The notes beneath the pieces were generated by a model, which had not been told where the DNA came from, did no database searches, and was given only the letters and a program-made list of their open reading frames with translations. Below, one piece after another: positions 1 through 64,000 of a DNA stretch of 64,000 nucleotides. Positions within the stretch are counted from its first letter, which is position 1. Each line of letters begins with the position of its first letter. Source of the DNA: a virus (lineage: Duplodnaviria; Caudoviricetes); IMG/VR virus record IMGVR_UViG_3300017691_000006, positions 12,751 through 76,750 of that record; one strand, written 5' to 3'. The position numbers and the translations under genes were made by a program.

Positions 1-61
1 GGCGCGAGGTCGTGCGGAGCACGTAGCCCATATCGAAGGGCGGCGGAGTATCTTCTGCCAT
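1..61 (-). CDS. 5' end of a gene running off the left edge (MAEDTPPPFDMGYVLRTTSR...), by position probably a tail assembly chaperone
   Basis: ATG at 61-59 preceded by AGGA; follows tail tube gene and tRNA; truncated by window. Confidence 0.4.
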   Translation of the reverse strand, partial: MAEDTPPPFDMGYVLRTTSR

Positions 62-78
62 GATTTCCTGTGTGATGT

Positions 79-152
79 TGGCGAGTCGGCCAGGTGTCGA
101 ACCTGGGTCGTCGGTTTTGGAGACCGATGCTCTACCGTTGAGCTACCTACCC
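79..152 (-). tRNA. tRNA-Trp (anticodon CCA), with encoded 3' CCA
   Basis: Reverse complement folds as a cloverleaf: GGGTAGG/CCGACTC acceptor stem (one mismatch), D arm GCTC-AACGGTA-GAGC, anticodon arm TCGGT-CTCCAAA-ACCGA, T arm CCAGG-TTCGACA-CCTGG, ends GCCA. Confidence 0.93.
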
Positions 153-187
153 GAGGGTGGGAGGGACCGGAGCCCCTCCCGTGAGCC

Positions 188-790
188 TTAGCTCGTGAAC
201 GGGCCGAAGAACGAGCCCTGCATCGACAGCGTGAGCGCCGCCGTGTTGGCGTCGGTCAGCTGCGGGTTGACCTGCAGCGCCTCGACCTTGCCGACCCAGA
301 AGAACTGCGAGTTCTGCGTGGTGCCGAGACCAGTCGAGCTCGACGCGAACGCCGTCGCGGTGGTGCCGGTGGGCGGCGAGTTCAGGAGCGAGAAGCGGAA
401 CACGCGCGAGACGGCGTCGTTGACCATCGGCGCGAGCAGCTGACCGGCGACGTCCTTCGCCCAGTCGGCAGCGATGTAGTTCAGCGTCAGCTCCAGCGAG
501 GGAGCGTCGGCCTGGCCCTGAATCTGCGACGAGGTCGCCTGACCGTAGGCCGGGACGTTGACGATGTTCGCGGGTACGCCCATCGCGGGGAACTCGCGGA
601 CGTTCTTCACGCGGATGAACGCGCCGGCAGCGCGGGTGCCGCCCGTGGTGTTGATCTCCGAGGCGAAGAGCGCCTGGAAAGCAGCCGCCGTGTTGAGCGC
701 TGCGAGGGCGGTCGGCGTGAGCTCGGCCACCGGGGTTGCGATGGACAGGTCCGAGTAGTTACCCGAACCGATCGAAGCGATATGTGCCAT
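188..790 (-). CDS. major tail tube protein
   Basis: 200 aa, beta-rich; segment RVKNVREFPAMGVPANIVNVPAYGQ...QIQGQADAPSLELTLNY resembles siphovirus tail tube proteins; synteny after neck genes. Confidence 0.75.
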   Translation of the reverse strand: MAHIASIGSGNYSDLSIATPVAELTPTALAALNTAAAFQALFASEINTTGGTRAAGAFIRVKNVREFPAMGVPANIVNVPAYGQATSSQIQGQADAPSLELTLNYIAADWAKDVAGQLLAPMVNDAVSRVFRFSLLNSPPTGTTATAFASSSTGLGTTQNSQFFWVGKVEALQVNPQLTDANTAALTLSMQGSFFGPFTS

Positions 791-791
791 T

Positions 792-1203
792 CTAGTTACT
801 TACTCCGTAGAGGTTGAAAGGTACCGTGTACTGAGACCGGGTGAGGGAGGGGTTCGCCTTGTCGGCGCCTCTCCCCTGCAGCGTGGAGCCCTTGAACTCC
901 AAGCTGAGTCCTGCTGACAGCTGCACCGTCTTGAAGTGCATGTACTTGTCCAGGACGTCGGCGATAGCGAGGGCTCGGGCTGGACCCTCACCGTCGGCCG
1001 TGTAGATGTCTAAGATACAGATGCCAGATACGGAGACCTTGTTCAGCCCCTTCGCCGAGGGGATGACAGATACGCGTACGTACTCCTTGCTCGCCCTGTC
1101 CGGGACAACGTCCTGGGGGAAGGCGGGAATGTTCTCGGCCAGCCACGGGGCTGATCCGAAGATGGAGTTGACGGCGTCCTGCGCCTGCGTGTAGCGACCC
1201 AAC
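792..1203 (-). CDS. putative tail terminator / tail completion protein
   Basis: Synteny just upstream of tail tube; likely TTG start at 1203 after GGAGG (ORF track extends to 1238); YVRVSVIP...GICILDIYT pattern. Confidence 0.6.
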
Positions 1204-1557
1204 CTACGCCTCCCTGAACAGCTTGACCATCCAGACACGTCCGGACTCGTGCAGCCTTTCGCCGAGCTTCCAGTCGAAGCCCTCGAACTTGACGCTGTCG
1301 TACGAGTTCAGGTCGCCGACCTCGGAAGCCTTGAGCAGCACGGTCTTGACGATCGTGTTGGTGCCCTTGGCAGGCTTCTCGGTCTCGACGACGACCAGCT
1401 TGACGGCGATGGGGGCGAGCGACGTTGACGTCGTCTTGCCCGCGTTCCAGTCGAAGCCGGTGGACGTGCGCTTGGTGAAGGTCGCCTCGACGGCCAGGTC
1501 CTTCACCTTGTTGAAGGCGTTGGACACTTGCTTGTCAATGAGCGACCTGTAGCTCAC
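1204..1557 (-). CDS. putative head closure / head-tail joining protein
   Basis: 117 aa beta-rich protein in the neck gene position between adaptor and terminator. Confidence 0.55.
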   Translation of the reverse strand: MSYRSLIDKQVSNAFNKVKDLAVEATFTKRTSTGFDWNAGKTTSTSLAPIAVKLVVVETEKPAKGTNTIVKTVLLKASEVGDLNSYDSVKFEGFDWKLGERLHESGRVWMVKLFREA

Positions 1558-2030
1558 CAGGCTCTCCAGACTGTGCGACCGCCGCCGTTGCGCAGCAGGG
1601 GTCGCAGGTTACGCTTGACCTGGGACGGGATCACCGAGGCGTTCCTCAGCTTCTTCAGCAGGATCGGGCCGAGGCTCAGGTCCTCGACCGTACCCGTGTC
1701 GTCCAGCAGGCCGTCGTTGTTCAGCAGGTGGTAGGCCAGCTCGCAGGTGGCGTTCGCAACCCTGTCCGGGATGCTGTCCGTGCGGACGAGCCTTCCTAGG
1801 CGGGGGTCGAAGAACACCACGCGGCGGGGCCACGCTAGGGACTGGGTCTCCGAGACGGCGTACCCCTCCCACTCCAGGGAGTCCAGCAGCAGGGTGGCCG
1901 TAGCCAAGGCCCTGGAACGCTGGTCCTCCGACGCCTCCTCCCAAGCGGCAGCGTCGAGCCGCAGCGCGAAGTACGCCACAGCATCGGCGACCGTCACGTA
2001 GGTGTTGGTGCCCTTGGTCAGGGTAGCCAT
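1554..2030 (-). CDS. head-tail adaptor (DnaT-like phage family)
   Basis: N-terminal TNTYVTVADAVAYF...AW...RALATAT motif typical of this family; directly downstream of major capsid gene. Confidence 0.7.
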   Translation of the reverse strand: MATLTKGTNTYVTVADAVAYFALRLDAAAWEEASEDQRSRALATATLLLDSLEWEGYAVSETQSLAWPRRVVFFDPRLGRLVRTDSIPDRVANATCELAYHLLNNDGLLDDTGTVEDLSLGPILLKKLRNASVIPSQVKRNLRPLLRNGGGRTVWRAW

Positions 2031-2043
2031 GTCTCAGGCCTCC

Positions 2044-3231
2044 TTACGCGTGGAAGATCGGCAGGATGCCCAGCTGGAGAGCCGAGTTGGTCTTGCGCTG
2101 CCACACGCCGCGAACGTTCGCGATGTTGGCGTCGACCATGTTCACGGCCTTGCGGAGCGTGCCGGCGTCCATGACCGAGGCGTAGTCCGCGTCGGACGGG
2201 AAAGCCTCTTCCGGGCCAGCCCAGGTGTAGCCAGCCGGGTGAGCCACGTAGCCCCAGCGATGCCAGATCTCGGCGACGCCGGTACCCTTGTACGACGCCT
2301 CACGGTTGTCCACGCCGACCGGGTTCGGGATCGCCAGCTGCTCCATGGCGATCGCGCCGGGGAGGATGACGTACGAGACGTACTGGCCGACGAGGTCGAC
2401 GCCGGCGCCAACGTTGATCTTGGTGATCTCCGCCGGGCTGAGGTCCATGCTCGTGCGGGTCATGAGCAAGCGGAACTTGCCCTGGAAGATCGTGGTGAAC
2501 TCGATGTTGCCGTCCACGACCTTGTCCTGGTCGACGAGGTTCGCCGAGCGCAGCGACGCCATGACCGCGGGGTCGATGACGAGGTACAGGTACTCGGGCT
2601 CGTAGTCCTTCCAGGCCATGCCGACTGCCTTCAGGAAGGCCTCCGCGCGCTGTGCGCCCTGCGAAGTGGTCGTGGGAGCGCCGACCATCTGGGCAGCACC
2701 CAGGTCGACGTAGAAGCCGTAGCGGCGGTCGGTCGGGTCGTTGTAGAAGGTCTGACCGCCCAGGCCGGTCTGGCCCGAGCCGGTGGCGGTACCGTTGAGC
2801 AGCTCCGAGATGGCGACGCCCTTGAGGATCGAGCGGACGGCCGAGTCCTCGTCGAGGGCGCGGTGCTCACCGAACGACTTGCCCATCTGGACGAGGTCGT
2901 CGGTCTTCGTGATCAGCTCGGTCAGGTTGCGCTTCTTCGCGCCCCAGGTGCGGACCGTCTTGATGTACTGCGAGTAGTCGCTGGAGAAGTCGTTGTACGC
3001 GCCGTCCGAGGCGTCGGTGATCGACGCGACGTTGATGACGGGGTTCATCGGCTTGAACCAGCGCATCTGACCGACGAACGTCTCCGTGTTCTTGTCGATC
3101 ATGGGGTTGCCGCCCACGATCGCCGTGGTCGACAGTCGCTTGGCGTTGGTGTACGCCTCATCGCTGTACGCGGTGAGGGTCTCCTGCAGGACGAAGTTCG
3201 TCGCGCCTGCCGGGATTACGGGTGCGGGCAT
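2044..3231 (-). CDS. major capsid protein
   Basis: 395 aa, strongly biased codon usage, follows scaffold gene, precedes neck genes. Confidence 0.8.
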   Translation of the reverse strand: MPAPVIPAGATNFVLQETLTAYSDEAYTNAKRLSTTAIVGGNPMIDKNTETFVGQMRWFKPMNPVINVASITDASDGAYNDFSSDYSQYIKTVRTWGAKKRNLTELITKTDDLVQMGKSFGEHRALDEDSAVRSILKGVAISELLNGTATGSGQTGLGGQTFYNDPTDRRYGFYVDLGAAQMVGAPTTTSQGAQRAEAFLKAVGMAWKDYEPEYLYLVIDPAVMASLRSANLVDQDKVVDGNIEFTTIFQGKFRLLMTRTSMDLSPAEITKINVGAGVDLVGQYVSYVILPGAIAMEQLAIPNPVGVDNREASYKGTGVAEIWHRWGYVAHPAGYTWAGPEEAFPSDADYASVMDAGTLRKAVNMVDANIANVRGVWQRKTNSALQLGILPIFHA

Positions 3232-3246
3232 TCAGTTGTCCTTGTG

Positions 3247-3939
3247 TTATCCGCGCGCGGGCTTGCCGGCGAGGATGTTGCGCATGACCTCGGAAGGGTC
3301 GACGTCGAAGATTGACTTGGGCTTCTGCTGGGTACCCGGTGCCGGGTTCAGCGGGGCGTCTCCGCCCGTGCCGGTGGAACGCTTCGGCTTGAGGAGGAAC
3401 TGGTTGTCCGCGTCCTCGAAGAACGCCTTGGCGTGGTCGGCGATGCTCTTACCCTCGCGGGATACCCAGACACCGTTGGCGTCCTTGACCAGGTCAGTGG
3501 TGATGTCCTTGACGGCCATCGCGCGTGCCTTGGCGTTCCGGAACTCGTAGGTCGCGAGCGCGTCGCTCACGTCACGGTCACGGGTCAGGCCCACGTTCGC
3601 CTTGGTAAGCTCCTTCATCTGATTCTGGAGGTCCTCCAGCTCTCGTGCGTGAGCTTCCTTTTCCTGTCCTGCGTCGCGGAGACGCGCGGTCTCTCGGTCT
3701 CGCTCCAGCTTCTCCAGCTCCTTCGTGCGGGCCTCGGCCGCGTCCTTCGCCTCGTAGGCGGAGTTCAGACGCGCCTTGATCGGAGCCAACGCTGCGGCGA
3801 CTGCCTTCTCGATGTCGGTGCGGTTGTCTTCCGCCGGCTCGATCGGGGTGCCGTCCTCGTTCTTCGTGGGGTCGAAGTCCGGGTTGTCGATCATCTGGCC
3901 CTCGTTGTCGGGGTCCGGAATCTGCTTGGGGTTCGGCAT
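3247..3939 (-). CDS. capsid scaffolding protein
   Basis: Acidic Pro-rich N-terminus, long coiled coil, Gly/Thr C-terminal STGTGG; probable ATG at 3939 after AGAGGA (ORF track starts at 4047). Confidence 0.7.
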   Translation of the reverse strand: MPNPKQIPDPDNEGQMIDNPDFDPTKNEDGTPIEPAEDNRTDIEKAVAAALAPIKARLNSAYEAKDAAEARTKELEKLERDRETARLRDAGQEKEAHARELEDLQNQMKELTKANVGLTRDRDVSDALATYEFRNAKARAMAVKDITTDLVKDANGVWVSREGKSIADHAKAFFEDADNQFLLKPKRSTGTGGDAPLNPAPGTQQKPKSIFDVDPSEVMRNILAGKPARG

Positions 3940-4051
3940 TGTTGGTATCTTCCTCTGAGCACAGCTCAATTGCGGCAGGGGCCACAGACCTCTACCAAAT
4001 GGAATGTCGGTGTGGGCCGCTGGGAGTACAACTCCTTTACAGCCCATACCT

Positions 4052-4071
4052 GGGTTAATTCAACGGGTTGG
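4052..4071 (-). promoter_or_regulatory. class A conserved motif, copy 1 (CCAACCCGTTGAATTAACCC)
   Basis: 20-bp motif repeated 6 times with one variable base; here immediately after the MuF-RNAP stop and upstream of scaffold/capsid. Confidence 0.8.
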
Positions 4072-4073
4072 CG

Positions 4074-7000
4074 TCAACCTACCCCGTACCATCCGTAATT
4101 CTGCTCGAAGTCGTAAGGGACCTCCTCCCTCACGTCGTCTTGCGTCAGGATGTCGTCCTCCGTCATCACCTTGCCGCCGACCACGGACCTGCCCGCAACG
4201 GGTATCAGGCCAGTGTCGATAGCTTCATCTAAGTACCTCTGGTATATCTCCTCGGGCAGTCCGCGACCCTTCATCTCGTCCAGGGTCATCTTTACCACGT
4301 TCTTGTCCAGCGTCTCTGCGTAAATCTCTCGGAGAGCCGAGCGACCGGGCAGCAGGTCGGCGATGTTGGTGAAGAACGCGTCGTGGATGGTGCTCGTGGC
4401 TACGCCCACGCGCTTGCCCCACTGGTGGAACTTCTTCACGATCACGGCGTCGTTGGAGTGGTTACCGTTCACGGCGAAGGCGGTGCGTGCCTTCGTGGGG
4501 TCGGCGATGTCGTTGATGGTACCAGCCTTGTTAAGGGTCTGGTCCCACCAGCTGGCCTCGGACTTCTGCGGGATCATCAGGATGTTGGTGACCCAGTTAC
4601 CCTCCTTGTCCTTGTAGACCAGTCTCTCCTCGAACGTCTGGGTGAAGTTCTGCTCGATCACCTTGCCGTCGAAGTTGACCCACGGGGCTCGAGTCCAGCT
4701 GCCCGGGACGGCGTTCTTGTCCTTGTACAGCACGTTGACCTCGGTCGCCTTCGTCAGGTCCTTGAGGGCCGTGATGCCGGTGTACTTCTCCAAGATGTCC
4801 GGGGCGTACCCCAGGTCCAGCTTGAAGAGCCGCTTACCCACGGTCCTGGTCTCGGGAGCCTGGGTGCCGTGCAGCAGCGTGTACAGCCCGGAGTCGGGCT
4901 TCCAGTCGTAGAAGTACTTCTCCAGCAGCTGCTCGGTCAGCGGGGTGCGCGCTGGCAGCCCCAGCATCTTGGACACGGCTGGAGGCAGGGTGTAACCCTT
5001 CTTGTAGTCACCTCGCAGGGCGAAGGAGGCCACGGACTTCCAGTCCAGCTCCGCGTTCGACGGCTTGGCGTTCCCGAGGAACTCGCCGGCCAGTCGCCCG
5101 AAGAAGCGGGTGAAGTCCTTGAGGATGGGGACCTGCTCCGCCAGGTGCTCGCTCATGATCTTGGCGATGCCCTGGAAGTCGGCGGGGGTCACGATCCGCT
5201 CGTACTGCTGGCTCAGCTTGTCCACGAGGTCGCGGGTGGCCGGGTCCAGGAAGTACAGCTGCTCCATGATCTCGTCGCCGGGGTCCTGCCCCTTGTTGAA
5301 GATGTCGCGCACGTTGGCACGCAGACCTCGGAGCTTCTCAGCACCGTCCGCGTCGTAGCGCTCCACCCTGGCGATGCGGGCGTCTATCTCGTTGAGCACC
5401 TTCTGCCGGTCGGAGGCGGTGACCACCAGCGTTCCGGAGTCCTTGCCCAGCACCTTGCCGAGCTTGCCCTCTACGTTGAGGATGCCCGTCTTCTCGCCCG
5501 CGCCGTAGAACGTGACCATGTTCTGTGCCTTAGCGGCCTTCTGCAGGTCCTTGAGCTTGAGGCCCAGCTTCTCGTTCAGCACCTTGAAGCGAGGGTCGTT
5601 GTAGGTGGCTGCCGCGATCTCGTCGTACAGGCGTCGCTTCTGCGTCGTCGGCACCACGTTGGACAGCGAGGCCAGCTGCTTGTTCCTCGTCGTGAGGGCG
5701 ATGATCTGTGCCCCCGAGGACGAGGCGTCCTGCTCCATGGCTAGCGCGGTCATGTAGTCGTCCAGCTTGTACAGGTTCGACTTCTCGAAGTTGCCGCGCA
5801 GGTGCTTGTTGAGCTTGGCCATCTCGATGGCGAACCGGAAGAACTTGCCCAGCTCCTCGCCGTCCACCTCGGCCACCACCGGGCTCTCCAGCACGAAGCG
5901 GAGGTCCGACGGCTTGGAGGAGATCATGGCCTCGCCTATCTCCACCAGCTCCGCCCTCCAGGCCTCGGCGATCCGCTGGCGACCCACGAAGGTGAGGCCG
6001 TCGTGGCGTCCCTCGAAGTAGTCGCTGAGGCCACCGAGGAAGGAGCCGATCTGGTCGGTGAGGGCGTAGTAGCCGTCCACCCCCAGGGGCTTCTCCACCG
6101 AGGTGTTGAGGAACGGGCGGAAGCTCTCGCCCGACTGCGGGCTGATGAGGCCACGGTCGTAGACGCGGGCGCGGTGGTCGATGAACGGGTGGTTGCTGAA
6201 CGCGACCTCCCTGCCCCTCAGCCACTGCATGGACTTGAACCGCTCGTAGGCGTCGCCGCGCGACGTGATGTACTTGCGGTAGTGGTTGAGCTCGTCGTAC
6301 TTCTTCGCGCTACCGCGGTCGTCGCGGAAGTACAGCAGCTTCTCGATGAAGTCGTAGAAGTCGGGGTCGATCTTGTACTGGGTCTGAGCGGCCCAGTTGA
6401 GCGCGTCCGACAGGCTCTTGTCCACGAACTCGACGGGGAAGTCGGAGAACGAGGAGGTCGAGGTGATCGGGATGCGGGTGTCGTAGTAGCCCAGCCCCTT
6501 CTTCACGAAGTAGGTCTTGTACCCCTCGCGCACCAGCAGCCGGTTGGACTCGTCGGTGACGGCCACGCGCAGCCCGAGCTCGATCTTGCGGTTGAGCTTG
6601 GAGTACTCTAGGATACGCGGGTCCACGACCTTGATGTAGTACGACAGCGTGTCGTAGTACGGGCCGAAGTAGGCTCCCGAGAGACGAGAGCGCATCCGTC
6701 GCTTCTGGACGGCGAACGCGTCGATCTCGAACAGGTGGCCGGCGTTCTTCTCCAGCAGCTTGAGCCCCAGGTTGTACCACTCCTTCCGCGTGCCGTTCAT
6801 GTTGGCGGCGTTGAAGAGGTCGCGACCCAGGGAGACGGCGACGCTGTCCCGGTCGGGGCTGTCTGCCATGCCCAGCCGCTGGGCGAACCGCTGGTAGAAC
6901 TCGCTGATCTGCTGCTCGGTCAGTCGGCTCCTGATCTTCTTGGGGATGTTCAGGTCGAGGATGTCACGGAGCTCGTTGGCGAGCTTGGGTGCCATGCTGT

Positions 7001-8744
7001 CGTCCCAGAGGTTCTTCCTCACGATGTTCGGGATGAAGTCTCGGGCCAGCTCGTCCAGCTGCGTCTCGCCCAGCACGGGGTCCACGTAGGCGTCCTTGGT
7101 CAGCTTGCGCAGCACGTCCTTGTCCTTGCGCAGCTGCGTCTCGATCGCGTCCGAGATGTTCATCACGTCGAACTTGATCTGGCTGTTCAGGACCGCCTTG
7201 AGGTTGCCCCAGGGCTCGCCGTTCCTGCGGAAGCGACCGATAGTGACGCGGAGGTTCTCGACCACCACGGCTCGCTCGTTCATGCCCATCTTTAGGGCCA
7301 GCGAGTCGTCCAGCTGGTTGATGAACTCCTTGTCCTGCTTGAGCAGGTCCGTGCTCTCGTCCACGCGCCTGAGGGCGCCCATGTAGACGTCCTGGTTGGG
7401 CTGGTAGACGCGCACGTCGTCGTAGCGCTGCGTCAGCGGGTTGTAGCGACGCTGGTCCTCGGTCGGAGGGGTCGTCAGCACCCGGTTGCGGGTGTTGCGC
7501 TTGTTGTGCAGCAGCGTGCCACGGTAAGAGGTGATGGACAGGTTGCCGTTCAGGTCGCCCGCCTGCAGGAGGTAGTAGTCCTGGAGCGTCTTCTGCATCC
7601 GGTACAGGTCCTCCGGCATGGAGGCTCCCAGCTGCATCGCGTCGAGGCGGGCCTTGGCGTTGGCGAACTTGCGGGTGTCGCCGGGGATGACGTAGTCGCT
7701 GTCGGTGAGCTGCCTGAGCTCCTTGATGCCGAGCGAGTTGCCCTCCGGGTTCGTGAACTTGTCTACGGTGAGCTCGCCCGAGTTGAGCATGCCCACCTGC
7801 TTGTAGTCGCCTAGGTGCCTGAGCTGAACGTCCAGCGGCTGTCGGAGCAGCCAGTCGTTGTAGCTCTCCCTGAGAGGGGTCTGCCCGTCGTAGAACGCCT
7901 TCTGGGCGTCCGTCAGGCCGTTGAGGTTGCGCCGACGCACCTCGCCGAGGCCCTCCAGCTTGCCGACGTCCTCCCAGCTCTTGAACACCGGGACAGTAGT
8001 GCTCCGGCAGTTCCAGTGAGCCGGAGGTAGGTGAGAGACATCACCGACAGGGTATATCTGACCGTCTCGGTGGGCGCAGATAGGGGTGGTACGGGAGTCG
8101 AGCACAGCCACGTACTGGTAGCCATCGATAGCCTTCGCGTTGGCCTCGTACACGGCGTGGTCTGCCTGCGCGTGCACCGAGGTGACGGCGGTCACGACCA
8201 AGGCCCTGGACTGCAGGCGCGTGATCTTGTTGACGTTGTTGCGGCGCAGGTCCAGCGCCATCTGCTCTACCGTGTCGCCGCGAGCGATGCCTGCCCGGAT
8301 GAGCAGGTCGATACGCTTGCGCTCGTTGGCGGAAACGTTCGACCACCCCGAAGCCAGGGTGGTCTCTCCGTAGAGCGGTCGCTCCAGCACGATCTCCTCC
8401 GCCACGCGGCGTACGGGTCGCTGGGTGCGCCATATCTTGCCCATCGTGTTCTCGACGGACTGGTAGGCGAAGGAGAGCTGGTCGGACACGAGGTCCAGCA
8501 GCGAGCGGCGCGACAGGGAGAAAGTCTCCTCGTGCGTGCGCATCAGCTCCTGGTCCACGGCCTCCCGCAAGCGCAGGAGACCCTTGGTGGAGGTCTCCGC
8601 GCCCCGGACCAGCTCGTCCAGCCGCTCCTCGTGGCCGTCAAGCACCAGGCTCACCTTGCCGTTCACACGCCGCTCGTACAGCCGTACCATGGCCGCGCGG
8701 TCGACGATCTTGTCGTAAAGTTGAGTGTTGGCGTTGTCGGCCAT
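4074..8744 (-). CDS. MuF/SPP1-gp7-like head morphogenesis domain fused to a T7-like single-subunit RNA polymerase (putative virion RNAP)
   Basis: MuF signature GYQYVAVLDSRTTPIC...PPAHWNCRST near aa 205-250; RNAP motifs IDHRARVY, EQDASSSGAQ (A), KAQNMVTFYG (B), HSNDA and TIHDAF (C); lies between portal and scaffold. Confidence 0.9.
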   Translation of the reverse strand: MADNANTQLYDKIVDRAAMVRLYERRVNGKVSLVLDGHEERLDELVRGAETSTKGLLRLREAVDQELMRTHEETFSLSRRSLLDLVSDQLSFAYQSVENTMGKIWRTQRPVRRVAEEIVLERPLYGETTLASGWSNVSANERKRIDLLIRAGIARGDTVEQMALDLRRNNVNKITRLQSRALVVTAVTSVHAQADHAVYEANAKAIDGYQYVAVLDSRTTPICAHRDGQIYPVGDVSHLPPAHWNCRSTTVPVFKSWEDVGKLEGLGEVRRRNLNGLTDAQKAFYDGQTPLRESYNDWLLRQPLDVQLRHLGDYKQVGMLNSGELTVDKFTNPEGNSLGIKELRQLTDSDYVIPGDTRKFANAKARLDAMQLGASMPEDLYRMQKTLQDYYLLQAGDLNGNLSITSYRGTLLHNKRNTRNRVLTTPPTEDQRRYNPLTQRYDDVRVYQPNQDVYMGALRRVDESTDLLKQDKEFINQLDDSLALKMGMNERAVVVENLRVTIGRFRRNGEPWGNLKAVLNSQIKFDVMNISDAIETQLRKDKDVLRKLTKDAYVDPVLGETQLDELARDFIPNIVRKNLWDDSMAPKLANELRDILDLNIPKKIRSRLTEQQISEFYQRFAQRLGMADSPDRDSVAVSLGRDLFNAANMNGTRKEWYNLGLKLLEKNAGHLFEIDAFAVQKRRMRSRLSGAYFGPYYDTLSYYIKVVDPRILEYSKLNRKIELGLRVAVTDESNRLLVREGYKTYFVKKGLGYYDTRIPITSTSSFSDFPVEFVDKSLSDALNWAAQTQYKIDPDFYDFIEKLLYFRDDRGSAKKYDELNHYRKYITSRGDAYERFKSMQWLRGREVAFSNHPFIDHRARVYDRGLISPQSGESFRPFLNTSVEKPLGVDGYYALTDQIGSFLGGLSDYFEGRHDGLTFVGRQRIAEAWRAELVEIGEAMISSKPSDLRFVLESPVVAEVDGEELGKFFRFAIEMAKLNKHLRGNFEKSNLYKLDDYMTALAMEQDASSSGAQIIALTTRNKQLASLSNVVPTTQKRRLYDEIAAATYNDPRFKVLNEKLGLKLKDLQKAAKAQNMVTFYGAGEKTGILNVEGKLGKVLGKDSGTLVVTASDRQKVLNEIDARIARVERYDADGAEKLRGLRANVRDIFNKGQDPGDEIMEQLYFLDPATRDLVDKLSQQYERIVTPADFQGIAKIMSEHLAEQVPILKDFTRFFGRLAGEFLGNAKPSNAELDWKSVASFALRGDYKKGYTLPPAVSKMLGLPARTPLTEQLLEKYFYDWKPDSGLYTLLHGTQAPETRTVGKRLFKLDLGYAPDILEKYTGITALKDLTKATEVNVLYKDKNAVPGSWTRAPWVNFDGKVIEQNFTQTFEERLVYKDKEGNWVTNILMIPQKSEASWWDQTLNKAGTINDIADPTKARTAFAVNGNHSNDAVIVKKFHQWGKRVGVATSTIHDAFFTNIADLLPGRSALREIYAETLDKNVVKMTLDEMKGRGLPEEIYQRYLDEAIDTGLIPVAGRSVVGGKVMTEDDILTQDDVREEVPYDFEQNYGWYGVG

Positions 8745-8771
8745 CGTTCTAGTCGTCCTTGGTTGGGAGCC

Positions 8772-9059
8772 TCACAGCTGCGAGCTCCTGTGTGCGTAGG
8801 CCTCCAGACCCCACAGCTTGCGCATGGCGTCGTCCCGAGCGAACTTCTCGCCCACGGCCTTGTCGAAGTTCTCCACGCTGATGCAGGCGCTCTCGCCCGT
8901 CACCGTGAAGCCGTTGCGCGTGGTCAGCACGCAGATGGTGAGCGTCTTGTACACGTGGAAGTACGTGTCCACGATCGCGGCCTCGACGTCGGCCAGCGTG
9001 ATGCGCTTGGCGACGGCGACCGATGCGGCGAGCTCCTCGCCTGCCTGTAACGTGCTCAT
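8772..9059 (-). CDS. phage Gp49/gp66-family protein
   Basis: LTICVLTTRNGFTVTGESACIS.ENFD.AVGEKFA.DDA..KLWGLEAY is the characteristic family pattern. Confidence 0.8.
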   Translation of the reverse strand: MSTLQAGEELAASVAVAKRITLADVEAAIVDTYFHVYKTLTICVLTTRNGFTVTGESACISVENFDKAVGEKFARDDAMRKLWGLEAYAHRSSQL

Positions 9060-9496
9060 GCCTGCTTGTCCTCCTTAGCTGGCGAATGGAAACCGATCAC
9101 CCCCTTCCCGTTGTCCGCAGACTTCTTGACTACCGAATAACCGAGCTCGCGCATGGCGTGCTCAACGATGTGGTCCAGCAAGTAGGCCTCAGCCTCCATA
9201 CTCGGGTTCTGCTCGCCGATGGTGCGCCAGATGAGCTGCACCGCGTGCATGCTCTCGTGAGCGATCACCGCCGCCGGGCAGACGTCCTCGTCCTCGTGCA
9301 TGTCCTCCGGGAAGGCCAGGAGCACGTAGGTGCCCTCCGGCGTCCCGTAGAAGACGGTGGTGGCGTAGCTGTCCTCGAGAGGGTTAGCCACGGGTAGGTC
9401 GTTCTTCCGCTGGAAGCGCTTGATGGCGGCGGGCGAGTCGGTCACGCCGACCAGCACCGGATACATCAGCCCCTTCAGCCAGGCTATCTTGTTCAT
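9056..9496 (-). CDS. small HExxH putative zinc metallopeptidase-like protein
   Basis: VIAHESMHAV followed by EAEAY; paralogous to 60528..60881. Confidence 0.55.
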   Translation of the reverse strand: MNKIAWLKGLMYPVLVGVTDSPAAIKRFQRKNDLPVANPLEDSYATTVFYGTPEGTYVLLAFPEDMHEDEDVCPAAVIAHESMHAVQLIWRTIGEQNPSMEAEAYLLDHIVEHAMRELGYSVVKKSADNGKGVIGFHSPAKEDKQA

Positions 9497-11184
9497 TTCG
9501 GTGGTGGCTTCTTGTCCTTAGACTTGTCCCCGCCCTGGAGCTTGGACTTCATCTGGGTTGCGAAGTTGTCCTGCTGCTGGTCGTTCTGCTCGCGCAGCCC
9601 CACGACCGTCTCGTCCGCGTTGATCTCCTTCTGACCCTCCTCGTCGTTGTAGTCGGGGGCCAGCATGTCGTTCTGCTTCAGGATGAGCAGCCACGCCGTG
9701 CGGGGGATCAAACCGTTCTGGTACCACTCGGTCGCCAGCCTCAGCCAGTCCGCGCCCTGCGGCACGGGGTTGAAGTCTGAAGACAGCTCGAAGTCGATCT
9801 CCGAGGGCTTGAGCTCCAAGTCGTAGTGCCAGTTCACCATGAAGCAGATGACCGCCCGCATGGTGTTGGAGACCTTGGTGTTCAGGGCACCCAGCTGTGC
9901 CGTCTGCGTCGCGTTCCTCAGCTCCAGCGCCACGCCAGACTGGTCGCCCGTCTCCGGGGCCAGCATGCGCACGCCTAGCTTCGCGATCTCCTCGTAACCG
10001 GCGGCGATCGCCAGCTCCATGTCCTTGAGCGCCTCGGTGGGCGTCTTGAGGACGTCTGCCGTGTCGCCCTGCTCCAGGTGGAGCCAGGTGCCGAGACCGC
10101 CCTCCACGACCTCGTCGAACTTATCGTCGGACATGTTCGAGGAGATGACGGGCGTGTAGGTCGCCGCGCCGTACATGAGGTGGTTGCGGCGGGAGATCTT
10201 GTTGTAGAGCGCGATCTCCTTGTTCACGATCGCCATGAGCATGGGCTCGTCGCGGTCGATGGAGCCGTTCAGGGGCCAGGCGGGGATGATGTCGATCTCC
10301 TCGTCCCTGATCTTGACCGGGACGGTGTCGACCAGCTGGAAGACCGGCTCTCCGCCGAACTTGACCTGCTTCTGCCCGCCGACGATCTCCACCGAGTCGG
10401 TGCTGTCGTCGACCTTGAAGATGCGCACGCGGTACTTGCCCCGCTGGTCCAGCTCGTGGACCCACACGGTGGGCACGTACTTGGGGTGGAACTCGTGCTT
10501 GTCGTTGTCGTAGACCTCGGTGTGGCCCTTGACGATGACGCGGTCCAGCACGGTCCTGCCCTTGGCGTCGGTGCGGGTGCGCGTGTTGATGACGCTCTCG
10601 CCCGCCACCAGGACGGGGTACGGCCTGGGCTCCTCGCCCTCCTCGTACTCCTCGTCCTCGCCGACCTTGGGGTAGTCCACGAACAGCCAGGGAGCGGAGG
10701 TCTGCACCTCCTCCCACAGGGCGTCGTCCAGGAAGGCTGACAGCGCGCTGTCGTCCTTGCCGAACTCGTGGATGATCCAGCGGGCGGCGTCCTCCTGCTG
10801 CTCCTGCGGCATCGAGTCCGGGAACTTGATCGTGGGCTGCTTGCGCAGGAGACCGCCGACCAAGGTCTTGGCGAACTGGGAGGTGATGCCGGGCAGCTCA
10901 GCCTCGGCCTTGTAGAAGGCGTACTGGTCCTGCCGCATGGAGGGCGAGAAGGGGATCAGCAGGTTGGTGAAGCCCACCGTGTCCAGGTGAGAGTCGTAGT
11001 CCTTGACAAACTGCTCGCCCCTGCACACGGCCCTGCTCTTGCGCCACACGCCCACCAGGGACGCGTAGGCGGCGGAGGGGTCGGCCACCGTCTTCACCGT
11101 CTCGTGGGCGTTCGACGTCACCGCCGTCGCCTGGCGAGGTGCGAAGCCAGCGCCCTTTAGGCTCTCGTAGGTGGCCTCGTCCAC
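9493..11184 (-). CDS. portal protein (DUF4055-type)
   Basis: 563 aa between terminase cluster and MuF/scaffold/capsid; TGDQSGVALELR motif typical of portals. Confidence 0.8.
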   Translation of the reverse strand: MDEATYESLKGAGFAPRQATAVTSNAHETVKTVADPSAAYASLVGVWRKSRAVCRGEQFVKDYDSHLDTVGFTNLLIPFSPSMRQDQYAFYKAEAELPGITSQFAKTLVGGLLRKQPTIKFPDSMPQEQQEDAARWIIHEFGKDDSALSAFLDDALWEEVQTSAPWLFVDYPKVGEDEEYEEGEEPRPYPVLVAGESVINTRTRTDAKGRTVLDRVIVKGHTEVYDNDKHEFHPKYVPTVWVHELDQRGKYRVRIFKVDDSTDSVEIVGGQKQVKFGGEPVFQLVDTVPVKIRDEEIDIIPAWPLNGSIDRDEPMLMAIVNKEIALYNKISRRNHLMYGAATYTPVISSNMSDDKFDEVVEGGLGTWLHLEQGDTADVLKTPTEALKDMELAIAAGYEEIAKLGVRMLAPETGDQSGVALELRNATQTAQLGALNTKVSNTMRAVICFMVNWHYDLELKPSEIDFELSSDFNPVPQGADWLRLATEWYQNGLIPRTAWLLILKQNDMLAPDYNDEEGQKEINADETVVGLREQNDQQQDNFATQMKSKLQGGDKSKDKKPPPK

Positions 11185-11187
11185 GGG

Positions 11188-11385
11188 TTAGCCCCGGAGG
11201 CGCGCGTTGAACTCTGCGCGCGTGCCCTCGAAGGTCTCGCGGGTCGAGTAGTTGGTACCCACGATCGTGTCGGGGTCGTCCTCGTGCTCGACCAGCGACC
11301 AGTCGCTCGGGCAGCGGCCCTTGAACTGCTCCACCGGCGTCTGCTCGGGGGTAACGGTCTCGGTCTTGTCGAAGATGTCGGCCAT
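11188..11385 (-). CDS. hypothetical protein
   Basis: 65 aa, RBS AAGGA upstream, typical codon bias. Confidence 0.6.
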   Translation of the reverse strand: MADIFDKTETVTPEQTPVEQFKGRCPSDWSLVEHEDDPDTIVGTNYSTRETFEGTRAEFNARLRG

Positions 11386-11400
11386 GGTATTCTTTCCTTG

Positions 11401-12639
11401 TTATGCGAAGAGTATCGTACCGACCAGCAGCGAGGCCGTGGCGGGTAGGGCGGTGTTGTCCAGGTCGGCGGGCAGGGTCGTCACGGCGTAGGTGATGCCC
11501 GTGCTGAACGCGAACCCGTACTGGTCGAAGATGTCCGCGAAGTTCACGAACCCACCGGCGGGGATGGGCAGCTGGAACAGCGGGACCGTGGTACCGAGGG
11601 TGACGCCGCCCGTTGAGGTCGCGTTGAAGAACTTCATGTACAGCGGGGCGGTGTGCGTGTTGTGGACTATGCCTCCCACGATGCGCCCGATGCTGGACTT
11701 GATGTTGTTCAGGTTCGTCGTGCTCGCGACCGTGTTGACCTTGTGGTACTGGCTGCCGTTGCTGCCCGTGGTCACGCGCGCGTCGGTGACGTTGACGTTC
11801 GTGTTGCCGCCGACCACGTTGACGGGAACGCTGGCGGCGCCGGAGGAGTTGCCTCGGCCACCGCCCACCTCGACCTGCAGCTCCTGCACGTCCATCGACA
11901 GGATGCGCTGTACGGTCAGCTGCGCGTTGGTGGTCGCCGCCGTGTTGCGCACCCAGATGAAGGGAGCGTAGCGCTTGGCGTGCGAGGGCACCATGCTGTT
12001 GATGCGGCCCACGTTGGCCGACCGTGCACCGCCGCTGTTCGCGGGGTTGTGCGAGTAGACCACGTCCTCGGGCCTGACCTCGATGGCCGACTCGATGTTG
12101 CCGTTCGAGCCGTTCTGACCTCCGAAGTTGACCTGGGTGCTGGTGGGGTTGCCTCCCGACAGCGTCTCCAGGATCGTGTTCGTGGTCGACGTGCCGTTGA
12201 GCAGCATCGCGCAGAAGTTGTTCGGGAAGTTCGTCAGGTTCGGGTTGGCGACCATGTTGCCCGCCGCGTCCACCTCCAGGTAGCCCATGCGGACCTCCTG
12301 GTTGGCGTTCCTCGCAGACAGCGACCAGGTGATGGTCAGGTTCTGCGGGATGGTGCAGATGTGCCTGCCGACCAGCAGCATCTCGTTGCCCGAGGCTGTG
12401 CCGGTGTTGATCAGCAGGGCGGAGCCGGTCTCCTGGATGGTGACGGAGCCCACGTTGCGGACCACGTTCCAGTTCTCGGCGATGGCAGCCAGGGTGGCCG
12501 CTCCGGCCGCGAGGTTGGGGCCCGAGAAGCCGTCGCTCCACTTGGTCATGGTCGTGCCGATCTGCGTGACCCGGCTCAGGTCGGGCAGCTGGACGGTGGA
12601 GTCGAGAGCCAGCCCGCCCAGGATGTTAACTAGGCTCAT
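11401..12639 (-). CDS. putative virion fibre/decoration protein, beta-rich
   Basis: 412 aa rich in G/N/T/S/V and poor in charged residues; in the late operon. Confidence 0.5.
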   Translation of the reverse strand: MSLVNILGGLALDSTVQLPDLSRVTQIGTTMTKWSDGFSGPNLAAGAATLAAIAENWNVVRNVGSVTIQETGSALLINTGTASGNEMLLVGRHICTIPQNLTITWSLSARNANQEVRMGYLEVDAAGNMVANPNLTNFPNNFCAMLLNGTSTTNTILETLSGGNPTSTQVNFGGQNGSNGNIESAIEVRPEDVVYSHNPANSGGARSANVGRINSMVPSHAKRYAPFIWVRNTAATTNAQLTVQRILSMDVQELQVEVGGGRGNSSGAASVPVNVVGGNTNVNVTDARVTTGSNGSQYHKVNTVASTTNLNNIKSSIGRIVGGIVHNTHTAPLYMKFFNATSTGGVTLGTTVPLFQLPIPAGGFVNFADIFDQYGFAFSTGITYAVTTLPADLDNTALPATASLLVGTILFA

Positions 12640-12640
12640 G

Positions 12641-12847
12641 TCAGTTGCCGTCCTCTATCCAGATGGTTACCTTGCCCGCCTGCCCGTCCACGTTGGTCTG
12701 GATCCACAGGTAGGGCTGCGTCTGCCCGGTGGGCTGCGCGTCGCTGATGAACACGTTGTTCAGCAGCTTGAAGTTGGCGTCGAGCTCGCCGAAGGTCAGC
12801 GGACCTCCCTTCGTGGCCCGTAGCGTGGGGTACTGTGCTAGTGCCAT
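12641..12847 (-). CDS. small putative virion protein with fibre N-terminal-like motif
   Basis: LRATKGGPLTFGELDANF resembles the LRxxKGxPLTxxExDxNF motif at the start of many phage fibre proteins. Confidence 0.5.
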   Translation of the reverse strand: MALAQYPTLRATKGGPLTFGELDANFKLLNNVFISDAQPTGQTQPYLWIQTNVDGQAGKVTIWIEDGN

Positions 12848-12850
12848 GCG

Positions 12851-13048
12851 TCAGGTGCTCGCGTAGTTGTTGGGGAGCCAGTAGTTGAAGCCCACGTACA
12901 GCGCGTTGTTGGGGGCCGGCCTGTCCCAGAAGCCGTTCTCCGTGTGGTAGCCGCCCTCCTCCACGTCGGGTGCGACGGTCACCGCCAGCGGCGTGGGGAA
13001 GCCGTAGGTCTCCAGCGGCTCGGGCGATCCCTTGGTCTTGATCGCCAC
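12851..13048 (-). CDS. hypothetical protein (late operon)
   Basis: 65 aa ORF with typical codon bias. Confidence 0.55.
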   Translation of the reverse strand: MAIKTKGSPEPLETYGFPTPLAVTVAPDVEEGGYHTENGFWDRPAPNNALYVGFNYWLPNNYAST

Positions 13049-13051
13049 GGC

Positions 13052-13636
13052 TCAGGTCACGCCGTCGGTGGGCGAGAACTGCAGCTCCACCATGCCTCGC
13101 ACCGGCTTCCAGGTCTGCTGGTACGCGCCGAGGGTCTCGGAGCAGCGCAGCTCGAAGAAGCCGTACACGTGGTTGGCGGTGGAGGGCTTCTGCGCCCAGT
13201 CGCTCCCCAGCGCCGAGGGGAAGCGTACGTAGATGCGCTGCAGCGTCGTGGGTCGCCACAGGTTGGGCAGCGAGGTGGGCGGCGTCGTGGACTGGTACTG
13301 CGCGCCCTGGTAGAGCTCGTAGTAGCCTCCCTGGTACGCCACCAGGTCTCCCCTGCTGTAGTTGGTGGTGCCCGACCAGTTGCCCATGTTCGGGGGAACT
13401 CGGGTGGTCAGCACGGTGGTCTTGCCCCCAGCCAGCACGTTGCCGGGAGGGGAGTCCTGGTTGGCCACGTTCTGAGCCTCCACGACCACGGCCCTCAGCG
13501 TCAGCTGCGCGGCGTCGTTGTAGAAGTTCAGGTCGACCGGGTACTCGATCTGCTCGCCCTTGACGAAGGAGAACAGGACCGAGCCGGCGTCCGTGATCGG
13601 GTCCAGGCTGGGGTCCGTTATCTTAGCTCGCGCCAT
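13052..13636 (-). CDS. putative virion protein with a CBM5/12-like carbohydrate-binding motif
   Basis: WSGTTNYSRGDLVAYQGGYYEL matches the W..Y..GD.V.Y.G..Y pattern. Confidence 0.55.
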   Translation of the reverse strand: MARAKITDPSLDPITDAGSVLFSFVKGEQIEYPVDLNFYNDAAQLTLRAVVVEAQNVANQDSPPGNVLAGGKTTVLTTRVPPNMGNWSGTTNYSRGDLVAYQGGYYELYQGAQYQSTTPPTSLPNLWRPTTLQRIYVRFPSALGSDWAQKPSTANHVYGFFELRCSETLGAYQQTWKPVRGMVELQFSPTDGVT

Positions 13637-14033
13637 AGGCCCTCACCACGTTGTTGATGTCCAGGCCGGTGTGCGACCCGTCCACCCTCTGCTCGGCCTC
13701 GTGTTGGCGTCGCTTGATGGCGTTCGTGTGCTCCAGCGTGAAGTCGTAGATCAGGAGCACCATCTGCGCCCCCAGGTCCACGAGGTTGCCGTTCATGAGC
13801 CTGACCGGGTGCGACCAGGTCTTGCTGTCACCGGCTCTGATGGCGCCCACCGCTCCCCGGTACAGGTCGAGCTGACCCTCCCTGTCCAGGCATATGTCCC
13901 CGTAGGGGGAGTCGTAGGAGCCGTAGGTCTGCGTCAGGAAGTGCGCCCTGAGGCGGGCCTTAGCGTCAGCTCGGAGCATGGGCAGGTCGTCCAGCTCCGG
14001 GAATAGGCTGTACTGCATCTCACCTCCTGTCAC
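13623..14033 (-). CDS. hypothetical protein
   Basis: 136 aa GTG-start ORF filling the gap; typical codon bias. Confidence 0.55.
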   Translation of the reverse strand: MTGGEMQYSLFPELDDLPMLRADAKARLRAHFLTQTYGSYDSPYGDICLDREGQLDLYRGAVGAIRAGDSKTWSHPVRLMNGNLVDLGAQMVLLIYDFTLEHTNAIKRRQHEAEQRVDGSHTGLDINNVVRAYGAS

Positions 14034-14034
14034 T

Positions 14035-14361
14035 TTACTTGTCCTGCTTCTTGTCCAGCTTCCCGTCGATGCGCTCGAGGGTGGTGGCCACGCCGGCGAA
14101 CAGCTCCTTGAGCTCCGCCTTGGTGACGTACTGCTTCGCGAGCAGGACCTCCAGCGAGGAGAGGCGTGCCAGCTGGGCCAGCACCTCGTCCTGTGCCTTG
14201 TCGATCGTCGTCTTGGGCACGTATGTCTGGGCGACGTGGAGCTCGAGCTTGTCGACCTTCTCCTTCGTCGCCCTCAGGTCGGCCCACACCGTCTTGACCC
14301 ACCAGCTGAGCATGGTGATCACGATGGTGAGGACCAGACCGAGTACTTTCTCTAGGTCCAT
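14035..14361 (-). CDS. single-TM coiled-coil protein (MDLEKVLGLVLTIV...)
   Basis: ATG at 14361 overlaps terL stop (ATGA); N-terminal hydrophobic helix; internally repeated xxxYVxK motif. Confidence 0.65.
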   Translation of the reverse strand: MDLEKVLGLVLTIVITMLSWWVKTVWADLRATKEKVDKLELHVAQTYVPKTTIDKAQDEVLAQLARLSSLEVLLAKQYVTKAELKELFAGVATTLERIDGKLDKKQDK

Positions 14362-15716
14362 CAGAAGTTGAATCCCCTGGCCGTAGCCTTCTTGGCGCTC
14401 CTTATCGGCGCAAGGTAATCTGCTGCATACCGGACACCGTCGGAGTGATGCTCCACGCCCTCGCTCTTGTCGATGGTCGCCGTGTTCGGGTTGTTGTCCA
14501 CCCACTTGGTGCGCTCCATCGAGGTGATGGTGTTCTTGCAGCGCGGGTGGAAGTACATGGAGACCTTCCCGTCGGCCGTCTTGAGCGCCGCGTTGACCGC
14601 GTTGACGCTGTCGACCATGGGAGGGGCCTTGCTGTGCGCCAGGCAGCGTATGCCGTGGCTCTCCAGGATGGCGAAGTCGGTGACGCCCACCGTGGCCGAG
14701 GTCTTGCGCGCCCTGCCGCTCGGGTCGGGGTACGCGAAGATCCTGTGACCCCTGTACCGCGTCTTGAGCGCGATGGCCAGGGTCTCGGTGTCGGGGTGGC
14801 CGTGCATCTCGTCCAGGAAGTGGAACACCTTGCCCCTGCGGGCGAAGATGCTGGACGCCTGGATGCCGACGTTGAAGTCGATCGCCACGTGCACGTCCTC
14901 TCCGTCCACCTTCGTGGGGGAGGAGGGCTTGGCGAAGTCGGGCAGGTCGTGGACCACGTGCTCCTTGCGGTCGAAGCAGTAGAACACGTTGTTGCCCGAG
15001 TCCTTGAACTGAGCCAGGTACTCGGCGGCGAACGACCTGTCGTCCACCGTCGCCCTCAGCGCCTCTATCTCCTTGGGGTCCAGGTAGGGCGAGCCCAGGT
15101 AGTCGTAGTGGTACGACTTCCAGTTCTCGGGGTCCAGGTCCTGCATGTTGTACAGGTCGTAGAAGAAGTCGTAGCCGTTCGGTGTCGAGGCTATCAGCGC
15201 CCTGCCCGGCGACCTCGCGCCGTAGCGCCTGGCGTTCTCGGGGCTCCAGCGGGTCGAGATGCAGGGCCGGATGACGCTGTCCCAGGCCTTCTTCGGCTCG
15301 ATGCCCCTCGTGCAGGTCGTCACCTCGTCCCAGGCCACGAAGTAGTAGCCCTTGCCGCGCATTCGCTCGACCGCCTCGTAGGACAGCAGCCTGAGCTCCA
15401 CGTTGTTGGGCATGACGAACCTCGCCTGGTCCTGGGAGGACTTGATGGCGTACTGCTCGAAGCCCATGTCGTAGGCCAGCACGGGGTAGTAGATGTCCGT
15501 CACCTGGTCGTAGGTCGGGGCCACGATGGCGACGCGCTTGTTGGGCACCCAGGCGGGCAGCTCCATCAGCTCGAAGGTCGCGGTGGCGGCGGCGGTCGCC
15601 AGGAAGTAGCTCTTGCCCCAGCCGCGCGCGCAGCACACCGTGATGAAGCGGTGCTTGAGGTCGATGAACATGTCCTCGTAGGCCTCGGTCTGGCCCTCGT
15701 GCAGGTGTATCGCCAC
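14361..15716 (-). CDS. terL: terminase large subunit
   Basis: Walker A CARGWGKS, Walker B FVAWDE, IASTPNG motif, RNase H-like VAIDFN and C-terminal HHSDGVRY. Confidence 0.93.
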   Translation of the reverse strand: MAIHLHEGQTEAYEDMFIDLKHRFITVCCARGWGKSYFLATAAATATFELMELPAWVPNKRVAIVAPTYDQVTDIYYPVLAYDMGFEQYAIKSSQDQARFVMPNNVELRLLSYEAVERMRGKGYYFVAWDEVTTCTRGIEPKKAWDSVIRPCISTRWSPENARRYGARSPGRALIASTPNGYDFFYDLYNMQDLDPENWKSYHYDYLGSPYLDPKEIEALRATVDDRSFAAEYLAQFKDSGNNVFYCFDRKEHVVHDLPDFAKPSSPTKVDGEDVHVAIDFNVGIQASSIFARRGKVFHFLDEMHGHPDTETLAIALKTRYRGHRIFAYPDPSGRARKTSATVGVTDFAILESHGIRCLAHSKAPPMVDSVNAVNAALKTADGKVSMYFHPRCKNTITSMERTKWVDNNPNTATIDKSEGVEHHSDGVRYAADYLAPIRSAKKATARGFNF

Positions 15717-15717
15717 C

Positions 15718-15819
15718 TCAGTCGCTCGCGAACAGCAGGTACAGCAGGAACACCAGCAGGGCCAGCGGGTAGTGGGTGAACAGCATGCAGAACAGCACGA
15801 CCATGAGCACCGTGTCCAT
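15718..15819 (-). CDS. 33-aa hydrophobic micropeptide (MDTVLMVVLFCMLF...)
   Basis: ATG at 15819 after GAGGA; almost entirely hydrophobic. Confidence 0.5.
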   Translation of the reverse strand: MDTVLMVVLFCMLFTHYPLALLVFLLYLLFASD

Positions 15820-15953
15820 TACTCTATATCCTCTTGTATGTGGTTGTCCAGCGGGACGTAGAGCACGTCGTCGTCCCTGAGCTGGAAGGGGTAGCAGTCG
15901 CGAGGGGCGTCGGCCACGGGCACCCAGCAGGTACCCTCCAGCGCGTAGGTCAT
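15819..15953 (-). CDS. 44-aa hypothetical protein (MTYALEGTCW...)
   Basis: ATG overlaps stop of upstream gene (ATGA) after GGAGG; below the ORF-track cutoff. Confidence 0.5.
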   Translation of the reverse strand: MTYALEGTCWVPVADAPRDCYPFQLRDDDVLYVPLDNHIQEDIE

Positions 15954-16390
15954 CCCTCCACCACCTGATCGTCCTCCTCGCGGTCACCCGTGTGGTAGAC
16001 GGCTCCCTTCTTCGTGGTGTGAACGACGAACGCGGGCATCCTCTTGTCCTCCACCACCGTGGTCTCGGGAACGCGACCGTACCCGTACCTCAGCAGCTTG
16101 TCGCTGATGTTCATCTTCTTGTCCAGCAGCTTGTCCAGGTTGTCCGGGTACCACGCCATCTCCAGACCCTTGGTCGTGAAGCGGATGATCTCCCTGTCCC
16201 TGTACTTGTACTCTAGTTGGATCAGCGCCTCGACCTCACGGTACAGCACCACCAGCTCCTGTATGGGGTCGAAGCTGAGCTGAGCCAGTCGTTCCTTGGA
16301 GCGGGCAGACCCAGCGTGCATACGCTTCTGGGCTGTCAGCTGGTTGTCGTGAAGGCGAGGTTGCTCGATCACGCGCTTTGCGTCTGTCAC
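15950..16390 (-). CDS. putative terminase small subunit
   Basis: 146 aa helical protein, first gene of late operon, shortly upstream of terL. Confidence 0.55.
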   Translation of the reverse strand: MTDAKRVIEQPRLHDNQLTAQKRMHAGSARSKERLAQLSFDPIQELVVLYREVEALIQLEYKYRDREIIRFTTKGLEMAWYPDNLDKLLDKKMNISDKLLRYGYGRVPETTVVEDKRMPAFVVHTTKKGAVYHTGDREEDDQVVEG

Positions 16391-16698
16391 GGCTACACCT
16401 CTGAGACTGCGGGCACAAAACTCCTTGAGAGCGCATCCCCGCTGTGTTAGTATCGTTAATCTAACGGCCTCGGTGCAAGCCGCGTGTGGCTGACCCCAGC
16501 GTGCGGTCCCGTCGCTCTCCTCCCTATGTACGATCCGTGGACCCTCTCGGGTACGATCCCTCAGCGAGAGGGTGCTGACCCAGGGTACCCTCCCCTAGCC
16601 TCCTCTATCAGTATATAGATATATTATATATTTGTTATACCCTATACCTACCCTACCCAGAGGGGGATAGAGGGGCCTTACGGCCGGGAGGCGGCTCA

Positions 16699-16718
16699 GG
16701 GTTAATTTAACGGGTTGG
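16699..16718 (-). promoter_or_regulatory. class A conserved motif, copy 2
   Basis: GGGTTAATTTAACGGGTTGG on plus strand, at the head of the terminase/late operon. Confidence 0.8.
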
Positions 16719-16765
16719 GCCCTAAGGCGCGAGGTTGACAGTGCGTTGCTCTGAGGTATATAGCC

Positions 16766-16845
16766 AAAAAATAAATAAGGTAGGAGCCCCTCCGGGCACA
16801 CCATTCCAGCCCGCGAGGGACCAGAACGATGTGCCCGGAGGGGCT
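16766..16845 (-). terminator. long hairpin followed by a U-rich tract, ending the accessory operon
   Basis: Perfect 16-bp inverted repeat 16785-16800/16830-16845, then TTATTTATTTTTT on the minus strand. Confidence 0.65.
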
Positions 16846-16849
16846 GAGG

Positions 16850-17089
16850 TCAGATCATAGAGTGGTAGGTGCCCACCAAGCAGCCTAGGAAGCCCTTGAC
16901 GAAGTCCTCGTTGACGCTGAAGCCGTTGGTGTCGGCCGACTTGGCGTAGAAGCTGCAGTCGGTGCCGTGCCAGACGCACTCCACGGATACTTGGCCGTTG
17001 GGGCTGCTGATCTTGTAGCGACCAGGCGCCTTGCGACCGTTCTCCAGCCAGTTGTTCATGGCGTGGAGCTTGATGTCGTTAAGCCTCAC
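16850..17089 (-). CDS. hypothetical protein
   Basis: 79 aa GTG-start ORF, coupled to upstream gene. Confidence 0.55.
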   Translation of the reverse strand: MRLNDIKLHAMNNWLENGRKAPGRYKISSPNGQVSVECVWHGTDCSFYAKSADTNGFSVNEDFVKGFLGCLVGTYHSMI

Positions 17090-17256
17090 CGCAGCTCCAC
17101 CTTAACGCAGCCGTAGCGCTTGTAGTTGCGCGCGGCCGTGTAGATGGTCTTGAACAGGCTGTTGCCGTCGTACAGCTTCTCGTAGTGGTAGATGCCCTCG
17201 GGCCAGAGCGTCGTCTTCTCGTCTGTCCAGCCCCACACCTGGTGCTTCCAGCCCAT
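17086..17256 (-). CDS. hypothetical protein (MGWKHQVWGW...)
   Basis: ATG at 17256 overlaps upstream stop. Confidence 0.55.
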   Translation of the reverse strand: MGWKHQVWGWTDEKTTLWPEGIYHYEKLYDGNSLFKTIYTAARNYKRYGCVKVELR

Positions 17257-17714
17257 CAGTGACCTCCCGCGGTCAGCAGCTCGAGCCGCTCGTCGAGAGC
17301 CCACTCGTACAGTCGCATGGCGTCCGCCTGGCGCTCCATCAGCATCTGCATCTCGCCGCTCACGAGGGTCTCGGCCTTGGTGGCCAGGAACTCCTCCAGG
17401 CGCTTGATGTTTTCTCGCAGCGCTGTTTGTTCGTCGTGGACCCGCTCGTAGAACGTGGTCTCGGCCTTCTCCGAGAACAGCTTGTCGAACAGGGCTCGGG
17501 CGAACACGGCGAGCGACTCGTCGGGCAGCTTGACGATCATGTCGCCGTCCTTGACGCGGGCGCCCTTGAGGAAGGTGTGGCCCTCGTCGTTCAACGTGAG
17601 CTCCTTCGCTACGACGGCCTGGATGACCCAGCGAGGGAGGGCGATGGTGTCCTCGCCGAAGTTGTCTCGGTGCTCGAAGGCTTCGACCTCGGTCTGGTTC
17701 AGCAGGTACTTCAT
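17256..17714 (-). CDS. hypothetical protein with crAss001_48-like C-terminal helix pair
   Basis: ERVHDEQTALRENIKRLEEFL...LMERQADAMRLYEWALDERL pattern recognised by eye. Confidence 0.5.
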   Translation of the reverse strand: MKYLLNQTEVEAFEHRDNFGEDTIALPRWVIQAVVAKELTLNDEGHTFLKGARVKDGDMIVKLPDESLAVFARALFDKLFSEKAETTFYERVHDEQTALRENIKRLEEFLATKAETLVSGEMQMLMERQADAMRLYEWALDERLELLTAGGH

Positions 17715-17724
17715 TGTTTTCTCC

Positions 17725-17946
17725 TCAGTTCACGAACGGGTGCCGCAGGCGACCCTCCTTGTCGAAGCAGAGCTTGCTCGGGCTGCCCTTACCGTTGTAC
17801 ACGATCTCGCCGCCCAGTTTCAGACAGTTGGTGTTCCACTGCACTCGGCGGCGCTCCTCCTCCTTGATCTGCTTCTCCCAATCGGCACAGCCGACCGTGA
17901 CGAAGCTACATGCAAGGACGAGGGCGAACGTCAGCAGCTGGCGCAT
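17725..17946 (-). CDS. putative lipoprotein
   Basis: Hydrophobic signal then VTVGC lipobox-like; two further Cys. Confidence 0.55.
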   Translation of the reverse strand: MRQLLTFALVLACSFVTVGCADWEKQIKEEERRRVQWNTNCLKLGGEIVYNGKGSPSKLCFDKEGRLRHPFVN

Positions 17947-18151
17947 CCAGCATCTCCTTCTTGTTGGTTGCCATGCGAACGAACTCGAGCAGGTGGTCCC
18001 TGTCGCAGTACTCGTTGCCCGTGTACCTGCACTTGTACAGCTTGTAGACCCCGAGACCGATCTCCCAGGCGATGACCTGGGCCATCGTGATCTCCGAGGC
18101 TGTCAGCTTGAGGTTGTCGAACTCCTGCTTGCTGCGGAATACGTAGATCAA
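17906..18151 (-). CDS. hypothetical protein
   Basis: Probable TTG start at 18151 after GAGG; typical codon bias. Confidence 0.5.
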   Translation of the reverse strand: MIYVFRSKQEFDNLKLTASEITMAQVIAWEIGLGVYKLYKCRYTGNEYCDRDHLLEFVRMATNKKEMLDAPAADVRPRPCM

Positions 18152-18282
18152 TGGATCACCTCGTCTGCCAGGTAGCACATGCCGACGATCGTGACGGCTA
18201 GGAGCGCCATGACCAGCCCGACGAAGATCATGATCTCCATGAAGTGAGCCGTAGCGTAGATTATCTCGAGTAGTTTCGACAT
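18148..18282 (-). CDS. 44-aa membrane micropeptide (MSKLLEIIYATAHF...)
   Basis: Read manually; one hydrophobic helix; not in ORF track. Confidence 0.5.
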   Translation of the reverse strand: MSKLLEIIYATAHFMEIMIFVGLVMALLAVTIVGMCYLADEVIH

Positions 18283-18386
18283 TCTTCTCTCTTGAGTTTG
18301 ATGTGGACGTAGGTGGCCACGGCCGACGAGACCGTGACCGCTGCTACAAGACCCACGCCCAGGGTGAGCGCGAGGTCGGCTATCAA
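18261..18386 (-). CDS. 41-aa membrane micropeptide (MIADLALTLGVGLV...)
   Basis: TTG start overlaps previous stop; one hydrophobic helix. Confidence 0.45.
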   Translation of the reverse strand: MIADLALTLGVGLVAAVTVSSAVATYVHIKLKREECRNYSR

Positions 18387-18484
18387 CCGGTCAGCTTGCC
18401 GATCGTCGCGGAGATGGTGCCGATCAGCACCGCCCCGACGACCGTGAGCGAGAGCACGGTCCCGAAGAACAGCGTGAGGCTCAC
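18383..18484 (-). CDS. 33-aa membrane micropeptide (MSLTLFFGTVLSL...)
   Basis: GTG overlaps previous stop (GTGA); hydrophobic. Confidence 0.5.
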   Translation of the reverse strand: MSLTLFFGTVLSLTVVGAVLIGTISATIGKLTG

Positions 18485-18669
18485 GACCAGATGAGCCCCA
18501 GGGCCGACGCGGCCACGGAGCCGGCCAGCAGGTAGATGCTCAGGCCGGCGACGTTCTGGCCCAGCGAGATGGTGTCTCGGTTGTAGGACTGCGAGACCAC
18601 CATGCCGCCGAAGATGCCCAGGCAGGACAGCACGGCGAACGTGAGGCTGATGCAGACGAAGGTGGTCAT
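18481..18669 (-). CDS. 62-aa two-TM membrane protein
   Basis: RBS AAGGAG; two hydrophobic helices. Confidence 0.65.
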   Translation of the reverse strand: MTTFVCISLTFAVLSCLGIFGGMVVSQSYNRDTISLGQNVAGLSIYLLAGSVAASALGLIWS

Positions 18670-18680
18670 GTTGTTACTCC

Positions 18681-18848
18681 TTATGACTTTGCGATTGCGT
18701 AGAGGCCCATCGAGACGACGGACACGGTCAGGAGACCCATGCCGAGCATGCCCATGGCCTTGCCGGTGGTGCCCATGAAGTCTTGGGTCGCGTCGACGAT
18801 GAAGCCCGCCACGAAGGTGCCGACCGACAGCAGGGCCACGACCAGCAT
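18681..18848 (-). CDS. 55-aa two-TM membrane peptide (MLVVALLSVGTF...)
   Basis: Read manually; two hydrophobic helices; typical codon bias. Confidence 0.55.
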   Translation of the reverse strand: MLVVALLSVGTFVAGFIVDATQDFMGTTGKAMGMLGMGLLTVSVVSMGLYAIAKS

Positions 18849-18870
18849 GATTTTGATAAACAGAGGAATG

Positions 18871-19098
18871 TCAGCGGTCCTTGAGCGCGAGGAACGCCTG
18901 AGCGTTCTCGATGAGGTGGTTGAAGGTGTCGGCGGAGAGGTCGAGCTGCCTGTTCTCGGGCATGCGCGAGTGCAGGGTACCCGGCCTCGGCGACTTGTCG
19001 ATGATGCGGTAGGTCACCTCACCGGCGATGTTCGTGTCACAGACGACCTTGAGCTTGTCGGTCTCGGCGACGGTGGAGCGGCTTGATCGGATGTCCAT
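18871..19098 (-). CDS. hypothetical protein
   Basis: 75 aa, coupled to upstream gene. Confidence 0.55.
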   Translation of the reverse strand: MDIRSSRSTVAETDKLKVVCDTNIAGEVTYRIIDKSPRPGTLHSRMPENRQLDLSADTFNHLIENAQAFLALKDR

Positions 19099-19352
19099 TA
19101 CCAGCGCTTCCCCTTGAAGGTCTCGAACTTGCGGTTGTAGAGCTCGTGCACGGCGTCAGTGGTGCAGAGGTCGGCGCTCTCGCTCAGCTTCTTGGCCTCC
19201 TCGATACGCGCCTTGAACTGCGCGATGTCGTGCTCGCTCTCGGCGATCGAGTCCTCGCACTGGCGAACCAGACTCACGAGGTTCATCATGTTGGAGTTGT
19301 GCAGGGACTCGGTCTTCTCCTGCATGAGCTCGTCGAAGGTCTTCATTGCCAT
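19098..19352 (-). CDS. hypothetical coiled-coil protein
   Basis: 84 aa, typical codon bias. Confidence 0.55.
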   Translation of the reverse strand: MAMKTFDELMQEKTESLHNSNMMNLVSLVRQCEDSIAESEHDIAQFKARIEEAKKLSESADLCTTDAVHELYNRKFETFKGKRW

Positions 19353-19354
19353 GT

Positions 19355-19837
19355 TCAGTTACCTGCCTGCAGCTTGCGGTACGAGTGGAAGACGCCGTTC
19401 GCGTCGGGCGCGACGACGAAGTTGCCCCGGTGGGCCTTGAGGAAGCCGTTGAGCTTGGCGACGATGGCGGTCAGCTCGCCGTTCGCCGTGACCTTGTCGA
19501 TGATCGGGTTGGTCTCGGTCTCCGACGGGATCGCCGGCTTCTCGGCCACGTAGGCCTTGACGTTGATCTCCAGCTGGCGTCCGGGGAGCGGCATGCCCTC
19601 GACGCGCTCCATGCGGACGAGCAGCAGCTGCAGCCGGATCGACTTGGGCAGCGTGACGATGTGGCGGTCGATCGTGTCCTTGTACTGGATCGCGATCTTG
19701 CCGCCCGGCGACGGGATCAGCACGATGCTCTCGCCCTGCAGCGTGACGTCGACGTAGTCGGGGCGACCCAGCTGCTCGACGTCGTTGTCGGTGAGGGTCA
19801 GGTAGGAGGACTTGTCGGTGACGGTGATGTAGCTCAT
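19355..19837 (-). CDS. hypothetical protein (MSYITVTDK...)
   Basis: Probable ATG at 19837 after GAGAG; ORF track extends to 19999. Confidence 0.55.
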   Translation of the reverse strand: MSYITVTDKSSYLTLTDNDVEQLGRPDYVDVTLQGESIVLIPSPGGKIAIQYKDTIDRHIVTLPKSIRLQLLLVRMERVEGMPLPGRQLEINVKAYVAEKPAIPSETETNPIIDKVTANGELTAIVAKLNGFLKAHRGNFVVAPDANGVFHSYRKLQAGN

Positions 19838-19859
19838 GTGTTCTCTCTCTCGATGTAGT

Positions 19860-20174
19860 TCAGGCGAGCGCGACGGAGACGGGCACTCCGTCCTCGAGCT
19901 GCACCTTGACGCAGACGGCGCTGCCGGCGACGAAGCCCTCGAGCTCGCTCTTCTCGACCTTGTTCTCGGCGCGCAGGCCGGTGAGCCTGAAGTTGGCAAA
20001 CCTGTTCGGCGTCGTGATGTAGCCGTTGGCAGGGTCGATGAGCACCAGGTCGTTGCTGACCGACGGGTCGCGCTCGCTGCGCAGCACCTCCGCCACGACG
20101 CGGCCGTTCTCGATGGTGCCGATGACCTTAACGTTGTACTTACCGATTACGATCGGCTTGCGAATGTTGATCAA
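19860..20174 (-). CDS. hypothetical protein
   Basis: 104 aa TTG start, typical codon bias. Confidence 0.55.
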   Translation of the reverse strand: MINIRKPIVIGKYNVKVIGTIENGRVVAEVLRSERDPSVSNDLVLIDPANGYITTPNRFANFRLTGLRAENKVEKSELEGFVAGSAVCVKVQLEDGVPVSVALA

Positions 20175-20417
20175 GGGGTTGGTCTTCCTGTGCGTAGAGT
20201 TTGCCGCGCGAGAGCACCACCCAGCCGCCCTGGGGCACGATGGCGCTCTCTACAGCGGATAGCCGGATGGCTGCCTGACCTGGTCGCGTGACGGACTCGT
20301 GCACCCTCGCGTCCTCGGCGAGCCACGCGGGCCACACGGACTTGTCCATGTTGTTTACTTGGTAAGCTTGCATACCAGGTCTCCTGTGAGGGCCATCGCA
20401 CGGCCCTCGGGTTGTCG

Positions 20418-20804
20418 TCAGTCGAGCGCGGCGAGCTGCAGCTTGAGCTCCTCGACCGAGGCGCCGGAGAGCTTCTCGTCCTCCTTGTTCTCGATCAAGC
20501 GCATGATCTTGTCGCGCTTCTCCTTGTTCTCGCGGCGCTCGGTGGCCTTCTTGGCCTCCTCCTGCTTGACCTCGATGATGCGCTTGACGACCTCGAGCCG
20601 GGTCTTGAGGTCCGGGTCGGCGGTCGCCGTCTGCACGAGCGACTCGGTCTCGGTCGCCTTGATGTCGGCCAGCAGCACGGTGCCGATGGCGTTGAGGCTC
20701 GTGTCGCCGAGGATCGGCAGCGACCACAGCTGCTCGACGGTGAGCTGGCCCTTGTTGGAGTCGAAGCGGAGCTTCTTGCGGGTGACGGTCTCGAATGCGT
20801 TCAT
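20418..20804 (-). CDS. conserved phage hypothetical protein, coiled-coil C-terminus
   Basis: R.KLRF.S.KG.LTVEQLW.LP motif; RBS AAGGGA. Confidence 0.65.
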   Translation of the reverse strand: MNAFETVTRKKLRFDSNKGQLTVEQLWSLPILGDTSLNAIGTVLLADIKATETESLVQTATADPDLKTRLEVVKRIIEVKQEEAKKATERRENKEKRDKIMRLIENKEDEKLSGASVEELKLQLAALD

Positions 20805-20829
20805 GGTAGTCTGTATCCCTTCTTGGTTG

Positions 20830-22821
20830 TTACATCTTCACCCGGTACGGGCGACCGTCGGCGACCACCTCGAAGGTGGCCGAGTTCGTGGAGGAGAAGC
20901 CGACGCCCGCCAGCTGGTCCTCCGTGGGCTCGCACTTGGTCTTGGAGCCCAGCACCTCCAGCACCTTGCGGTGCTCCTGCAGCTCCGGCCGCAGCGCCTC
21001 GTTGAAGAAGCCGCGGACGGGGTCGGGCGACCTGCAGTCCTTGAGCATCAGGAACAGGTGCTTGTTGCCCTGCTGCCGCGACTGCTCCCAGTAGTTGGGC
21101 GAGAGCAGCACGGTCTCGACGGGCACGCGCTCGCCGAGCTTGACGCCCCACTTCTCGCCGCCTCGCATGGAGCCCTCGCGGACGAGCTTGGACTTCTCGA
21201 CGTTGACGACCTCGCCGTCGCGCACGGTGACCAGCAGGTAGGTGTTCTTGCCGCGCACCTCCTGGTCGAAGTGGAACTGGCGCACGACGCCCTTGTTCTC
21301 CAGCTCCAGCGTGAAGCCGAAGTCCTTGCCCTCGCGCTGCTTGTACTGGTTCACCTGCACCTGGTACGTGCCGTCCCGCAGGTTGAAGCGGGTGTAGGAC
21401 ACGTTCTCGACGGCGTCCCGCACCGGTTGCGACACGTTCATGTCGACGTCGAGCTTGCCGGCCTTGTTGCCGTGGTAGACGACGTGGCCGGTGGGCTCCG
21501 TGACCCAGATGTCGAGGTCGTCCAGGTTGAACCAAGCCAGCGAGATGCGGAGGGCGGCGTTCGTGACGTTACCGCCCTTAGCCTCCACCCGGTTCCTGAT
21601 GCTGGCGTCCGCGACGTCGCCGTCGTAGGACCATGCGAAGTCGTTGCCCCACGAGAAGAGCCCGCCCGAGGCCTCGTCCTGCGCCGCCGTCAGGGCGACG
21701 AAGTTGGTCGAGTTCTCGGGACGGACCACGGCCTCTAGCTTGCGGGTGCCCGGCAGCACCTCGCTCAGGAACGTCTGCACCGGGATGTCGGTGAACGCCT
21801 GGGGCAGCTTGTCGCCCTTGCCGACCGAGGTCCCCAGGATGTCCGACAGGCTCTCGGCGCCCTTCATGCGGTCGCGGACGTCGTTGTCCACGAACAGCAC
21901 GTCGTTCACGTTGAGGTCGTCGGGCCGCGCCATGCGGCGACGGATCGCCCCGCCCAGGCCGAGCTCCTCCAGCTTCTTGGAGGCGTTCTCGACCATCTGC
22001 GCCGAGATCGGGGCGCTGGTACGGCGGTAGTTGTCGGGAGCCACCTTGCTCTCGAACGAGGCCACGGCCCTCTCCAGCAGAACGTCGTTCGACAGGTCGA
22101 CGACGAGGGTGCCGATCGCCGTGTTGCGGAAGCGGGTCGCGGGCTGGTGCAGGTTGCCCCAGATGAAGTCCTCGCTGCGGCCCGACTCGGACCAGAGGTT
22201 CTTCAGCTTGAGGAAGTCTGCAACCGCCTTGCGATGCTCCTCACCGCGGTAGAGCTGCTTGCCGTCGATGAGCTCGAGCACGGTCTCCAGCGAGCCCGTG
22301 AGCAGCTCCTTGAGGCCGCGCTGCAGGACCTGGTAGGTCGAGTTGAGCTCGCCCGCCTTCTTGTCCGGCGTGAGCGAGAAGTGACGGTCCTCGACGCGGC
22401 CGTGGAAGTGGTGGAACTTCCGGTCGCTCTTGTCGTCGAAGTTGCTCTCGGTGCCGAACGAGCGCTCCTTGCTACGGAACACGCCGACGATCGGCGCGGC
22501 CATCAGCAGGTCGTGCAGCTTCTTGGCCACGACCTCGTACGCGTAGTAGCTGACCATGGCGTCGCCGAGGTCCCAGCAGGTCGTGCGGTTGCCCGCGCTG
22601 TCGACGGCCACCAGCGAGCCGAGGCGTCGCAGGTACTGCTTGCAGCAGTTGCAGTCGTGCTCGGTGCGCTCACGGAACAGCGGGTTGGTGCCGTCCGGGA
22701 ACGCGGCGAGGTAGTGGTCGAACACGTCGACGTCGAGGCGCACGACGAACAGCTCGCTCGTCTTGGCCATGTCGTTGTACTTGGTGTGGACGCGGTCTGC
22801 GAATGACTTGAAGTCGGACAT
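20830..22821 (-). CDS. large conserved phage protein with HDCNCC motif and YfaP/DUF2135-like domain
   Basis: 663 aa; TEHDCNCCKQY near N-terminus; ISLAWFNLDDLDIWVTEP...LDVDMN resembles YfaP-type domains. Confidence 0.6.
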   Translation of the reverse strand: MSDFKSFADRVHTKYNDMAKTSELFVVRLDVDVFDHYLAAFPDGTNPLFRERTEHDCNCCKQYLRRLGSLVAVDSAGNRTTCWDLGDAMVSYYAYEVVAKKLHDLLMAAPIVGVFRSKERSFGTESNFDDKSDRKFHHFHGRVEDRHFSLTPDKKAGELNSTYQVLQRGLKELLTGSLETVLELIDGKQLYRGEEHRKAVADFLKLKNLWSESGRSEDFIWGNLHQPATRFRNTAIGTLVVDLSNDVLLERAVASFESKVAPDNYRRTSAPISAQMVENASKKLEELGLGGAIRRRMARPDDLNVNDVLFVDNDVRDRMKGAESLSDILGTSVGKGDKLPQAFTDIPVQTFLSEVLPGTRKLEAVVRPENSTNFVALTAAQDEASGGLFSWGNDFAWSYDGDVADASIRNRVEAKGGNVTNAALRISLAWFNLDDLDIWVTEPTGHVVYHGNKAGKLDVDMNVSQPVRDAVENVSYTRFNLRDGTYQVQVNQYKQREGKDFGFTLELENKGVVRQFHFDQEVRGKNTYLLVTVRDGEVVNVEKSKLVREGSMRGGEKWGVKLGERVPVETVLLSPNYWEQSRQQGNKHLFLMLKDCRSPDPVRGFFNEALRPELQEHRKVLEVLGSKTKCEPTEDQLAGVGFSSTNSATFEVVADGRPYRVKM

Positions 22822-22832
22822 TGACTTTCTCC

Positions 22833-23087
22833 TCAGAGGTGGTGTTGTGGTGTGGTCAGGGTGATCACGAGCTGGTGCCTGTGCGTCTTCCTGAAGCTCA
22901 GCTTCGTGAAGCGCCAGTGCCAGCCCTCCCGCTGCGTGTCCTTGCCCGTACCTACGTGGTACAGGCCGACGACGCCGGGTATCTTCCAGGAGCGGCGGGT
23001 CGCCCAGCCGTTGGTCCCGCCGTTGCGGGTGTAGACGATAGCGCCGAACAGCCGCCTGTGGCCCGCGTCGACGCGCTTGTTCTCCAC
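22833..23087 (-). CDS. hypothetical basic protein
   Basis: 84 aa GTG start. Confidence 0.5.
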   Translation of the reverse strand: MENKRVDAGHRRLFGAIVYTRNGGTNGWATRRSWKIPGVVGLYHVGTGKDTQREGWHWRFTKLSFRKTHRHQLVITLTTPQHHL

Positions 23088-23136
23088 GCGCTTGTAGAGG
23101 CCGAAGAACCTCTCTGTCTCGTCGAAGTCGTAGATG

Positions 23137-23295
23137 TTACTTCTCCTTCTTCCGGAACACGCCGAGCACGGTTATCCGCGTCAGCCTGCGTACGTCGAGT
23201 ACAGCCAAGTAGGCCTCCTCGCGGGTCATCCAGTGCGCTGAGCACCAGTACCCCACGTGCTCGCTGTAGTAGGCGAGCTTGCAGTCCTCTTTCAC
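23137..23295 (-). CDS. 52-aa hypothetical protein
   Basis: GTG overlaps upstream stop (GTGA) after GGAGG. Confidence 0.45.
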   Translation of the reverse strand: MKEDCKLAYYSEHVGYWCSAHWMTREEAYLAVLDVRRLTRITVLGVFRKKEK

Positions 23296-23978
23296 CAGCC
23301 CTCCATCGGGAACTCGAGGTACACCTGCGCCTGCTGGCGTATCTCGTTGGTGATGCGGTCGACGCGGTCGGTGTTGCGCGAGACGCGGCCGAACCAGCGC
23401 CAGCCGGAGCCCACCGCTTTGGTACCCTGGTGAAAGGCCTGCCAGTCGAAGAACACCAGCGACCTGTCGGGCACGGGTGACCTCTCCATCTTGCCCGCCT
23501 CGATGGCGGCGACCACCTCCGCGTGCCACTTGCGGTAGATGAGCTCGCCCTCCGACGGTATCTCCAGCTCGATCTCGCCCAGGGCGAAGTCGGTAGGCGC
23601 GACGTCGGCGTTGACGAGGCCGAGGATGTGCTCGCTCTTGTAGCGCGGGTTACGGTAATCGGGCTGGCCCGCCGTGGCGAAGTGCTGGCCCACCGGGATA
23701 GGAGGCCGTGGCACGTCGTCGTGGTGGTACCCTGGGATGGCCGGGTACCAGCCGGGCATGAGCATGTGCACTCGGCTGTCGAACACGCAGTTCTGGTGTG
23801 TCCAGCTGCGCGGCAGGGCGTCGACGAAGCTGCGCGTGATCGGACCTCCGTGCTGGTAGGCGAAGCTGATGTCGCAGTTGAAGAACATGGGCTCGTCCTT
23901 CACGCGCTCGTTGCCGACCTCCTGCGCGAAAGGGCGGAGGACCATGGCGTCGGAGCTGATCTTGATGGTGTCTACCAT
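23292..23978 (-). CDS. putative 2-oxoglutarate/Fe(II) dioxygenase-like (DSBH) protein
   Basis: GYHHDD (HxD) and distal FHQG...WRWFGR (H and R ligands); probable ATG at 23978 after AGAGG. Confidence 0.6.
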   Translation of the reverse strand: MVDTIKISSDAMVLRPFAQEVGNERVKDEPMFFNCDISFAYQHGGPITRSFVDALPRSWTHQNCVFDSRVHMLMPGWYPAIPGYHHDDVPRPPIPVGQHFATAGQPDYRNPRYKSEHILGLVNADVAPTDFALGEIELEIPSEGELIYRKWHAEVVAAIEAGKMERSPVPDRSLVFFDWQAFHQGTKAVGSGWRWFGRVSRNTDRVDRITNEIRQQAQVYLEFPMEGW

Positions 23979-23994
23979 TCTGTACCTCTTGGTG

Positions 23995-24225
23995 CTAGGG
24001 GTTGAGTCTGTAGCCGACGACGTTGCCGGCCTCGAAGCGTTCCAGGCAGCGCTCAGCCGCCTCCTTCGTAACGTAGTACTCGGAGTCGCGGGAGCCCGGC
24101 TCGTCGCCGAACTCACCATGGTAGACGGTACCCACGTACCATCCTGCAGGTGACTTCATGACCTGCAGCTCGCTGTAGTTAGGCTCGCCCTCGGGGTGTA
24201 CCTTGGACGCCTGCAGCGACCTCAC
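23995..24225 (-). CDS. conserved small phage protein
   Basis: LQVMKSPAGWYVGT...PGSRDSEYY motif. Confidence 0.6.
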   Translation of the reverse strand: MRSLQASKVHPEGEPNYSELQVMKSPAGWYVGTVYHGEFGDEPGSRDSEYYVTKEAAERCLERFEAGNVVGYRLNP

Positions 24226-24770
24226 AGGCCGGCCTCCTTCTTGAATGCCCTGACCGCTTCTACAGCGGTCTCTACGCCGCAGTGGGTGCGGGTAAGGGCT
24301 ACAGCGAATATTTTAGCGATCTGCTCAAGCTGAACGTTATCGTAAACGGGCTTCTCGGGCGCGTCGCAGTCCTCTACCTCGGGGGCGAGTCGAGCGTAGA
24401 GCATCTCGAGCTCCTCGGCCATCACGCGGCACTTGTCGTAGTGGCTCTCGATGTAGGGCAGCCGCTCGCCGGGCTGGCGGTTCTTTGGCATGTCGCCGTA
24501 GCGCTTGAGGGCGGAGATGAACTCCTCGATGCGCGGGCGGTCGAGCGTCGCGATGAGCTCGATGCGGGCCGTGTCGCCGTTGAGGTTCCTGCGCTCCGCT
24601 GCGTAGTAGTTGGCTGCTCCCGGTGACTCGAACTTCACCATGTTGGTGAAGCCGCCGTAGGTGTCGTCCAGTACCAGGTAGATGCCGTCGTTGTAGGCGC
24701 TGATGTGGCCGTTCTTGTCGGCCTGGGTGTTCACGACGCGGACGGTGTTGAATCGCTTGAAGTCTTGCAC
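24222..24770 (-). CDS. hypothetical protein
   Basis: 182 aa, GTG start after GAGGAG. Confidence 0.55.
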   Translation of the reverse strand: MQDFKRFNTVRVVNTQADKNGHISAYNDGIYLVLDDTYGGFTNMVKFESPGAANYYAAERRNLNGDTARIELIATLDRPRIEEFISALKRYGDMPKNRQPGERLPYIESHYDKCRVMAEELEMLYARLAPEVEDCDAPEKPVYDNVQLEQIAKIFAVALTRTHCGVETAVEAVRAFKKEAGL

Positions 24771-24824
24771 GGGGTCTCTCCTCGGGTGGGTTAGGGCCTA
24801 CCAAGCCAGCAGGCCCTGGGGGTG

Positions 24825-25334
24825 TCAGACGCGCGGTCGGGGGTGGCGAGTCATGGGTGCGCCCGTGCGGCGCTCCTGCGTACCTATCGCTGGCACAGGA
24901 GCTGGTACGGGTGTGCGGTCGATGAGGCGAGAGTGGTCGAGCCAGCCGGCGTCGGCCTGCTTGAACGCCTTAGCGTCGTGTCTCGGCGTGACGATCACCA
25001 TCAGGCAGCCGTTGAGCGTTATGGAGCGGGCCGTGACCGTGCCCACGATGCCCGTGATCTTGTCCTCGACCAGCTGCCCCAGGTCAACCTTGAAGGGCAG
25101 CTCGGCTTGCGGCAGGAGGTCGCACAGCTCCTCGTCTACGACCTCCATGGCGTAGTGATCAAAGCCGATCCGCTCCGGCACGGTCCCGCCGTCCGTGACC
25201 TTGGGTTGCACGATGAGGTGTACGGAGCCGTTGTGCAGCTCGGTGAAGGACTCGAGGATACCCTCCAGCCCGGTGATCTTGTCGCGAACCTTCTGGCCGC
25301 GCTTGAACCCGCTCGGGATTGTGAAGTCTACCAT
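24825..25334 (-). CDS. protein with two tandem copies of a small beta-barrel-like domain
   Basis: GQKVRDKITGLEG...LHNG..LIVQP repeated as GQLVEDKITGIVG...LNG..VIVTP; probable ATG at 25334. Confidence 0.6.
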   Translation of the reverse strand: MVDFTIPSGFKRGQKVRDKITGLEGILESFTELHNGSVHLIVQPKVTDGGTVPERIGFDHYAMEVVDEELCDLLPQAELPFKVDLGQLVEDKITGIVGTVTARSITLNGCLMVIVTPRHDAKAFKQADAGWLDHSRLIDRTPVPAPVPAIGTQERRTGAPMTRHPRPRV

Positions 25335-25338
25335 GTCG

Positions 25339-25764
25339 CTATTCCTCTTGGATGTTGATGAACTCACGGGCGAACGCCTGCAGCGCCGCCATGTACTCCT
25401 TGTCGTTCCATATCCTGCAGATGCCGCTGGTGTGCGGGAGCAGCAGGACGTTGTCTACTACGTCTCCTATCTTCATGTTGCGAAACTTCACGGGCATGGC
25501 TCGGTTGGCCGAGATACCCATGACCAGGAATGGGTGCATGCCCGACCGGTTGTAGTACCGGCTGACGCGCTCCCTGACGTGGGTGCGGGTCGTGGGCGTC
25601 TTCCCCTCCTCGACGGCGTTCATGCGGGTCGTCCCCGCCCTGTACTCGTCGGACGACATGCCCAGCAAGGCCGCGAGGCGCTTGCCGGACATGCTGTCGT
25701 CGGGGTCCAGGGGAGAGGACGGGTCGGTGTTGGGACCGGGCCGCTCCCCCAGCACGTAGATCAC
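25339..25764 (-). CDS. minimal uracil-DNA-glycosylase-superfamily protein
   Basis: N-terminal VLGERPG and C-terminal LLPHTSG..RIWN match the two UDG-superfamily motifs; GTG at 25764 overlaps upstream stop. Confidence 0.6.
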   Translation of the reverse strand: MIYVLGERPGPNTDPSSPLDPDDSMSGKRLAALLGMSSDEYRAGTTRMNAVEEGKTPTTRTHVRERVSRYYNRSGMHPFLVMGISANRAMPVKFRNMKIGDVVDNVLLLPHTSGICRIWNDKEYMAALQAFAREFINIQEE

Positions 25765-26219
25765 CCCACGCAGACGTCGTTGACGCGCGGGGCGTAGCGG
25801 TGTTGGATCCACTCGTACTCGAAGCCCTGCGCCATCGCGAAGCCCACGGCGAGGCACCTGAACACCTCCCTGTCCCAGGTGGACGTGGGGCTCAGGCCGA
25901 GGTGGGCCGCGTCGTGCAGCACCTGCAGTCGGCTGAGGAACTCCTCCGACACGCCCTGCTTGGCGAGGCGCTCCGCCACGTCGGGGTTGTTCGCGAAGTA
26001 GGTGCCCACGCTGCCGTACAGCGTGCTGTCGTTGGCCAGCTCCGCCTCGGTGAGTAGCCAACCCACGGCGCAGTGCACGTTGGGCTCCTTGTCCAGCTTG
26101 TAGGCGCAGAGCATGTCCACGTGGTTGTAGCAGCGCTTGCCCTGCTGGATGATGCCGTAGACGGAGACCTTGAAGGCGTCCTCCTCGGACGCTACTTCCA
26201 GTTGTACGTTCTCTCGCAC
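25761..26219 (-). CDS. tandem paralog 3 of 3 (CAVGWLL family)
   Basis: Shares C.Y...CAVGWLLTE.E...FL.RLQ.LHD...FR..A.GFA.A.GF with the two upstream genes. Confidence 0.7.
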   Translation of the reverse strand: MRENVQLEVASEEDAFKVSVYGIIQQGKRCYNHVDMLCAYKLDKEPNVHCAVGWLLTEAELANDSTLYGSVGTYFANNPDVAERLAKQGVSEEFLSRLQVLHDAAHLGLSPTSTWDREVFRCLAVGFAMAQGFEYEWIQHRYAPRVNDVCVG

Positions 26220-26671
26220 TTGCGAAGCTCCTTGATTGGTGCTAGGTGTTCGTTGTCGATGAAGGGCCAGGAGCCCTCTGTGGTGAGCCAGGTGGTGGAG
26301 AAACCCATGGCTTGGGCGAAGCCGACGGCCTTCATTCGGAAGAAGTCGAAGTCGAACTCTAAGCCCTTGCTGTAGTCGGTACGGTCGTGAAGCTGCTGCA
26401 TACGGCTGAGGAACCGCATCCCGTCCTCACGAGACATGCCGGTTTGCTCCAGCAGCCTCTCACCCACCGCCGGGAACCTGGTGAACAGCTGTTCGACATC
26501 CATAGACTCTAGGCCTACGGTGGCCTTCGCCTCCTCTTCGGTCAGCAGCCAGCCGACCGCGCAGCGCTTGCCCTCCGGGTCCAGGTAGACGCAGGACGGG
26601 CCGTAGAAGGCCCTGCCGTTCTGCTTGAGGATGTTGTAGACCGCCTTGCGGAACAGGTTCTCGGCGCTCAT
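26192..26671 (-). CDS. tandem paralog 2 of 3 (MSAENLFRKAVYNILKQN...)
   Basis: ATG at 26671 overlaps upstream stop; same motifs. Confidence 0.7.
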   Translation of the reverse strand: MSAENLFRKAVYNILKQNGRAFYGPSCVYLDPEGKRCAVGWLLTEEEAKATVGLESMDVEQLFTRFPAVGERLLEQTGMSREDGMRFLSRMQQLHDRTDYSKGLEFDFDFFRMKAVGFAQAMGFSTTWLTTEGSWPFIDNEHLAPIKELRKCERTYNWK

Positions 26672-27114
26672 GCCTCGAATACCTTGTTCAGGGGCGGGTG
26701 GTCCTCGCCGTCGAAGTAAACGGAGATACCGGTCTCCAGCAGCCAGCCGGCTCCGAAGCCCATGGCCTGGGAGAAACCGTAGGCGCGCTGGCGGAAGGCG
26801 TCGCGGTCGAACGCCGTCATGTCGTCGTGAAGCGCCTGCAAACGTGACAAGAACTCCCTGTCGCTGCCCTTGTACTCCTCGTTCATGTCGACCTGCAGCC
26901 GATCGGCGACGGCGGGGAGGTGTTGCAGCAGCTTGACCGCTGTCATCGACGGCATGGTCTGGGTGACCAGCGCCTCCTCCTCCGTCAGCAGCCAGCCGAC
27001 CGCGCACCGGCGCTCGCCGTCCTTGTACACGCAGGAGCCCGTCTTGCCGACCGCGCGGGCGTTCTGCTTGAGGATGTTGTAGACGGCCTTGTTGAATACG
27101 AACTGTCTGTTCAT
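26668..27114 (-). CDS. tandem paralog 1 of 3 (MNRQFVFNKAVYNILKQN...)
   Basis: Same motifs; RBS AGGA. Confidence 0.7.
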   Translation of the reverse strand: MNRQFVFNKAVYNILKQNARAVGKTGSCVYKDGERRCAVGWLLTEEEALVTQTMPSMTAVKLLQHLPAVADRLQVDMNEEYKGSDREFLSRLQALHDDMTAFDRDAFRQRAYGFSQAMGFGAGWLLETGISVYFDGEDHPPLNKVFEA

Positions 27115-27297
27115 GGTGTTGTTCCTACTTGAGGGCGTTTGAGACGACGGCGTTGACGTACTGGCTCTCGCTGCTGCTGGCGACGAAGCGGGCGTTGGCC
27201 CAGCTCCGTAGGTCCTGCAGAGCCTGCTGCTGTCGCGCGTTGGTGGCGATGAGCTCGACGACGTCGACCTCGACCTCCTCGCTGGCGATCTTGACGA

Positions 27298-27687
27298 TCA
27301 CTGGGCGTTCTCGAGGATGTAGTCGCCGATCTCCTCGAAGCTCTTCTGCTCGTCGTCGTTCATGCGGACGAAAATCATCATCGAGAAGCCCATGTCCGTG
27401 AGCAGCTGGTCCACAGCGTTTGGGTCGGAAGCTTGCTCGCGGTGCGTGCGGTGCTGCACGACCACCGGCGCGCCGAGGTGTGACACAGCCAGCACGTCCA
27501 GGCAGCAGTGCGCGGTCGCCTTACCGTCCTCGGTGCGGTGACTGTTGTTCCAGTTGCCGCGATTCTGCTCGAACTTACCGCTCTTGAGGTCGGCAGCCCA
27601 CCTCTCCGCGATCTTGCGGCTCTCGGTCTTCGGCACGCAGCTGTCGATACGGAACCAAGCTGCGATCTTCTTGAGGATGTTCTTCAT
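27298..27687 (-). CDS. hypothetical protein, paralog of 29924..30223
   Basis: L.SG.F.Q...CCL.VL...MND....F.EI.DY.; probable ATG at 27687. Confidence 0.6.
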   Translation of the reverse strand: MKNILKKIAAWFRIDSCVPKTESRKIAERWAADLKSGKFEQNRGNWNNSHRTEDGKATAHCCLDVLAVSHLGAPVVVQHRTHREQASDPNAVDQLLTDMGFSMMIFVRMNDDEQKSFEEIGDYILENAQ

Positions 27688-27745
27688 GGGGTCTCGCTTG
27701 ATGAAGGGTTGCCCTCCCACGGGATTGCGAGAGGGCGTGTGGTCG

Positions 27746-27955
27746 TCAGGCCGGGGCCATCGTCTGTTGGGTGTCGCGGAACTTCTCGACAGCGTCGCTG
27801 GCGAAGCCCATCGGGTCGGGCATGTCCAGCTCGCCGGCGGTCAGCAGGGCGTTGTTGAACACCTGGCTCTCGATCTCCTTGATCTTGTTGTTGTTGAAGC
27901 GCCGGAACTCGTTGATGCCCCGGTCGAACGTCGCGCGGTCGTTGAAGTCGAACAT
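27746..27955 (-). CDS. hypothetical protein
   Basis: 69 aa, typical codon bias. Confidence 0.5.
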   Translation of the reverse strand: MFDFNDRATFDRGINEFRRFNNNKIKEIESQVFNNALLTAGELDMPDPMGFASDAVEKFRDTQQTMAPA

Positions 27956-27956
27956 G

Positions 27957-28550
27957 TCAGCGGCGACCCGACGAGAATGACGACGAGCGGAAGCTGCTCG
28001 ACGACGAGTACGAGGGGCGGCTGTACGACGAGGACGAGCGGTACGAGCTGGTGTAGCTCGGGCGGCTGTAGGTGGTCCGGGTCGTCGTGGTCGTGCGCGA
28101 GTAGGAGTTCGGCGTCACGACGCGCGAGGTGCTGCCGTCGCTGTTGAACCGCACCGTCGACGCCTTGTTGACGTAGGGGCTGCGGTAGGTGCTCGGGTTG
28201 GCGATGCGGGTCACCGAGCGGTACGAGGCCGGCGAGCGGTGGATGATCGTGGTCTTCTGCGACACGATCGTGCGGTAGTTCTGGCGGTAGTAGTCGTGGC
28301 GCACCGGCGGGCGGTAGCCGCTGTAGTTCGGCGTCGGCTGCAGGTAGGTCTGTCCCGAGCCCATGCGGCCGATCATGTAGCCGGCCATGCCGTAGAGCAG
28401 GTACTGGCTGACGTCGCCGCCCGCGTTGCTGTACTGGCGGCACTCCGCCGGGTTGGTCGCCGCTGCGCACTGGTCACCGCCGCCCATCTGCGGGCCGCAG
28501 GCGGTCAGGGTCAGGACGGAGGCGACGGCTGCGATGATGATCTTCTTCAT
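27957..28550 (-). CDS. lipoprotein with Ser/Arg/Tyr/Thr-rich low-complexity C-terminus
   Basis: MKKIIIAAVASVLTLTAC signal with lipobox; tail ends SYSRPSYSSSSSFRSSSFSSGRR. Confidence 0.7.
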   Translation of the reverse strand: MKKIIIAAVASVLTLTACGPQMGGGDQCAAATNPAECRQYSNAGGDVSQYLLYGMAGYMIGRMGSGQTYLQPTPNYSGYRPPVRHDYYRQNYRTIVSQKTTIIHRSPASYRSVTRIANPSTYRSPYVNKASTVRFNSDGSTSRVVTPNSYSRTTTTTRTTYSRPSYTSSYRSSSSYSRPSYSSSSSFRSSSFSSGRR

Positions 28551-28577
28551 GTGATGGTCTTCCTTGTAGCTTGAGGT

Positions 28578-29012
28578 TCAGAGGGCGATGATGCGCGGGT
28601 TGCAGACCCAGGGCTCAGCGCCGGGTCGATCGCACAGGTTCTGCAGTTGCAGCAGGATGCTCTCGGCGGTCTCGAGGTCGTACGCCTCGACGCCGTCGAT
28701 GTCGAAGTTCTTCTCGCGGGTGACGTCGTTCATCAGCGAGTAGTTGCACTCCATCGAGAAGCTGTAGGAGCAGGCCGCAGCGTATACCGTCTTCCCGTTT
28801 TCGGACTGGTCCGTGAAATTGGAGGCGACATCGGCGGCGACCAGGTACTTGTTGCTCTCGGAGTAGGGGATGTAGTCGGCCGCCGTGATGACGATCTCCT
28901 CGTGCTCCGAGACGACCTCGACGGGGTGGCGGCGAACGTACAGCCAGACGCCGACGAAGCCGAGAAACAGGAGCGCGGTGGCGAAGAGCATGATCAGAGT
29001 CTTTGCGTGCAT
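28578..29012 (-). CDS. membrane-anchored hypothetical protein
   Basis: N-terminal TM helix, four Cys. Confidence 0.55.
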   Translation of the reverse strand: MHAKTLIMLFATALLFLGFVGVWLYVRRHPVEVVSEHEEIVITAADYIPYSESNKYLVAADVASNFTDQSENGKTVYAAACSYSFSMECNYSLMNDVTREKNFDIDGVEAYDLETAESILLQLQNLCDRPGAEPWVCNPRIIAL

Positions 29013-29016
29013 GGTG

Positions 29017-29400
29017 TCAGTAGTCCTTGCGTGCGAGTTGGGTGTGGGTGTAGGAGCGGACGGCCCGCAGCACGAGTATCTCCTTGCCCGGCATGAGCTT
29101 GGCGATACGCTGTGCCTCGGCGTCGGCCTTGTCGAGGTTCGGCTGGCGAACCTTCGGCTTCTCGCCGTCGGGGTTGAACACGAAGTACGTGCCCTGGCCT
29201 CCGCGCGTCAGCACCTTGCGGGTAAACTCGTTGTTGACGTCGTAGAGCGTGGCGGAGAGGGTCCCGCCTCCGCCGTGTAGCGGCCAGCGCAGCTCGTGGT
29301 TGGGCGCGATCATCGGGTTCTTACGCAGGTCGTTGACCAGCTCGCCCAACAGGTCGTCGCCCACGAACAGCTTGTGGGTGATACTGAGGTTATGGTCCAT
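29017..29400 (-). CDS. hypothetical protein
   Basis: 127 aa, typical codon bias. Confidence 0.55.
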   Translation of the reverse strand: MDHNLSITHKLFVGDDLLGELVNDLRKNPMIAPNHELRWPLHGGGGTLSATLYDVNNEFTRKVLTRGGQGTYFVFNPDGEKPKVRQPNLDKADAEAQRIAKLMPGKEILVLRAVRSYTHTQLARKDY

Positions 29401-29921
29401 CAGAGCACCCAGTAGGCGACCGACTGCAGCACGAAGCCGGCCAGCAGGGTGTAGCGCACGATGTTGTGGTGCCGCAAGCTAACGTAGCGGCGGTGCCAGC
29501 CCTCGTGGTCGGTGACGCTGTCGAACTCGATCTCCGCCGAGTGCCGGTCGGCGTGGGCGACATGGACGGTCACGCCGTCGTGCAGCACGTGGTCGGAGCG
29601 GCGCTCGTAGGCGTCCCGGAAGTAGTCGCGCTCCTTGATGATCACCTCGGTCGCGGCTGCGGCGACCTTGATGCCCTGCGCCGCCTCGTCCAGGCGGAGC
29701 GTGGTCTGCGCGATGGCAGCGCCCATACGGTCGCGGTGCAGCTGGTAGGCCAGCGAGTTGATGCTGATGGACCGACCCATCTGGTCGATGAGCATGTAGG
29801 ACGGCACGCCGGTCTGCACCAGCTTGTCGTTGCTGTAGACGTTGTAGTGGCCCTTGTCGGCCTCCTCGATGCGCACGGTGATGTCGCCTGCGATCAGGTA
29901 GCGGGTGGTCTCACGGGTCAT
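29400..29921 (-). CDS. hypothetical protein with C-terminal hydrophobic anchor
   Basis: Probable ATG at 29921; ORF track extends to 30005. Confidence 0.5.
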   Translation of the reverse strand: MTRETTRYLIAGDITVRIEEADKGHYNVYSNDKLVQTGVPSYMLIDQMGRSISINSLAYQLHRDRMGAAIAQTTLRLDEAAQGIKVAAAATEVIIKERDYFRDAYERRSDHVLHDGVTVHVAHADRHSAEIEFDSVTDHEGWHRRYVSLRHHNIVRYTLLAGFVLQSVAYWVL

Positions 29922-29923
29922 GT

Positions 29924-30223
29924 TCAGAACTTTTCCTCTACGTAGTCCGCGATCTGGGCGAACGTGAGCTCGTCCCGATCGTTCAGGTGTATGATAGTCA
30001 TGCATTGTTCGAGGGTAAGGGATGTTTTCCGCAGCACGTCAGTCCAGTGAACCGGCATCATGCTGGCGCCCACCTGTACGAGAGGTTCGTTCAGGGTTAG
30101 CAGCAGTACGCCCAGCGCGCAGGCGCAGCTGCGGTTCTCGGGGTCGACGTAGATGCGTCGTATCTGCTTGTAGCGCCCCGAGCGAAGGTTGGTGAGGAAT
30201 GCGGCCTTCACGTGCGGTGGCAT
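29924..30223 (-). CDS. hypothetical protein, paralog of 27298..27687
   Basis: LRSGRYKQ...CALGVL...LND...TFAQIADYVE; RBS GAGGAG. Confidence 0.6.
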   Translation of the reverse strand: MPPHVKAAFLTNLRSGRYKQIRRIYVDPENRSCACALGVLLLTLNEPLVQVGASMMPVHWTDVLRKTSLTLEQCMTIIHLNDRDELTFAQIADYVEEKF

Positions 30224-30260
30224 GGTTTCTCCTCTCGGCCGTAAAAAGTTTAGGTGGGAG

Positions 30261-30287
30261 GGTCAGTTTAGCGTCGTGACCAGGACG
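30261..30287 (-). ncRNA. H-type pseudoknot element, copy 1
   Basis: RNA CGUC-CUGGUCAC-GACG-CUAAAC-UGACC; loop GGUCA pairs with UGACC. Confidence 0.7.
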
Positions 30288-30293
30288 TGTTCG

Positions 30294-30881
30294 TTACGCG
30301 GTGTGGTGCCGCTTGCTCGCGGCCTTCCTCGCGGCCTTGGCCTTGCGGCGGCGGTCCCGGCGGTTGCCGGTGAAGACCTGCTCCGGCTCCTCGCCGAAGG
30401 CGGCGGTGGTCGGCTCGTCCATGTCGGCGAACTCGACCTCGCGGTCGTCCTCGTCGGGCTCCAGCGAGACCATCTGGAGACGGAGCTCCTCCACCAGCTC
30501 GGGGCTGATGTTCATGCCGATCTGCTTGAGCTTGGTGTCGATGATCGCTCGCGCAACCTCGTGGCTGAGCGTCGGGTCCTTGAGCTGGTCAGCAGCGGAC
30601 GCGATGTGGAGGTCTGCGGGGACGAGACCAGCGGCCTCCATCTGCGCGCTGAACGGCTCCAGCTCACCCCTGTCGACCAGGAAGAGCTCAGCGCCCTCCG
30701 GCAGTGCGAGCGCCTCCTCGGAGGTCTCCACCTCGACCAGGCCGTCCTCGTTGTGCGTGCAGAGAGCGTACCACTTGTTCGAGAGACCCTCCTCGACCAG
30801 CTCCACGGTCGCTGCGGGCTTGCCCTTGGCGATCAGGAACAGGTTGGCGACGAGCGCGCTGTCGTAGTTCTTCATGTGCAT
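30294..30881 (-). CDS. acidic hypothetical protein with basic C-terminal tail
   Basis: About 195 aa; ends NRRDRRRKAKAARKAASKRHHTA. Confidence 0.6.
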   Translation of the reverse strand: MHMKNYDSALVANLFLIAKGKPAATVELVEEGLSNKWYALCTHNEDGLVEVETSEEALALPEGAELFLVDRGELEPFSAQMEAAGLVPADLHIASAADQLKDPTLSHEVARAIIDTKLKQIGMNISPELVEELRLQMVSLEPDEDDREVEFADMDEPTTAAFGEEPEQVFTGNRRDRRRKAKAARKAASKRHHTA

Positions 30882-30910
30882 TCTCACTTGAGGTTGTTAG
30901 TGGTGGGTCA

Positions 30911-30938
30911 AGCCAGTTTAGCGTCGTGGCTCAGGACG
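30911..30938 (-). ncRNA. H-type pseudoknot element, copy 2
   Basis: RNA CGUC-CUGAGCCAC-GACG-CUAAAC-UGGCU; AGCCA pairs with UGGCU. Confidence 0.7.
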
Positions 30939-31009
30939 TCACAGCCGTTTGCGTGCGGCATTTTACTCTGGTATCGTTTGGGGTTGTTGAACTTACTTCA
31001 TGATAACCT

Positions 31010-31045
31010 CCTAGGTGTTTCATATAAGATGCTCAGTTCTGCGCG
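31010..31045 (-). promoter_or_regulatory. class B conserved motif, divergent copy
   Basis: Plus strand CCTAGGTGTTTCATATAAGAT-10 nt-GCGCG, same spacing as the three closer copies. Confidence 0.6.
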
Positions 31046-31326
31046 AGCCACTCCTCGACGTGCTGGACCGACACGAGGCCGATCTTGCTGCCCATCAGCA
31101 CCCCGTTCTTGAACAGGTACAGGGTGGGCACGGCCCGGAGCTCCAGCTCCTTGGCCACCAGCGCGTTCTCGGTGACGTCGCAGACGAGCACGTCCTCGCG
31201 GTCGGACAGGCGTTCACCCATCTCGACCGCCAGGTTGGACCAGTCGGTGCGGCAAAGCAGCATCACCCTCCCCGCGCGCTGCTTCACCTTCGCCTCGAAG
31301 TTGGCGTCCGTTACGGCCTCAGGCAC
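31033..31326 (-). CDS. thioredoxin-fold protein lacking CxxC
   Basis: AVTDANFEAKV start, VCDVTEN..VAKELELRAVPTLYLFKNG cis-Pro motif; WCxxC replaced by CRTDWSN. Confidence 0.65.
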   Translation of the reverse strand: MPEAVTDANFEAKVKQRAGRVMLLCRTDWSNLAVEMGERLSDREDVLVCDVTENALVAKELELRAVPTLYLFKNGVLMGSKIGLVSVQHVEEWLAQN

Positions 31327-31645
31327 TCAGCCGCACCTGCACGGGAGCGGACATCTCGCGGATGTCCAGCTCCGCCTCGATGGCGTGCTTGAAGTGTACG
31401 CCGTGCACCGTGATGCGGTAGACCTCGGGACCGACCTCCTTGATGAGGCCGTACTTCAGCAGCTCCTGGATGGAGCGCGCCGACGGGGTGTTAGCCATGA
31501 CGAGCTTCTTCTCGCCGGTCGCCAGCACGTCCTTCTGGAGGTCAGTCACCGTGAAGGGCTTGTTGATGGGAGCCCTGCTCAAGCACAACATCGTGCCTAA
31601 GCTAACCTTGTTGATCAATGCGTGGAAACCGGTAAGCATATTCAT
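31319..31645 (-). CDS. hypothetical protein, possibly winged-helix
   Basis: SIQELLKYGLIKEVGPEVYRIT pattern; probable ATG at 31645. Confidence 0.45.
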   Translation of the reverse strand: MNMLTGFHALINKVSLGTMLCLSRAPINKPFTVTDLQKDVLATGEKKLVMANTPSARSIQELLKYGLIKEVGPEVYRITVHGVHFKHAIEAELDIREMSAPVQVRLSA

Positions 31646-31658
31646 ATCTCCTCTTGGA

Positions 31659-31961
31659 TCAATCGACCTCAATGATGAGGTTCTCGTGGCCATGTTTGTG
31701 GAGGTAGGCCACCCTGTCCTCGTAGCTCATGTTGTCGAGCTCGGCCTGGTTGGACCGTCGAACGAAGGCGTTGACTTGTTTCTCTGCGAAGGCGTTCACC
31801 ATCCGCTGCAGGTCCTGGGGCATGCCGCCCCGGATGATCTGCTCCATCACGTCCTGGCTGATGTCGTCCCGCGCGTGAAGGCTCACGTTCGGTGCGATCA
31901 TGCCGCGGACTCTCTCCTCTACCTCAACTGCCTGTCTGTTCAACATACCACCCCACTCCAC
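31659..31961 (-). CDS. hypothetical protein
   Basis: About 95-100 aa. Confidence 0.5.
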   Translation of the reverse strand: MEWGGMLNRQAVEVEERVRGMIAPNVSLHARDDISQDVMEQIIRGGMPQDLQRMVNAFAEKQVNAFVRRSNQAELDNMSYEDRVAYLHKHGHENLIIEVD

Positions 31962-32026
31962 TCAGTTTGTTGTTGCTGCGGTTGTACTTGCACTATCCCA
32001 CTTGGGCTTTGTCCTTTCATATGGTG

Positions 32027-32287
32027 TTACTGCAGCATATGCAGCTGCGACTCGGCCCGCATGCGCAGGTCGAGAACGGACTCCACCTCCGACGCCTCGC
32101 GGCTCGGGGTCGAGATGTTGAGCACGGGAGGGCCTGCGGGCTTGTGGTCGACCTGCTGGTCGCCCTCGCTCGCCGTGCGTGTCTTGGTGAACTGGTCGAG
32201 CTGCAGCTCAGCTACAACTCCGTTGATGGCGACGACCGCGCCGGGATCGAATTGTTCGAGAAGGTGAATCAGCTGGTGGTTGCGCAT
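32027..32287 (-). CDS. hypothetical protein
   Basis: 86 aa, ATG after CAGG. Confidence 0.45.
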   Translation of the reverse strand: MRNHQLIHLLEQFDPGAVVAINGVVAELQLDQFTKTRTASEGDQQVDHKPAGPPVLNISTPSREASEVESVLDLRMRAESQLHMLQ

Positions 32288-32300
32288 GTTGCCTGCATTT

Positions 32301-32332
32301 AAAAGGGAGTGACACCCGAAGGCATCACTCCC
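32301..32332 (-). terminator. intrinsic terminator
   Basis: GGGAGTGATGCC-TTCG-GGTGTCACTCCC-TTTT. Confidence 0.8.
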
Positions 32333-32342
32333 GTAGTTGTCG

Positions 32343-32630
32343 TCAGAGCGTCTCGAACACCGCCTCGAGCTCGTCCTTGAGCGGGTGGTCCGCTGCGACG
32401 GCTGCGCGCTGGAACACGTCGCGTCGCTCCTCGGAGCCCTCGACCCAGGGCACCAGCACGGACATGATCGAGGCGACGTCGCTCGCCCTATTCTCCGGGT
32501 GGTCCCGGAAGTGACGCGTCATCACGGTCACGGCGTTCTCGCCGGCGTCGGAGACCACGGCCTCGTCCACCTTCGGCGACACCGCCGCGTCGTCGATCAC
32601 GATGTCGTTCGCGTCGTTTTCATCGGCCAT
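32343..32630 (-). CDS. acidic hypothetical protein
   Basis: 95 aa, RBS GAGGA. Confidence 0.6.
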   Translation of the reverse strand: MADENDANDIVIDDAAVSPKVDEAVVSDAGENAVTVMTRHFRDHPENRASDVASIMSVLVPWVEGSEERRDVFQRAAVAADHPLKDELEAVFETL

Positions 32631-32871
32631 TCTTCTTGTCTTCCTCTTCGAGTAGCTTCCTGAGGTCCTCGTAGCCGCCGACGTGGCGACCTCCCATGAA
32701 GACCTGTGGTACGGTGGTGAAGCCGGCGCCTACCAGGAACTCCTTGAACTTGGAGTCCTGGCTGTAGTTGAACAAGCCGACACCCACACCGCGGCTAAGC
32801 AGAAGGTCCTTAGCCCTGTCACACCACTCACAGTTGTCGCGGGTGACAATCACGGCACAGTTGTTATTCAT
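32620..32871 (-). CDS. glutaredoxin (NrdH/Grx-like)
   Basis: CEWC active site, TVPQVF, GGYEDL; probable ATG at 32871. Confidence 0.85.
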   Translation of the reverse strand: MNNNCAVIVTRDNCEWCDRAKDLLLSRGVGVGLFNYSQDSKFKEFLVGAGFTTVPQVFMGGRHVGGYEDLRKLLEEEDKKNGR

Positions 32872-33089
32872 TTTCGAGCAGTTCCTGCAGTGTTCGTCGA
32901 GGCCGTACTCGCGGAGTCCGCATGGTCCACAGGCCATACTTGTTTGCCCTCCTTGATGTCGAAGATGGTCGCGCCCTCCCTCAGCGCCTTGGCGTACGAG
33001 AGGGCGGCGCAGTACAGTTTGAATGCCGTTTGGCCGTAGGTCCAGTCGTCGTCGTGTCCGGAGACGCGGTAACGGTTAACCTTGAACAA
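32868..33089 (-). CDS. hypothetical protein
   Basis: Probable TTG at 33089 after GAGAGG. Confidence 0.4.
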   Translation of the reverse strand: MFKVNRYRVSGHDDDWTYGQTAFKLYCAALSYAKALREGATIFDIKEGKQVWPVDHADSASTASTNTAGTARK

Positions 33090-33582
33090 GCGGCCTCTCC
33101 CTGAACTTCTCCCACAGGGGCCACAGGTCGACGACCTGGACACCCTGCTCGCGAGCGTAGCGTACGGTGTACTCGGAGCCGCCGGTGCCGCTCGATAGCG
33201 ACAGCAGCTTCTGGCTCTCGTCGACCATCTGCCGGTTGCGCTTGAGGTACGCGTCGTCGGTGAAGGTGGGCGACGTCACCGTCACCGTCTCGCACCTAGC
33301 CAGCAGCCGCCTGTAGCGCGTCTGCGCGTCGGCTGGCCAGTGGCGCTCCTGCCCCTCGAACGGCACCCTGGCGTGCACGGGGATACCCAGGACGACGCAA
33401 GCGTCGCACACCGCCTGGTCCCAGCCCTGCGCCATGCCTTGCACGACGTGGAACGCCGTGTCCTGCTCGGCGACCTCGTTGTTGAGGATCAGCCGCGCGA
33501 AGGCGTACAGCTTGTTGCGGCCCTCGATGGAGTAGCCGCCCAGCTTCTCGGGCCTGTGACCCGTCACGGAGAGGCGCATCAT
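33076..33582 (-). CDS. SLOG-superfamily protein (YspA/DUF2493-like)
   Basis: VTGHRPEKL, GMAQGWD, VPFEGQE..W, YLKRNRQMVD.S, SGGSEYTVRYA motifs. Confidence 0.8.
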   Translation of the reverse strand: MMRLSVTGHRPEKLGGYSIEGRNKLYAFARLILNNEVAEQDTAFHVVQGMAQGWDQAVCDACVVLGIPVHARVPFEGQERHWPADAQTRYRRLLARCETVTVTSPTFTDDAYLKRNRQMVDESQKLLSLSSGTGGSEYTVRYAREQGVQVVDLWPLWEKFRERPLVQG

Positions 33583-33782
33583 GTGCGCTTCTGCCTCACG
33601 CCGCCGGGAACGCACCGGTCGATGCGCTCCTTGAGGTCGTCGTAGGTGATGTTCACCATCAGCGACTTGCCGGAGACCATCGTGATCTCGCAGTCGGTGG
33701 CGCCGGGATAGATGAACTCGACGTTGTCGAAGTTCACCATCGTCATCTTGCCGGTGTAGCGGAGGGGTAGCTCAATTACCAT
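33579..33782 (-). CDS. hypothetical protein
   Basis: 67 aa. Confidence 0.5.
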   Translation of the reverse strand: MVIELPLRYTGKMTMVNFDNVEFIYPGATDCEITMVSGKSLMVNITYDDLKERIDRCVPGGVRQKRT

Positions 33783-33966
33783 CGTAGATGCACTCCATGC
33801 TCATGAAGTGGCGGTACAGCATGATCATCTTGCCGCCGTGGAACAGACGGAGCACGCCCCTGTCGTCGCAGCCGTGGTTGTCGACAGTGTGCTCGGTGAC
33901 GCGGTTCTCGTGGGTGACCTTCACCTTGTAGGGCTTGGTCTCGCGGATCATGATATTCAAGCTCAT
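33772..33966 (-). CDS. hypothetical protein
   Basis: 64 aa, ATGA overlap. Confidence 0.5.
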   Translation of the reverse strand: MSLNIMIRETKPYKVKVTHENRVTEHTVDNHGCDDRGVLRLFHGGKMIMLYRHFMSMECIYDGN

Positions 33967-34670
33967 AGGAAGATGTCCTTGGCACTTACCTTGGCAGACA
34001 CAGGTTGCTTCTGAGCGACCGGCTCGGGCTGCCGTACCGGCTCCTTCGGGGTGAAGAAGCTCATGTCCAGGTCGCTGTAGTCGACGGTGGCCGCCACCGC
34101 CTTCTTGACCTCCTTGTACGCGATCACCCAGTCGGGCTGCGCGCGGTTGGTCCAGTTGTTGCCGTTGATCTTCTCGGCCAGGTAGTAGGCCCGGTACGCC
34201 TGCATCGTGTTCTCCCGGTCCATCGGGTCACGCTTGTAGACGTCCGGCACGCATGCTTTCGGCGTCGTGTGGTTGAGGATGACGAACTTGCTCAACCAGT
34301 ACTTCATGGCGGGCACGATCACTCGCGCTCGCTCGAACTTGTCCGGGTTGCCTGGGTAGCGATAGTCGTACTCGTTGACCATCGCTCGGAGGTGGTCCAC
34401 CAGCCAGCTCACGTTCCCGAGGCCCTCGTTCAGCCAGAGGGCGGCGGGGTGGTTGGCGTGGGACAGCCCCGTCCAGGGCACGTCCGGAGCCTTGTCGGGC
34501 ACCAGGTCGGTCTCCACGAACTGGTGCGTCTCGTCGTCGTGCGGGCCGGTGTATCGGCTGGCCCACACGGACAGCAGCTGGCACGATTCGGATATCATTT
34601 TGATGATATGCCGGTCATGCAGCGCGATAGCTGCTTTTGCAGGGTCTTTATCGACGTAGAATATATTCAC
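33963..34670 (-). CDS. pyrimidine-dimer DNA glycosylase-like protein (DenV-related)
   Basis: MNIF.VD.DP..AA..L.D.H..KM..E..QLLS and H.NHP...W signature. Confidence 0.8.
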   Translation of the reverse strand: MNIFYVDKDPAKAAIALHDRHIIKMISESCQLLSVWASRYTGPHDDETHQFVETDLVPDKAPDVPWTGLSHANHPAALWLNEGLGNVSWLVDHLRAMVNEYDYRYPGNPDKFERARVIVPAMKYWLSKFVILNHTTPKACVPDVYKRDPMDRENTMQAYRAYYLAEKINGNNWTNRAQPDWVIAYKEVKKAVAATVDYSDLDMSFFTPKEPVRQPEPVAQKQPVSAKVSAKDIFL

Positions 34671-35173
34671 AGGCCAAGTAGCTCCATCTGGCTGGCTTTG
34701 GCTTTACTGTAAGCTGCCTCAGCCTCCTCGGGCGTGTTGAAGTGCCCGAGATTCTTCTTTTGGAAAGTTGCGCGCCACTTGGCTGTAGAGGGTACGAAGG
34801 ACACACCTAGTATTCCGGTGAGACTGTCCTTGTGAGCAACCACGTTGAGCATGTTGCCAGCTCTCGTGACCAACCGCAGGTTCTCAATGCGGTTGTTGCT
34901 CTTGTTTTGATCTATATGATCTATGTCCATCCCTGCAGGGATAGGTCCGTTGTGCATTATCCAGACCAGCTGGTGCACTCTGAACTTCTTACCCAGCAGG
35001 GTGGTCTGTACGTAGCCTTGCCCGTCGTCGCTGCCTACCCGGCTACCAACCTTAACACGATTACTGGTAGACACGAGCCAGAACAGCTCTCCTTCCTTGT
35101 ACTCAAAGAAGTAGGCTAGGTCCTCAGGGCTGAACTGCACCCTGGGGCGGCACGTGGTTGTTGTGGTATTCAC
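34667..35173 (-). mobile_element. free-standing HNH homing endonuclease with C-terminal AP2-like DNA-binding region
   Basis: HQLVWIMHNG...DIDHIDQNKSNNRIENLRLVT; KWRATF..LGHFNT.EEA..AY; codon usage visibly less GC-biased than neighbours. Confidence 0.88.
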
Positions 35174-35690
35174 TGCTGTGCACCGGGCCGTCCTTCGTGT
35201 GGAAGAACCACGCCTTCTCCTTGCGGAGGGTGGCGAACAGCGAGAGGCAGTCCTTGGACGTGTACACGATCGCGTGCACGGACTCGGCGCTGCGGAGGAC
35301 GACGTCGCCCGCGCTGCGCCACTCGGTCGAGATCAGCTTGTTGGTGCCGGCCTCGTACATCGCCTCGCAGTACTTGCCGCGCACCACCAGCGTGGCGTTG
35401 GACCACGGGTGGCAGTGCGGGTCGTCCGCGTCGCTTCGGGCGTACTCGTGCAGGTAGACGTTCTCCAGCTCGGAGTGCATCCACCCGGAGAAGCCCAGCT
35501 GCTTCGCGGGGTCGTCGTAGATCGGGACGACGGCCTTTCGGGCCAGCATCCAGCGGTTGATGTACGCCGAACCGTTGCGCATGATCGGCTGGTTCGGCGC
35601 GCGGTCCCGCATGACGGCCTCGCAGGCGGAGCGGATCAGTCCCGTCAGCTCGGGCGTCACCGCTTGCGGCAGGTAGCGGAAGTCATTCAT
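35124..35690 (-). CDS. cupin-fold protein
   Basis: YLHEY..SD.DDPHCHPW..ATLVVRGKY.E and VHAIV motifs. Confidence 0.65.
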   Translation of the reverse strand: MNDFRYLPQAVTPELTGLIRSACEAVMRDRAPNQPIMRNGSAYINRWMLARKAVVPIYDDPAKQLGFSGWMHSELENVYLHEYARSDADDPHCHPWSNATLVVRGKYCEAMYEAGTNKLISTEWRSAGDVVLRSAESVHAIVYTSKDCLSLFATLRKEKAWFFHTKDGPVHSSEYHNNHVPPQGAVQP

Positions 35691-36021
35691 TGTCGTTCTT
35701 CTCGCGCTTGATCTTCTTGAACTCGAGGCGACGGTCCCGGTCGTACTCCTCGTTGCTGATCAGGTTCGCGGCCATCTCCCTGACGGTCTCCGGGTCCCGC
35801 TTGAGGGCGGGAGGGAGGCTGTCCGGGTCCGGGTGCTCGATGACCTTGAGCGGGTGCTCGGCCAGGATGGCGTCGCGGGCACGGCGCTGCACCTGGTTGT
35901 CGGTGGACAGGAAGTAGTTGTCGAACTTGTCCTTGCCCGGCTTGTCGTCGTGGAGCTTGCGCGTGTTGGACACGATCTTGTCCGAGATGTCGCGCAGCTC
36001 CTGCATGTGGTCTTCCTGCAT
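35683..36021 (-). CDS. hypothetical protein
   Basis: 112 aa, typical codon bias. Confidence 0.55.
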   Translation of the reverse strand: MQEDHMQELRDISDKIVSNTRKLHDDKPGKDKFDNYFLSTDNQVQRRARDAILAEHPLKVIEHPDPDSLPPALKRDPETVREMAANLISNEEYDRDRRLEFKKIKREKNDNE

Positions 36022-36249
36022 CTAGCCCTTCCTGTAGCGTTCGGACGCACGTCCCTTGAAGGTGTTCTTGTACTCGCGCTCGAAGTCCGCAGGAGACATC
36101 TCGAAGTGCCTGAAGTACGGCCTCATCGGCGGGTGCCAGCCCTCTGCGCGGCCCTTGAGCGGGCTGACAGCTGGACCGCTGGGCTTCACCTTGGCGAGAC
36201 GCTCCGCCAGCATGACGTCCTGCATGCAGTACCGCATGATGTCCTGCAT
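36022..36249 (-). CDS. hypothetical protein
   Basis: 75 aa. Confidence 0.45.
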   Translation of the reverse strand: MQDIMRYCMQDVMLAERLAKVKPSGPAVSPLKGRAEGWHPPMRPYFRHFEMSPADFEREYKNTFKGRASERYRKG

Positions 36250-36299
36250 GTGGGACTTACCGCCCCCGCGAGGCTGGTAGAGGATCTCCGAGCAGGGGC

Positions 36300-36596
36300 T
36301 CAGAACGTGTAGTAGCTGCCCCCGAAAGGGTCGTTCGTCCGGAGTGCCTCCTCTGCCTTGTTGAGGGCAGCGTCGACCTCTGCCTGGCTCTCCAGGCTCC
36401 TGTCGTCTCCGGCGAAGTTGTCGAGCGCCATGCGTGCCTGTACCAGCTTGGCAGCGGCCTCCTGCGCGTCGATAGCGGCCTTGTCGAGCGCCTCGATCTT
36501 CGCGATCAAGGTCTCGCGCTTGCCTGCCAGCTGCTGCGCGCGCTGCTTGAGCTTCGCAATGTTGTTCTCGTCACGGACTTCCTGGTAGATGCTCAT
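36300..36596 (-). CDS. coiled-coil hypothetical protein
   Basis: 98 aa, RBS AGAGGA. Confidence 0.6.
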   Translation of the reverse strand: MSIYQEVRDENNIAKLKQRAQQLAGKRETLIAKIEALDKAAIDAQEAAAKLVQARMALDNFAGDDRSLESQAEVDAALNKAEEALRTNDPFGGSYYTF

Positions 36597-36617
36597 GGTG
36601 TAGTTCCTCTGGTTGCA

Positions 36618-36657
36618 AATTTAAAGCCCACCCCGCCGGTTAGGGCAGAGTGGGCTT
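36618..36657 (-). terminator. probable intrinsic terminator
   Basis: AAGCCCACTCTGCC-loop-GGCGGGGTGGGCTT followed by TAAATTT. Confidence 0.6.
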
Positions 36658-36761
36658 AGAGCGCGGTACGGGCGCACCGTGTGGTAGACGCGTAGATCAA
36701 CCTTGCTGGTGTCGTTTAGTGCGCGGCCTGCTAGTGCGACGCACCCTTACGGGGCATGGTG

Positions 36762-36790
36762 GTGCAGTTTATAGTCATGCTCCAGGACTA
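36762..36790 (-). ncRNA. H-type pseudoknot element, copy 3 (variant)
   Basis: RNA UAGUC-CUGGAGCAU-GACUA-UAAAC-UGCAC; stem 1 covaries. Confidence 0.6.
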
Positions 36791-36798
36791 ACTCGGGC

Positions 36799-37389
36799 TT
36801 AGCCCTGCGCTTCGGCAGCGGCTTCCTTCTCGGCCTTCTGCGCCGCCATCTTCTGGCGGTACGCCTCCAGGCCGGCGGCTGCCTGCGGCGAGACCTCGCG
36901 CTTCGGCTTGCCCGCGTCGAACGACGTCAGGATGGCGTCCTTGTTCGCGTAGACGAGCTCGGCGAGCTTCTCGTTGCCCTCGGCGACCTCGGTCAGCGCT
37001 GCGGTCGCTGCGGCGCTCTGCTCCTCGTCCGTCATGCGCTTGACCGACGGCCAGCGGAACGACGCCTTGAACGCGTCGACGTTGTCCACGACGAACGCGG
37101 CCTGGCGGTCGCCGGCGAGGGTCGTCGCGATGTAGTCGAGCGCCTTGGTGAGCGCGGTGTTCTCGGACTTGGTGACGCGCTTGATCTTGCCGGTCTCGAG
37201 TGCGACCTCGACCTTCTCGCGGTTCTCGACCAACCAGTTGGCGATCTTCTCGTTCGCCTCACCGGCGGGCAGTGCAGCGCGCAACGCCGCGACGATCTGC
37301 GGGCGACGCTGGTAGTCCTGGGCCTCGGCCTTGGTCTCGAAATAGATGCCGTCGACGACGTAAACGGGCTTCAGTTCGTTCGATGCCAT
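36799..37389 (-). CDS. helical hypothetical protein behind two class A motifs
   Basis: 196 aa (MASNELKPV...), very strong codon bias suggesting high expression. Confidence 0.65.
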   Translation of the reverse strand: MASNELKPVYVVDGIYFETKAEAQDYQRRPQIVAALRAALPAGEANEKIANWLVENREKVEVALETGKIKRVTKSENTALTKALDYIATTLAGDRQAAFVVDNVDAFKASFRWPSVKRMTDEEQSAAATAALTEVAEGNEKLAELVYANKDAILTSFDAGKPKREVSPQAAAGLEAYRQKMAAQKAEKEAAAEAQG

Positions 37390-37438
37390 GTGAATCAAAT
37401 CTCTCTCAGATGCGGGCCGCAGGTGCGCGACCCTTTCA

Positions 37439-37458
37439 GGGTTAATTTAACGGGTTGG
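37439..37458 (-). promoter_or_regulatory. class A conserved motif, copy 3
   Basis: GGGTTAATTTAACGGGTTGG. Confidence 0.8.
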
Positions 37459-37485
37459 GGTGCCCGTCGCTCAGCCCTGTGAACA

Positions 37486-37505
37486 GGGTTAATTTAACGG
37501 GTTGG
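37486..37505 (-). promoter_or_regulatory. class A conserved motif, copy 4
   Basis: GGGTTAATTTAACGGGTTGG, 47 bp from copy 3. Confidence 0.8.
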
Positions 37506-37655
37506 GCTGGCTGACGGGAGCGGGCGGGTGCCCGCAGAGTGCCGCTTCTGGCACGCCTCTGGCTCGCTCGGCAACGCCGCGCTTGGGGGTGGGCCTCGGT
37601 GACCCCGGCGCGACTCGGCGCTGCCCCGCTCCAACGCGGAACGGGGCGTAACCGA

Positions 37656-38036
37656 TCAGTCGACCTCGACCCTACCGTCGACGGCGTTCTGCTCGATGTA
37701 GCGACGCTGGGCCTTCTTCACGAGGCCGACGCGGTGCTGTCGAGCGAAGTCGTAAACGTTCTGGGGGCTGCCGTACTGGCAAGTGGGAACGAATTCCTTG
37801 ATGAACTCCCAGATGCACTGCAGGCGAGCCTCCTCCAGCGGCGTCTTCGGTGCCGAGAACGTGGCGTCCAGGTCGCCGCAGAGAAGGTGGTAGAGCCAGG
37901 ACTTCTCGTCGACGACGCCCTCGGTGAGGTAGTCGGTCAACAGGCCTCGGACGTGCAGGGGCACGACGAGACCGGAGGAGCTCTGCCAGCCCATGAAGAG
38001 CTTGCCCCAGGCGAGACGGTGGAGTGGGTTCGACAT
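37656..38036 (-). CDS. hypothetical protein (MSNPLHRLAWG...)
   Basis: Probable ATG at 38036 after AAGGA. Confidence 0.55.
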   Translation of the reverse strand: MSNPLHRLAWGKLFMGWQSSSGLVVPLHVRGLLTDYLTEGVVDEKSWLYHLLCGDLDATFSAPKTPLEEARLQCIWEFIKEFVPTCQYGSPQNVYDFARQHRVGLVKKAQRRYIEQNAVDGRVEVD

Positions 38037-38046
38037 GTCGGTGTCC

Positions 38047-38370
38047 TTACTGTTGTTGTCGGGGTTTGTGGGTCGCCTCGAAGTCTTCGAGACGTTTCTT
38101 GTATTCCAACACCTTCTCTCGCCAGCGTTGCGGCGACATAGGCATTGCCTTCTGCTCCTCCGTCTCCGGAGGGTAGTTCTGGTCTTCCATGAACCGGCTG
38201 TACACGCGCATGGACTGGAACAAAAACGCCATGCCCATGCCGTCATCCCGGTCGAAGAAGCCGGAGACGAAGCCGGCCTCAGTGTTGTAGGTCGGCTGAG
38301 CTGCCTTACGCGCCTCCAAGCGTCGCGCATCGGCTAGCGTAGGCTGTCGTACCAGTTCTTGCTTCTTCAC
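38047..38370 (-). CDS. hypothetical protein
   Basis: 107 aa GTG start. Confidence 0.5.
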   Translation of the reverse strand: MKKQELVRQPTLADARRLEARKAAQPTYNTEAGFVSGFFDRDDGMGMAFLFQSMRVYSRFMEDQNYPPETEEQKAMPMSPQRWREKVLEYKKRLEDFEATHKPRQQQ

Positions 38371-38572
38371 AGAATACCTCGGGTCGGATGAGGCCGCAGA
38401 TCAGGCCGTCGAGCAGCCACTGACCCCAGCCAAGTTTGATGAGAGTCTCGCAGCCCCACCGCAAGCCGCCGCTGTCGGGCATGTAGCGGTAGTTGAACCA
38501 GAAGTCTGCGGGACGGTCGCAGTGTCGCGCGACGAAGTTGTAGATCGTCTCGCGCTCGTTGCGCTTGTTCAA
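38306..38572 (-). CDS. hypothetical protein
   Basis: 88 aa TTG start after AGAGG. Confidence 0.45.
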   Translation of the reverse strand: MNKRNERETIYNFVARHCDRPADFWFNYRYMPDSGGLRWGCETLIKLGWGQWLLDGLICGLIRPEVFCEEARTGTTAYASRCATLGGA

Positions 38573-38790
38573 GCCTCTACCTCCTCCAGCAGGTCGAGTG
38601 GGTGCTCCACCGCCTTCTTGATGTACGAGCCGTCGCTGTTGAACGTCTCGAGCCTCTTGTTGACGACGACGATGAACTTGGTGTCGTCCGAGACCTTGGT
38701 GAAGTTGCGCCTGCCACCGACAGAGAAGGAGCGCTGGACGAGTCCAACGCCCCCGGACCGTGTGCGGTAGGACTTACCTACCTGCAGCAC
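38569..38790 (-). CDS. small hypothetical protein
   Basis: 73 aa; LQVGKSYRTRSG...FNSDG..HPLDLLEE pattern. Confidence 0.55.
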   Translation of the reverse strand: MLQVGKSYRTRSGGVGLVQRSFSVGGRRNFTKVSDDTKFIVVVNKRLETFNSDGSYIKKAVEHPLDLLEEVEA

Positions 38791-39165
38791 TTACTTGGTC
38801 TTGGTGGCGGCGCGTGCGCCGACCGCGATGTCGTGCGCGGCCTGGGCGCGCTTGATCAGGTTGCCCTCTAGCTTGATGATCTCGTCGAGGGCGTCGCGGT
38901 ACAGGTTGCCGCGATCGCGCAGCGAGTTCACCGCGTTGCGGAAGTCGGTCGTGACGCGGCTGTGCTCGGTACGCTCACGGTCGATGCTGGCGAGCAGGTT
39001 GTCGTGCTGCAGCTGCCACGCGTTGGACCGCTTAGCGCTGGCCTCGGCGTTCTGGCGCAGCGACGTGTTCAGGTCACGCAGGTCTGCCAGGCGGTTCATC
39101 TGGCGCGTGATGGTGATCGCCGCACCGATGAGAAGGGCGGCGAGCAGGATGAGAGTGAAGGTCAT
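38791..39165 (-). CDS. N-terminal TM plus coiled-coil protein
   Basis: MTFTLILLAALLIGAAITIT then heptads; topology resembles an i-spanin but it is outside the lysis cassette. Confidence 0.5.
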   Translation of the reverse strand: MTFTLILLAALLIGAAITITRQMNRLADLRDLNTSLRQNAEASAKRSNAWQLQHDNLLASIDRERTEHSRVTTDFRNAVNSLRDRGNLYRDALDEIIKLEGNLIKRAQAAHDIAVGARAATKTK

Positions 39166-39166
39166 G

Positions 39167-40150
39167 TTATTCGAATACCTTGTCGATGAGTTGTGCAACG
39201 TAGGTGGCGTCCGGCGTGCCCTTGTGCTTGGACAGCTCGGACAGGAGCTGGGACATGTAGGCCTGGTCGACCCCGATCAGCTGCTCTCGCAGCACGAGCG
39301 GGTCCTTGAGGTCGATGGCGTTGAGCTGCCAGATGATCTTGAGCATCTGACCTGCTGTGATCCGCCAGCCGCGAGCGATGAACTTGCGGGTGCGGAACAG
39401 GGAAGCGATGGGGTACAGCGAGCCCTTGTACACGAGCGTCTTCGAGAGCAAGGCCTCCATGGCCTCCTCGCTGATCGACACCTTACCCGTGGCGTGGTCG
39501 TAGTAGCCCATCGCGTGGGCGAAGTCGTAGTTGCGGTGCAGCTCGGCCGGCTCGCCGTAGAACCGGATGATAAGCTGCACGCGGTCGGAGAGGGTCACGG
39601 CGTTCTCGGACATGAACACCGGGCGGTACTTGCCCTTCTTCTTGACCTCCTCCACCGCTGCCTCCGCGAGGTCGCCCTTGTCGAGGACCTCCTCGGGCAG
39701 GACACCGAACACGCCGTCGATGAACTCAGCGGACGCTTCCGGCGGCTGGCTCTCGAAATAGGTGTAGTCTGGCGTGTCGTTGTTCTCGCCGGCGACGCCA
39801 GCGGACTGCATCCAGATGACGATCCTGGGCTCTTCCTCGCCTAGGATATTGGTGCGTACAATCTCCTTAACTGTCGGAGAATAGCCTCGTACCTTTGTTC
39901 GACAGTCGGATACCTCGTTGAACTTACGTACGTAGTAATGAGCAACTGCGAGTGTTGTGTCCTTAGTACGAAAATAAACATCGTAGTCGTTGACCTCCTC
40001 TCCCAACATCATGGAGGCTACGCAACCGCCCGTAACGATGATGTCGCGAGCCATCGCCTCGCGGACCGCTTGGTCGTCGATAGTCTCCAGGAGGCTGTTG
40101 ATTTTCTTTTTGATGACGGCAGCGATGGTGCTCCGCTTCATTCCAGCCAT
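39167..40150 (-). CDS. Pol-beta-superfamily nucleotidyltransferase (CCA/poly(A)-polymerase-like head)
   Basis: IVTGGCVASMMLGEEVNDYDVYF (hG[GS]...DxD) and YDFAHAM downstream. Confidence 0.7.
   Translation of the reverse strand: MAGMKRSTIAAVIKKKINSLLETIDDQAVREAMARDIIVTGGCVASMMLGEEVNDYDVYFRTKDTTLAVAHYYVRKFNEVSDCRTKVRGYSPTVKEIVRTNILGEEEPRIVIWMQSAGVAGENNDTPDYTYFESQPPEASAEFIDGVFGVLPEEVLDKGDLAEAAVEEVKKKGKYRPVFMSENAVTLSDRVQLIIRFYGEPAELHRNYDFAHAMGYYDHATGKVSISEEAMEALLSKTLVYKGSLYPIASLFRTRKFIARGWRITAGQMLKIIWQLNAIDLKDPLVLREQLIGVDQAYMSQLLSELSKHKGTPDATYVAQLIDKVFE
39841..39981 (-). CDS. candidate overprinted 46-aa ORF inside the nucleotidyltransferase gene (+1 frame)
   Basis: ATG 12 nt after AGGAGG; ORF limits match an AT-rich codon patch in the host gene. 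Confidence 0.4.
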   Translation of the reverse strand: MFIFVLRTQHSQLLITTYVSSTRYPTVEQRYEAILRQLRRLYAPIS

Positions 40151-40158
40151 AGTCAGAG

Positions 40159-40410
40159 TTACCCTTGCTTGGGGATTACGAACAACAGCCTCGGCACCGT
40201 CACGCGGACGTTGCGGGGGCTGTAGCGGCGTTGCCTAGGGTGCCCCCAGTAGGCAGTAGTGTCGCTGTGAGGCTGCGGGACAGCGCTCAGCAGCACGTCC
40301 TTCTCGTTCACCTCGAGGACCGTGCGTCGCGTGAACTTGCACTGGCTAGCGCTGGTGGCCTGGACCACCTCGTCGCCGACCTTGATCTCAGTGCCCTCGA
40401 AGTCCTTCAC
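40159..40410 (-). CDS. hypothetical protein
   Basis: 83 aa GTG start. Confidence 0.5.
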   Translation of the reverse strand: MKDFEGTEIKVGDEVVQATSASQCKFTRRTVLEVNEKDVLLSAVPQPHSDTTAYWGHPRQRRYSPRNVRVTVPRLLFVIPKQG

Positions 40411-40661
40411 TGCTTCTTCTCCTTCGGTCTGCCGTCCGGGAACTCCCAGCGCACGCAGACGTCGTAGTCGTGCGCCGGTACCACGTTCGGTATCTGGCTT
40501 ATGATGGTCACTGTACCACCCGGTCCCGCGCCGTAGATGGGTATCATCTCTACGTACTCGGGAGCCGTACGCGTCTCAGAGGCGAGGCACTTGCCCCGGT
40601 CCACGCACCCACCCGCGACCAACAGCAGGAGGGGCATAAGGAATAGCTTCTTCATGTTCAC
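40407..40661 (-). CDS. putative lipoprotein
   Basis: MKKLFLMPLLLLVAGGC lipobox-like. Confidence 0.55.
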   Translation of the reverse strand: MNMKKLFLMPLLLLVAGGCVDRGKCLASETRTAPEYVEMIPIYGAGPGGTVTIISQIPNVVPAHDYDVCVRWEFPDGRPKEKKQ

Positions 40662-41566
40662 AGGTCCATCTTGTCGCGGAAGCCGAGCGCGCGAGCCTGA
40701 CGCAGCTCGTCCTTCGCGCCGTGCGGGAAGTGGCGGGCCTTGAGTATCTTGCCCTTGTCGCGCGGCCAGTTGTCCCAGATGTCCTGGAGCTGGTCGTGAT
40801 TGAACTGGCCGGGAGCGACGCTGATCTCTCGGCCGTTGTAGATGCCTCGGAACTTGCCTACGGTACCCATCGGCACGAGGCCTTCCTTGGCGGTGGAACG
40901 CTTGGCTTGCCCGAGTGCGCCGCGCTCCTGCACGTTGCTGTTGTGCATGCGCTCGATGAGACCGCTGAGCTCGACCTCGACGTCCTCCTCACGCTTGAGC
41001 TTGAAGACGATGCCCTGGTTCACCGTGCCGCGACCCTGCTTGTAGGGAGACAGCGGGTTGCTCAGCATCACGCCCTCGAAGCCCTGCTCCAGGAACTCGG
41101 CCTCGGCGGCGAGCAGGTCGTCCATGTTGTAGACCGGCTGGTGCTGGACCAGCTCGGCACCCTTCGGCAGCTCCAACATACCCAGCGCCTCCAGTCGGCG
41201 GAAGTACTCCTTGCCGATGAAGTCCGGGTGGAAGTAGTCGAAGATGTGAAAGCCGAGGTCACCGGGGTTGCTGAACGCCATGACGTGCGACTGCGTCAGG
41301 TTGTAGACGTCGGGCGCTGCGGCGGGGCCAGCCACGGCCTCGCCGTCGCAGTAGGCCAGGTGTCCGAACTCGCCCTGCAGCTGGTAGCTGCGGAGCGGGT
41401 CGCCCTTGCGGGACAGGCAGAGACCCTCCTGGACCATACAGCGGATGCCGTCGATCTTGGGGCTGAGCAGCCAGCCAGCCTCCTTGAACCCCTTCTCGAC
41501 CCGCTCGAAGTACGCGGGGTTGCCGTTGGGGCTGAAAGTCGGGGCGAGTTGGGGCTTGATCAGCAT
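40658..41566 (-). CDS. ATP-dependent DNA ligase
   Basis: Motif I SPKIDGIRC, motif III CDGE, IIIa FHIFD, IV FEGVML, V KLK. Confidence 0.92.
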   Translation of the reverse strand: MLIKPQLAPTFSPNGNPAYFERVEKGFKEAGWLLSPKIDGIRCMVQEGLCLSRKGDPLRSYQLQGEFGHLAYCDGEAVAGPAAAPDVYNLTQSHVMAFSNPGDLGFHIFDYFHPDFIGKEYFRRLEALGMLELPKGAELVQHQPVYNMDDLLAAEAEFLEQGFEGVMLSNPLSPYKQGRGTVNQGIVFKLKREEDVEVELSGLIERMHNSNVQERGALGQAKRSTAKEGLVPMGTVGKFRGIYNGREISVAPGQFNHDQLQDIWDNWPRDKGKILKARHFPHGAKDELRQARALGFRDKMDL

Positions 41567-42009
41567 CAGGTGCGATCCTTCGCGTCGCCTGCGGTGGTGC
41601 CCATCATGAAGGCGTCGTTGCCCCGCTTGAGGGCGCTCTGCAGCTCCAAGAAGCCGCTCTCGTAGTTGGTGTAGGTCTTGCCGACGTACTCCTGATAGAA
41701 GTGGTCGAAGGCGAAGACGACGAACACGCGCGAGTCCACCGTGAATCGACTGTACATGAGCAGCGGCCGACTGACGTTCGATACCAGCGGAAGCTTGGCT
41801 AACCAGCGGCGCATGTCGAGTGCGCTGAGGAACTCGCGCAGCAGGAGCTTGTAGCCCCGGTTGTGGTGGTAAACCGCTGCGTAGGCCGGCTTGTTCGGGG
41901 ACTTGTAGTGGGTGGCTGCCCAGCGCTTCTTGGCCGGCTGCTCCGCCGCGAGGGTGTTCATCTGCTCTTCAACTTGAGCTTCGGTAGGTACGGTCTTGGC
42001 TTGCATCAC
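41566..42009 (-). CDS. hypothetical protein
   Basis: Probable GTG at 42009 overlapping upstream stop. Confidence 0.5.
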   Translation of the reverse strand: MMQAKTVPTEAQVEEQMNTLAAEQPAKKRWAATHYKSPNKPAYAAVYHHNRGYKLLLREFLSALDMRRWLAKLPLVSNVSRPLLMYSRFTVDSRVFVVFAFDHFYQEYVGKTYTNYESGFLELQSALKRGNDAFMMGTTAGDAKDRT

Positions 42010-42356
42010 TTGATCTCCCGAATCATCTTGACGTTGCACTCCTTGTACATCGCCTGTCGTTTCTGTAGTGTCTTGAAGTAGCGGCGGTAGCGCTGTCGCA
42101 TGTTACGGCACCGCCAGTGGAAGGGTGCCGTGCCCGCGCTCGCTTGTCCGTCGGGCCACTCCATGAAGATCATCAGCCCGGACGAGAACTCTTCGTCCGA
42201 GAAATGCTTGGTGTTGTACTGCTGTGCGCCGACGAAAACCTTGTCGCCGCACTCCTTCTGGCGCTTGCCGAACCACTTGGCGTCATTCTTCCGGTCGAAG
42301 GGTGTGACCTTGACTTCGCCGGATTTGTCTTTGTGAACGACGTAATATGCTGACAT
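42006..42356 (-). CDS. hypothetical basic protein
   Basis: 116 aa, RBS GAGG. Confidence 0.55.
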   Translation of the reverse strand: MSAYYVVHKDKSGEVKVTPFDRKNDAKWFGKRQKECGDKVFVGAQQYNTKHFSDEEFSSGLMIFMEWPDGQASAGTAPFHWRCRNMRQRYRRYFKTLQKRQAMYKECNVKMIREIK

Positions 42357-42364
42357 TGTGCCTC

Positions 42365-42395
42365 AAATAAAAGGGGAGAGGCCTGAGCCCCTCCC
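42365..42395 (-). terminator. intrinsic terminator after the RNR operon
   Basis: GGGAGGGG-CTCAGG-CCTCTCCC-CTTTTATTT. Confidence 0.75.
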
Positions 42396-42401
42396 GGTTA
42401 G

Positions 42402-42749
42402 TCACTTGTTCTTCTGCTGGTGGTCCATCGCCTCGTGCATCATATTCCGCAGACGCTCGAAGTCCGAGTTGTCGAATCGGATGATGTCGTCGAAGGTCAC
42501 CGGCTCCCCGTCTACGCGCAGGGCGCGCTGCAGGAAGCGGGCGTTCCGGTGGTTGCCGGGGTTCGTGGCGATGACCACGTCCTCGTAGGTGAGGCGGTAA
42601 AGGATTGCCTCACGACCGTCCCGCAGGTAGATCGCGCCGATGATGTTCAGGCGCATTGTGTCCAGAGGCGGGAAGAGGCGGTCCAGCAGACTGTCTTTGC
42701 TCTTGTGGTACTTGAGCCGTAGGATCGGCCGGTTAGGTGTCTTGTCCAT
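42402..42749 (-). CDS. hypothetical protein (MDKTPNRP...)
   Basis: Probable ATG at 42749. Confidence 0.5.
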   Translation of the reverse strand: MDKTPNRPILRLKYHKSKDSLLDRLFPPLDTMRLNIIGAIYLRDGREAILYRLTYEDVVIATNPGNHRNARFLQRALRVDGEPVTFDDIIRFDNSDFERLRNMMHEAMDHQQKNK

Positions 42750-42759
42750 GCGTGGTCTC

Positions 42760-44682
42760 TCAGCGGACAGGGCAGGCGCCTCCAGCGCACTCGTCGATGC
42801 CCTCGAACTCGGCGGAGTCGATGGACGTGATGAGCTGCGTCGTCGCCTGCAGGTCCAGGTACTGTTGTTCGGTGATCTCCTCGTAGGGAGCCTGGTCGAA
42901 GCCGTGGCCACTGTGCAGCAGGAACGAGAGGCTCTTGTGCACGGTGCGGTAGTTCTTGGCCAGGTACTCCTTGATCTCGGGGAGCTCCTCGAGGCGGTAG
43001 TATACGGTACAGCTAACGCTGTTGTCCGACCACACGGTCTGGAGATGTTCGATCACCTTGAGCTGGTCGATCGCCGTCATGTCCGCGGCCAACCGGGCGT
43101 TCTCCGGGTAGGCGTACGGGAAGGTGGCGATCATCGAGCCGTAGTCGTTGCTCTTGTCGAAGTTGCGCTTGTACTCGACCGGATACCCGTGGTCCTTGAT
43201 GACCTGGATCAGCGGGTGGTCGGATGCGACGGTAATACGCCGGTACATGAAGCGGGCGTAGCCTGGGTGACAGCCGGGCAGCACGCCTGGCAGCAACGAC
43301 AGCGTGCCCGAAGGCTTCACCGTCGTGAGCTTGACGCTTACGTTCCACTTCTTGATCTGCGAGTAGGCCTCGTCGAACTGGCGCAGGTGGTCGTAGGCCG
43401 GGTCGCACCAGCCCATCTGCTCCGGCGTGCACTGTAGCCAGCCGGTGACGCCGATGCCCATGCGCATGTTCTTGTGCACGATCTCCTGCGTGTCGCGGTT
43501 GTGGCACGGCAGCGCGAGCGAGTGCTTGTTGATGCGGTACACGAGCTCCAGGATGTCGAGGAACTCGTAGTACGACGTCACGTTGGGAAGGAAGATCTCC
43601 GCCAAGCAGCACGTCTCCTTGCTGGCGAGCGACTGCTCCGCGCAGGGGTTGTAGCCCTCGACGTCGGGGTCGGGGTACTCGGTCTCGCCCAGCCGACCGA
43701 TCTTGCGGCTGAGCTCCAGGTTGATGAGGCCGTACGGCTCGCCCTTGCCCTCGTAGCCGTCCCAGAAGTAGTCGTGGAGCTCGGAGATGTCCGAGGCCAC
43801 CACGCTGTTGTTCGAGAGGGCGCGCCACTTCGGGATGTTGCCGAGGTCCCAGCGCTTGGCCAGGAGGTACTCGACGTCGTCGGGGTCGCCGATCGCGATC
43901 TCCGCCGACCGACGCACGTTGCCGGCGACGATGATGTACGCGATGATGTTCATGATGTCGAGGGCGTCGATCGGCCTGATCTGCTTGCCCGCGCGTCGGA
44001 TGAGGATCTTGCTGATCTCGGCGATGCCGTAGACCAGGTCCTCGGGTCCGCTCGCGGTGCCGCCGAAGCCCTTGATCGGCGTGCCCTTGCCACGGACAGC
44101 GCCGGTGTAGTACGTGAAGGTGCCCTTGTCCTCGTGGTCGGAGAGGAACGCGGCCTTGAGGGTCTTGCCCAGGAACTTGACCCAGCCCTCGCGGCTGTCG
44201 GGGATGATGAAGTCAGCGCCCGCGTCCTCGACGCGCGTGGGCGCCTTGAACCAGGTCTTCACCGTGGGGAGCTTGTCGACGTGCTTCTTCTGGATGTTGA
44301 AGCCGACGCCCGAGCCGAGCGCCAGCATGTCCATAGCCCAGCAGAAGGGCCGGACGGGCTCGTCGACTACGGTGAACGCGCAGTTCTGGAGGCTGGCCAA
44401 GCCGAGCTTGCCGACGGTGCCGGTGCCCAGCTGCCACAGGAAGCGGCCAGCTACCGAGCACTTGAGGCTCAGCATGTAGTAGCGGAGGCGGTCCTCCTCC
44501 TCGCGCGTGAAGCCCACCTTGAGCTGTTCTCGGCAAGCGGTGATCACCCGCTCGACGGTATCGGGAAACTCCTCCGTGCGCCCGGTCTCGTTACCGTTCT
44601 CGTCCAGGATGGGACGCGAGTAGGTGCGCTTGTAGGTCAGGTAGCCGACCGACGACCACGGAGTTTTTACGTCATAGCTCAT
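42760..44682 (-). CDS. nrdJ: class II (adenosylcobalamin-dependent) ribonucleotide reductase, monomeric type
   Basis: AGRFLW, LQNCAF, NVRRSAEI, active site NPCAEQ, TTVKPSGT, C-terminal ECAGGACPVR; no beta subunit gene seen. Confidence 0.9.
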   Translation of the reverse strand: MSYDVKTPWSSVGYLTYKRTYSRPILDENGNETGRTEEFPDTVERVITACREQLKVGFTREEEDRLRYYMLSLKCSVAGRFLWQLGTGTVGKLGLASLQNCAFTVVDEPVRPFCWAMDMLALGSGVGFNIQKKHVDKLPTVKTWFKAPTRVEDAGADFIIPDSREGWVKFLGKTLKAAFLSDHEDKGTFTYYTGAVRGKGTPIKGFGGTASGPEDLVYGIAEISKILIRRAGKQIRPIDALDIMNIIAYIIVAGNVRRSAEIAIGDPDDVEYLLAKRWDLGNIPKWRALSNNSVVASDISELHDYFWDGYEGKGEPYGLINLELSRKIGRLGETEYPDPDVEGYNPCAEQSLASKETCCLAEIFLPNVTSYYEFLDILELVYRINKHSLALPCHNRDTQEIVHKNMRMGIGVTGWLQCTPEQMGWCDPAYDHLRQFDEAYSQIKKWNVSVKLTTVKPSGTLSLLPGVLPGCHPGYARFMYRRITVASDHPLIQVIKDHGYPVEYKRNFDKSNDYGSMIATFPYAYPENARLAADMTAIDQLKVIEHLQTVWSDNSVSCTVYYRLEELPEIKEYLAKNYRTVHKSLSFLLHSGHGFDQAPYEEITEQQYLDLQATTQLITSIDSAEFEGIDECAGGACPVR

Positions 44683-44685
44683 ATG

Positions 44686-46416
44686 TTACTTTTTCGCCCA
44701 AGTTGATTCAACAGGTCCGAACGACTCTTCCTCGTCGTCCATCGAGTCCACGTCAGCTGCGTGGAGACGGCCAGTATCGTGGTCGTAGATCGCGCCCGTA
44801 ACCCGGCCCGTGAGGCCGGTGGTGCGCGCCTTGAGCACAGCCATCTTGATCGTGTTTCTTGCCTTCTCCTCCTTCGCGTTCAGGTTACGTGCGAACGCGA
44901 TGATGTCGAAGCAGATCTGCTTGATCGAGCCGGAGCCCTTGATGTCGTCCAGGGTGGGCAGCTTGCCCTCCTCGAACGATACGGCGCCGGAGCCCACCTT
45001 ACGTAGGTGGCTGACCAGACCGATCCACACCGGGTACCGCTTGACGATACTCAGCAGGTCGTTCATGATCTTGTCTTGGGCCTCGTTGCCCTGCAGCTTC
45101 TCAACACCCTCCGACACGAGGATGGTGATGTGGTCGATGATGATGTACTTGCAGCCCATGAGGCACATGTACTCGATCTTGTCGATGATCGAGGTATCGT
45201 TCATGCTGCCCTGGTGGTCGAGCATCATGATGCGCTCTGGCTCGTCGTCCGTGCCGAACAGCTCGTCGAAGCCACGCTCGAGCTCCTCGAACGCCATCTC
45301 CTCCTTCGCCGTGTTGCGGCTGAGCTGCATGCCCGACAGGCGTCGAGCCTCTGCCTCGGGCGACTCCTCCAGCGCACAGATGCCGATCTTGTCCTCGGGC
45401 GCTGCGGCGCGCTTGATCTCCAGCACGATCTCGCGCAGGAGGGTGGACTTGCCGGAGCCGGTGCCCGAGGTCAGCAGCGTGATCTCGCCGAAGCGCATGC
45501 CCTTGAGCTTGCTGTTCACGCCCTCCATGCACGCCGGGTAGGGCAGCGCGGAGACCGAGTTCAGCAGACGCATGCGCTCCTTGAGGACCGCGCGCGTGAG
45601 GATGCCGCCGGGGGTGGCGGGCATGGCGTCGAAGATCACCTGCGTGATCGCCTTGATGCCGGGCACCTCGGTCGAGCGCAGCAGCGTCTCGTTGGCGTCC
45701 TTGAAGGTCTGGTGCTTCGCCAGCTTGACCTTGTCGTAGCCGATCATCTTGGTAGCCTTCTCGGCTGCCTCCCTGCCCGGCTCGTCGTTGTCGAACCAGA
45801 GGATGACCTCGCCGAAGGACCTGATCCACTCGCGGTTCATCGCGATGAGTTTCAGGTTGGCGCTGCTGCCCATCGTGACGACGGGGTAGATCTTGTTCCA
45901 GGTCTTGCGGCTGGCGTAGGCCACCGCCATCGCGTCGGGCTCGCCCTCAGTGATGATCAGCCGCTTGCCGCCGCCGTTGAACTTGTCTTGACCGAACAGC
46001 CGCTCCTGGCTGCCGACCTGGAAGAAGTCCTTGTCGTGGACCTTGCGCACGTTGTAGGCGTTGTCGCCGTACGGGTAGTAGTGCGTGTCGATGTCGCCCT
46101 TGGTGTCGAACGAGACCCTGACCTCGAAGAACTCGGCGATGTCGCGCGGGATACCCCGCTCTCGAAAGCCTCGCATCTGGAAGGTCTTGACCTCCTCTAC
46201 CGTCAGCTTCTTCGCCACCGGAGCGAAGTCATCGTCGTCGTCGCGCACCCTGGGTTTTACCTCGATTGTACCTGCTGCGTCCACTTGGCGCTTGGTGAAG
46301 TTTTCCTTGCACGAGAAGCAGAAGGCGCTCCCGTCCTCGTACAGAGCCATCGCGTTCGATGACTTACAGAAGTCTTGATCTAGACAGGGGTTCTTGTACT
46401 TGACAATTGTACCCAA
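44686..46416 (-). CDS. T7 gp4-like primase-helicase
   Basis: N-terminal Cys4 zinc finger (CLDQDFC...CFSC), TOPRIM ITEGEPDA and WFDND, Walker A SGTGSGKS, IIIDHI, VSHLR, GSGSIKQ. Confidence 0.93.
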   Translation of the reverse strand: MGTIVKYKNPCLDQDFCKSSNAMALYEDGSAFCFSCKENFTKRQVDAAGTIEVKPRVRDDDDDFAPVAKKLTVEEVKTFQMRGFRERGIPRDIAEFFEVRVSFDTKGDIDTHYYPYGDNAYNVRKVHDKDFFQVGSQERLFGQDKFNGGGKRLIITEGEPDAMAVAYASRKTWNKIYPVVTMGSSANLKLIAMNREWIRSFGEVILWFDNDEPGREAAEKATKMIGYDKVKLAKHQTFKDANETLLRSTEVPGIKAITQVIFDAMPATPGGILTRAVLKERMRLLNSVSALPYPACMEGVNSKLKGMRFGEITLLTSGTGSGKSTLLREIVLEIKRAAAPEDKIGICALEESPEAEARRLSGMQLSRNTAKEEMAFEELERGFDELFGTDDEPERIMMLDHQGSMNDTSIIDKIEYMCLMGCKYIIIDHITILVSEGVEKLQGNEAQDKIMNDLLSIVKRYPVWIGLVSHLRKVGSGAVSFEEGKLPTLDDIKGSGSIKQICFDIIAFARNLNAKEEKARNTIKMAVLKARTTGLTGRVTGAIYDHDTGRLHAADVDSMDDEEESFGPVESTWAKK

Positions 46417-46417
46417 G

Positions 46418-46915
46418 TTACTCTTCGAAGGTTTCCATGTTCATAACGCGCTCCAGTCTGTCTTTGTGTCTGTCGGTCACGTCCTCGCTGACGTTCCACG
46501 TGACCTCTTCGATTCGCTTGTTGTACCAGGTCTCGCCGAACGGAGCCTTGACCTGCACGAGGCCCCAGGTCTCCGCCCAGCCAACCGCCCCCTTGAACCT
46601 GTATTGCTCGAGAACGATCGCGTCGAACTCGCTCCAGGGGCGGTGCTGCAGGATGGTCTTGATCGTGTTGCTGGAGCTCTTGTACGTCTTCCAGTCGCTC
46701 TCCTTGAAGCCCGCACCCGTGGTGAAGAACTTCTTGCCCATGTAGAAGCGCCCCAGGACGTTGTCCCTGAGCACGTACACGAAGCCGGAGTGCTTGCCTC
46801 CCAGCTGTTCCGGGAAGGACCAGTGACCGTTAGGCCGGAGGTGCGCCGGGAGCCGCGCCGCGTTTCCGCCTGTTGCGGCGCCCAGGTCGATCGACGCTGC
46901 GCTTATCGTTACCAT
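46418..46915 (-). CDS. GIY-YIG endonuclease
   Basis: GFVY.L...RFYMGKK and WKTYKSSS; probable ATG at 46915. Confidence 0.75.
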   Translation of the reverse strand: MVTISAASIDLGAATGGNAARLPAHLRPNGHWSFPEQLGGKHSGFVYVLRDNVLGRFYMGKKFFTTGAGFKESDWKTYKSSSNTIKTILQHRPWSEFDAIVLEQYRFKGAVGWAETWGLVQVKAPFGETWYNKRIEEVTWNVSEDVTDRHKDRLERVMNMETFEE

Positions 46916-47099
46916 TGTTCCACCTGTGTACGAGGGCCTCGGCGCAGCGCGCCCTCGACTGTGGTGTCGATCCCGCGTCCACCGGCCCGAACATGAAGAG
47001 CGAGCAGCTGGTACAGGATATGTACGGCGCACCAGACGCCGTGCGGCCGGTTGTGATTGTATCGCGGTTACATACGCGACAGTTTCTTAGGTTGAGCAA
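46830..47099 (-). CDS. Lar-like (restriction alleviation) zinc-finger protein
   Basis: TTG start at 47099; CRVC...YISCTSC...ALVHRWN pattern. Confidence 0.5.
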   Translation of the reverse strand: MLNLRNCRVCNRDTITTGRTASGAPYISCTSCSLFMFGPVDAGSTPQSRARCAEALVHRWNNGNDKRSVDRPGRRNRRKRGAAPGAPPA

Positions 47100-47932
47100 G
47101 CCAGTATCTCCTGCGCGATGGGCCAATCTTCGAGGTCGAACCAGTCGTTCTCGTGGCGCATGATGTGGATCAACTTGCCGTTCGCCAGCAGCTGGTTGTG
47201 CCACTGATCCTGGTAGTGCCGTATGTACATGTCGACCACGGCGTACTGGTACTCTTCTACGGTCGTGCAAGCGGCCAGCGCCTTCTGCGCCTTGACGGGA
47301 CCGATGCCGACGATGCCAGGGATGTTGTCGATCTGGTCGCCCTGGATCAGCTGCTCGTAGTACAGCCGGAGCGCCGCCGCCTCGTCGACGTCGGTGAACT
47401 CCTCCTTCTTGATGTTGTAGTGCTTGCCGGGGATACACAGCAGGTCCTTGTCGATGGACGCCACCACGTACTCCTGGCCGCACGCCCTCGCCTCGTTCGC
47501 CCAGATGCGGATGAGGTCGTCTGCCTCGCAGCCGACTGAGGGGATGGCCAAGCCACCTTTCACGGCGAGCTGCCTGATGGTCGGAACCAGCTGGGACATC
47601 TCGCTCGGCTTGTAGGCTCGGCTCTTCTGCTGCTTGTACATGGGGTACATCTTGGCCCGGAAGTTGCCCGGACCCTGCACCGCCATGACGTACTCGTCGC
47701 AGAAACAGGCATCCACGAGGTCCGGCAGCTTCCTCTCGAAGCGCTGCCAGGTCTGCATCAGATACTCTGCGTTTTCCTCTTGGGTGTAGGTCTTGACGCG
47801 GGGTGTCGCCTTGCCCGTTTCCGGGTCGATGTCGAACACCCTCTGTCCATGTGCATCGACGTTGTACTCCCAGCGGGGCTCGAACGAGCGGTACGCCAGG
47901 ACGTCACCGTCGATAATGCACAGTCTGCTCAC
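47087..47932 (-). CDS. 5'-3' exonuclease (T7 gp6/FEN-like)
   Basis: IIDGDVLAY, NFR..YP.YK, EADDL, SIDKDL, GDQIDNIPGIVGIGPVKA; probable GTG at 47932. Confidence 0.9.
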   Translation of the reverse strand: MSRLCIIDGDVLAYRSFEPRWEYNVDAHGQRVFDIDPETGKATPRVKTYTQEENAEYLMQTWQRFERKLPDLVDACFCDEYVMAVQGPGNFRAKMYPMYKQQKSRAYKPSEMSQLVPTIRQLAVKGGLAIPSVGCEADDLIRIWANEARACGQEYVVASIDKDLLCIPGKHYNIKKEEFTDVDEAAALRLYYEQLIQGDQIDNIPGIVGIGPVKAQKALAACTTVEEYQYAVVDMYIRHYQDQWHNQLLANGKLIHIMRHENDWFDLEDWPIAQEILACST

Positions 47933-48027
47933 GCGGGGCTGAGGTCGTCGTCGTCGAATGCCCGCACGATGGCCCATATCACGCCGATGGCCAATGCCAT
48001 CAGCAGCAGCTGTTGTTCAGGCGTCAT
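47929..48027 (-). CDS. 32-aa membrane micropeptide (MTPEQQLLLMALAIG...)
   Basis: Read manually; TM helix with acidic tail; stop overlaps exonuclease start. Confidence 0.45.
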   Translation of the reverse strand: MTPEQQLLLMALAIGVIWAIVRAFDDDDLSPA

Positions 48028-48269
48028 AGGATTACCCTTATCTCTCTGAGGCCGAGGCGCTGGGCGAGCTCCTGCACCACGGCGATGTCTTCCATTTGGT
48101 GGTAGTCGTTGATGTAGAACACCCGCGCGCCGGGACGGTTCACACCCCGCATCTGTCTGCCGGAGTAGATGTGCCGTGCGTTGCGCGGGTCCATGTTGAA
48201 CACCTGCAGGAACGATTGGTAGAGGTGGCGGTTGCGAGCCACCACGTAGAACAGCTCAGTGGATGTCAT
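48024..48269 (-). CDS. hypothetical protein
   Basis: Probable ATG at 48269. Confidence 0.5.
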   Translation of the reverse strand: MTSTELFYVVARNRHLYQSFLQVFNMDPRNARHIYSGRQMRGVNRPGARVFYINDYHQMEDIAVVQELAQRLGLREIRVIL

Positions 48270-50238
48270 ACCATGATCTTCCGAGTTTCGCCTCACCACC
48301 GTCCATGATGGTGACGCCGAACATCGCCGGGCCGTCCTTGAAGCACTGGCGACCGATCTTGCCGGCCTCCTCAGCGAACTCGTCCGGGACCATGAAGTCC
48401 AACTCGTCGTGCATGAACACGCAGGGGATGTATGGGATGCCAGCCGCCTCCAGCCGCTCCATCAGGAGCATGCAGGCTGCCGAGCACGTGATCTTCTCGC
48501 AGGACTGCAGCAGGTACACCAGCAGCTTGTGGAAGCTGTCGACGTACACCCTGTTGCCCGCGAGAGAGGGTATCCAGCCCTCGCCGTACTTCTTCGAGGC
48601 ACCGTAGAGGTTCTCGAGCTTGTCCATCAGCGCCTTGAAACCGGGCACCGACTTCGTGAAGCCGTTCTTGAGCTTGTTGCCGTTGGCCGCGTCCTGCGCG
48701 CTGAACACGTAGGACCACAGCTTCTTGCCGGAGGCGCCGAACAGGAACGCGTAGAGGATGCGCTTAGCCGCCGCGCGCTTCACAGCCGCCAGCGCCTTCT
48801 TCGCACCCTCGGAGCCGCCCCTGAGGTACTCCTCCTTGGAGCCGTAGTTGCTCCAGAGCTTCTCGTCGACCTGAGCCTTCCCGGTCTTGATGATGTAGGC
48901 GTCCCACGACGTGCCCATGGCGGTCAACACCTTGTCCAGCAGTTGGCCGTTGAAGGTGTGGATGTCGCCGTTGATAAGCGTGTCGGTGAACGCCGCGTTG
49001 TCCAGGAAGTGAGCTAGGCCGCGCGCCTGGTTGGACGCGGAGTCGCAGCCGATCAGGGTCCAGCCCGGCAGGGTGCCGAAGAGCTCGCGCATCTCCTTGC
49101 CGTACTTGGAGTCGCCCGAAGGGACGTTCACGATGATGCTGTGTGTGGCGCGCATGGACGGCGTGCCGATCGTCTTGCAGGTGCCGTGCAGCAGCCCCTT
49201 GTCGTCCGTGGCCTCGATCCAGCCCTTGAGGACGCCGTAGCGGCTGCCTGCGGTGAGGTAGTCCTTGTACAGCTTGCCGTCGCCGCCCAGGAACTCCAGG
49301 GAGTCCTCGGTGATCTTCGGCGACGTCTCGCGCTTCTTCTTCGTCTCGGGGTCCCAGACCGAGTTGTACTCGGTGGGCTCCCATCCGTTCCGGAACAGGA
49401 ACGTCTTCACGTCGTCGCTTGAGGAGAGCTTTAGCGGCTTCACCTCGACCCGGTGGAACGGACCCGCGACGGGTCGCTCCTCCAGGCCCGCGAGCGGGTC
49501 CACACCGAACCAGTTGGCGGTGTGGGAGTCGTACAGCCCGCTCTTGACCCACTTGGGATTCTTCGCGACGTACTCGCCCTTCTCCCTGTCCTTGTGCACC
49601 ACCTTGTAGCCGAGCCTGTGCTCGAGCTCGTCCGTCACCGACGCGAGCTCCGCCTCCAGCACGACCTTGAGCTGCTCAGCCTTGTCCAGGTTGAACGGCC
49701 AGCCGTGCTCGAAGGCCATGCGGCACCACCTTGCCACCGCGTGCTCGCAGCGCATGTAGTCCCGCATCAGCGGGTTCTTGCCGATCAGGGACTTGAACTC
49801 CAGCACGAGCTCCTCGTACACGAGGGCGGTCAGACGCACGTCCTGCAAGCAGTAGTGCTTCATCTCCTCCGAGTACTTCGAGAAGTCGTGGAAGTCGCCC
49901 TTGGGGTAGTTGAGGTGTCTGCCCCAGGCCGCGAGACCGTGACCCTGGTCGCCGAAGCGACGGTAGTCCAGCACGCGGCTCATGATGATCGTGTCGTGGA
50001 TGGTGCACGTCTTCGGGGCCTCCCACCCGAAGAGCTTCTTGAGGACGTAGAGGTCGTAGTCCATGATGTTGTGGCCTACGAGCAGGGTCGCCTGGTTGAA
50101 GGTCTCCTGCCAAGACAGGTCGCCCTCCAGCCAGTAGTACATCTTCTTCTCGTCGATGTTCCACGCCGCCAGGATCCACATGCGGGATACCTTGCGGTGC
50201 AGATCATCGCCTTCGATGTCGAATACCCAGCGGCTCAA
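48256..50238 (-). CDS. family A DNA polymerase with 3'-5' exonuclease (T7-like)
   Basis: Exo I FDIEGD, Exo II GHNIMDYD, Exo III YCLQDV; motif A IGCDSASNQAR, motif B AKRILYAFLFG, motif C MHDE. Confidence 0.95.
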   Translation of the reverse strand: MSRWVFDIEGDDLHRKVSRMWILAAWNIDEKKMYYWLEGDLSWQETFNQATLLVGHNIMDYDLYVLKKLFGWEAPKTCTIHDTIIMSRVLDYRRFGDQGHGLAAWGRHLNYPKGDFHDFSKYSEEMKHYCLQDVRLTALVYEELVLEFKSLIGKNPLMRDYMRCEHAVARWCRMAFEHGWPFNLDKAEQLKVVLEAELASVTDELEHRLGYKVVHKDREKGEYVAKNPKWVKSGLYDSHTANWFGVDPLAGLEERPVAGPFHRVEVKPLKLSSSDDVKTFLFRNGWEPTEYNSVWDPETKKKRETSPKITEDSLEFLGGDGKLYKDYLTAGSRYGVLKGWIEATDDKGLLHGTCKTIGTPSMRATHSIIVNVPSGDSKYGKEMRELFGTLPGWTLIGCDSASNQARGLAHFLDNAAFTDTLINGDIHTFNGQLLDKVLTAMGTSWDAYIIKTGKAQVDEKLWSNYGSKEEYLRGGSEGAKKALAAVKRAAAKRILYAFLFGASGKKLWSYVFSAQDAANGNKLKNGFTKSVPGFKALMDKLENLYGASKKYGEGWIPSLAGNRVYVDSFHKLLVYLLQSCEKITCSAACMLLMERLEAAGIPYIPCVFMHDELDFMVPDEFAEEAGKIGRQCFKDGPAMFGVTIMDGGEAKLGRSWYDIH

Positions 50239-50241
50239 GGA

Positions 50242-50862
50242 TCAGCGCGCCAGGATAGCGTCGACGTCGGCGGTGCGGATCGGCTGGTAGCCGTTCTTGG
50301 CGAACGCCGTGGCGAACTTGACGTACCAGAGGTACTTCACCTGCTCCTGCAGCTCGTCGTCCTTGCGGCCGAGTCGCGACTGGTAGCGGCTAGCCAGCAG
50401 CATGATCGCGTGGTAGAAGGCCTTGGGGTTGGCCCGCCAGAACGGCTCCAGCTGGTTCGCCTCCAGCCACTCCAGGCTGACGCCCAGACCCTCCAGGTAG
50501 CCCTTGTAGTGGGCGGCGCTGCCCTGGTTGCTGTACGCCGCCTCCATGAAGTCGGTCCGGATCGTCTCGTCCATCTCAAGAGGCGGAAGGGCGAGACCCG
50601 CCTCGGAAGCTGCTTCTGCCTCGTCGTCATTCGCGAGCGAGTAGTCGGGCACGACCGGGCTGAAGCGGTCGAAGGACGTGCGCCAGGTGGCGAACTCGTC
50701 GTGCGTGTTGAAGGTTCGCGCGTAGCGTCCGTCGTCGAACAGGTCGTAGACGCACGCGACGTCGCCGCGCTCGATGAAGTCGGACTCGTAGATTTGCTCG
50801 ATAGGTACGGGCTGCCCCGAACCGACCTCGGTGTTTGCTGCGCGATATTGGAAGCTGAACAT
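50242..50862 (-). CDS. DUF3310/gp1.7-like putative nucleotide kinase domain protein
   Basis: C-terminal AAHY...LE.L...RY.SRLGRKD...QVKYLWY resembles the DUF3310 pattern. Confidence 0.5.
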   Translation of the reverse strand: MFSFQYRAANTEVGSGQPVPIEQIYESDFIERGDVACVYDLFDDGRYARTFNTHDEFATWRTSFDRFSPVVPDYSLANDDEAEAASEAGLALPPLEMDETIRTDFMEAAYSNQGSAAHYKGYLEGLGVSLEWLEANQLEPFWRANPKAFYHAIMLLASRYQSRLGRKDDELQEQVKYLWYVKFATAFAKNGYQPIRTADVDAILAR

Positions 50863-50880
50863 CTTTATTCCCCGAAGCGT

Positions 50881-50918
50881 TTAAAGGGCACCTCTCGTAA
50901 CGCTTTGAGAGGTGCCCT
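50881..50918 (-). terminator. probable intrinsic terminator after SSB
   Basis: Perfect 12-bp stem AGGGCACCTCTC/GAGAGGTGCCCT then TTAAA. Confidence 0.65.
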
Positions 50919-50941
50919 GTTGAATCAGTTGATGGTTGAGA

Positions 50942-51544
50942 TCAGAAGATCTCGTCGGGGTCGATGTTCGCCGAGTGCGGGTTCGCAGCTGCAGCCGCCT
51001 GAGCGGGAGCAGGCTTCGGAGCCGGGGTCGCCTGAGCGCCGGGAGTCGCCTCCTCGGTCGGTGCCTCGACGCGGACGGTCGTGGCGGTGCCGAACTCGTC
51101 GCCCTCGTCGCGCACGCGCGGGACGTAGACGATGTGCGTGGTGAGCTGGACGCCCATGAGCACCGACGCCTTGCCGGACTGGCCGGACTCGCGGTCGGTG
51201 TAGTCGTACTGGAAGATTCGAATGTTCGCGATCGAGCCGTTGCCGATCGACTCGGGGTCAACGGGCTTCATGTCGCCGTCGATGAGGTCAGGCGCCTTGC
51301 CGTCCTCGCCGCTGGACTTCTTGGACTTCTTGCGCAGGTTCGCGCGGTAGTAGTCGATCGGCGCGTCCTCGTCCTGACGGACGGCGGTCACGCGGATGCC
51401 GAGCGCTCGCCACTCGTTCGCTTGGTCCTTGCTCTTGGTCCGGAGCTGGACTTCCCACGTGGGGTTCTCAGCGTTCACCTTCTTGCTGGGCTTCTCGGGA
51501 TTCAGCTTCGCGTACCAGATTTCGCAGTCACGGATAATGGCCAT
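50942..51544 (-). CDS. single-stranded DNA-binding protein (T7 gp2.5-like)
   Basis: OB-fold-like core, IGNGS.AN motif, acidic flexible tail ending in aromatic F (DPDEIF); upstream of DNA polymerase. Confidence 0.7.
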   Translation of the reverse strand: MAIIRDCEIWYAKLNPEKPSKKVNAENPTWEVQLRTKSKDQANEWRALGIRVTAVRQDEDAPIDYYRANLRKKSKKSSGEDGKAPDLIDGDMKPVDPESIGNGSIANIRIFQYDYTDRESGQSGKASVLMGVQLTTHIVYVPRVRDEGDEFGTATTVRVEAPTEEATPGAQATPAPKPAPAQAAAAANPHSANIDPDEIF

Positions 51545-51585
51545 TGTATACCTTCGTCGAGAATGAGTTGTTTGTGACCCTGTAA

Positions 51586-51605
51586 GGGTTAATTCAACGG
51601 GTTGG
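51586..51605 (-). promoter_or_regulatory. class A conserved motif, copy 5
   Basis: GGGTTAATTCAACGGGTTGG at the head of the SSB/replication operon. Confidence 0.8.
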
Positions 51606-51692
51606 AGGAACGTGAAAGTGTTTTCTCGACCTAGTGGTGCGTAGACTGTGTTGAAGGGGCGACCCTTGCCGGGAGCCGCCCCAGGTGCCGAC

Positions 51693-52259
51693 CTAGGCCA
51701 AGGCGAGACGCTCCTTAGCCGTCGTGCCGTGGCGCAGGAACTTGTGCTCGTCGGCTGTCAGCTGCTTGGCGTCGGGAATCTGGCGCTCGATGACGGTGCA
51801 GCTGATCGGCGACACGCGGCGGAAGGTCTTGAGCTCGCCGCGCATCGTGCGGGTCTCCACCTCCCCGTCACCTGCCTCGGTCAGCACGGCCTTGAGGTTG
51901 GGCACCTGCTCGACCAGCTCCCACGGCACGAAGTAGCCGGTACCGCCAGCGTCGCTGGTCGCCAGCATGAGAAAGGCCCAGTCCTGGCTCGGGAGCCGGT
52001 GGGCTGCGTCGAAGCCGGGCACGCCCTCCAGCACGCTGAGCTGCGTGTCGTCGGTAGCGGTAGAGTAGACGCCCTTCACCTCGCCGAGGTCGGACAGCTC
52101 CTGCACGATGCAGACGCCGCCGCCGAGCTCGTCCTCGAAGTTGAGGTCCAGCGGGTCGCCCACGTCGCTGTCCTGCAGCGCGGACCTGATCTCCAGGTAG
52201 AGCTCGTGCGGCACTGCCTGGACAGCCAGCATCTCCTTGAGGCTCTTGAATGTCAGCAT
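51693..52259 (-). CDS. acidic hypothetical protein downstream of RNAP
   Basis: 188 aa, RBS AGGAG. Confidence 0.6.
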   Translation of the reverse strand: MLTFKSLKEMLAVQAVPHELYLEIRSALQDSDVGDPLDLNFEDELGGGVCIVQELSDLGEVKGVYSTATDDTQLSVLEGVPGFDAAHRLPSQDWAFLMLATSDAGGTGYFVPWELVEQVPNLKAVLTEAGDGEVETRTMRGELKTFRRVSPISCTVIERQIPDAKQLTADEHKFLRHGTTAKERLALA

Positions 52260-52278
52260 CTAGTATTCTCCTTTTGGG

Positions 52279-54519
52279 TTAGACGAAACAGTAGTCGGAG
52301 TCCTTCACCAGCGTGATGTCGAGCGTGCCGAACTCGACCTGGCTGATGTCGCCCATGATGTCTTCCATGATGTTGCCGAGCGGGTCGGCGTCGTACAGCT
52401 CCACGAACGTGTCGCGGATCAGCTGGAAGAGCTCGGGCATGTCGGCCAGCAGGCAGCCGAACGAGTCGTGGATGGTAGTGATCGGGAAGTCTGCCTTGGC
52501 CACCGTGATGGTCAGGTGGGCGGCGTCGAGCGAGTGGATGGCGTTCGGCGAGGCGCCGGACACCTGCTTGCCCTTCGACGGCACCTGGTTCTCGATGAAG
52601 CAGATGGCGATCTGGTACGTGTTCGCGTAGTAGCCGGTGGACAGACGCTCGCCGACCGGCGGGCCGTACTGCACCCAGATCTTGCGCGACACGCCCTCGG
52701 TGTAGTACTGGACGACGGGGAAGTCGGTGACCGGCACGGTCCACGACAGGAACTCCCCGGCCTCCTCCGCCTCCCTGCCCGCGTTCTCGAACACGGACAG
52801 CAGCTGCATCGGGCGGCGGAGGCTGACCCGGCAGTCGTCGAACACGACGCGGCCTAGGTAAGAGCCCCACTTGTGCTCCATGAACAGGAGCTTGTCGATG
52901 CCGTGCTTCTTGGAGTCGTCGATCTGCTGCTGGCCCAGGCCGTACGGGGTGCCGCCGTAGGGCAGGGTCATGACGTTGCGCTTGACGATCTTGCGCCGCT
53001 CCTTGGCGTCCGTGACGGACAGCCAGTAGACGGGACTGGACAGGTCGCCGATGCGCTTGTGCATGTCCTTGTAGGCCCGGACCTCGTCGATGAGCATGCT
53101 GCGCTGCACGCTCTTCGGCTCGAGGTTCTGGATGGTCTTCTTGTACTGCACCAGCGTGTCGATGTAGGACACGCAGGCCTTGTAGTCCTCCGGCAAGTAC
53201 GCGGCGACCTCCAGCTGCAGCCGCTCCCACACGTGGTCGGCGACGTACTTGTAGAGGTCACCGGGCAGCTCGCTCGGCACCAGGTTGACGTGCGGCGCCG
53301 TCTCCTCGTCCCTGGTGAGCGCCGAGAGGTGCTGGCTGCCGTTGTTGGAGCCGTCGATGTACACCTCCAGCGAGGACTCGTAGTCGTAGTTCTCGTAGTC
53401 GCCGCCCTGCTGGGTCTGCCAGATACGGAGCTTCATCAGCTCGGTGCAGGCGGCAAGGAACTGCCAGGGCTTGTCGGCCTTCATCCAGCCCTGGTTCACG
53501 CGTGGCTGCTCGGCGTACGAGAGCAGGATGTCCTCGTGCTCCTTACACCACGCGTACCGATCCTTCAGAGGGATCTTGTCGGTCTTTGCCTTGTCTGGTC
53601 GACCAGCATCTCCTGCCCAATTCGAAGCAATGGAGACAAGGAGCCAGAAGAAACCAGGCTCGCCAATCCGCTTGCGATCTGCTCGGAGGAGAAGTCCCCT
53701 TGCCAGATCACTACCTTGCTCGTGGAGGTAGGCGGTGGTGGGGTACTTGCGCCCACGGAAGTCGAAGTAATAGAGATGGTAAAATCGTCGGCCAAGGAAC
53801 CGGCCAGCGATATCTCCAATCGCCTTCGCTTCTCTGAGCTTGGTGGCTCGGGCGTCTTTGCTAGACTGCTCCCAGATATCGCTGAAAGCATCTGTCTTGT
53901 TGCCCAGCGCCCAACGGTACGTTTGATAGATGTCTTGATTGACATTCCAACCAACCTCCTGTGCTTTGTTGAGACAAGCGAACAGCATCGGGTGCGTCTC
54001 GAGCGTGATCTTGTCGAGGACGTCCCTGCTGCCCGTCTTAACCATCGGCATCCCCGTGGCGTGCCTGGAGGTGGTCCAGGGCTCGTACGGGGTCACCGAC
54101 GGCAGCTTCTCGTTGGTCGAGGAGGTCACGGAGGACCACAGACCGACGATGCCGTCGTCGTCCACGAGTCGGACGATGTAGGCGGCGTGGCTCTTGTTGC
54201 CCTGACCGAGTATCACCTCGATCATCTGCAGCTTCTGGAAGGACCACAGCAGGAACGCGCCGGTCTTGGCGGCCAGGCTGGAGTCCCGCTTCTGCTTGAG
54301 CTTGGAGCGCACCGAGTGGCCCAGAGCAGCCACCATCTCCGAGAAGTAGATGGCGGTGCTGCCGAAGCCCTTCTTGACACGCGTGTACATGTACACGACC
54401 GAGATCACGGTGTCAAGGTATTCTTCCACTTGGAACTGCTTGAGGTACTTGAGCGGGTTGCGCGGCGAGACCTCAACCTCGAGCCGCTCCTCAATGCTCT
54501 TCTTCAGCTCAGCGCGCAT
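52279..54519 (-). CDS. T7-like single-subunit DNA-dependent RNA polymerase (746 aa)
   Basis: YYFDFRGRKY, KPWQFLA, IDGSNNGSQH (A), RKIVKRNVMTLPYG (B), PNAIHSLDAAHL and TIHDSF (C). Confidence 0.96.
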   Translation of the reverse strand: MRAELKKSIEERLEVEVSPRNPLKYLKQFQVEEYLDTVISVVYMYTRVKKGFGSTAIYFSEMVAALGHSVRSKLKQKRDSSLAAKTGAFLLWSFQKLQMIEVILGQGNKSHAAYIVRLVDDDGIVGLWSSVTSSTNEKLPSVTPYEPWTTSRHATGMPMVKTGSRDVLDKITLETHPMLFACLNKAQEVGWNVNQDIYQTYRWALGNKTDAFSDIWEQSSKDARATKLREAKAIGDIAGRFLGRRFYHLYYFDFRGRKYPTTAYLHEQGSDLARGLLLRADRKRIGEPGFFWLLVSIASNWAGDAGRPDKAKTDKIPLKDRYAWCKEHEDILLSYAEQPRVNQGWMKADKPWQFLAACTELMKLRIWQTQQGGDYENYDYESSLEVYIDGSNNGSQHLSALTRDEETAPHVNLVPSELPGDLYKYVADHVWERLQLEVAAYLPEDYKACVSYIDTLVQYKKTIQNLEPKSVQRSMLIDEVRAYKDMHKRIGDLSSPVYWLSVTDAKERRKIVKRNVMTLPYGGTPYGLGQQQIDDSKKHGIDKLLFMEHKWGSYLGRVVFDDCRVSLRRPMQLLSVFENAGREAEEAGEFLSWTVPVTDFPVVQYYTEGVSRKIWVQYGPPVGERLSTGYYANTYQIAICFIENQVPSKGKQVSGASPNAIHSLDAAHLTITVAKADFPITTIHDSFGCLLADMPELFQLIRDTFVELYDADPLGNIMEDIMGDISQVEFGTLDITLVKDSDYCFV
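53565..53945 (-). CDS. candidate overprinted 126-aa ORF inside the RNAP gene (+1 frame)
   Basis: ATG 9 nt after AGGAGG; stop-free for 126 codons; coincides with a sharp loss of GC3 bias in the RNAP frame. Confidence 0.55.
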   Translation of the reverse strand: MSIKTSIKRTVGRWATRQMLSAISGSSLAKTPEPPSSEKRRRLEISLAGSLADDFTISITSTSVGASTPPPPTSTSKVVIWQGDFSSEQIASGLASLVSSGSLSPLLRIGQEMLVDQTRQRPTRSL

Positions 54520-54666
54520 TCACTTCCTTTGGAGTAGGGACAGGACGGCTACGAGCGCGACGACGGAGCCGACGACTGCGGCAAGTTTCAGTGCCAGGGC
54601 GAACAGGATGATGAACACGAAGCCCTTGGCCAAGACATTACCGTTAGTCGACGAACTCTTTCTCAC
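54520..54666 (-). CDS. 48-aa membrane micropeptide (MRKSSSTNGNVLAKGFVF...)
   Basis: GTG after GAGGAG; stop abuts the RNAP ATG. Confidence 0.55.
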   Translation of the reverse strand: MRKSSSTNGNVLAKGFVFIILFALALKLAAVVGSVVALVAVLSLLQRK

Positions 54667-54684
54667 GCACGCTCCTCAATTATT

Positions 54685-54768
54685 TCAGTTGTGACACTTT
54701 CCGATGATGATCCCTAGGATCGTAATTAGCGCGCTGATGAGCAAGGGAGTGGCGTAGAGCACTTGCAT
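54685..54768 (-). CDS. 27-aa hydrophobic micropeptide (MQVLYATPLLISAL...)
   Basis: Read manually; single TM. Confidence 0.35.
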   Translation of the reverse strand: MQVLYATPLLISALITILGIIIGKCHN

Positions 54769-54790
54769 TAGGATACGGTGTGCGAGAGGG

Positions 54791-55150
54791 CTAGAGCAGC
54801 CCGTTCGCGTCGAGGAAGCCGACAGTTGCCATCACCAGGGCAAGACCGGGGCTGAGAGCCTGAGCTCCCGACTGCTGCGAGTGCTCGGCGTGCTTGACGA
54901 CGGCTTCTGCGGCCAGAACACCGGGCTCAGGAAACGTCGGCCGTAGCTCCCACAGAACGTCTGGGGGACAGACCGAGTACAGAAGGCGAAAAGCCTCGTC
55001 CAAGGAGCCGACGTAATCGGGGAGTAGGAAGGCCTTGAGGCCGGGGCGCCATGCATGGATTCTCTCGTTGATGTGTGTCGCGTCGTAGTGGCCCGTGACG
55101 CCTGCGGGCAGCTCGCTGAGGAAGGCGAGCAGCTCCTTCGTGTCAAGCAT
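54791..55150 (-). CDS. hypothetical protein
   Basis: 119 aa; DYVGSLDEAFRL...PD..W pattern. Confidence 0.55.
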   Translation of the reverse strand: MLDTKELLAFLSELPAGVTGHYDATHINERIHAWRPGLKAFLLPDYVGSLDEAFRLLYSVCPPDVLWELRPTFPEPGVLAAEAVVKHAEHSQQSGAQALSPGLALVMATVGFLDANGLL

Positions 55151-55556
55151 CCGTGAGGCTGTTCACGTTGAAGTCGTGGCCACGGTTGACAACCTCGTAG
55201 TCTGCCTCGGCCAGCAGGTCGACCTCGCCAGGGCCGGGGTTCGGCTTGGTGGTCGGCTTGCCGAACTGCTTGAGGCGGTTCTGGGCGCGCTGGCACTGGT
55301 TGCAGCTGACCGGGTCGTCGGTGCCGGCGAAGTCCTCGTTGGTCTGGAAGAAGTTGTGCTGCTTGCCGCACAGGTACGCCTCGCTGTCGTCCTCGTCGAC
55401 CGCGTGGGTGATCAGGAACTGGTTGAGGCCGACGCTCTCGACCGGCTGCTTGAGCTTCTTCGGCTTGTAGTCCGACTTGTAGCCCTCCTCGCCGCAGCCG
55501 GAGGCGGTCATCATCTGCGCCTGAACGGTGCCGGTAGCCTTGAAACGTGTCGACAT
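55143..55556 (-). CDS. hypothetical protein with Cys cluster
   Basis: 137 aa; YLCG...VSCNQC possible zinc site; RBS AGAGG. Confidence 0.6.
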   Translation of the reverse strand: MSTRFKATGTVQAQMMTASGCGEEGYKSDYKPKKLKQPVESVGLNQFLITHAVDEDDSEAYLCGKQHNFFQTNEDFAGTDDPVSCNQCQRAQNRLKQFGKPTTKPNPGPGEVDLLAEADYEVVNRGHDFNVNSLTDA

Positions 55557-55593
55557 GGTTGTACCTCTTAGCCGTAAAAAAGTTAGGTGTGGA

Positions 55594-55620
55594 GGCCAGT
55601 TTAACGTCGTAGCCAGGACG
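55594..55620 (-). ncRNA. H-type pseudoknot element, copy 4
   Basis: RNA CGUC-CUGGCUAC-GACG-UUAAAC-UGGCC. Confidence 0.7.
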
Positions 55621-55689
55621 TGCTCGAAGCCGAAAAATATTTTAGCGGAGAACGCCCACGAGGGGCGGCAGTAAAAATATTAGGTAGTA

Positions 55690-55716
55690 GGGCAGTTTTA
55701 CGACTTGCCCAGGTCG
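55690..55716 (-). ncRNA. H-type pseudoknot element, copy 5
   Basis: RNA CGAC-CUGGGCAA-GUCG-UAAAAC-UGCCC; both stems covary; contains the stop codon of the upstream gene. Confidence 0.7.
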
Positions 55717-55892
55717 CCCTTGAATCTCACGAATAGCAACCCTGCCAGCAGGACCGCCAGCCACTTGAAGAAGGAGAACGTACCTGCCGCGATCTTCACC
55801 GTCCCGGGAGGGAAGGCGAACAGCAGGTACACGAGCAGGGCGGCTCCGGACAGCTGTAGGCCGCCGGAGACGCTCTTGATCGCTGCCCTCAC
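55698..55892 (-). CDS. 64-aa two-TM membrane peptide
   Basis: GTG overlaps upstream stop; two hydrophobic helices. Confidence 0.55.
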   Translation of the reverse strand: MRAAIKSVSGGLQLSGAALLVYLLFAFPPGTVKIAAGTFSFFKWLAVLLAGLLFVRFKGDLGKS

Positions 55893-56092
55893 AGGTCCTC
55901 GAACGAGAAGACGACCTTGCCGGCCTTCTTGTTGGGGAGGCTCGCGATGCCCTTGCGGAACACGCCGAGCAGCGAGAGACCCTTCAGCCACACGAAGAGG
56001 CTGACCGCCGCCTTCGCCGAGACGAGCAGCATGCAGATCACCACGATGTAGGCAACGAGGTGTACGGTGTCAAAGAAACCGAGTCCGAACAT
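55889..56092 (-). CDS. 67-aa membrane peptide
   Basis: RBS GGAG; hydrophobic; directly behind a class B motif. Confidence 0.6.
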   Translation of the reverse strand: MFGLGFFDTVHLVAYIVVICMLLVSAKAAVSLFVWLKGLSLLGVFRKGIASLPNKKAGKVVFSFEDL

Positions 56093-56124
56093 TTCATTTC
56101 TCCGCTAAGAGTATTTCCGAGATA

Positions 56125-56162
56125 CCTAGGTGGATATCATATAAGATACCCGCTTTTGCGCG
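56125..56162 (-). promoter_or_regulatory. class B conserved motif
   Basis: Plus strand CCTAGGTGGATATCATATAAGATACCCGCTTTTGCGCG. Confidence 0.75.
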
Positions 56163-56165
56163 GTA

Positions 56166-56294
56166 TCAGTTGTTGTCGTTGGCCCGGTTCACCAGGTTCA
56201 CCGCACCGTTGATGATGTAACCGATCATGCGAATGATCGCCATGAAGCAGTAGATGGTGATGGTGAAGAAACCAGCGACGAGTGCTTCGAGCAT
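56166..56294 (-). CDS. 42-aa membrane micropeptide (MLEALVAGFFTITIYC...)
   Basis: ATG after AGGAG; behind a class B motif. Confidence 0.55.
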   Translation of the reverse strand: MLEALVAGFFTITIYCFMAIIRMIGYIINGAVNLVNRANDNN

Positions 56295-56313
56295 TTTATT
56301 TCTCCTGTTGATA

Positions 56314-56351
56314 CCTAGGGTGATATCATATAAGATACCCCTATTTGCGCG
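56314..56351 (-). promoter_or_regulatory. class B conserved motif
   Basis: Plus strand CCTAGGGTGATATCATATAAGATACCCCTATTTGCGCG. Confidence 0.75.
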
Positions 56352-56353
56352 TT

Positions 56354-56542
56354 TTAGAGGTGCTCCAGGATGTCCTTCACAGCGAAGGTTCTCACCGCGC
56401 GCTTGTCCACGTCGTAGGCGCGGAGCAGCCACTGCTTCTGGGGGTGGTACTTGTTTGAGCTCCACACCAGCGGGCGGTGGGCGTTGGGGACGACGTGCCG
56501 CACGGACACGTCTCCCTTGTAGTTCCGGTAGCGGAACCTCAT
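56354..56542 (-). CDS. stand-alone WYL-domain protein (62 aa)
   Basis: FRYRNYKG..S.RHVVP...WLLRAYDVDKRAVRTFAVKDI matches the WYL pattern; ATG at 56542 overlaps upstream stop. Confidence 0.7.
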   Translation of the reverse strand: MRFRYRNYKGDVSVRHVVPNAHRPLVWSSNKYHPQKQWLLRAYDVDKRAVRTFAVKDILEHL

Positions 56543-56691
56543 CGCTTGCGACGTTTCGCCTTCTTCTTCGCCCCGAACAGCAGCGCCTTCAGCCCGCTGG
56601 TCTTGGCCTTCTTCTTGCGGAGCTTCGCCTTCTTGGCCATCTCCGCGTGGGTGCCCTTCGGCACGTACGGTCTGTCCCATTTGTTTCCCAT
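56539..56691 (-). CDS. 50-aa Lys-rich basic peptide
   Basis: MGNKWDRPYVPKGTHAEMAKKAKLRKKKAKTSGLKALLFGAKKKAKRRKR; typical codon bias. Confidence 0.55.
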   Translation of the reverse strand: MGNKWDRPYVPKGTHAEMAKKAKLRKKKAKTSGLKALLFGAKKKAKRRKR

Positions 56692-56694
56692 CTC

Positions 56695-57039
56695 TCAATT
56701 ATCGGGCGTCGGGGTGTCCGTGCCCTCTGCTGCTGCGGCGTCGCTGAGCTGCTTGCTCTCGCCGCCCTGGTGCTCGCCGACGTTCAGGTCGGTCTGCTCC
56801 GTGTACTCGTCGTCTTCGGGTCGCATTTGCCATCCTTTCTCTGTCTGCTCGAACTTGCCGGACCTGACCAGCGCTCCGGCGATGCGCTTGCTCGTGAACT
56901 TGTTCTTGGGTAGCTTCTTACGCAGGGCGCTCAGCGATATAGCCGTCTGCCCAGCTGCAACCGCCACTGCCGTTGAGCAGATCAGCCTGTCGGTTTGCTT
57001 CTGCGACGAGCGCTGATGCGCGAGAACCGTGTAGGCCAT
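56695..57039 (-). CDS. hypothetical protein
   Basis: 114 aa, ATG after GGAG. Confidence 0.5.
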   Translation of the reverse strand: MAYTVLAHQRSSQKQTDRLICSTAVAVAAGQTAISLSALRKKLPKNKFTSKRIAGALVRSGKFEQTEKGWQMRPEDDEYTEQTDLNVGEHQGGESKQLSDAAAAEGTDTPTPDN

Positions 57040-57358
57040 CGTTCCACTCCCTCACCCAAACGTGCATGAACGCGAAGGCAGCCAGCGAGTGGCTGAATAT
57101 CCGCGTCTCAACGCAGTGCTCGGCGCCGCTCGCGTCCGCGAAGACGAAGCAGTGACCGTGCGCCCTTGACCACCCTCTTACGCTTCGAGCCACGAAGGGC
57201 CTTGGCAGGTTCCAGTACCGCAGCGTCTCCTCCTGCTGCCGGAGCTGCTGCCAGGCCTGCAGGGTCTCCGGCGTCAGCGTGTGCAGCAGGCCGAGGCCCT
57301 CGAGCCTTGGCAACGCCTCCAGGGCCAAAGAACGTAGGGCTGAGGTGGAGCTCATCAT
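56918..57358 (-). CDS. hypothetical protein
   Basis: Central part shows strong GC3 bias; overlaps both neighbours. Confidence 0.45.
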   Translation of the reverse strand: MMSSTSALRSLALEALPRLEGLGLLHTLTPETLQAWQQLRQQEETLRYWNLPRPFVARSVRGWSRAHGHCFVFADASGAEHCVETRIFSHSLAAFAFMHVWVREWNDGLHGSRASALVAEANRQADLLNGSGGCSWADGYIAERPA

Positions 57359-57746
57359 AGTAGTGGTTTCCGATCGGCTTGATGAACACGGGAGAGTCCT
57401 CGACCAGCCGGTGCGGCTGACCCATCTTCTCCGACGTGATGTTGAACTTCATGGCGGCTGCGGCCATGATGTCGATGCCCATGGCGGTGCAGAACATCTG
57501 CAGCGAGATGTAGCAGTCGCCCACCTCCTCCGCGATCTTCTGCATGACGTCTTCCTGCGTGAGGTCACGGTTGTCGTTGTAGCCGACGCGCAGCCGGTTC
57601 ATCTTCTTGTAGGCGTCGCTGAGCTCCCCGGACTCGCCGGCGAACTCCTGCAGCCACTCGCCCGGAGTCCAGTGCTCCAGAGGGCCGACGGCGTTGCCGC
57701 GTATGATGGTGGCCTGCTTGATGGTTGCGGGCGTGGTGTGGGTCAT
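57108..57746 (-). CDS. MazG-like nucleotide pyrophosphohydrolase
   Basis: FAGESGELSDAYKK...IAEEVGDCYISL...KFN EXXE motifs; last ~80 codons overlap the next gene and look non-coding. Confidence 0.75.
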   Translation of the reverse strand: MTHTTPATIKQATIIRGNAVGPLEHWTPGEWLQEFAGESGELSDAYKKMNRLRVGYNDNRDLTQEDVMQKIAEEVGDCYISLQMFCTAMGIDIMAAAAMKFNITSEKMGQPHRLVEDSPVFIKPIGNHYYDELHLSPTFFGPGGVAKARGPRPAAHADAGDPAGLAAAPAAGGDAAVLEPAKALRGSKRKRVVKGARSLLRLRGRERRRALR

Positions 57747-58339
57747 CGCATTAGCTCCTTTATCTGTTCGAGTCGCTTGAGTACGTAGTCTTCGTCGGGC
57801 TTGTCGTAGAGGCCGTCGAGCGAGGGCACCTCCTTGCCGTTGCCGAAGCGGAAGGCGAAGGTGTGTTCGTCGACCGGCACCTTGTCCTCGTGCTGGACCA
57901 GCAGCAGGACCGTCTGGGGGTCGTCGATCGAGATCGTGTGGATGTCGGTGTGGGCGCTGAAGTAGGACTTGTCACGCTCGTACTTGAACGCGCCCTTCTC
58001 CCGCATGGCCACCTCCCTGGCCCACTCGAAGCCGTCTCCGCCGTTGAGCGGGGTCATGTACCGGAACATCTGCGCGCGGTGCGTGCGCGGAGCCTCGGTG
58101 ACCAGCGGCGCGAGGTCGTAGGTGCGGTTCACCACGCTGCCGGCAAGGACGTGGGTGTAGAAGTCGTAGCGGTGGTCGTGCGGGACGACCGCCTCGGGCA
58201 GCTGCGATACCTCGCCCTCGAAGAAGTAGGCCTTGACGGTCAGCTGGGGCGACCGCGCCAGGCAGAGGTAGTCGAAGCCCTTGCAGTGGAAGTTGATGAA
58301 AGAGTTCTTCACGATGTCGTGCAGGTCGTCGTAGCGCAT
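57743..58339 (-). CDS. cupin-fold protein
   Basis: VVPHDHRYDFYTHVLAG and DIHTI metal-ligand motifs. Confidence 0.65.
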   Translation of the reverse strand: MRYDDLHDIVKNSFINFHCKGFDYLCLARSPQLTVKAYFFEGEVSQLPEAVVPHDHRYDFYTHVLAGSVVNRTYDLAPLVTEAPRTHRAQMFRYMTPLNGGDGFEWAREVAMREKGAFKYERDKSYFSAHTDIHTISIDDPQTVLLLVQHEDKVPVDEHTFAFRFGNGKEVPSLDGLYDKPDEDYVLKRLEQIKELMR

Positions 58340-58346
58340 TGTTACC

Positions 58347-58739
58347 TCAGAGCTGGATGCTGGCTGCCGACACCTTCGGGCCCTCGGGCTTCGGCGTCGG
58401 TACGTGGTCGGCGCTGACCTCCACCAGCTCGGGCTGGGGCAGCTGCGCCTCGTAGATCTTGTTGCGGCACGCCCAGATGGCGTCGTACAGGTGGACGCCG
58501 GTAGAGGACTGCGTGCCCTTCGGGTGCAGCATGGTCACCCTGAACATGCCGCGCGAGCTGTCCGGGTTCGGGGGCAGCACCTCGACCTTGGTCTCGAACG
58601 CCTCGGCGTGCATGCAGAGCTTCATCAGCGCCACCTCCAGCGCCTCCAGCTCCTCGCGTGTTGTGGGTATCGGCGCCTCGTTGAACAGCTGCCGCTCGCT
58701 CTTGAGCTGCGCCCTGATGCGCTCGTCTCTCTTGTTCAT
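58347..58739 (-). CDS. hypothetical protein
   Basis: 130 aa. Confidence 0.55.
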   Translation of the reverse strand: MNKRDERIRAQLKSERQLFNEAPIPTTREELEALEVALMKLCMHAEAFETKVEVLPPNPDSSRGMFRVTMLHPKGTQSSTGVHLYDAIWACRNKIYEAQLPQPELVEVSADHVPTPKPEGPKVSAASIQL

Positions 58740-58774
58740 GTCTTTGCTCTCGCCGAAAAGTAGTTAGGTGTGGA

Positions 58775-58801
58775 GGCCAGTTTAACGTCGTGGCCAGGAC
58801 G
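58775..58801 (-). ncRNA. H-type pseudoknot element, copy 6
   Basis: RNA CGUC-CUGGCCAC-GACG-UUAAAC-UGGCC. Confidence 0.7.
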
Positions 58802-58806
58802 GACTG

Positions 58807-59151
58807 CTACTGGTTGGCGGGAGCCGTGCGGAAGCTGAACTCCTCCGTGACCTTACCGTTGCACAGCCGCTCGATGCGCGAGGCGATCCTGCTGTTCGCC
58901 CGCTTCACGTACATGTTGTACTTGTCGTCGGCCTCGATCGAGTCGGGGTAGTGAACGACCATGGGCGGCGAGTTGTCGTTGAACACGACGCGGACGGCGT
59001 GGTCGTCCAGCCGCTCCAGCTGTTCCAGCAGGTTCTCCACCTCGTTGTCGAGAACGCTCTCGAGCGCGAGCAGGCCGTTGATGAGCTTCGTCAGCACCCA
59101 GATGGTACCGAGGAAGAGGTGGTAGAAGGTCTTGAGAAGGATCTTGTGCAT
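58807..59151 (-). CDS. hypothetical protein with N-terminal hydrophobic helix
   Basis: 114 aa. Confidence 0.55.
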   Translation of the reverse strand: MHKILLKTFYHLFLGTIWVLTKLINGLLALESVLDNEVENLLEQLERLDDHAVRVVFNDNSPPMVVHYPDSIEADDKYNMYVKRANSRIASRIERLCNGKVTEEFSFRTAPANQ

Positions 59152-59191
59152 GTTGACTCTCCGCTAGGGATGACTGTCGGGTTGGGTTGGT

Positions 59192-59542
59192 TCAGCGCAG
59201 CGATCGCGCCAGGCGGTCGGCAAAGGCCTTGTGCTCGGGGCACAGGTCCTTCGTCAGCTCGCGGTACTTCTGGATAACGAGGTAGTCGTCGCAGAGCTGG
59301 ACCATCACCGTCAGAGGCAGGCCCATCTCCGCCGCCGAGCGTGCGATCACGTCGGCGACGTGCTTGAGCTCGACCTTGCTTTCGATCTCGCCGTTCGCCT
59401 TGGCCTCCGCGCGTGCGGCCGAGCTAGCGGCCTTCTCCAGCAGGTCGAAGCCGAAGTCGTTCATGATAACGGCGATGGGGTGCTTTTCGAACGCCTTGCC
59501 GCCGGCGAATAGGTCGGCGAGGGTCTGTGCGAATACGATCAT
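59192..59542 (-). CDS. hypothetical protein (MIVFAQTL...)
   Basis: Probable ATG at 59542 after AAAGG. Confidence 0.5.
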   Translation of the reverse strand: MIVFAQTLADLFAGGKAFEKHPIAVIMNDFGFDLLEKAASSAARAEAKANGEIESKVELKHVADVIARSAAEMGLPLTVMVQLCDDYLVIQKYRELTKDLCPEHKAFADRLARSLR

Positions 59543-59556
59543 GGTGTTGTTACCTT

Positions 59557-59868
59557 TCACTTGTGGTTGATGGTCAGAGTTCTCTCGGAGCTGCGGTGTG
59601 GGTAGTGAACGTACCGCTTGTCTCCGATGAGGTCGTGAAGCTTCTTGTTGCTCTGCCGGAGCAGGAGCATGGGGACGGCGTACCAGCATCGGCAGCGGGT
59701 GAGCCTGAGCTCGCTGTCCAGCTCCTGCTTGCTGCGGACGATGTGCAGCTCGCTGACAGTGGTGAACAGCAGCGCGTAGTTGCCGCCCTCCAGCGTGTTC
59801 AAGAGGCGGTCCGCGCACACGCGGTGGAAGTGCTGCAGGAGCTCGTCCTGCTTGTAGAACTGCGTCAT
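59557..59868 (-). CDS. hypothetical protein
   Basis: 103 aa, RBS GGAG. Confidence 0.55.
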   Translation of the reverse strand: MTQFYKQDELLQHFHRVCADRLLNTLEGGNYALLFTTVSELHIVRSKQELDSELRLTRCRCWYAVPMLLLRQSNKKLHDLIGDKRYVHYPHRSSERTLTINHK

Positions 59869-59871
59869 GGC

Positions 59872-60447
59872 TCACTCCTTGCCGTCTGCTAGGGCAAATG
59901 CCTTGAGTACGTCAGCCCTGTCCTTCACCACCCACTCAGCGCGGTTAGGGCCTATAGATGGTAGCTTACCTACGGCCTCGCGAGCTTCCTCATCAGGTAG
60001 CGCGAGGTATTCTGCAACCTGCGCTCGCATTTCCAACAAGCGGAAGGCCGTCAGTTCGCCCACGAACGGCAGCCGTGCAAGGATGCGAACAGCCTCATTC
60101 CAGCGTGTGTAGCTGTCCTCCTCCTCTGGAGAAGAGAAGGCTGACGGCTCCCTGGGGACGAGCGCTAGGGCAGCTTGCACTTGCTCGCGCATTACCCACA
60201 GGGACCGCACCCAGTCAACGCGGAACTTTTCTGGCAAACCGTGCAGCAAGGCTAACCATCCCTCTGAGTAGTCCATCGATGCCGGTAGCTTGGCGTAGAG
60301 GTCAGTTATCTCTCTTCTGTAAGTTATTATAGTATTGACAGCAGTGCTGCCATTGATACCAGGCAACGCCTGTAGGGCGTCGTTGAGCACGGCCAACTCC
60401 TCGCCGCTGTACAGCGCGATAGTGGCCTTGACGTTGCGGAGCCTCAC
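59872..60447 (-). CDS. protein with two helix-hairpin-helix DNA-binding motifs, atypical codon usage
   Basis: LQALPGINGSTA and VGKLPSIGPNRA; probable GTG at 60447. Confidence 0.5.
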   Translation of the reverse strand: MRLRNVKATIALYSGEELAVLNDALQALPGINGSTAVNTIITYRREITDLYAKLPASMDYSEGWLALLHGLPEKFRVDWVRSLWVMREQVQAALALVPREPSAFSSPEEEDSYTRWNEAVRILARLPFVGELTAFRLLEMRAQVAEYLALPDEEAREAVGKLPSIGPNRAEWVVKDRADVLKAFALADGKE

Positions 60448-60527
60448 TTGCGGAACAGCCACTTGAAGACGTGGACCAGCACGAGGCACTTGATGAAGTC
60501 ACGGAACATAGTCATTCTCCTCTTGGG

Positions 60528-60881
60528 TTAGAACTTGTACTTACCAGTCGCTCGCATGAGCTTGTGGATGTGCCTGTACAGGTTGCCGACGGTGCAGGCC
60601 ACGGTCTCTTCGCCGGGATCGTCCTCACCGATGGCTTTCAGCAAGGCGACGGCGGCGTGGACGCACTCGTGCGCCAGCGTGGTCTGCAGCTCGAGGCCCC
60701 GCTGGGAGGCATCGATGTAGACCAGCAGCTGGCCGTCAAACAGCTTGTCGAAGACGCTGCCGTAGGGCGTACCATCCAGCGGCGGGAGGTCGTGCTTACG
60801 CATGAACTTGTTGAGCTTCTTAGCACTGGTGAACAGGCGGACAGATGCGCCGTCTGCCGAGACTAGCGTGATCTTTCGCAT
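60528..60881 (-). CDS. small HExxH putative zinc metallopeptidase-like protein
   Basis: TLAHECVHAA...IGEDDPGEE; paralog of 9056..9496; first gene after a class B motif. Confidence 0.6.
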   Translation of the reverse strand: MRKITLVSADGASVRLFTSAKKLNKFMRKHDLPPLDGTPYGSVFDKLFDGQLLVYIDASQRGLELQTTLAHECVHAAVALLKAIGEDDPGEETVACTVGNLYRHIHKLMRATGKYKF

Positions 60882-60890
60882 GGGTACTCC

Positions 60891-60921
60891 AAAATAAAGG
60901 GAGACCTCCGAAGAGATCTCC
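60891..60921 (-). terminator. intrinsic terminator after endolysin
   Basis: GGAGATCTC-TTCG-GAGGTCTCC-CTTTATTTT. Confidence 0.8.
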
Positions 60922-60957
60922 TAGGTGGATATCATATAAGATACCCGTTTTTGCGCG
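60920..60957 (-). promoter_or_regulatory. class B conserved motif at the start of the early region
   Basis: Plus strand CCTAGGTGGATATCATATAAGATACCCGTTTTTGCGCG. Confidence 0.75.
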
Positions 60958-61497
60958 CTACGCCTCGTTGGTAGAGAGCTTACCCTTGGCGCTGACGTGG
61001 TAGCGCTTCACCGAGGGCGGCAGCGCGGTCTTGAAGGCGGGGCGGCGAGCCTTGAACAGCCGGGACTTGGCGATGCGGGTCACGCACACCTTGTCGGACT
61101 GGTTGCCTCCCAGCACGTGGTAGGCGTCTGCGTCCTCTGCGACGTAGAAGCCGACGTGGCCACCGCCGTCGCGCTTGAAGGTCAGCAGGTCGCCCAGCTC
61201 CGGCGCTGCCTGCGCCGTACCGAACGTCGACCAGTTCAGCGCGTACAGCGGACCCTTGACCACCTCCTTGCCCGCGCGCTTGGAGACGATCGCGGCGAAC
61301 AGCCCGCACCAGGGTACGCTGTCGTCGGAGTACTTGTAGCCCAGCGCCGGGATGCCCAGCTCCGTGGCCCACGCCATGATGATGGGGTTGCTCTTCTTGC
61401 CGGGCGTCTCGACCGTGCCGTGGAGCTTGAGGGCCTCCTGCAGCAGCTTGGGGAGCGTGCCGAGGTCGTCCAGCCACTCGTAGCCGGGGACGCTCAC
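60958..61497 (-). CDS. putative endolysin, TIGR02594-family (NlpC/P60-CHAP-like Cys-His peptidase)
   Basis: NPIIMAWA, DDSVPWCGLF, GDLLTFKRDGGGHVGFY, VLGGNQSD. Confidence 0.8.
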   Translation of the reverse strand: MSVPGYEWLDDLGTLPKLLQEALKLHGTVETPGKKSNPIIMAWATELGIPALGYKYSDDSVPWCGLFAAIVSKRAGKEVVKGPLYALNWSTFGTAQAAPELGDLLTFKRDGGGHVGFYVAEDADAYHVLGGNQSDKVCVTRIAKSRLFKARRPAFKTALPPSVKRYHVSAKGKLSTNEA

Positions 61498-61661
61498 TTG
61501 CGCTTCTTCCCGGTGATCGCCTCGATGATGGCGGGCGCGTTCTCGGTCACGGTCGCCACGATGACCTGCTCCACCTTAGGCGTCGGGGTCGGCTGAGCCT
61601 TCGCGATCTTCGACAGCAGGAACGCCGTCGCCAGGTCCACCAGTACTTTTGGAATCTTCAC
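61494..61661 (-). CDS. 55-aa hypothetical protein in the lysis cassette
   Basis: GTG at 61661; stop overlaps endolysin start. Confidence 0.4.
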   Translation of the reverse strand: MKIPKVLVDLATAFLLSKIAKAQPTPTPKVEQVIVATVTENAPAIIEAITGKKRK

Positions 61662-61869
61662 TACGCTTCTCCTTGGCTGAGCCGAAGTAGTAGGTCACCA
61701 CCGTAGCCACGACCGTACCGAGCATGAAGCCCAGGATGGTGTCGGCGAATCGGACGGATGACTTCTCGATATGGATGAAGGTGATGCACGTGATGTACAC
61801 CGCCGAGAAGATCGACCAGAACACCGCGAGGAATGTCCTCACGGATAGGCGATCCAGGATAGTTGACAT
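61576..61869 (-). CDS. putative holin (two TM helices)
   Basis: Two hydrophobic segments, YYFGS and charged C-terminus; upstream of endolysin. Confidence 0.6.
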   Translation of the reverse strand: MSTILDRLSVRTFLAVFWSIFSAVYITCITFIHIEKSSVRFADTILGFMLGTVVATVVTYYFGSAKEKRSEDSKSTGGPGDGVPAVEDREGSADPDA

Positions 61870-61965
61870 CTGTACCCCTCTACCTTATAGTTATTCTCTT
61901 AGGGTCTCTATACCTACCCTCCCTCCCTCTATACTCCAGAGGGGCCTACGGCCGGGGGCGGCAAA

Positions 61966-61985
61966 GGGTTAATTTAACGGGTTGG
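61966..61985 (-). promoter_or_regulatory. class A conserved motif, copy 6
   Basis: GGGTTAATTTAACGGGTTGG at the head of the lysis cassette. Confidence 0.8.
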
Positions 61986-62048
61986 GCTAAGGCGACCCCG
62001 CACAGGCGTTAGTCCCGCGACGAGACCGCTATCGCTCACAAGCTGCGA

Positions 62049-62597
62049 CTAAGCAGGCTGGCCGCAGGGTGACCCCGACGGGGCGCGGCTACCCTGGGCA
62101 AGCGACCGGGCGCGAGGCCGCGTCTCGGGGCACCCCGCTTGCAGACGGTGATGGCGCGTGCGCCGGGTCAGGAAGCGCGAGCCGCGCCGCCACCCCGCCC
62201 TCTCCAGCAGCCTTGAGAAGACCTCGGACGAAGGCAGGATGCTGCTCGTGACGGCCACCTCGTACCCGAGGCGCTCGGCGTACTGGAACAGGTGCTCGTG
62301 AAATTCTACCAACGCTCTGGCGGCTCTGATGCCGGTCAGCTCGCTGTGGTAGTAGAGCTGGGTGAGCGCCCTCACGTCAGAGTGGTGCATGCCCGCCCCC
62401 TCGTGCGCGACCATCCAGCCCACCACCTCGCCCTCGAGCTCCATCACCCGGAAGTAGCGCATGTTGGCGAACGCCTCGAACGCTTGTGCGCAGGAGGCGT
62501 CGCTCACCGGGAAGTCAGGGTCGTTGTAGCGCTCGAACAGGCCCTGGCTTATGCGGCGGAGCGCCGGGAAGTCCGTGCGCCTGACCCCACGTATCAC
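62049..62597 (-). CDS. GNAT acetyltransferase-like protein
   Basis: MIRGVRRTDFP start, VMELEGEVVGWM, AARALV, LERAGW pattern; GTG at 62597 overlaps upstream stop. Confidence 0.55.
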   Translation of the reverse strand: MIRGVRRTDFPALRRISQGLFERYNDPDFPVSDASCAQAFEAFANMRYFRVMELEGEVVGWMVAHEGAGMHHSDVRALTQLYYHSELTGIRAARALVEFHEHLFQYAERLGYEVAVTSSILPSSEVFSRLLERAGWRRGSRFLTRRTRHHRLQAGCPETRPRARSLAQGSRAPSGSPCGQPA

Positions 62598-62866
62598 TCC
62601 TCGGTCGTCTCGGGCTGCGGGTCGACGATGCCGTAGGCCTGCTTCACGTTCTGCAGGTCGAAGCCGAAGGCCATGCCCACCGCGCCGCGCACGCGGTTCA
62701 GCAGCTGAGCAGCCGCGCTGTCCTGTCCGTACTCGGGCACGTCCGCTGCGATGGCGTCGAGCTTGGCGACGACGTCCTTGGCCACCGAGTCGATGGCCTT
62801 CACGGTAGCAACCTCCGAAGCGCGGATGGCTGCATAGTACTCGTTCAACTCTTCCTTGGTCAACAT
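62594..62866 (-). CDS. hypothetical protein
   Basis: 90 aa, RBS AGGA. Confidence 0.55.
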   Translation of the reverse strand: MLTKEELNEYYAAIRASEVATVKAIDSVAKDVVAKLDAIAADVPEYGQDSAAAQLLNRVRGAVGMAFGFDLQNVKQAYGIVDPQPETTEE

Positions 62867-62920
62867 GGTATTTTCCTATGATGTGAGGGAGGACGGGATT
62901 GCCCTCCCTCGTTGTTGAGC

Positions 62921-64000
62921 TCAAGGCTCGTAGGTGGTGATCTGCAGCTGCTCTACGACGACGTCGGCCTGGTAGGCCTTGCCCGTGACGCCTCCGTCGT
63001 AGAAGTCGTACACCCGCGCGCGCAGCTGGATCGGGTTCGTACCGCCGGTGGTGTCGGTGATCTCGATCGTCCCACTCGCAGACTTGCGCACGGTCGACGG
63101 CTCTCCCTCGTTCGCGACGCCGTTGTTGGCGCTCTCGTAGCGGTAGTTCCCGAGGGAGCCGGTGCCTAGCGTTGTCCAGGTGTTGTCGCTGTTCAGCCGC
63201 TCCAGCAGGAAGTTGGCCCTGGTGGCGCCGCCGTCAGCGTGGTTGGACCATCGGGTGCCCGTGAGCGAGAAGGCCAGGCTCGCCACGAAGTAGCGCGTTT
63301 TGCCGTTGGTCACGAACGGCCCCACGGCCACGGAGCTGTTGCCGTAGTCGTAGGTGGTCTTCTGGTTGCGGAGCTGGCCCTCGGCGATGCTGCCGTTGAA
63401 GAAGGCCTGCCCGTCGGTGCGGAGGTAGTACACGGCCTGGGCCTCGGTGCACTCGCCCACGCTGTTCTTGACCGGGCCGTACCACTCGATGAACTGGTTG
63501 GCCGAGCCGAAGCCCGTCCCGCTCACCTTCATGTGGGTGCCCGACTTCCAGATGATGCGACCTCCGCCGCCTACCAGGTCGTTGGCGATGGTGACGTTGC
63601 CGTTCTCCACTGTCAGGGCGGGGATCACCCTGCCGTCGGCCTTGTTCTTCAGCGCGATGGTCGTCGCCGTCAGCGACACGTTGGACGTGGGCTGGCCGGA
63701 GGCGTTGGTCGCCATGATCTCGACCGTGGCGTCCGCTCCCGGTACGGAGGCGGTCTTGCTGAAGTAGGCGGTCAGCTTGCCGTCGTGCGTGGCCACGGTG
63801 GTCTCCAGCGTGCCGACCTTGGCGCTGATGCCCGACACCTTGCCCGACTCCACCTCTGCGGTGGTCGCCGGCCTGATGCCGCACTTCTGCCAGATCGTGC
63901 GCAGGAAGCCCTGGTACCCGGCGAACCCGTCCCAGCCAGCCATCATGTAGAGCTGGATCTGACCCGTGTTGTTGCCGTTGTACACCAGCTTGGTGAAGCC
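62921..64000 (-). CDS. C-terminal part of tail tip / host-specificity protein (truncated at right edge)
   Basis: Frame open to the window edge; beta-rich G/T/N composition; SNVSLTATTIAL...ALTVENG resembles DUF1983-region tail-tip proteins. Confidence 0.6.
   Translation of the reverse strand, partial: GFTKLVYNGNNTGQIQLYMMAGWDGFAGYQGFLRTIWQKCGIRPATTAEVESGKVSGISAKVGTLETTVATHDGKLTAYFSKTASVPGADATVEIMATNASGQPTSNVSLTATTIALKNKADGRVIPALTVENGNVTIANDLVGGGGRIIWKSGTHMKVSGTGFGSANQFIEWYGPVKNSVGECTEAQAVYYLRTDGQAFFNGSIAEGQLRNQKTTYDYGNSSVAVGPFVTNGKTRYFVASLAFSLTGTRWSNHADGGATRANFLLERLNSDNTWTTLGTGSLGNYRYESANNGVANEGEPSTVRKSASGTIEITDTTGGTNPIQLRARVYDFYDGGVTGKAYQADVVVEQLQITTYEP

Follow-up and report, generated by a model that had tools for sequence, protein, structure and literature searches.

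Two RNA polymerase genes and two repeated motifs

The window (the whole 64,000-nucleotide stretch of phage DNA analyzed here) carries two genes for polymerases of the T7 family, RNAP2 in the early block and MuF-RNAP in the packaging/head block, as well as several copies each of two motifs, class A and class B. The pertinent features, from left to right, are these:

4052..4071, minus strand: class A site, 2 nt past the MuF-RNAP stop codon; heads the scaffold, capsid, and tail genes
4074..8744, minus strand: MuF-RNAP, 1556 aa, a minor head protein of the MuF/SPP1-gp7 type plus a divergent T7-type RNAP module
16699..16718, minus strand: class A site; heads the packaging/head block (large terminase, portal, MuF-RNAP)
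31020..31045, minus strand: class B copy 4, with core GCATCTTATATGA, inside an accessory block
37486-37505 and 37439-37458, minus strand: tandem pair of class A sites before a 199-aa gene and the accessory region
51586..51605, minus strand: class A site, 0.7 kb past the RNAP2 stop codon; heads the replication module
52279..54519, minus strand: RNAP2, 746 aa, a compact T7-type single-subunit RNA polymerase (by ORF, translation, Pfam, T7 alignment, and model)
56137..56162, minus strand: class B copy 3; the 1.6 kb separating it from RNAP2 downstream contains no class A site
56326..56351, minus strand: class B copy 2, 1.8 kb upstream of RNAP2
60900..60921, minus strand: terminator-like hairpin (9-bp stem, then a T-run), immediately past class B copy 1
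60932..60957, minus strand: class B copy 1, where the early block begins, immediately past the putative endolysin gene
61966..61985, minus strand: class A site at the late/early junction; heads genes of 55 and 179 aa (putative holin and endolysin)

Of the large genes in the early block, RNAP2 comes last. It is followed by one 188-aa gene, a class A site, and the replication module, which bears out its predicted place at the end of the early region. The gene begins with ATG and runs without interruption to encode a single chain, in which Pfam RNA_pol (PF00940) covers residues 283-723 (E 9e-65; score 219.7 bits, cut-off 22). That the product is a T7-like polymerase of 746 aa with intact motifs had been proposed from the letters of the DNA, and all the catalytic residues of T7 RNAP are indeed kept: in a pairwise HMMER alignment (1aro), D537, K631, Y639, H784, and D812 of T7 are matched by identical residues in RNAP2. 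In an alignment of 23 sequences, D389, K510, K513, Y521, G522, H662, H684, and D685 are invariant in the RNAP2 family, and the catalytic residues stay constant among homologues as low as 46% identity. Identity to known enzymes is 26-30%, and a PDB search with the family profile matched T7 RNAP at E 4.5e-68.

The AF2 model of RNAP2 (pLDDT 89.5) has its best Foldseek matches in the T7 RNAP structures 1cez and 3e2e (TMq 0.72-0.74), the match to 1cez, a polymerase-promoter complex, extending across the full length at TMq 0.74. At the position of the T7 specificity loop, the model has a beta-hairpin, with strands at residues 607-617 and 634-647. Residue 235 pairs with T7 residue 402, leaving an N-terminal region about 165 aa shorter, and it is because of this reduction that RNAP2, as predicted, is smaller than T7 RNAP (883 aa), by 137 aa. 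Judging by its sequence, RNAP2 is apparently an active enzyme and a second, separate T7-type RNAP. The gene shows a dip in GC3, and import from a sampled low-GC relative was considered as its source, but nucleotide identity in the patch is merely 0.52-0.69.

In MuF-RNAP, Pfam finds Phage_Mu_F at residues 145-250 (E 3.7e-15) and RNA_pol at 31 bits. Among 23 diverse full-length homologues (21-60% identity), MuF is found in all 23 and RNA_pol in 19, and the aspartates of motifs A and C and the K/K/Y/G of motif B are invariant, down to 21% identity. The model of residues 600-1556 (AF2; pLDDT 82.5) has T7 and mitochondrial RNAPs as its top folds, and the module contains an insertion of 120 residues modeled with low confidence. 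T7 and mitochondrial RNAPs were also found by a PDB profile search, and N4 RNAPII (6dt7) was weakly matched by both profile and model; N4 vRNAP was absent from that search (E up to 1), and N4 mini-vRNAP was not among the Foldseek matches listed for the model (ranks to 50). Since the MuF fusion is conserved and the gene sits between those for the portal (9493-11184) and the scaffold (3247-4047), MuF-RNAP may be packaged and injected, and it is a candidate for a virion-delivered polymerase.

Both polymerase genes are intact and under purifying selection, and they represent two lineages. The original prediction called them clearly divergent, citing DGSNNG/TLPYG in one and DASSSG/TFYG in the other; the former are found in RNAP2 and the latter in the MuF-fused protein, and hhalign aligns the two families at a probability of 98.8 (E 1.2e-16) with only about 18% identity. 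A phylogeny had been named as a check, and in it the two polymerases fall into different clades. The fused enzymes (vRNAPs) form one clade (SH-aLRT 100), about 3.7 substitutions/site from RNAP2 and ordinary T7-like RNAPs, and RNAP2 groups with the enzyme of the cultured roseophage DSS3_VP1 (SH-aLRT 93). The tree and the 18% profile identity rule out that the two arose by recent duplication. The pair appears to be old, since DSS3_VP1 branches outside the close relatives of the window in both groups.

Placement of the motifs

Class A (CCAACCCGTTRAATTAACCC; core CCCGTTAAATTAACCC) occurs six times in the window and class B, an AT-rich element (CGCGCARAA..GYATCTTATATGA), four times. All copies are on the minus strand, and neither motif occurs in the shuffles. 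As had been claimed, class B lies upstream of RNAP2 (three copies) and in one accessory block (one copy). Class A had been described as heading the replication, late, capsid, and lysis operons. The positions found agree with that description, with a further tandem pair before the accessory region, and behind the site at 51586 come genes for DNA polymerase A, an exonuclease, a primase-helicase, RNR, and a ligase. The label "lysis" is less secure, as it rests on a weak CHAP match (E 4.8e-4) that falls under the Pfam cut-off.

Stem-loops tend to begin at the 3' edges of the motifs, as would be expected for the 5' ends of transcripts. Structures of -5 kcal/mol or below start at 57% of class A sites (17-21% of controls) and at 29% of class B sites (11-21% of controls). 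The sequence CCCGT(T)AA is common to class A and the 3' end of the characterized promoter of Syn5 RNAP (PMC3950665), a weak lead. Two other ideas concerning class B were discarded. One was that it is a hairpin promoter in the style of N4, but the inverted repeat of the window's copies is lost in relatives. The other was that a 50-nt repeat (at 58763, 55667, 55582, and 30249) belongs to the class, but this repeat is not conserved in relatives.

Conservation of the layout

The clade to which the window belongs is represented by at least 170 loci in IMG/VR and by 157 representative clusters in the protein library. Both polymerases are kept in more than 50 uncultured relatives, in three complete genomes, and in DSS3_VP1 (Naomviridae). 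So too is the layout: class B ahead of RNAP2, and class A just past RNAP2 and before the replication, packaging, head, and lysis genes. At 57 RNAP2 loci with GC contents of 32-53%, 62 of 63 class B matches and 55 of 56 class A matches are on the coding strand. The coding-strand class B sites lie 0.7-3.8 kb upstream of RNAP2, with one exception. Class A is found downstream of RNAP2 in nearly all relatives, mostly at 0.3-1.9 kb and with a maximum of 3.7 kb; at some loci an extra copy lies 2.5-3.5 kb upstream of the gene. Each of the three complete relatives has five class A sites on the coding strand, one of which is no more than about 10 nt from the vRNAP stop codon; in one genome a sixth, with two mismatches, lies on the opposite strand. 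Their class B sites number three to four per genome, always on the coding strand, and some are again in accessory blocks. The class B core GTATCTTATATGA is kept in relatives, and the motif as a whole persists across genomes of 32-63% GC.

The closest MuF-RNAP is that of EBPR siphovirus 1 (54.5% identity), a partial record lacking the early region. More distant homologues, examined in search of phages with a single enzyme of the pair, come from contig fragments of 22-24 kb that carry a different repeated motif (CGACCCATTACCCAAT). A Megablast search of phage records with 20 kb of the window found no match. Motif variants were compared with the divergence of the polymerases, but no covariation was found that ties either motif to either enzyme. 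Class A varies inside single genomes, and around the most divergent RNAP2 loci no class A site was recognizable within the flank that was fetched.

DSS3_VP1 extends these comparisons to a family with modified DNA. DSS3_VP1 and DSS3_PM1 (Naomviridae, Noahvirus) are dU-DNA siphoviruses with the gene order seen here: terminase, portal, MuF-RNAP, scaffold, capsid, tail, early genes, RNAP2, and replication. In DSS3_VP1, 25 ORFs match the window genome in the same order at 26-60% identity (RNAP2 at about 35%, MuF-RNAP at about 31%), a relatedness at the level of family or lower. At matching places, both phages have sites resembling class B (GCATCTATAATGA) and class A (..GCGTTAAAGAGGGG). The order in DSS3_VP1 is late genes, a hairpin with T6, two B-like sites, early genes, RNAP2, and three A-like sites. 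Because the hairpin separates RNAP2 and the B sites from the late genes upstream, it suggests that class B is read by a polymerase other than RNAP2, and RNAP2 in this phage probably depends on such an enzyme.

The genes for dU-DNA synthesis in the Naomviridae encode the dCTP deaminase Dcd and the dTMP phosphatase Dtm (PMC12697855). The deaminase ORF of DSS3_VP1 (47637-48089) has no tblastn match in the window genome at E 1e-4, and its neighbor has just a 25-aa match. Given the lack of a homologue of the deaminase, nothing points to dU-DNA here, though divergent or non-homologous enzymes are possible.

A proposed transcriptional relay

We infer that the motifs, which are non-random, strand-specific, and conserved, act as promoters, that each is paired with one enzyme, that MuF-RNAP is packaged, and that the phage has no need of host RNAP. 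According to the model that best accounts for the arrangement, to which we assign a probability of about 60%, injected MuF-RNAP works from class B to produce RNAP2, and RNAP2 works from class A. MuF-RNAP would be made late in infection, taken into the capsid by way of its portal-associated MuF part, and carried into the next cell with the DNA. There it would initiate at the four class B sites, which head small early genes and the operon ending in RNAP2. Newly made RNAP2 would then recognize the six class A sites and transcribe the replication and accessory modules and those for packaging/head, capsid/tail, and lysis. Among the genes transcribed would be that for MuF-RNAP, which would serve the next round.

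As the conserved asymmetric motifs number two and so do the conserved polymerases, a one-to-one assignment is the simplest. Class A suits the compact T7-type enzyme, since all middle and late modules lie behind class A. Gene 1 of T7 is followed by its own promoters, and class A likewise comes right behind RNAP2.

The choice of which enzyme reads which motif might be reversed, with injected MuF-RNAP reading class A and RNAP2 reading class B. Class A directly adjoins the end of the MuF-RNAP gene. Another copy precedes the early block (at 61966, and in many relatives too), so that read-through to RNAP2 could occur; by position alone, an enzyme reading class A might make RNAP2. What argues against such read-through is the layout of DSS3_VP1, where the hairpin with T6 divides the late operon from the B-like sites and no A-like site intervenes, together with the terminator-like hairpin at 60900-60921 in the window. 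Moreover, the reversed assignment would leave RNAP2 with three or four early promoters, its own included, would put the MuF-RNAP gene behind its own promoter, and would require that a few injected molecules drive replication and all the late genes. It seems improbable.

An early role for host RNAP is a better contender, though still an unlikely one. As in T7 or Xp10, host RNAP (perhaps with a phage factor acting on the 13-mer) would read class B and make RNAP2, which would then read class A, and MuF-RNAP would have some other job (priming replication or DNA entry) or would read sites not found. There is precedent, as siphoviruses with a T7-like RNAP, such as those of the Xp10 group (phiL7), use host RNAP early. 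In several AT-rich relatives, class B takes the form TTGCGG, 16 nt, TATGAT, a usable sigma-70 arrangement that could serve the host enzyme, and the coding strand of the window's early block holds one sigma-70-like site (60353-60326; 10 of 12 positions). The conservation of class B, however, does not fit a sigma-70 promoter. Its near-invariant positions (GCG and the 13-mer) would correspond to the spacer and parts of the -35 element. The -35 position in the window reads GCGCGC, with no TTG, and at the would-be -7 base across the family, A is commoner than T. Because the would-be spacer (GTATCTTA) is near-invariant while -35 and -7 depart from consensus, the pattern is better suited to direct readout by a dedicated protein. 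Host transcription of class B would also leave a strictly conserved, catalytically intact polymerase of the capsid module without a promoter class.

Perhaps the motifs are not promoters at all but sites of RNA processing or stability, or of regulator binding, the real promoters having escaped recognition. Stem-loops follow both motifs, as they do at processing sites. Still, the motifs are 20-26 nt long, asymmetric, confined to intergenic positions on the coding strand at the heads of modules, and conserved nearly throughout, and such length, asymmetry, strand, placement, and conservation are the signature of promoters for single-subunit RNAPs. The palindrome of class B in the window is lost in relatives, contrary to what a dimeric operator would call for. 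This reading is slightly less probable than the reversed assignment. Least probable of all is that one polymerase is inactive or dispensable, a decaying duplicate. MuF-RNAP barely reaches Pfam RNA_pol (31 bits) and has its low-confidence insertion, but both genes are uninterrupted, the catalytic residues are invariant to 21% identity in MuF-RNAP and 46% in RNAP2, and neither enzyme is missing from DSS3_VP1 or from any complete relative that was examined.

Comparison with known phage transcription systems

The closest known system to the proposed relay is that of coliphage N4 (Schitoviridae), where transcription passes from the virion RNAP (gp50) to RNAPII (gp15/gp16) and then to host RNAP. In N4, and in the relay as proposed, a packaged polymerase encoded by a late gene starts early transcription, and an early-encoded RNAP of the T7 family takes over. 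The window has neither of two defining features of N4, a giant vRNAP and a heterodimer. The virion RNAP of N4, at about 3500 aa, has no MuF fusion, whereas MuF-RNAP is 1556 aa and did not match N4 mini-vRNAP in the searches above. RNAPII of N4 is a gp15/gp16 heterodimer, whereas RNAP2 is one chain of 746 aa. The late genes of N4 are left to host RNAP; here class A heads the late modules too, which speaks against such a handover. Finally, N4 is a podovirus, and the genome of the window has tape-measure and tail genes.

With T7 and other Autographiviridae-type phages, Xp10, and phiL7, the similarities lie in RNAP2: the same predicted fold, the same catalytic residues, a modeled hairpin where the specificity loop would be, and a gene that ends the early genes, with presumed promoters next. 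RNAP2 differs in being 137 aa shorter and in falling into its own group with the DSS3_VP1 enzyme, and the phage differs in having a second polymerase and no evident early promoters of the sigma-70 type. The jumbo phages phiKZ and AR9/PBS2 also employ a pair of polymerases, the first packaged and the second synthesized in the infected cell, and are independent of the host's, but their enzymes are of the multisubunit two-barrel kind, with no relation to the T7 family, and their genomes exceed 200 kb. AR9/PBS2, like the Naomviridae, have dU-DNA.

The original prediction regarded two T7-type RNAPs in one siphovirus-like genome as unusual. This calls for a qualification. No paper on MuF-RNAP fusions or on a pair of single-subunit RNAPs in phages of this kind was found in the searchable literature, nor one that describes the relay. 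Yet throughout a large uncultured clade, and in the cultured Naomviridae as well, such a pairing is standard; it appears to be undescribed rather than rare. GenBank labels the fused gene of the DSS3_VP1 type merely as "minor head protein-like", the paper on DSS3_VP1 mentions neither RNA polymerase nor virion proteins, and the Naomviridae literature that was searched discusses neither polymerase.

A broader and more tentative proposal, with the odds slightly against it, is that the whole clade, including the dU-DNA Naomviridae, runs a program free of host RNAP by means of two anciently separated enzymes of the T7 family, one delivered by its fusion to the portal-docking MuF protein and reading an early promoter of its own, the other a minimal polymerase of 746 aa that would serve all middle and late genes from a second promoter. 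Relays from a packaged polymerase to a second one are known from N4 and the jumbo phages. If the present one is real, it would be a third and structurally simpler design, an independent counterpart of the N4 relay, with two monomeric T7-family enzymes in siphovirus-type genomes of 62-82 kb and a MuF fusion as the means of entry into the capsid. It would also provide a new pair of orthogonal polymerase-promoter systems for in vitro work and synthetic biology, one with an unusually small enzyme, and the candidate promoters are distinct, short, and highly conserved. The clade is widespread in metagenomes and has a cultured member, DSS3_VP1, which grows on Ruegeria pomeroyi. For the phages themselves, the relay may help explain how dU-DNA genomes are transcribed.

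Gene order and candidate promoters

The source record, an IMG/VR virus of 76,750 bp rated 97% complete, supplies the window as its bases 12751-76750. GC in the window is about 63%, and all credible genes lie on the minus strand.

Genes and class A motifs, in the direction of transcription
63985-62921, minus: tail-tip gene
61966, minus: class A, preceding a 55-aa gene and a 179-aa gene (together a putative lysis cassette)
about 6 kb between the lysis cassette and RNAP2: small genes of unknown function
54519-52279, minus: RNAP2, the early-encoded T7-type RNA polymerase, then a 188-aa gene
51586, minus: class A, then DNA polymerase A, exonuclease, primase-helicase, class II RNR, ligase
37486 and 37439, minus: two class A copies, 47 nt apart, ahead of a long accessory region
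16699, minus: class A, then large terminase, portal and the MuF-fused polymerase (8744-4074)
4052, minus: class A, then scaffold, major capsid and tail genes, which continue into the part of the record preceding the window

Two candidate promoter families punctuate this map. Class A (CCAACCCGTTRAATTAACCC) occurs six times and class B (CGCGCARAA..GYATCTTATATGA) four times, always on the minus strand and never in shuffled sequence. Both are placed as the original prediction had it: class A heads the replication, late, capsid and lysis blocks (the last label resting on a weak CHAP match of the 179-aa gene), while class B has three copies upstream of RNAP2 (60932, 56326, 56137) and one in an accessory block (31020). 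Both motifs have stem-loops beginning at their 3' edge, which is what transcript 5' ends would be expected to show. CCCGT(T)AA occurs both in class A and at the end of the promoter of Syn5 RNAP, a likeness that may offer a weak lead. After the first class B copy comes a terminator-like hairpin (60900-60921); one might speculate that it blocks read-through from the lysis cassette.

A different 50-nt repeat does not belong to class B; it is lineage-specific, and its sequence is not conserved in relatives. It lies directly ahead of ribosome-binding sites (58763-58790, 55667-55716, 55582-55609, 30249-30276, minus), and its copies differ by compensatory changes in two potential stems: CGTC/GACG or CGAC/GTCG in one, and GCCA/TGGC, GTCA/TGAC or GGCA/TGCC in the other.

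In the accessory region, a 663-aa protein (20830-22821, minus) that belongs to no Pfam family has a counterpart at 44% identity in the cultured roseophage DSS3_VP1, labeled "conserved uncharacterised protein"; the 128-aa neighbor (20418-20804, minus) is shared as well, making the two a conserved pair of unknown function. Outside the window, a single 3246-aa ORF in the tail region (genome 1817-11557, minus) is locally similar to the DSS3_VP1 tape-measure protein.

The early-encoded polymerase

RNAP2 was predicted to be an intact T7-like enzyme shorter than T7 RNAP, and the sequence bears this out. Its ORF is open over 746 codons, it matches Pfam RNA_pol at 219.7 bits, the motifs originally quoted are present, and residues aligned with D537, K631, Y639, H784 and D812 of T7 RNAP are all identical. 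The difference in length from T7 RNAP comes from a reduced N-terminal region (residue 235 pairs with T7 residue 402). An AF2 model built with 23 family members (pLDDT 89.5, pTM 0.85) has as its best Foldseek matches T7 RNAP in promoter and early initiation complexes (1cez, TMq 0.74; 3e2e, 0.72), and a long beta-hairpin is predicted at the position of the T7 specificity loop.

Third-position GC falls from 0.9-1.0 to 0.5-0.67 over some 450 nt of the gene (about 53560-54010, codons about 170-320). This is the most conserved part of RNAP2, it holds a 129-codon ORF open in another frame (53565-53954), and no unusual similarity to any sampled relative was found there (nucleotide identity 0.52-0.69). 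In several relatives (L036, L040-L044, L046, L049, L052, L054, L055), the RNAP2 match covers 2.7-3.3 kb rather than 2.2 kb, as though introns, inteins, homing genes or the like had been inserted.

The MuF-fused polymerase

In the fused protein (1556 aa), Phage_Mu_F is found at residues 145-250, and RNA_pol matches weakly. When residues 430-1556 were searched against all 1.84 billion representative proteins, only 157 clusters matched, the full-length matches being 1264-2073 aa. Among 23 diverse full-length members (21-60% identity), MuF was present in all and RNA_pol was reached in 19; the motif A and C aspartates and the K/K/Y/G residues of motif B are invariant. Profile-profile comparison with the RNAP2 family (probability 98.8, E 1.2e-16, 604 columns, 18% identity) covers residues 635 to about 1407 of the fused protein and 62-726 of RNAP2, so the former contains a whole T7-type enzyme extending beyond the palm. 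Its profile matches T7 RNAP (1.8e-23), mitochondrial RNAPs and, weakly, N4 RNAPII, and did not find N4 mini-vRNAP; a model of residues 600-1556 (pLDDT 82.5) agrees.

The two polymerases are as divergent as the original prediction claimed. A phylogeny of the polymerase cores unites the fused enzymes in a single clade (SH-aLRT 100), which some 3.7 substitutions per site separate from RNAP2 and ordinary T7-like enzymes; RNAP2 itself clusters with its DSS3_VP1 counterpart (support 93). On this tree the two polymerases parted long ago, and a recent duplication is ruled out as their origin.

In EBPR siphovirus 1 (JF412302.1, 25771-31144; L004), the fused gene is in two parts, gp47 and gp49, with an HNH endonuclease gene splitting it. 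Two distant phages with the fusion (L159, L160; 24-25% identity) keep the order terminase, portal, fused polymerase, scaffold, capsid. Their repeated intergenic motif (CGACCCATTACCCAAT and relatives) is unlike class A or B, suggesting that promoter sequences diverged along with the enzymes.

Conservation in relatives

RNAP2 has 72 related loci in IMG/VR, 57 of them at 43-72% identity and the others ordinary T7-like genes (26-32%). The fused polymerase has at least 170, and both occur together on at least seven contigs of 68-82 kb. Sampled relatives are 32-53% GC, making the window a high-GC outlier. The regions around the 57 close relatives of RNAP2 yield 63 class B cores, 62 of them on the coding strand, and 56 class A cores, 55 of them on that strand. 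The family consensus is tGCGgaAAAnnngGTATCTTATATGA for class B, including a 13-mer that hardly varies, and AaCCCGTTAAATTAACCCT for class A. All coding-strand class B matches but one are 0.7-3.8 kb upstream of RNAP2; class A follows it at 0.3-1.9 kb in most loci (up to 3.7 kb), with an extra copy 2.5-3.5 kb upstream in some. In each of three complete relatives, the coding strand carries five class A sites and all of the three to four class B sites; in one of them the opposite strand has a sixth class A match, with two mismatches. In these relatives, as at 4052, no more than about 10 nt separate class A from the stop of the fused gene. In accessory blocks of two complete relatives, class B follows class A by about 70 nt (G001, 63340/63410; G002, 54262/54332), so the genes behind them could be expressed in both phases.

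DSS3_VP1 (Naomviridae), to which the window genome is related at low identity, has some 25 genes in common with it, in the same order. Its B-like sites (GCATCTATAATGA) are at about 35800 and 36260, the first preceded by a hairpin and T6. A-like sites (..CGTTAAAGAGGGG) number 13, three of them directly after RNAP2, and all are on the plus strand; no A-like site was found between the hairpin/first B-like site and RNAP2. In a whole-genome comparison with DSS3_VP1 (L157, L158), the dCTP deaminase of that phage had no detectable homologue, and nothing in the window genome indicates dU-DNA.

Which polymerase reads which motif

RNAP2 stands behind class B, and in DSS3_VP1 behind class B only, so the reader of class B is most likely another enzyme. 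The same arrangement speaks against a swapped assignment (fused enzyme on class A, RNAP2 on class B), which the class A site upstream of the early block in the window would still allow but which we consider improbable. Perhaps class B is read by host RNAP. It could use some of the class B sites found in AT-rich relatives, and one sigma-70-like site (60326-60353, minus; ATGGCA, 16 nt, TATAAT; 10 of 12 positions), the only one on the coding strand of the early block, is a possible minor entry point. However, the conservation of class B does not fit sigma-70, because the would-be spacer is invariant, the would-be -7 is usually A, and the -35 in the window lacks TTG. Host RNAP is an unlikely reader, if one still to be taken seriously.

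Two polymerases and two asymmetric motifs are conserved, and the simplest reading, to which we assign a probability of about 0.6, is that the fused enzyme reads class B and RNAP2 reads class A. It is very doubtful that the motifs are not promoters, and most doubtful of all that either polymerase, with its catalytic residues conserved, is inactive.

No published description of MuF-polymerase fusions, or of two single-subunit polymerases outside N4-like phages, was found in the literature searched, nor any mention of RNA polymerase in that on DSS3_VP1 and Naomviridae. The proposed relay would work like that of N4, but the defining features of N4 are absent: the genome lacks a giant vRNAP and the N4-type polymerase domain, the second enzyme is monomeric, and the late modules stand behind a phage motif. 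In T7, gene 1 is followed by its own promoters, an order mirrored by RNAP2 and then class A. Under the preferred reading, the fused enzyme would transcribe the RNAP2 operon from class B, and RNAP2 would then transcribe from class A all middle and late modules, including the gene for the fused polymerase.

What the first reader, a model, noticed from the sequence alone, without database searches (positions are those of the whole stretch)
53565..53945. Probable overprinted gene hidden inside the T7-like RNAP gene
Seen: between about 53560 and 53960 the RNAP frame abruptly loses its C/G third-position bias (e.g. GAT ATC GCT ... CGA CGA TTT TAC CAT). Over this interval the +1 frame is open for 126 codons (MSIKTSIKRTVGRWATRQML...RQRPTRSL), starting at an ATG 9 nt after AGGAGG. 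In GC-rich genes the +1 frame is usually closed often by CTG-A/GTG-A/ATG-A. Its second codon positions are the RNAP third positions, which would explain the bias. It spans the conserved YYFDFRGRKY motif. Inference: a de novo overprinted protein co-expressed with the RNAP, perhaps a regulator or host-takeover factor.
Basis: partly seen in the sequence, partly recalled or inferred. Interest (0 to 1): 0.75.

Follow-up and report, generated by a model that had tools for sequence, protein, structure and literature searches.

The report
Foreign-looking patch at empty intron site
A 435-base stretch of this phage's RNA polymerase gene has lost the genome's extreme G/C codon bias. It is centred on a spot where related phages carry a mobile self-splicing intron, so it is more likely a recombination scar than a hidden second gene, although that second gene is not ruled out.

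Summary
In the 746-aa T7-like RNAP gene (52279-54519, minus strand), third-position G+C is 0.96 everywhere except codons 181-325 (53545-53979), where it is 0.59. The +1 ORF, its ATG and the AGGAGG are as described.

- **Openness in this genome is not unusual.** 0.5 stops are expected there, and the same gene has other +1 runs of 154 and 113 codons.
- **The patch is centred on an intron site.** Six relatives carry a group I intron with an HNH homing endonuclease between codons 248 and 249.
- **Close relatives are mosaic at this spot.**
- **The nearest GC-rich relative has neither patch nor ORF.**
- **Tests for a conserved overlapping protein fail.** There is no synonymous-site constraint, no confident fold, and no relatives away from this locus.
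The +1 frame is stop-free in 14 of 67 distinct relatives, against 2 expected. Local third-position composition is buffered in those relatives.

Best reading: a gene-conversion tract around a homing site, with an incidental ORF (about 0.5). A real overprinted gene stands at about 0.3. No donor sequence was found, and expression could not be tested.

The parts
52279..54519 (-). T7-like single-subunit RNA polymerase gene, 746 aa
   Evidence: ORF and translation. PF00940 and more than 600 homologues at 60-75% identity. 35% identity to the RNAP of roseophage DSS3_VP1.
53545..53979 (-). Low-GC3 patch, codons 181-325: GC3 0.59 against 0.96 in the rest of the gene
   Evidence: Sliding GC3 and change-point fit, 2*dlnL = 120. 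The patch is absent in the nearest GC-rich relative L074, where GC3 is 0.99.
53565..53945 (-). +1-frame ORF, 126 codons from the ATG (TTG alternative at 53954); stop at 53565-53567
   Evidence: No Pfam match. AlphaFold2 mean pLDDT 44.5. A profile of the +1 products finds only same-locus gene calls.
53955..53960 (-). AGGAGG, 9 nt upstream of the +1 ATG; formed by RNAP codons CAG GAG G (Gln-Glu)
   Evidence: The same hexamer is present in L074, which has no ORF. The hexamer occurs 70 times on this strand of the window.
53775..53776 (-). Empty homing site: the junction CAT|CTC between codons 248 and 249. Six relatives carry a group I intron with an HNH endonuclease here. It lies 204 nt from one patch edge and 231 nt from the other.
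   Evidence: Split tblastn matches. RF00028 hits in L038 and L041. The intron ORFs carry NUMOD4 + HNH_3 + HTH. Splice junctions ...CAT|TAA... and ...G|CTN TAY TAY. Arm lengths.
53743..53772 (-). Conserved RNAP motif YYFDFRGRKY, aa 250-259, directly 3' of the empty intron site
53722..53769 (-). Island of native-like codons (codons 251-266; 15 of 16 end in G or C) inside the patch
   Evidence: Third-position string.

Best explanation
The patch is most likely a gene-conversion tract. About 200 bp on each side of a group I intron homing site in the RNAP gene were copied from a related phage with a much weaker G/C codon bias (third-position G+C about 0.5-0.6). This could have happened during intron homing followed by intron loss, or when a break made by a homing endonuclease was repaired from a co-infecting relative. 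The tract is recent enough not to have drifted back to this genome's GC3 of 0.96. On this reading the +1 ORF is a by-product. The +1 frame of this part of the gene has few stops anyway, and the T-ending codons brought in by the patch create the only possible start codons. Shown here: the patch, the intron and endonuclease at its centre in relatives, mosaicism at the same place in relatives, and the lack of constraint on the +1 product. Inferred: that the patch was imported, and that a homing endonuclease caused it.
For: (1) The patch midpoint (codon 253) is within 5 codons of the intron insertion site at 248|249. The arms are 204 and 231 nt. (2) That site holds a group I intron (RF00028, 62-72 bits) with a NUMOD4-HNH-HTH endonuclease ORF in L038 and L041. 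Homologous 743-811 bp insertions with the same splice junctions sit there in L050, L057, L138 and L145, and L050 has the same endonuclease ORF. (3) The same stretch is mosaic in relatives. L052 and L140 are nearly identical except for 20 differences in codons 184-303. L081/L114 and L037/L114 are 90-100% identical at third positions around codons 240-280 but about 60% identical elsewhere. Block boundaries fall at codons 173-184 in four close pairs. Synonymous divergence in the patch is significantly higher than the flanks in some pairs and significantly lower in others. (4) The nearest GC-rich relative, L074 (75% aa identity), has GC3 0.99 in the region. WIN-L074 synonymous difference is 0.57 in the patch against 0.26 in the flanks, P = 5e-8. 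(5) A known mobile gene in this genome, the free-standing HNH_3+AP2 endonuclease at 34667-35173, has GC3 0.66 among neighbours at 0.86-0.94. Low GC3 therefore marks acquired DNA here. (6) The three strongest internal low-GC3 patches of the window all lie on the most conserved motif of their protein. Conserved motifs are where homing elements insert and where foreign segments are tolerated (PMC2814812 for insertion sites). (7) Co-conversion of exon flanks and localized marker exclusion by phage homing endonucleases are established (PMC2988022). (8) Third positions of the patch carry no site-specific conservation among ORF-bearing relatives, so constraint by a shared +1 protein cannot hold GC3 at 0.59.
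Against: No donor was found. The best match to residues 186-320 among 5.8 billion proteins is 81% identical, and L074 is still among the top three. In a tree of the patch alone, the window's RNAP (WIN) stays in its own clade; its nearest rows are L156 (a 44% G+C contig, 70% aa identity to the window's RNAP) and L074. First- and second-position G+C and the Lys/Arg ratio of the patch are not shifted towards AT (z = +1.9 and -1.4), which fits only a mid-GC donor. Codons 251-266, right beside the presumed break site, have native-like GC3. A single simple tract does not predict this. The excess of stop-free +1 frames in relatives (14 against 2 expected) is not explained by this model, because the third-position shift in those relatives is T to C, which does not remove stops.
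Confidence: 0.5

Rival explanations
1. A real overprinted gene. The +1 ORF (126 aa here, 105-156 codons in relatives) is translated from the RNAP mRNA. It yields a disordered, Ser/Thr/Pro-rich accessory protein that evolves quickly. Its coding needs hold the RNAP third positions away from the genome's G/C bias.
For: The +1 frame is stop-free in 14 of 67 distinct relatives (11 of 50 full-length ones) against 1.2-2 expected. The null model is calibrated on ten other windows of the gene, where total counts and dispersion fit. Zero-stop windows occur only here. In AT-rich relatives this is the longest +1 run of the gene: 132-156 codons against 35-77 in the others. These include L156 and L157 (a 41% G+C contig, 71% aa identity) in the window's own clade. 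Patch GC3 is buffered in ORF-bearing relatives, slope 0.35 against 1.09. Their third-position composition (A .28, C .24, G .17, T .31) resembles second codon positions of proteins (my own knowledge of typical values). The shift begins near codon 190 and reaches further in lineages whose ORF ends at 341-346. An ATG lies 0-4 codons after the upstream stop in 15 of 19 lineages. In the window, the ORF stop at codon 318 lies inside the support interval for the patch edge. A second low-GC3 patch, in the nucleotidyltransferase gene, also matches a +1 ORF end to end.
Against: There is no synonymous-site constraint between clades or within them, which means the +1 product changes at about the neutral rate. 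The runs of identity seen in close ORF-bearing pairs extend far beyond the ORF (codons 174-405 and 70-403), so they are recombination blocks. The nearest relative lacks the ORF, and sister lineages differ: L006 is open while L013 and L082 are broken. The start position varies and a Shine-Dalgarno sequence is seen only where Gln-Glu codons supply it. The same lineages also have few +1 stops in codons 517-680, where a conserved stop rules out a single ORF. AlphaFold2 gives pLDDT 44.5 and pTM 0.16. There is no Pfam match. Only 3 of 1.84 billion representative proteins match; the two whose contigs were read (P0163, P0165) are gene calls at this same locus. The ORF would overlap the most conserved segment of the N-terminal half of the enzyme, an unlikely place for a new gene to arise. 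The nucleotidyltransferase ORF is closed in 23 of 24 relatives.
Confidence: 0.3
2. Local selection on the RNAP message itself, with no second product and no import. For example, slower codons or weaker mRNA structure across the segment that encodes the conserved motif, to help co-translational folding or to regulate translation.
For: All three internal low-GC3 patches lie on conserved protein motifs. The amino-acid-level tree of the patch shows no change of affiliation.
Against: L074 and L097, GC-rich relatives with the same motif, show no drop: GC3 is 0.99 and 0.97. The effect goes in opposite directions in AT-rich and GC-rich relatives. The motif codons themselves (251-266) are the GC3-rich island, not the low point.
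Confidence: 0.1
3. Assembly artefact. The metagenomic contig switches for about 435 bases to a co-occurring related phage of lower G+C.
For: The record is a single metagenome-assembled contig, and its RNAP protein is seen on one contig only. The patch lies in the most conserved part of the gene, where shared words are most likely.
Against: It would need two switches 435 bases apart between sequences that would be only about 75-80% identical. The reading frame and all conserved residues are intact. Two further short patches in other genes would each need the same accident. Reads could not be examined.
Confidence: 0.05

Closest known systems
Co-conversion of exon flanks and localized marker exclusion by phage homing endonucleases (T4 td/I-TevI, SegF/SegG; SPO1/SP82 I-HmuI/II)
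   Same: A short tract centred on a homing site inside a conserved motif of an essential phage gene. The site is occupied by a group I intron with an HNH endonuclease in relatives. The tract is a few hundred bp on each side. Independent mosaic events occur at the same place in related phages (PMC2988022).
   Different: The window carries no intron, no donor allele is known, and cleavage was not tested. The tract is recognised only by its codon composition, and a native-like island lies next to the site.
Overprinted or nested phage genes (Rz1 inside Rz; T7 genes 4.1/4.2 inside gene 4 and 19.2/19.3 inside gene 19 - from my own knowledge)
   Same: An ATG-initiated ORF in the +1 frame, wholly inside a larger gene. 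It is preceded by a Shine-Dalgarno-like hexamer and is kept open in a subset of relatives more often than chance.
   Different: No synonymous-site constraint in the host frame, no conserved start, and no detectable fold, signal peptide or lipobox-like feature. The nearest relative lacks it.
Intron-encoded HNH endonuclease in an RNAP gene used in competition between phages (PhiPA3 gp210, PMC11620839)
   Same: A homing endonuclease carried by an intron in a phage RNA polymerase gene, in a family of co-circulating related phages.
   Different: That case concerns a multisubunit jumbo-phage RNAP. Here the gene is a T7-like single-subunit RNAP, and the window has only the empty site.

Membership tests
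Homing-associated gene-conversion (co-conversion) tract | The tract spans a real homing site, that is, a site occupied by an intron and endonuclease in other alleles | tested here: met
   Six relatives carry an insertion at codon 248|249. RF00028 reaches its gathering score in L038 and L041. The intron ORFs carry NUMOD4+HNH_3+HTH.
Homing-associated gene-conversion (co-conversion) tract | The tract extends on both sides of the site over tens to hundreds of bp | tested here: met
   Arms of 204 and 231 nt. However, codons 251-266 next to the site look native.
Homing-associated gene-conversion (co-conversion) tract | The tract derives from another allele, shown by an identified donor or a clear change of phylogenetic affiliation | tested here: not met
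   The best match to the patch is 81% aa identity, and the patch tree keeps the window in its own clade. Only the synonymous-site contrast with L074 supports import: 0.57 against 0.26.
Homing-associated gene-conversion (co-conversion) tract | Recurrent independent exchanges at the same place in related genomes | tested here: met
   L052/L140 differ almost only in codons 184-303. L081/L114 and L037/L114 show near-identity peaks at codons 240-280. Block boundaries fall at codons 173-184.
Homing-associated gene-conversion (co-conversion) tract | The endonuclease cuts or nicks the intron-less allele at or near the site | not testable with these tools
   Needs an in vitro cleavage assay.
Overprinted (overlapping) protein-coding gene | The alternative frame is open for longer than chance in the focal genome | tested here: not met
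   P = 0.58 with flank codon usage and 0.07 with usage matched to the patch GC3. Other +1 runs of 154 and 113 codons exist in the same gene.
Overprinted (overlapping) protein-coding gene | The ORF is preserved in homologues | tested here: inconclusive
   Stop-free in 14 of 67 relatives against about 2 expected, including L156 and L157. It is interrupted in the nearest relative L074 and in most others, and its distribution on the tree is patchy.
Overprinted (overlapping) protein-coding gene | Reduced synonymous variation in the host frame across the overlap | tested here: not met
   0.574 against 0.584. Corrected excess identity 0.025 against 0.023. Close ORF-bearing pairs 0.35 against 0.32 and 0.34 against 0.39. 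Identity blocks exceed the ORF.
Overprinted (overlapping) protein-coding gene | Conserved start codon and ribosome-binding site | tested here: not met
   The start falls at codon 189, 192, 193, 197, 209 or later depending on lineage. It arises from AAT-G or GAT-G codon pairs of the RNAP. AGGAGG occurs only in GC-rich sequences, including L074, which has no ORF.
Overprinted (overlapping) protein-coding gene | Evidence of translation | not testable with these tools
There is no cultured phage.
T7-like single-subunit RNA polymerase (PF00940) | Full-length match to the family with the conserved motifs intact | tested here: met
   PF00940 is precomputed for P0001 and all homologues. 2,706 phage records match. 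The motifs DFRGR and TLPYGG are present.

The most novel reading that the evidence does not exclude
A real second gene is written in the +1 frame across the catalytic-motif region of a phage single-subunit RNA polymerase gene. It is present in roughly a fifth of a large uncultured phage family. It is kept open and compositionally protein-like but has no site-by-site conservation, as expected for a fast-evolving disordered accessory factor. It may spread between phages with the conversion tracts of the intron homing site that lies inside it.
Probability: 0.3. Interest if true: 0.75.

Novelty: new member of a known kind. Interest (0 to 1): 0.45.

Why it matters
If the main reading holds, the patch is a visible scar of homing-endonuclease traffic at a site that is now empty. 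Composition alone could then reveal past exchange between phages of very different G+C content. The work also shows that single-subunit RNAP genes of this uncultured family carry group I introns at three sites. A limited literature search found no report of this. If the rival reading holds, an essential and highly conserved enzyme gene would hide a second, fast-evolving protein. That would matter for phage annotation and for the search for early host-takeover or anti-defence factors. The case is also a caution for overlapping-gene detection. In a genome with extreme GC3, any imported patch creates start codons in the +1 frame and so imitates a nested gene.

Tried and rejected
- **Donor search.** A search restricted to residues 186-320 against 5.8 billion proteins found nothing above 81% identity.
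- **Tree of the patch alone.** It has too few columns and shows no change of affiliation.
- **Amino-acid-level G+C and Lys/Arg ratio as a donor signature.** Not discriminating, because the family varies too little.
- **Synonymous depletion in close ORF-bearing pairs.** L099/L100 and L039/L042 at first looked like constraint (0/121 changes in the patch). The identical blocks run over codons 174-405 and 70-403, so they are recombination blocks.
- **Fusion or coupling of the exon +1 frame with the intron's endonuclease ORF.** The endonuclease ORFs of L038, L041 and L050 are in the +1 frame (coordinates). The frames are separated by stops and by 60 to over 200 nt.
- **Antisense and +2 frames as the true ORF.** All are closed in ORF-bearing relatives.
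- **The second low-GC3 patch (nucleotidyltransferase) as an independent test.** No insertions in 24 relatives, and the +1 frame is open in one only.
- **Group I introns in the window.** None found.
- **Structure prediction of the +1 product.** No confident fold, so no fold search was made.
- **Earlier findings of this scan, searched by words.** Nothing found.
Full report
**What is there.** The window is part of a 76.75-kb viral contig, estimated 97% complete. The gene at 52279-54519 (minus strand) encodes a 746-aa T7-like single-subunit RNA polymerase (PF00940). It has several hundred metagenomic homologues at 60-75% identity. The nearest isolates are roseophages DSS3_VP1 and DSS3_PM1 at 35%. 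Below, WIN means the window's RNAP gene. L074 is the nearest relative (75% aa identity, 65% G+C). L156 and L157 are AT-rich relatives at 70-71% aa identity. "ORF-bearing" means a relative whose +1 frame is open across the patch.

The gene's third-position G+C is 0.93-1.0 in 40-codon windows, except between codons ~185 and ~320, where it is 0.47-0.65. A two-breakpoint likelihood fit puts the segment at codons 181-325 (window 53545-53979). GC3 there is 0.59 against 0.96 outside, with 2*dlnL = 120.

**Is the open frame unusual in this genome?** No.
- The +1 frame of this gene has other open runs of 154 and 113 codons.
- Re-drawing synonymous codons with the gene's own usage gives 0.52 expected stops in the patch, so P(none) = 0.58. 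With usage taken from sequences of similar patch GC3, P = 0.07.
- The start-codon coincidence is nearly forced. ATG, GTG and TTG in the +1 frame all need T at an RNAP third position. T is 3% of third positions outside the patch and 26% inside it.
- The AGGAGG comes from Gln-Glu codons. L074 has the same hexamer without an ORF.

**What relatives show about the site.** 154 related loci were fetched. Many RNAP genes are interrupted at three places: after aa 248, after aa 390, and after aa ~514-521.
- Rfam finds group I introns above the gathering score at all three places.
- The introns at the first site encode 173-174-aa proteins with NUMOD4, HNH_3 and HTH domains.
- Their junctions are ...TAY CAT|TAA... 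and ...G|CTN TAY TAY....
- In the window the homologous junction is CAT|CTC, between 53776 and 53775. It lies 204 nt from one patch edge and 231 nt from the other.

The patch is therefore centred, within 5 codons, on an empty homing site.

**Mosaicism at the same place.**
- L074 has GC3 0.99 in the region and three +1 stops.
- WIN and L074 differ at 57% of synonymous third positions in the patch against 26% in the flanks, P = 5e-8.
- Among close pairs of other relatives, the patch is sometimes far more alike than the flanks: L081/L114 0.14 against 0.39, and L123/L132 0.28 against 0.53. Sometimes it is far less alike: L006/L083 0.62 against 0.39, and L028/L108 0.45 against 0.29.
- L052 and L140 are nearly identical except for 20 differences in codons 184-303. 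Four close pairs have block boundaries at codons 173-184.
- L081/L114 and L037/L114 reach 90-100% third-position identity around codons 240-280.

This is the pattern of repeated exchange of this segment. It matches what is established for homing endonucleases in phages: co-conversion of exon flanks and localized marker exclusion (PMC2988022).

The window's genome also carries a free-standing HNH_3+AP2 endonuclease at 34667-35173. Its GC3 is 0.66 among neighbours at 0.86-0.94. The other two strong internal low-GC3 patches lie on the DxD motif of a nucleotidyltransferase and on the conserved motif of a MuF-like protein.

**What relatives show about the ORF.**
- In 37-43% G+C relatives such as L004, L005, L006, L008 and L030, the longest +1 open run of the whole gene lies at codons 189/193/205 to 318-346. 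It is 132-156 codons long, against 35-77 in other relatives.
- L156 and L157, in the window's own clade, are open from codon 193/189 to 318.
- Among 67 sequences less than 90% identical in the patch, 14 have no +1 stop, against 1.96 expected. Among 50 full-length ones the figures are 11 against 1.21.
- The same null model fits total counts and dispersion in ten other windows. Zero-stop windows occur nowhere else.
- Patch GC3 is buffered in ORF-bearing relatives: slope 0.35 on flank GC3, against 1.09 with r = 0.99 in the others.
- The shift starts near codon 190 and reaches further where the ORF ends later.

**Tests for a conserved overlapping protein fail.**
- Third positions differ as much in the patch as in the flanks among ORF-bearing lineages, 0.574 against 0.584.
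- After correction for composition, the excess codon identity is 0.025 in the patch against 0.023 in the flanks.
- Moderately diverged ORF-bearing pairs give ratios near 1: L005/L081 0.35 against 0.32, and L083/L084 0.34 against 0.39.
- Two close pairs with no change in the patch have identity blocks running over codons 174-405 and 70-403, well beyond the ORF.
- ORF-bearing lineages are scattered over the tree, and sisters differ: L006 is open while L013 and L082 are broken.
- The start position varies.
- The same lineages also have few +1 stops, and a slight GC3 rise, in codons 517-680 next to the third intron site. A conserved stop there rules out one ORF.
- The product has no Pfam match and folds with mean pLDDT 44.5.
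- As a profile, it matches 3 of 1.84 billion representative proteins. Two were traced to their contigs. One lies in a contig whose RNAP frame carries an in-frame TAG. The other lies in exon 2 just downstream of an intron endonuclease.

One logical point carries weight. Selection only to keep the frame open cannot hold GC3 at 0.59 in a 0.96 genome, because G/C-ending codons give fewer +1 stops, not more. Only selection on the +1 amino-acid sequence could do that, and no sign of such selection is seen in any relative.

**Weighing the readings.**
- *Import of the tract by gene conversion around the homing site.* This explains the size, position, sharp edges and uniqueness of the patch. It fits the mosaicism seen in relatives. 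It lacks a donor: the best match is 81% over the patch, and the patch tree shows no change of affiliation. It does not explain the excess of open +1 frames or the GC3-rich island at codons 251-266. I put it at about 0.5.
- *A real overprinted gene.* This explains the open frames and the buffered composition. It fails the synonymous-constraint test and the conservation tests. I put it at about 0.3.
- *Selection on the message itself.* About 0.1.
- *A chimeric assembly.* About 0.05.

Expression could not be examined.

**Comparison with known systems.** The closest known phenomenon is exon co-conversion and marker exclusion by phage intron-encoded and free-standing homing endonucleases (T4 td, Seg and Mob enzymes; SPO1/SP82 I-HmuI/II; PMC2988022). 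An intron endonuclease in a jumbo-phage RNAP gene is known to act in competition between phages (PMC11620839). Membership is supported for site, size and recurrence. It is not supported for donor identity, and cleavage is untested. As an overlapping gene it resembles nested phage genes such as Rz1 or T7 4.1/4.2 (my own knowledge) only in layout.

**Verdict.** The compositional patch is real and striking. The overprinting interpretation is possible but is not the best-supported one. The more likely story, a conversion scar at an empty intron homing site, is a new instance of a known process.

Noticed in passing
L038:1908-2693, L041:1051-1861, L050:710-1497, L033:~3043-3719, L046:~3088-4143, L058:~526-1282 and ~1691-1931: RNAP genes of relatives carry group I introns (RF00028) at three sites: after aa 248, 390 and ~514-521. 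Some genes have two introns, and L046 has two RF00028 hits in one insertion. The introns at the first site encode NUMOD4-HNH-HTH endonucleases. A limited literature search found no report of introns in T7-like RNAP genes.
   Followed up: partly
window 34667-35173 (-): A free-standing HNH_3 + AP2-domain endonuclease, 168 aa, next to a pyrimidine-dimer glycosylase-like gene. Its GC3 is 0.66 against 0.86-0.94 in the neighbours, so it looks recently acquired. It is 46% identical over 68 aa to the intron endonuclease of L038.
   Followed up: partly
window 39833-39982 (-): A second low-GC3 patch (0.42 against 0.88, 2*dlnL 47-50) in the Pol-beta-type nucleotidyltransferase gene. It starts at the DYD catalytic motif and matches a 46-aa +1 ORF with AGGAGG 12 nt upstream. 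GC-rich relatives show no patch. The +1 frame is closed in 23 of 24 relatives, and no relative has an insertion.
   Followed up: partly
window 7994-8132 (-): A third low-GC3 patch (0.63 against 0.93) in the 1556-aa gene, over a MuF-like conserved motif (DSRTTPIC...HWNCRS). A +1 ATG lies two codons after the patch start.
   Followed up: no
window 53722-53769 (-): Inside the RNAP patch, the 16 codons just 3' of the empty intron site (YFDFRGRKYPTTAYLH) have G or C at 15 of 16 third positions. This is a native-like island that a single simple conversion tract does not predict.
   Followed up: no
L101 / L185:2-1984: One relative has an in-frame TAG in place of the conserved Trp near aa 191 of the RNAP. 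The gene caller therefore split the gene and called the +1 ORF as a 147-aa protein (P0163). This could be a broken gene, a sequencing error or recoding.
   Followed up: no
RNAP codons 517-680 (window ~52480-52970) and the same region in L006, L013, L048, L083, L156: A second stretch of the gene, just after the third intron site, has fewer +1 stops than expected in 8-9 of 49 relatives. These are largely the same lineages that are open in the patch, and they show a small GC3 rise there.
   Followed up: partly
window 52873-54537 (+): A 554-aa ORF antisense to the RNAP gene. This is the usual shadow frame of a sequence with very high GC3, not a gene.
   Followed up: no
whole window: The nearest cultured relatives by RNAP (35% identity) are DSS3_VP1 and DSS3_PM1, roseophages whose DNA has deoxyuridine in place of thymidine (PMC8323127). 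Whether this phage shares that trait was not examined.
   Followed up: no
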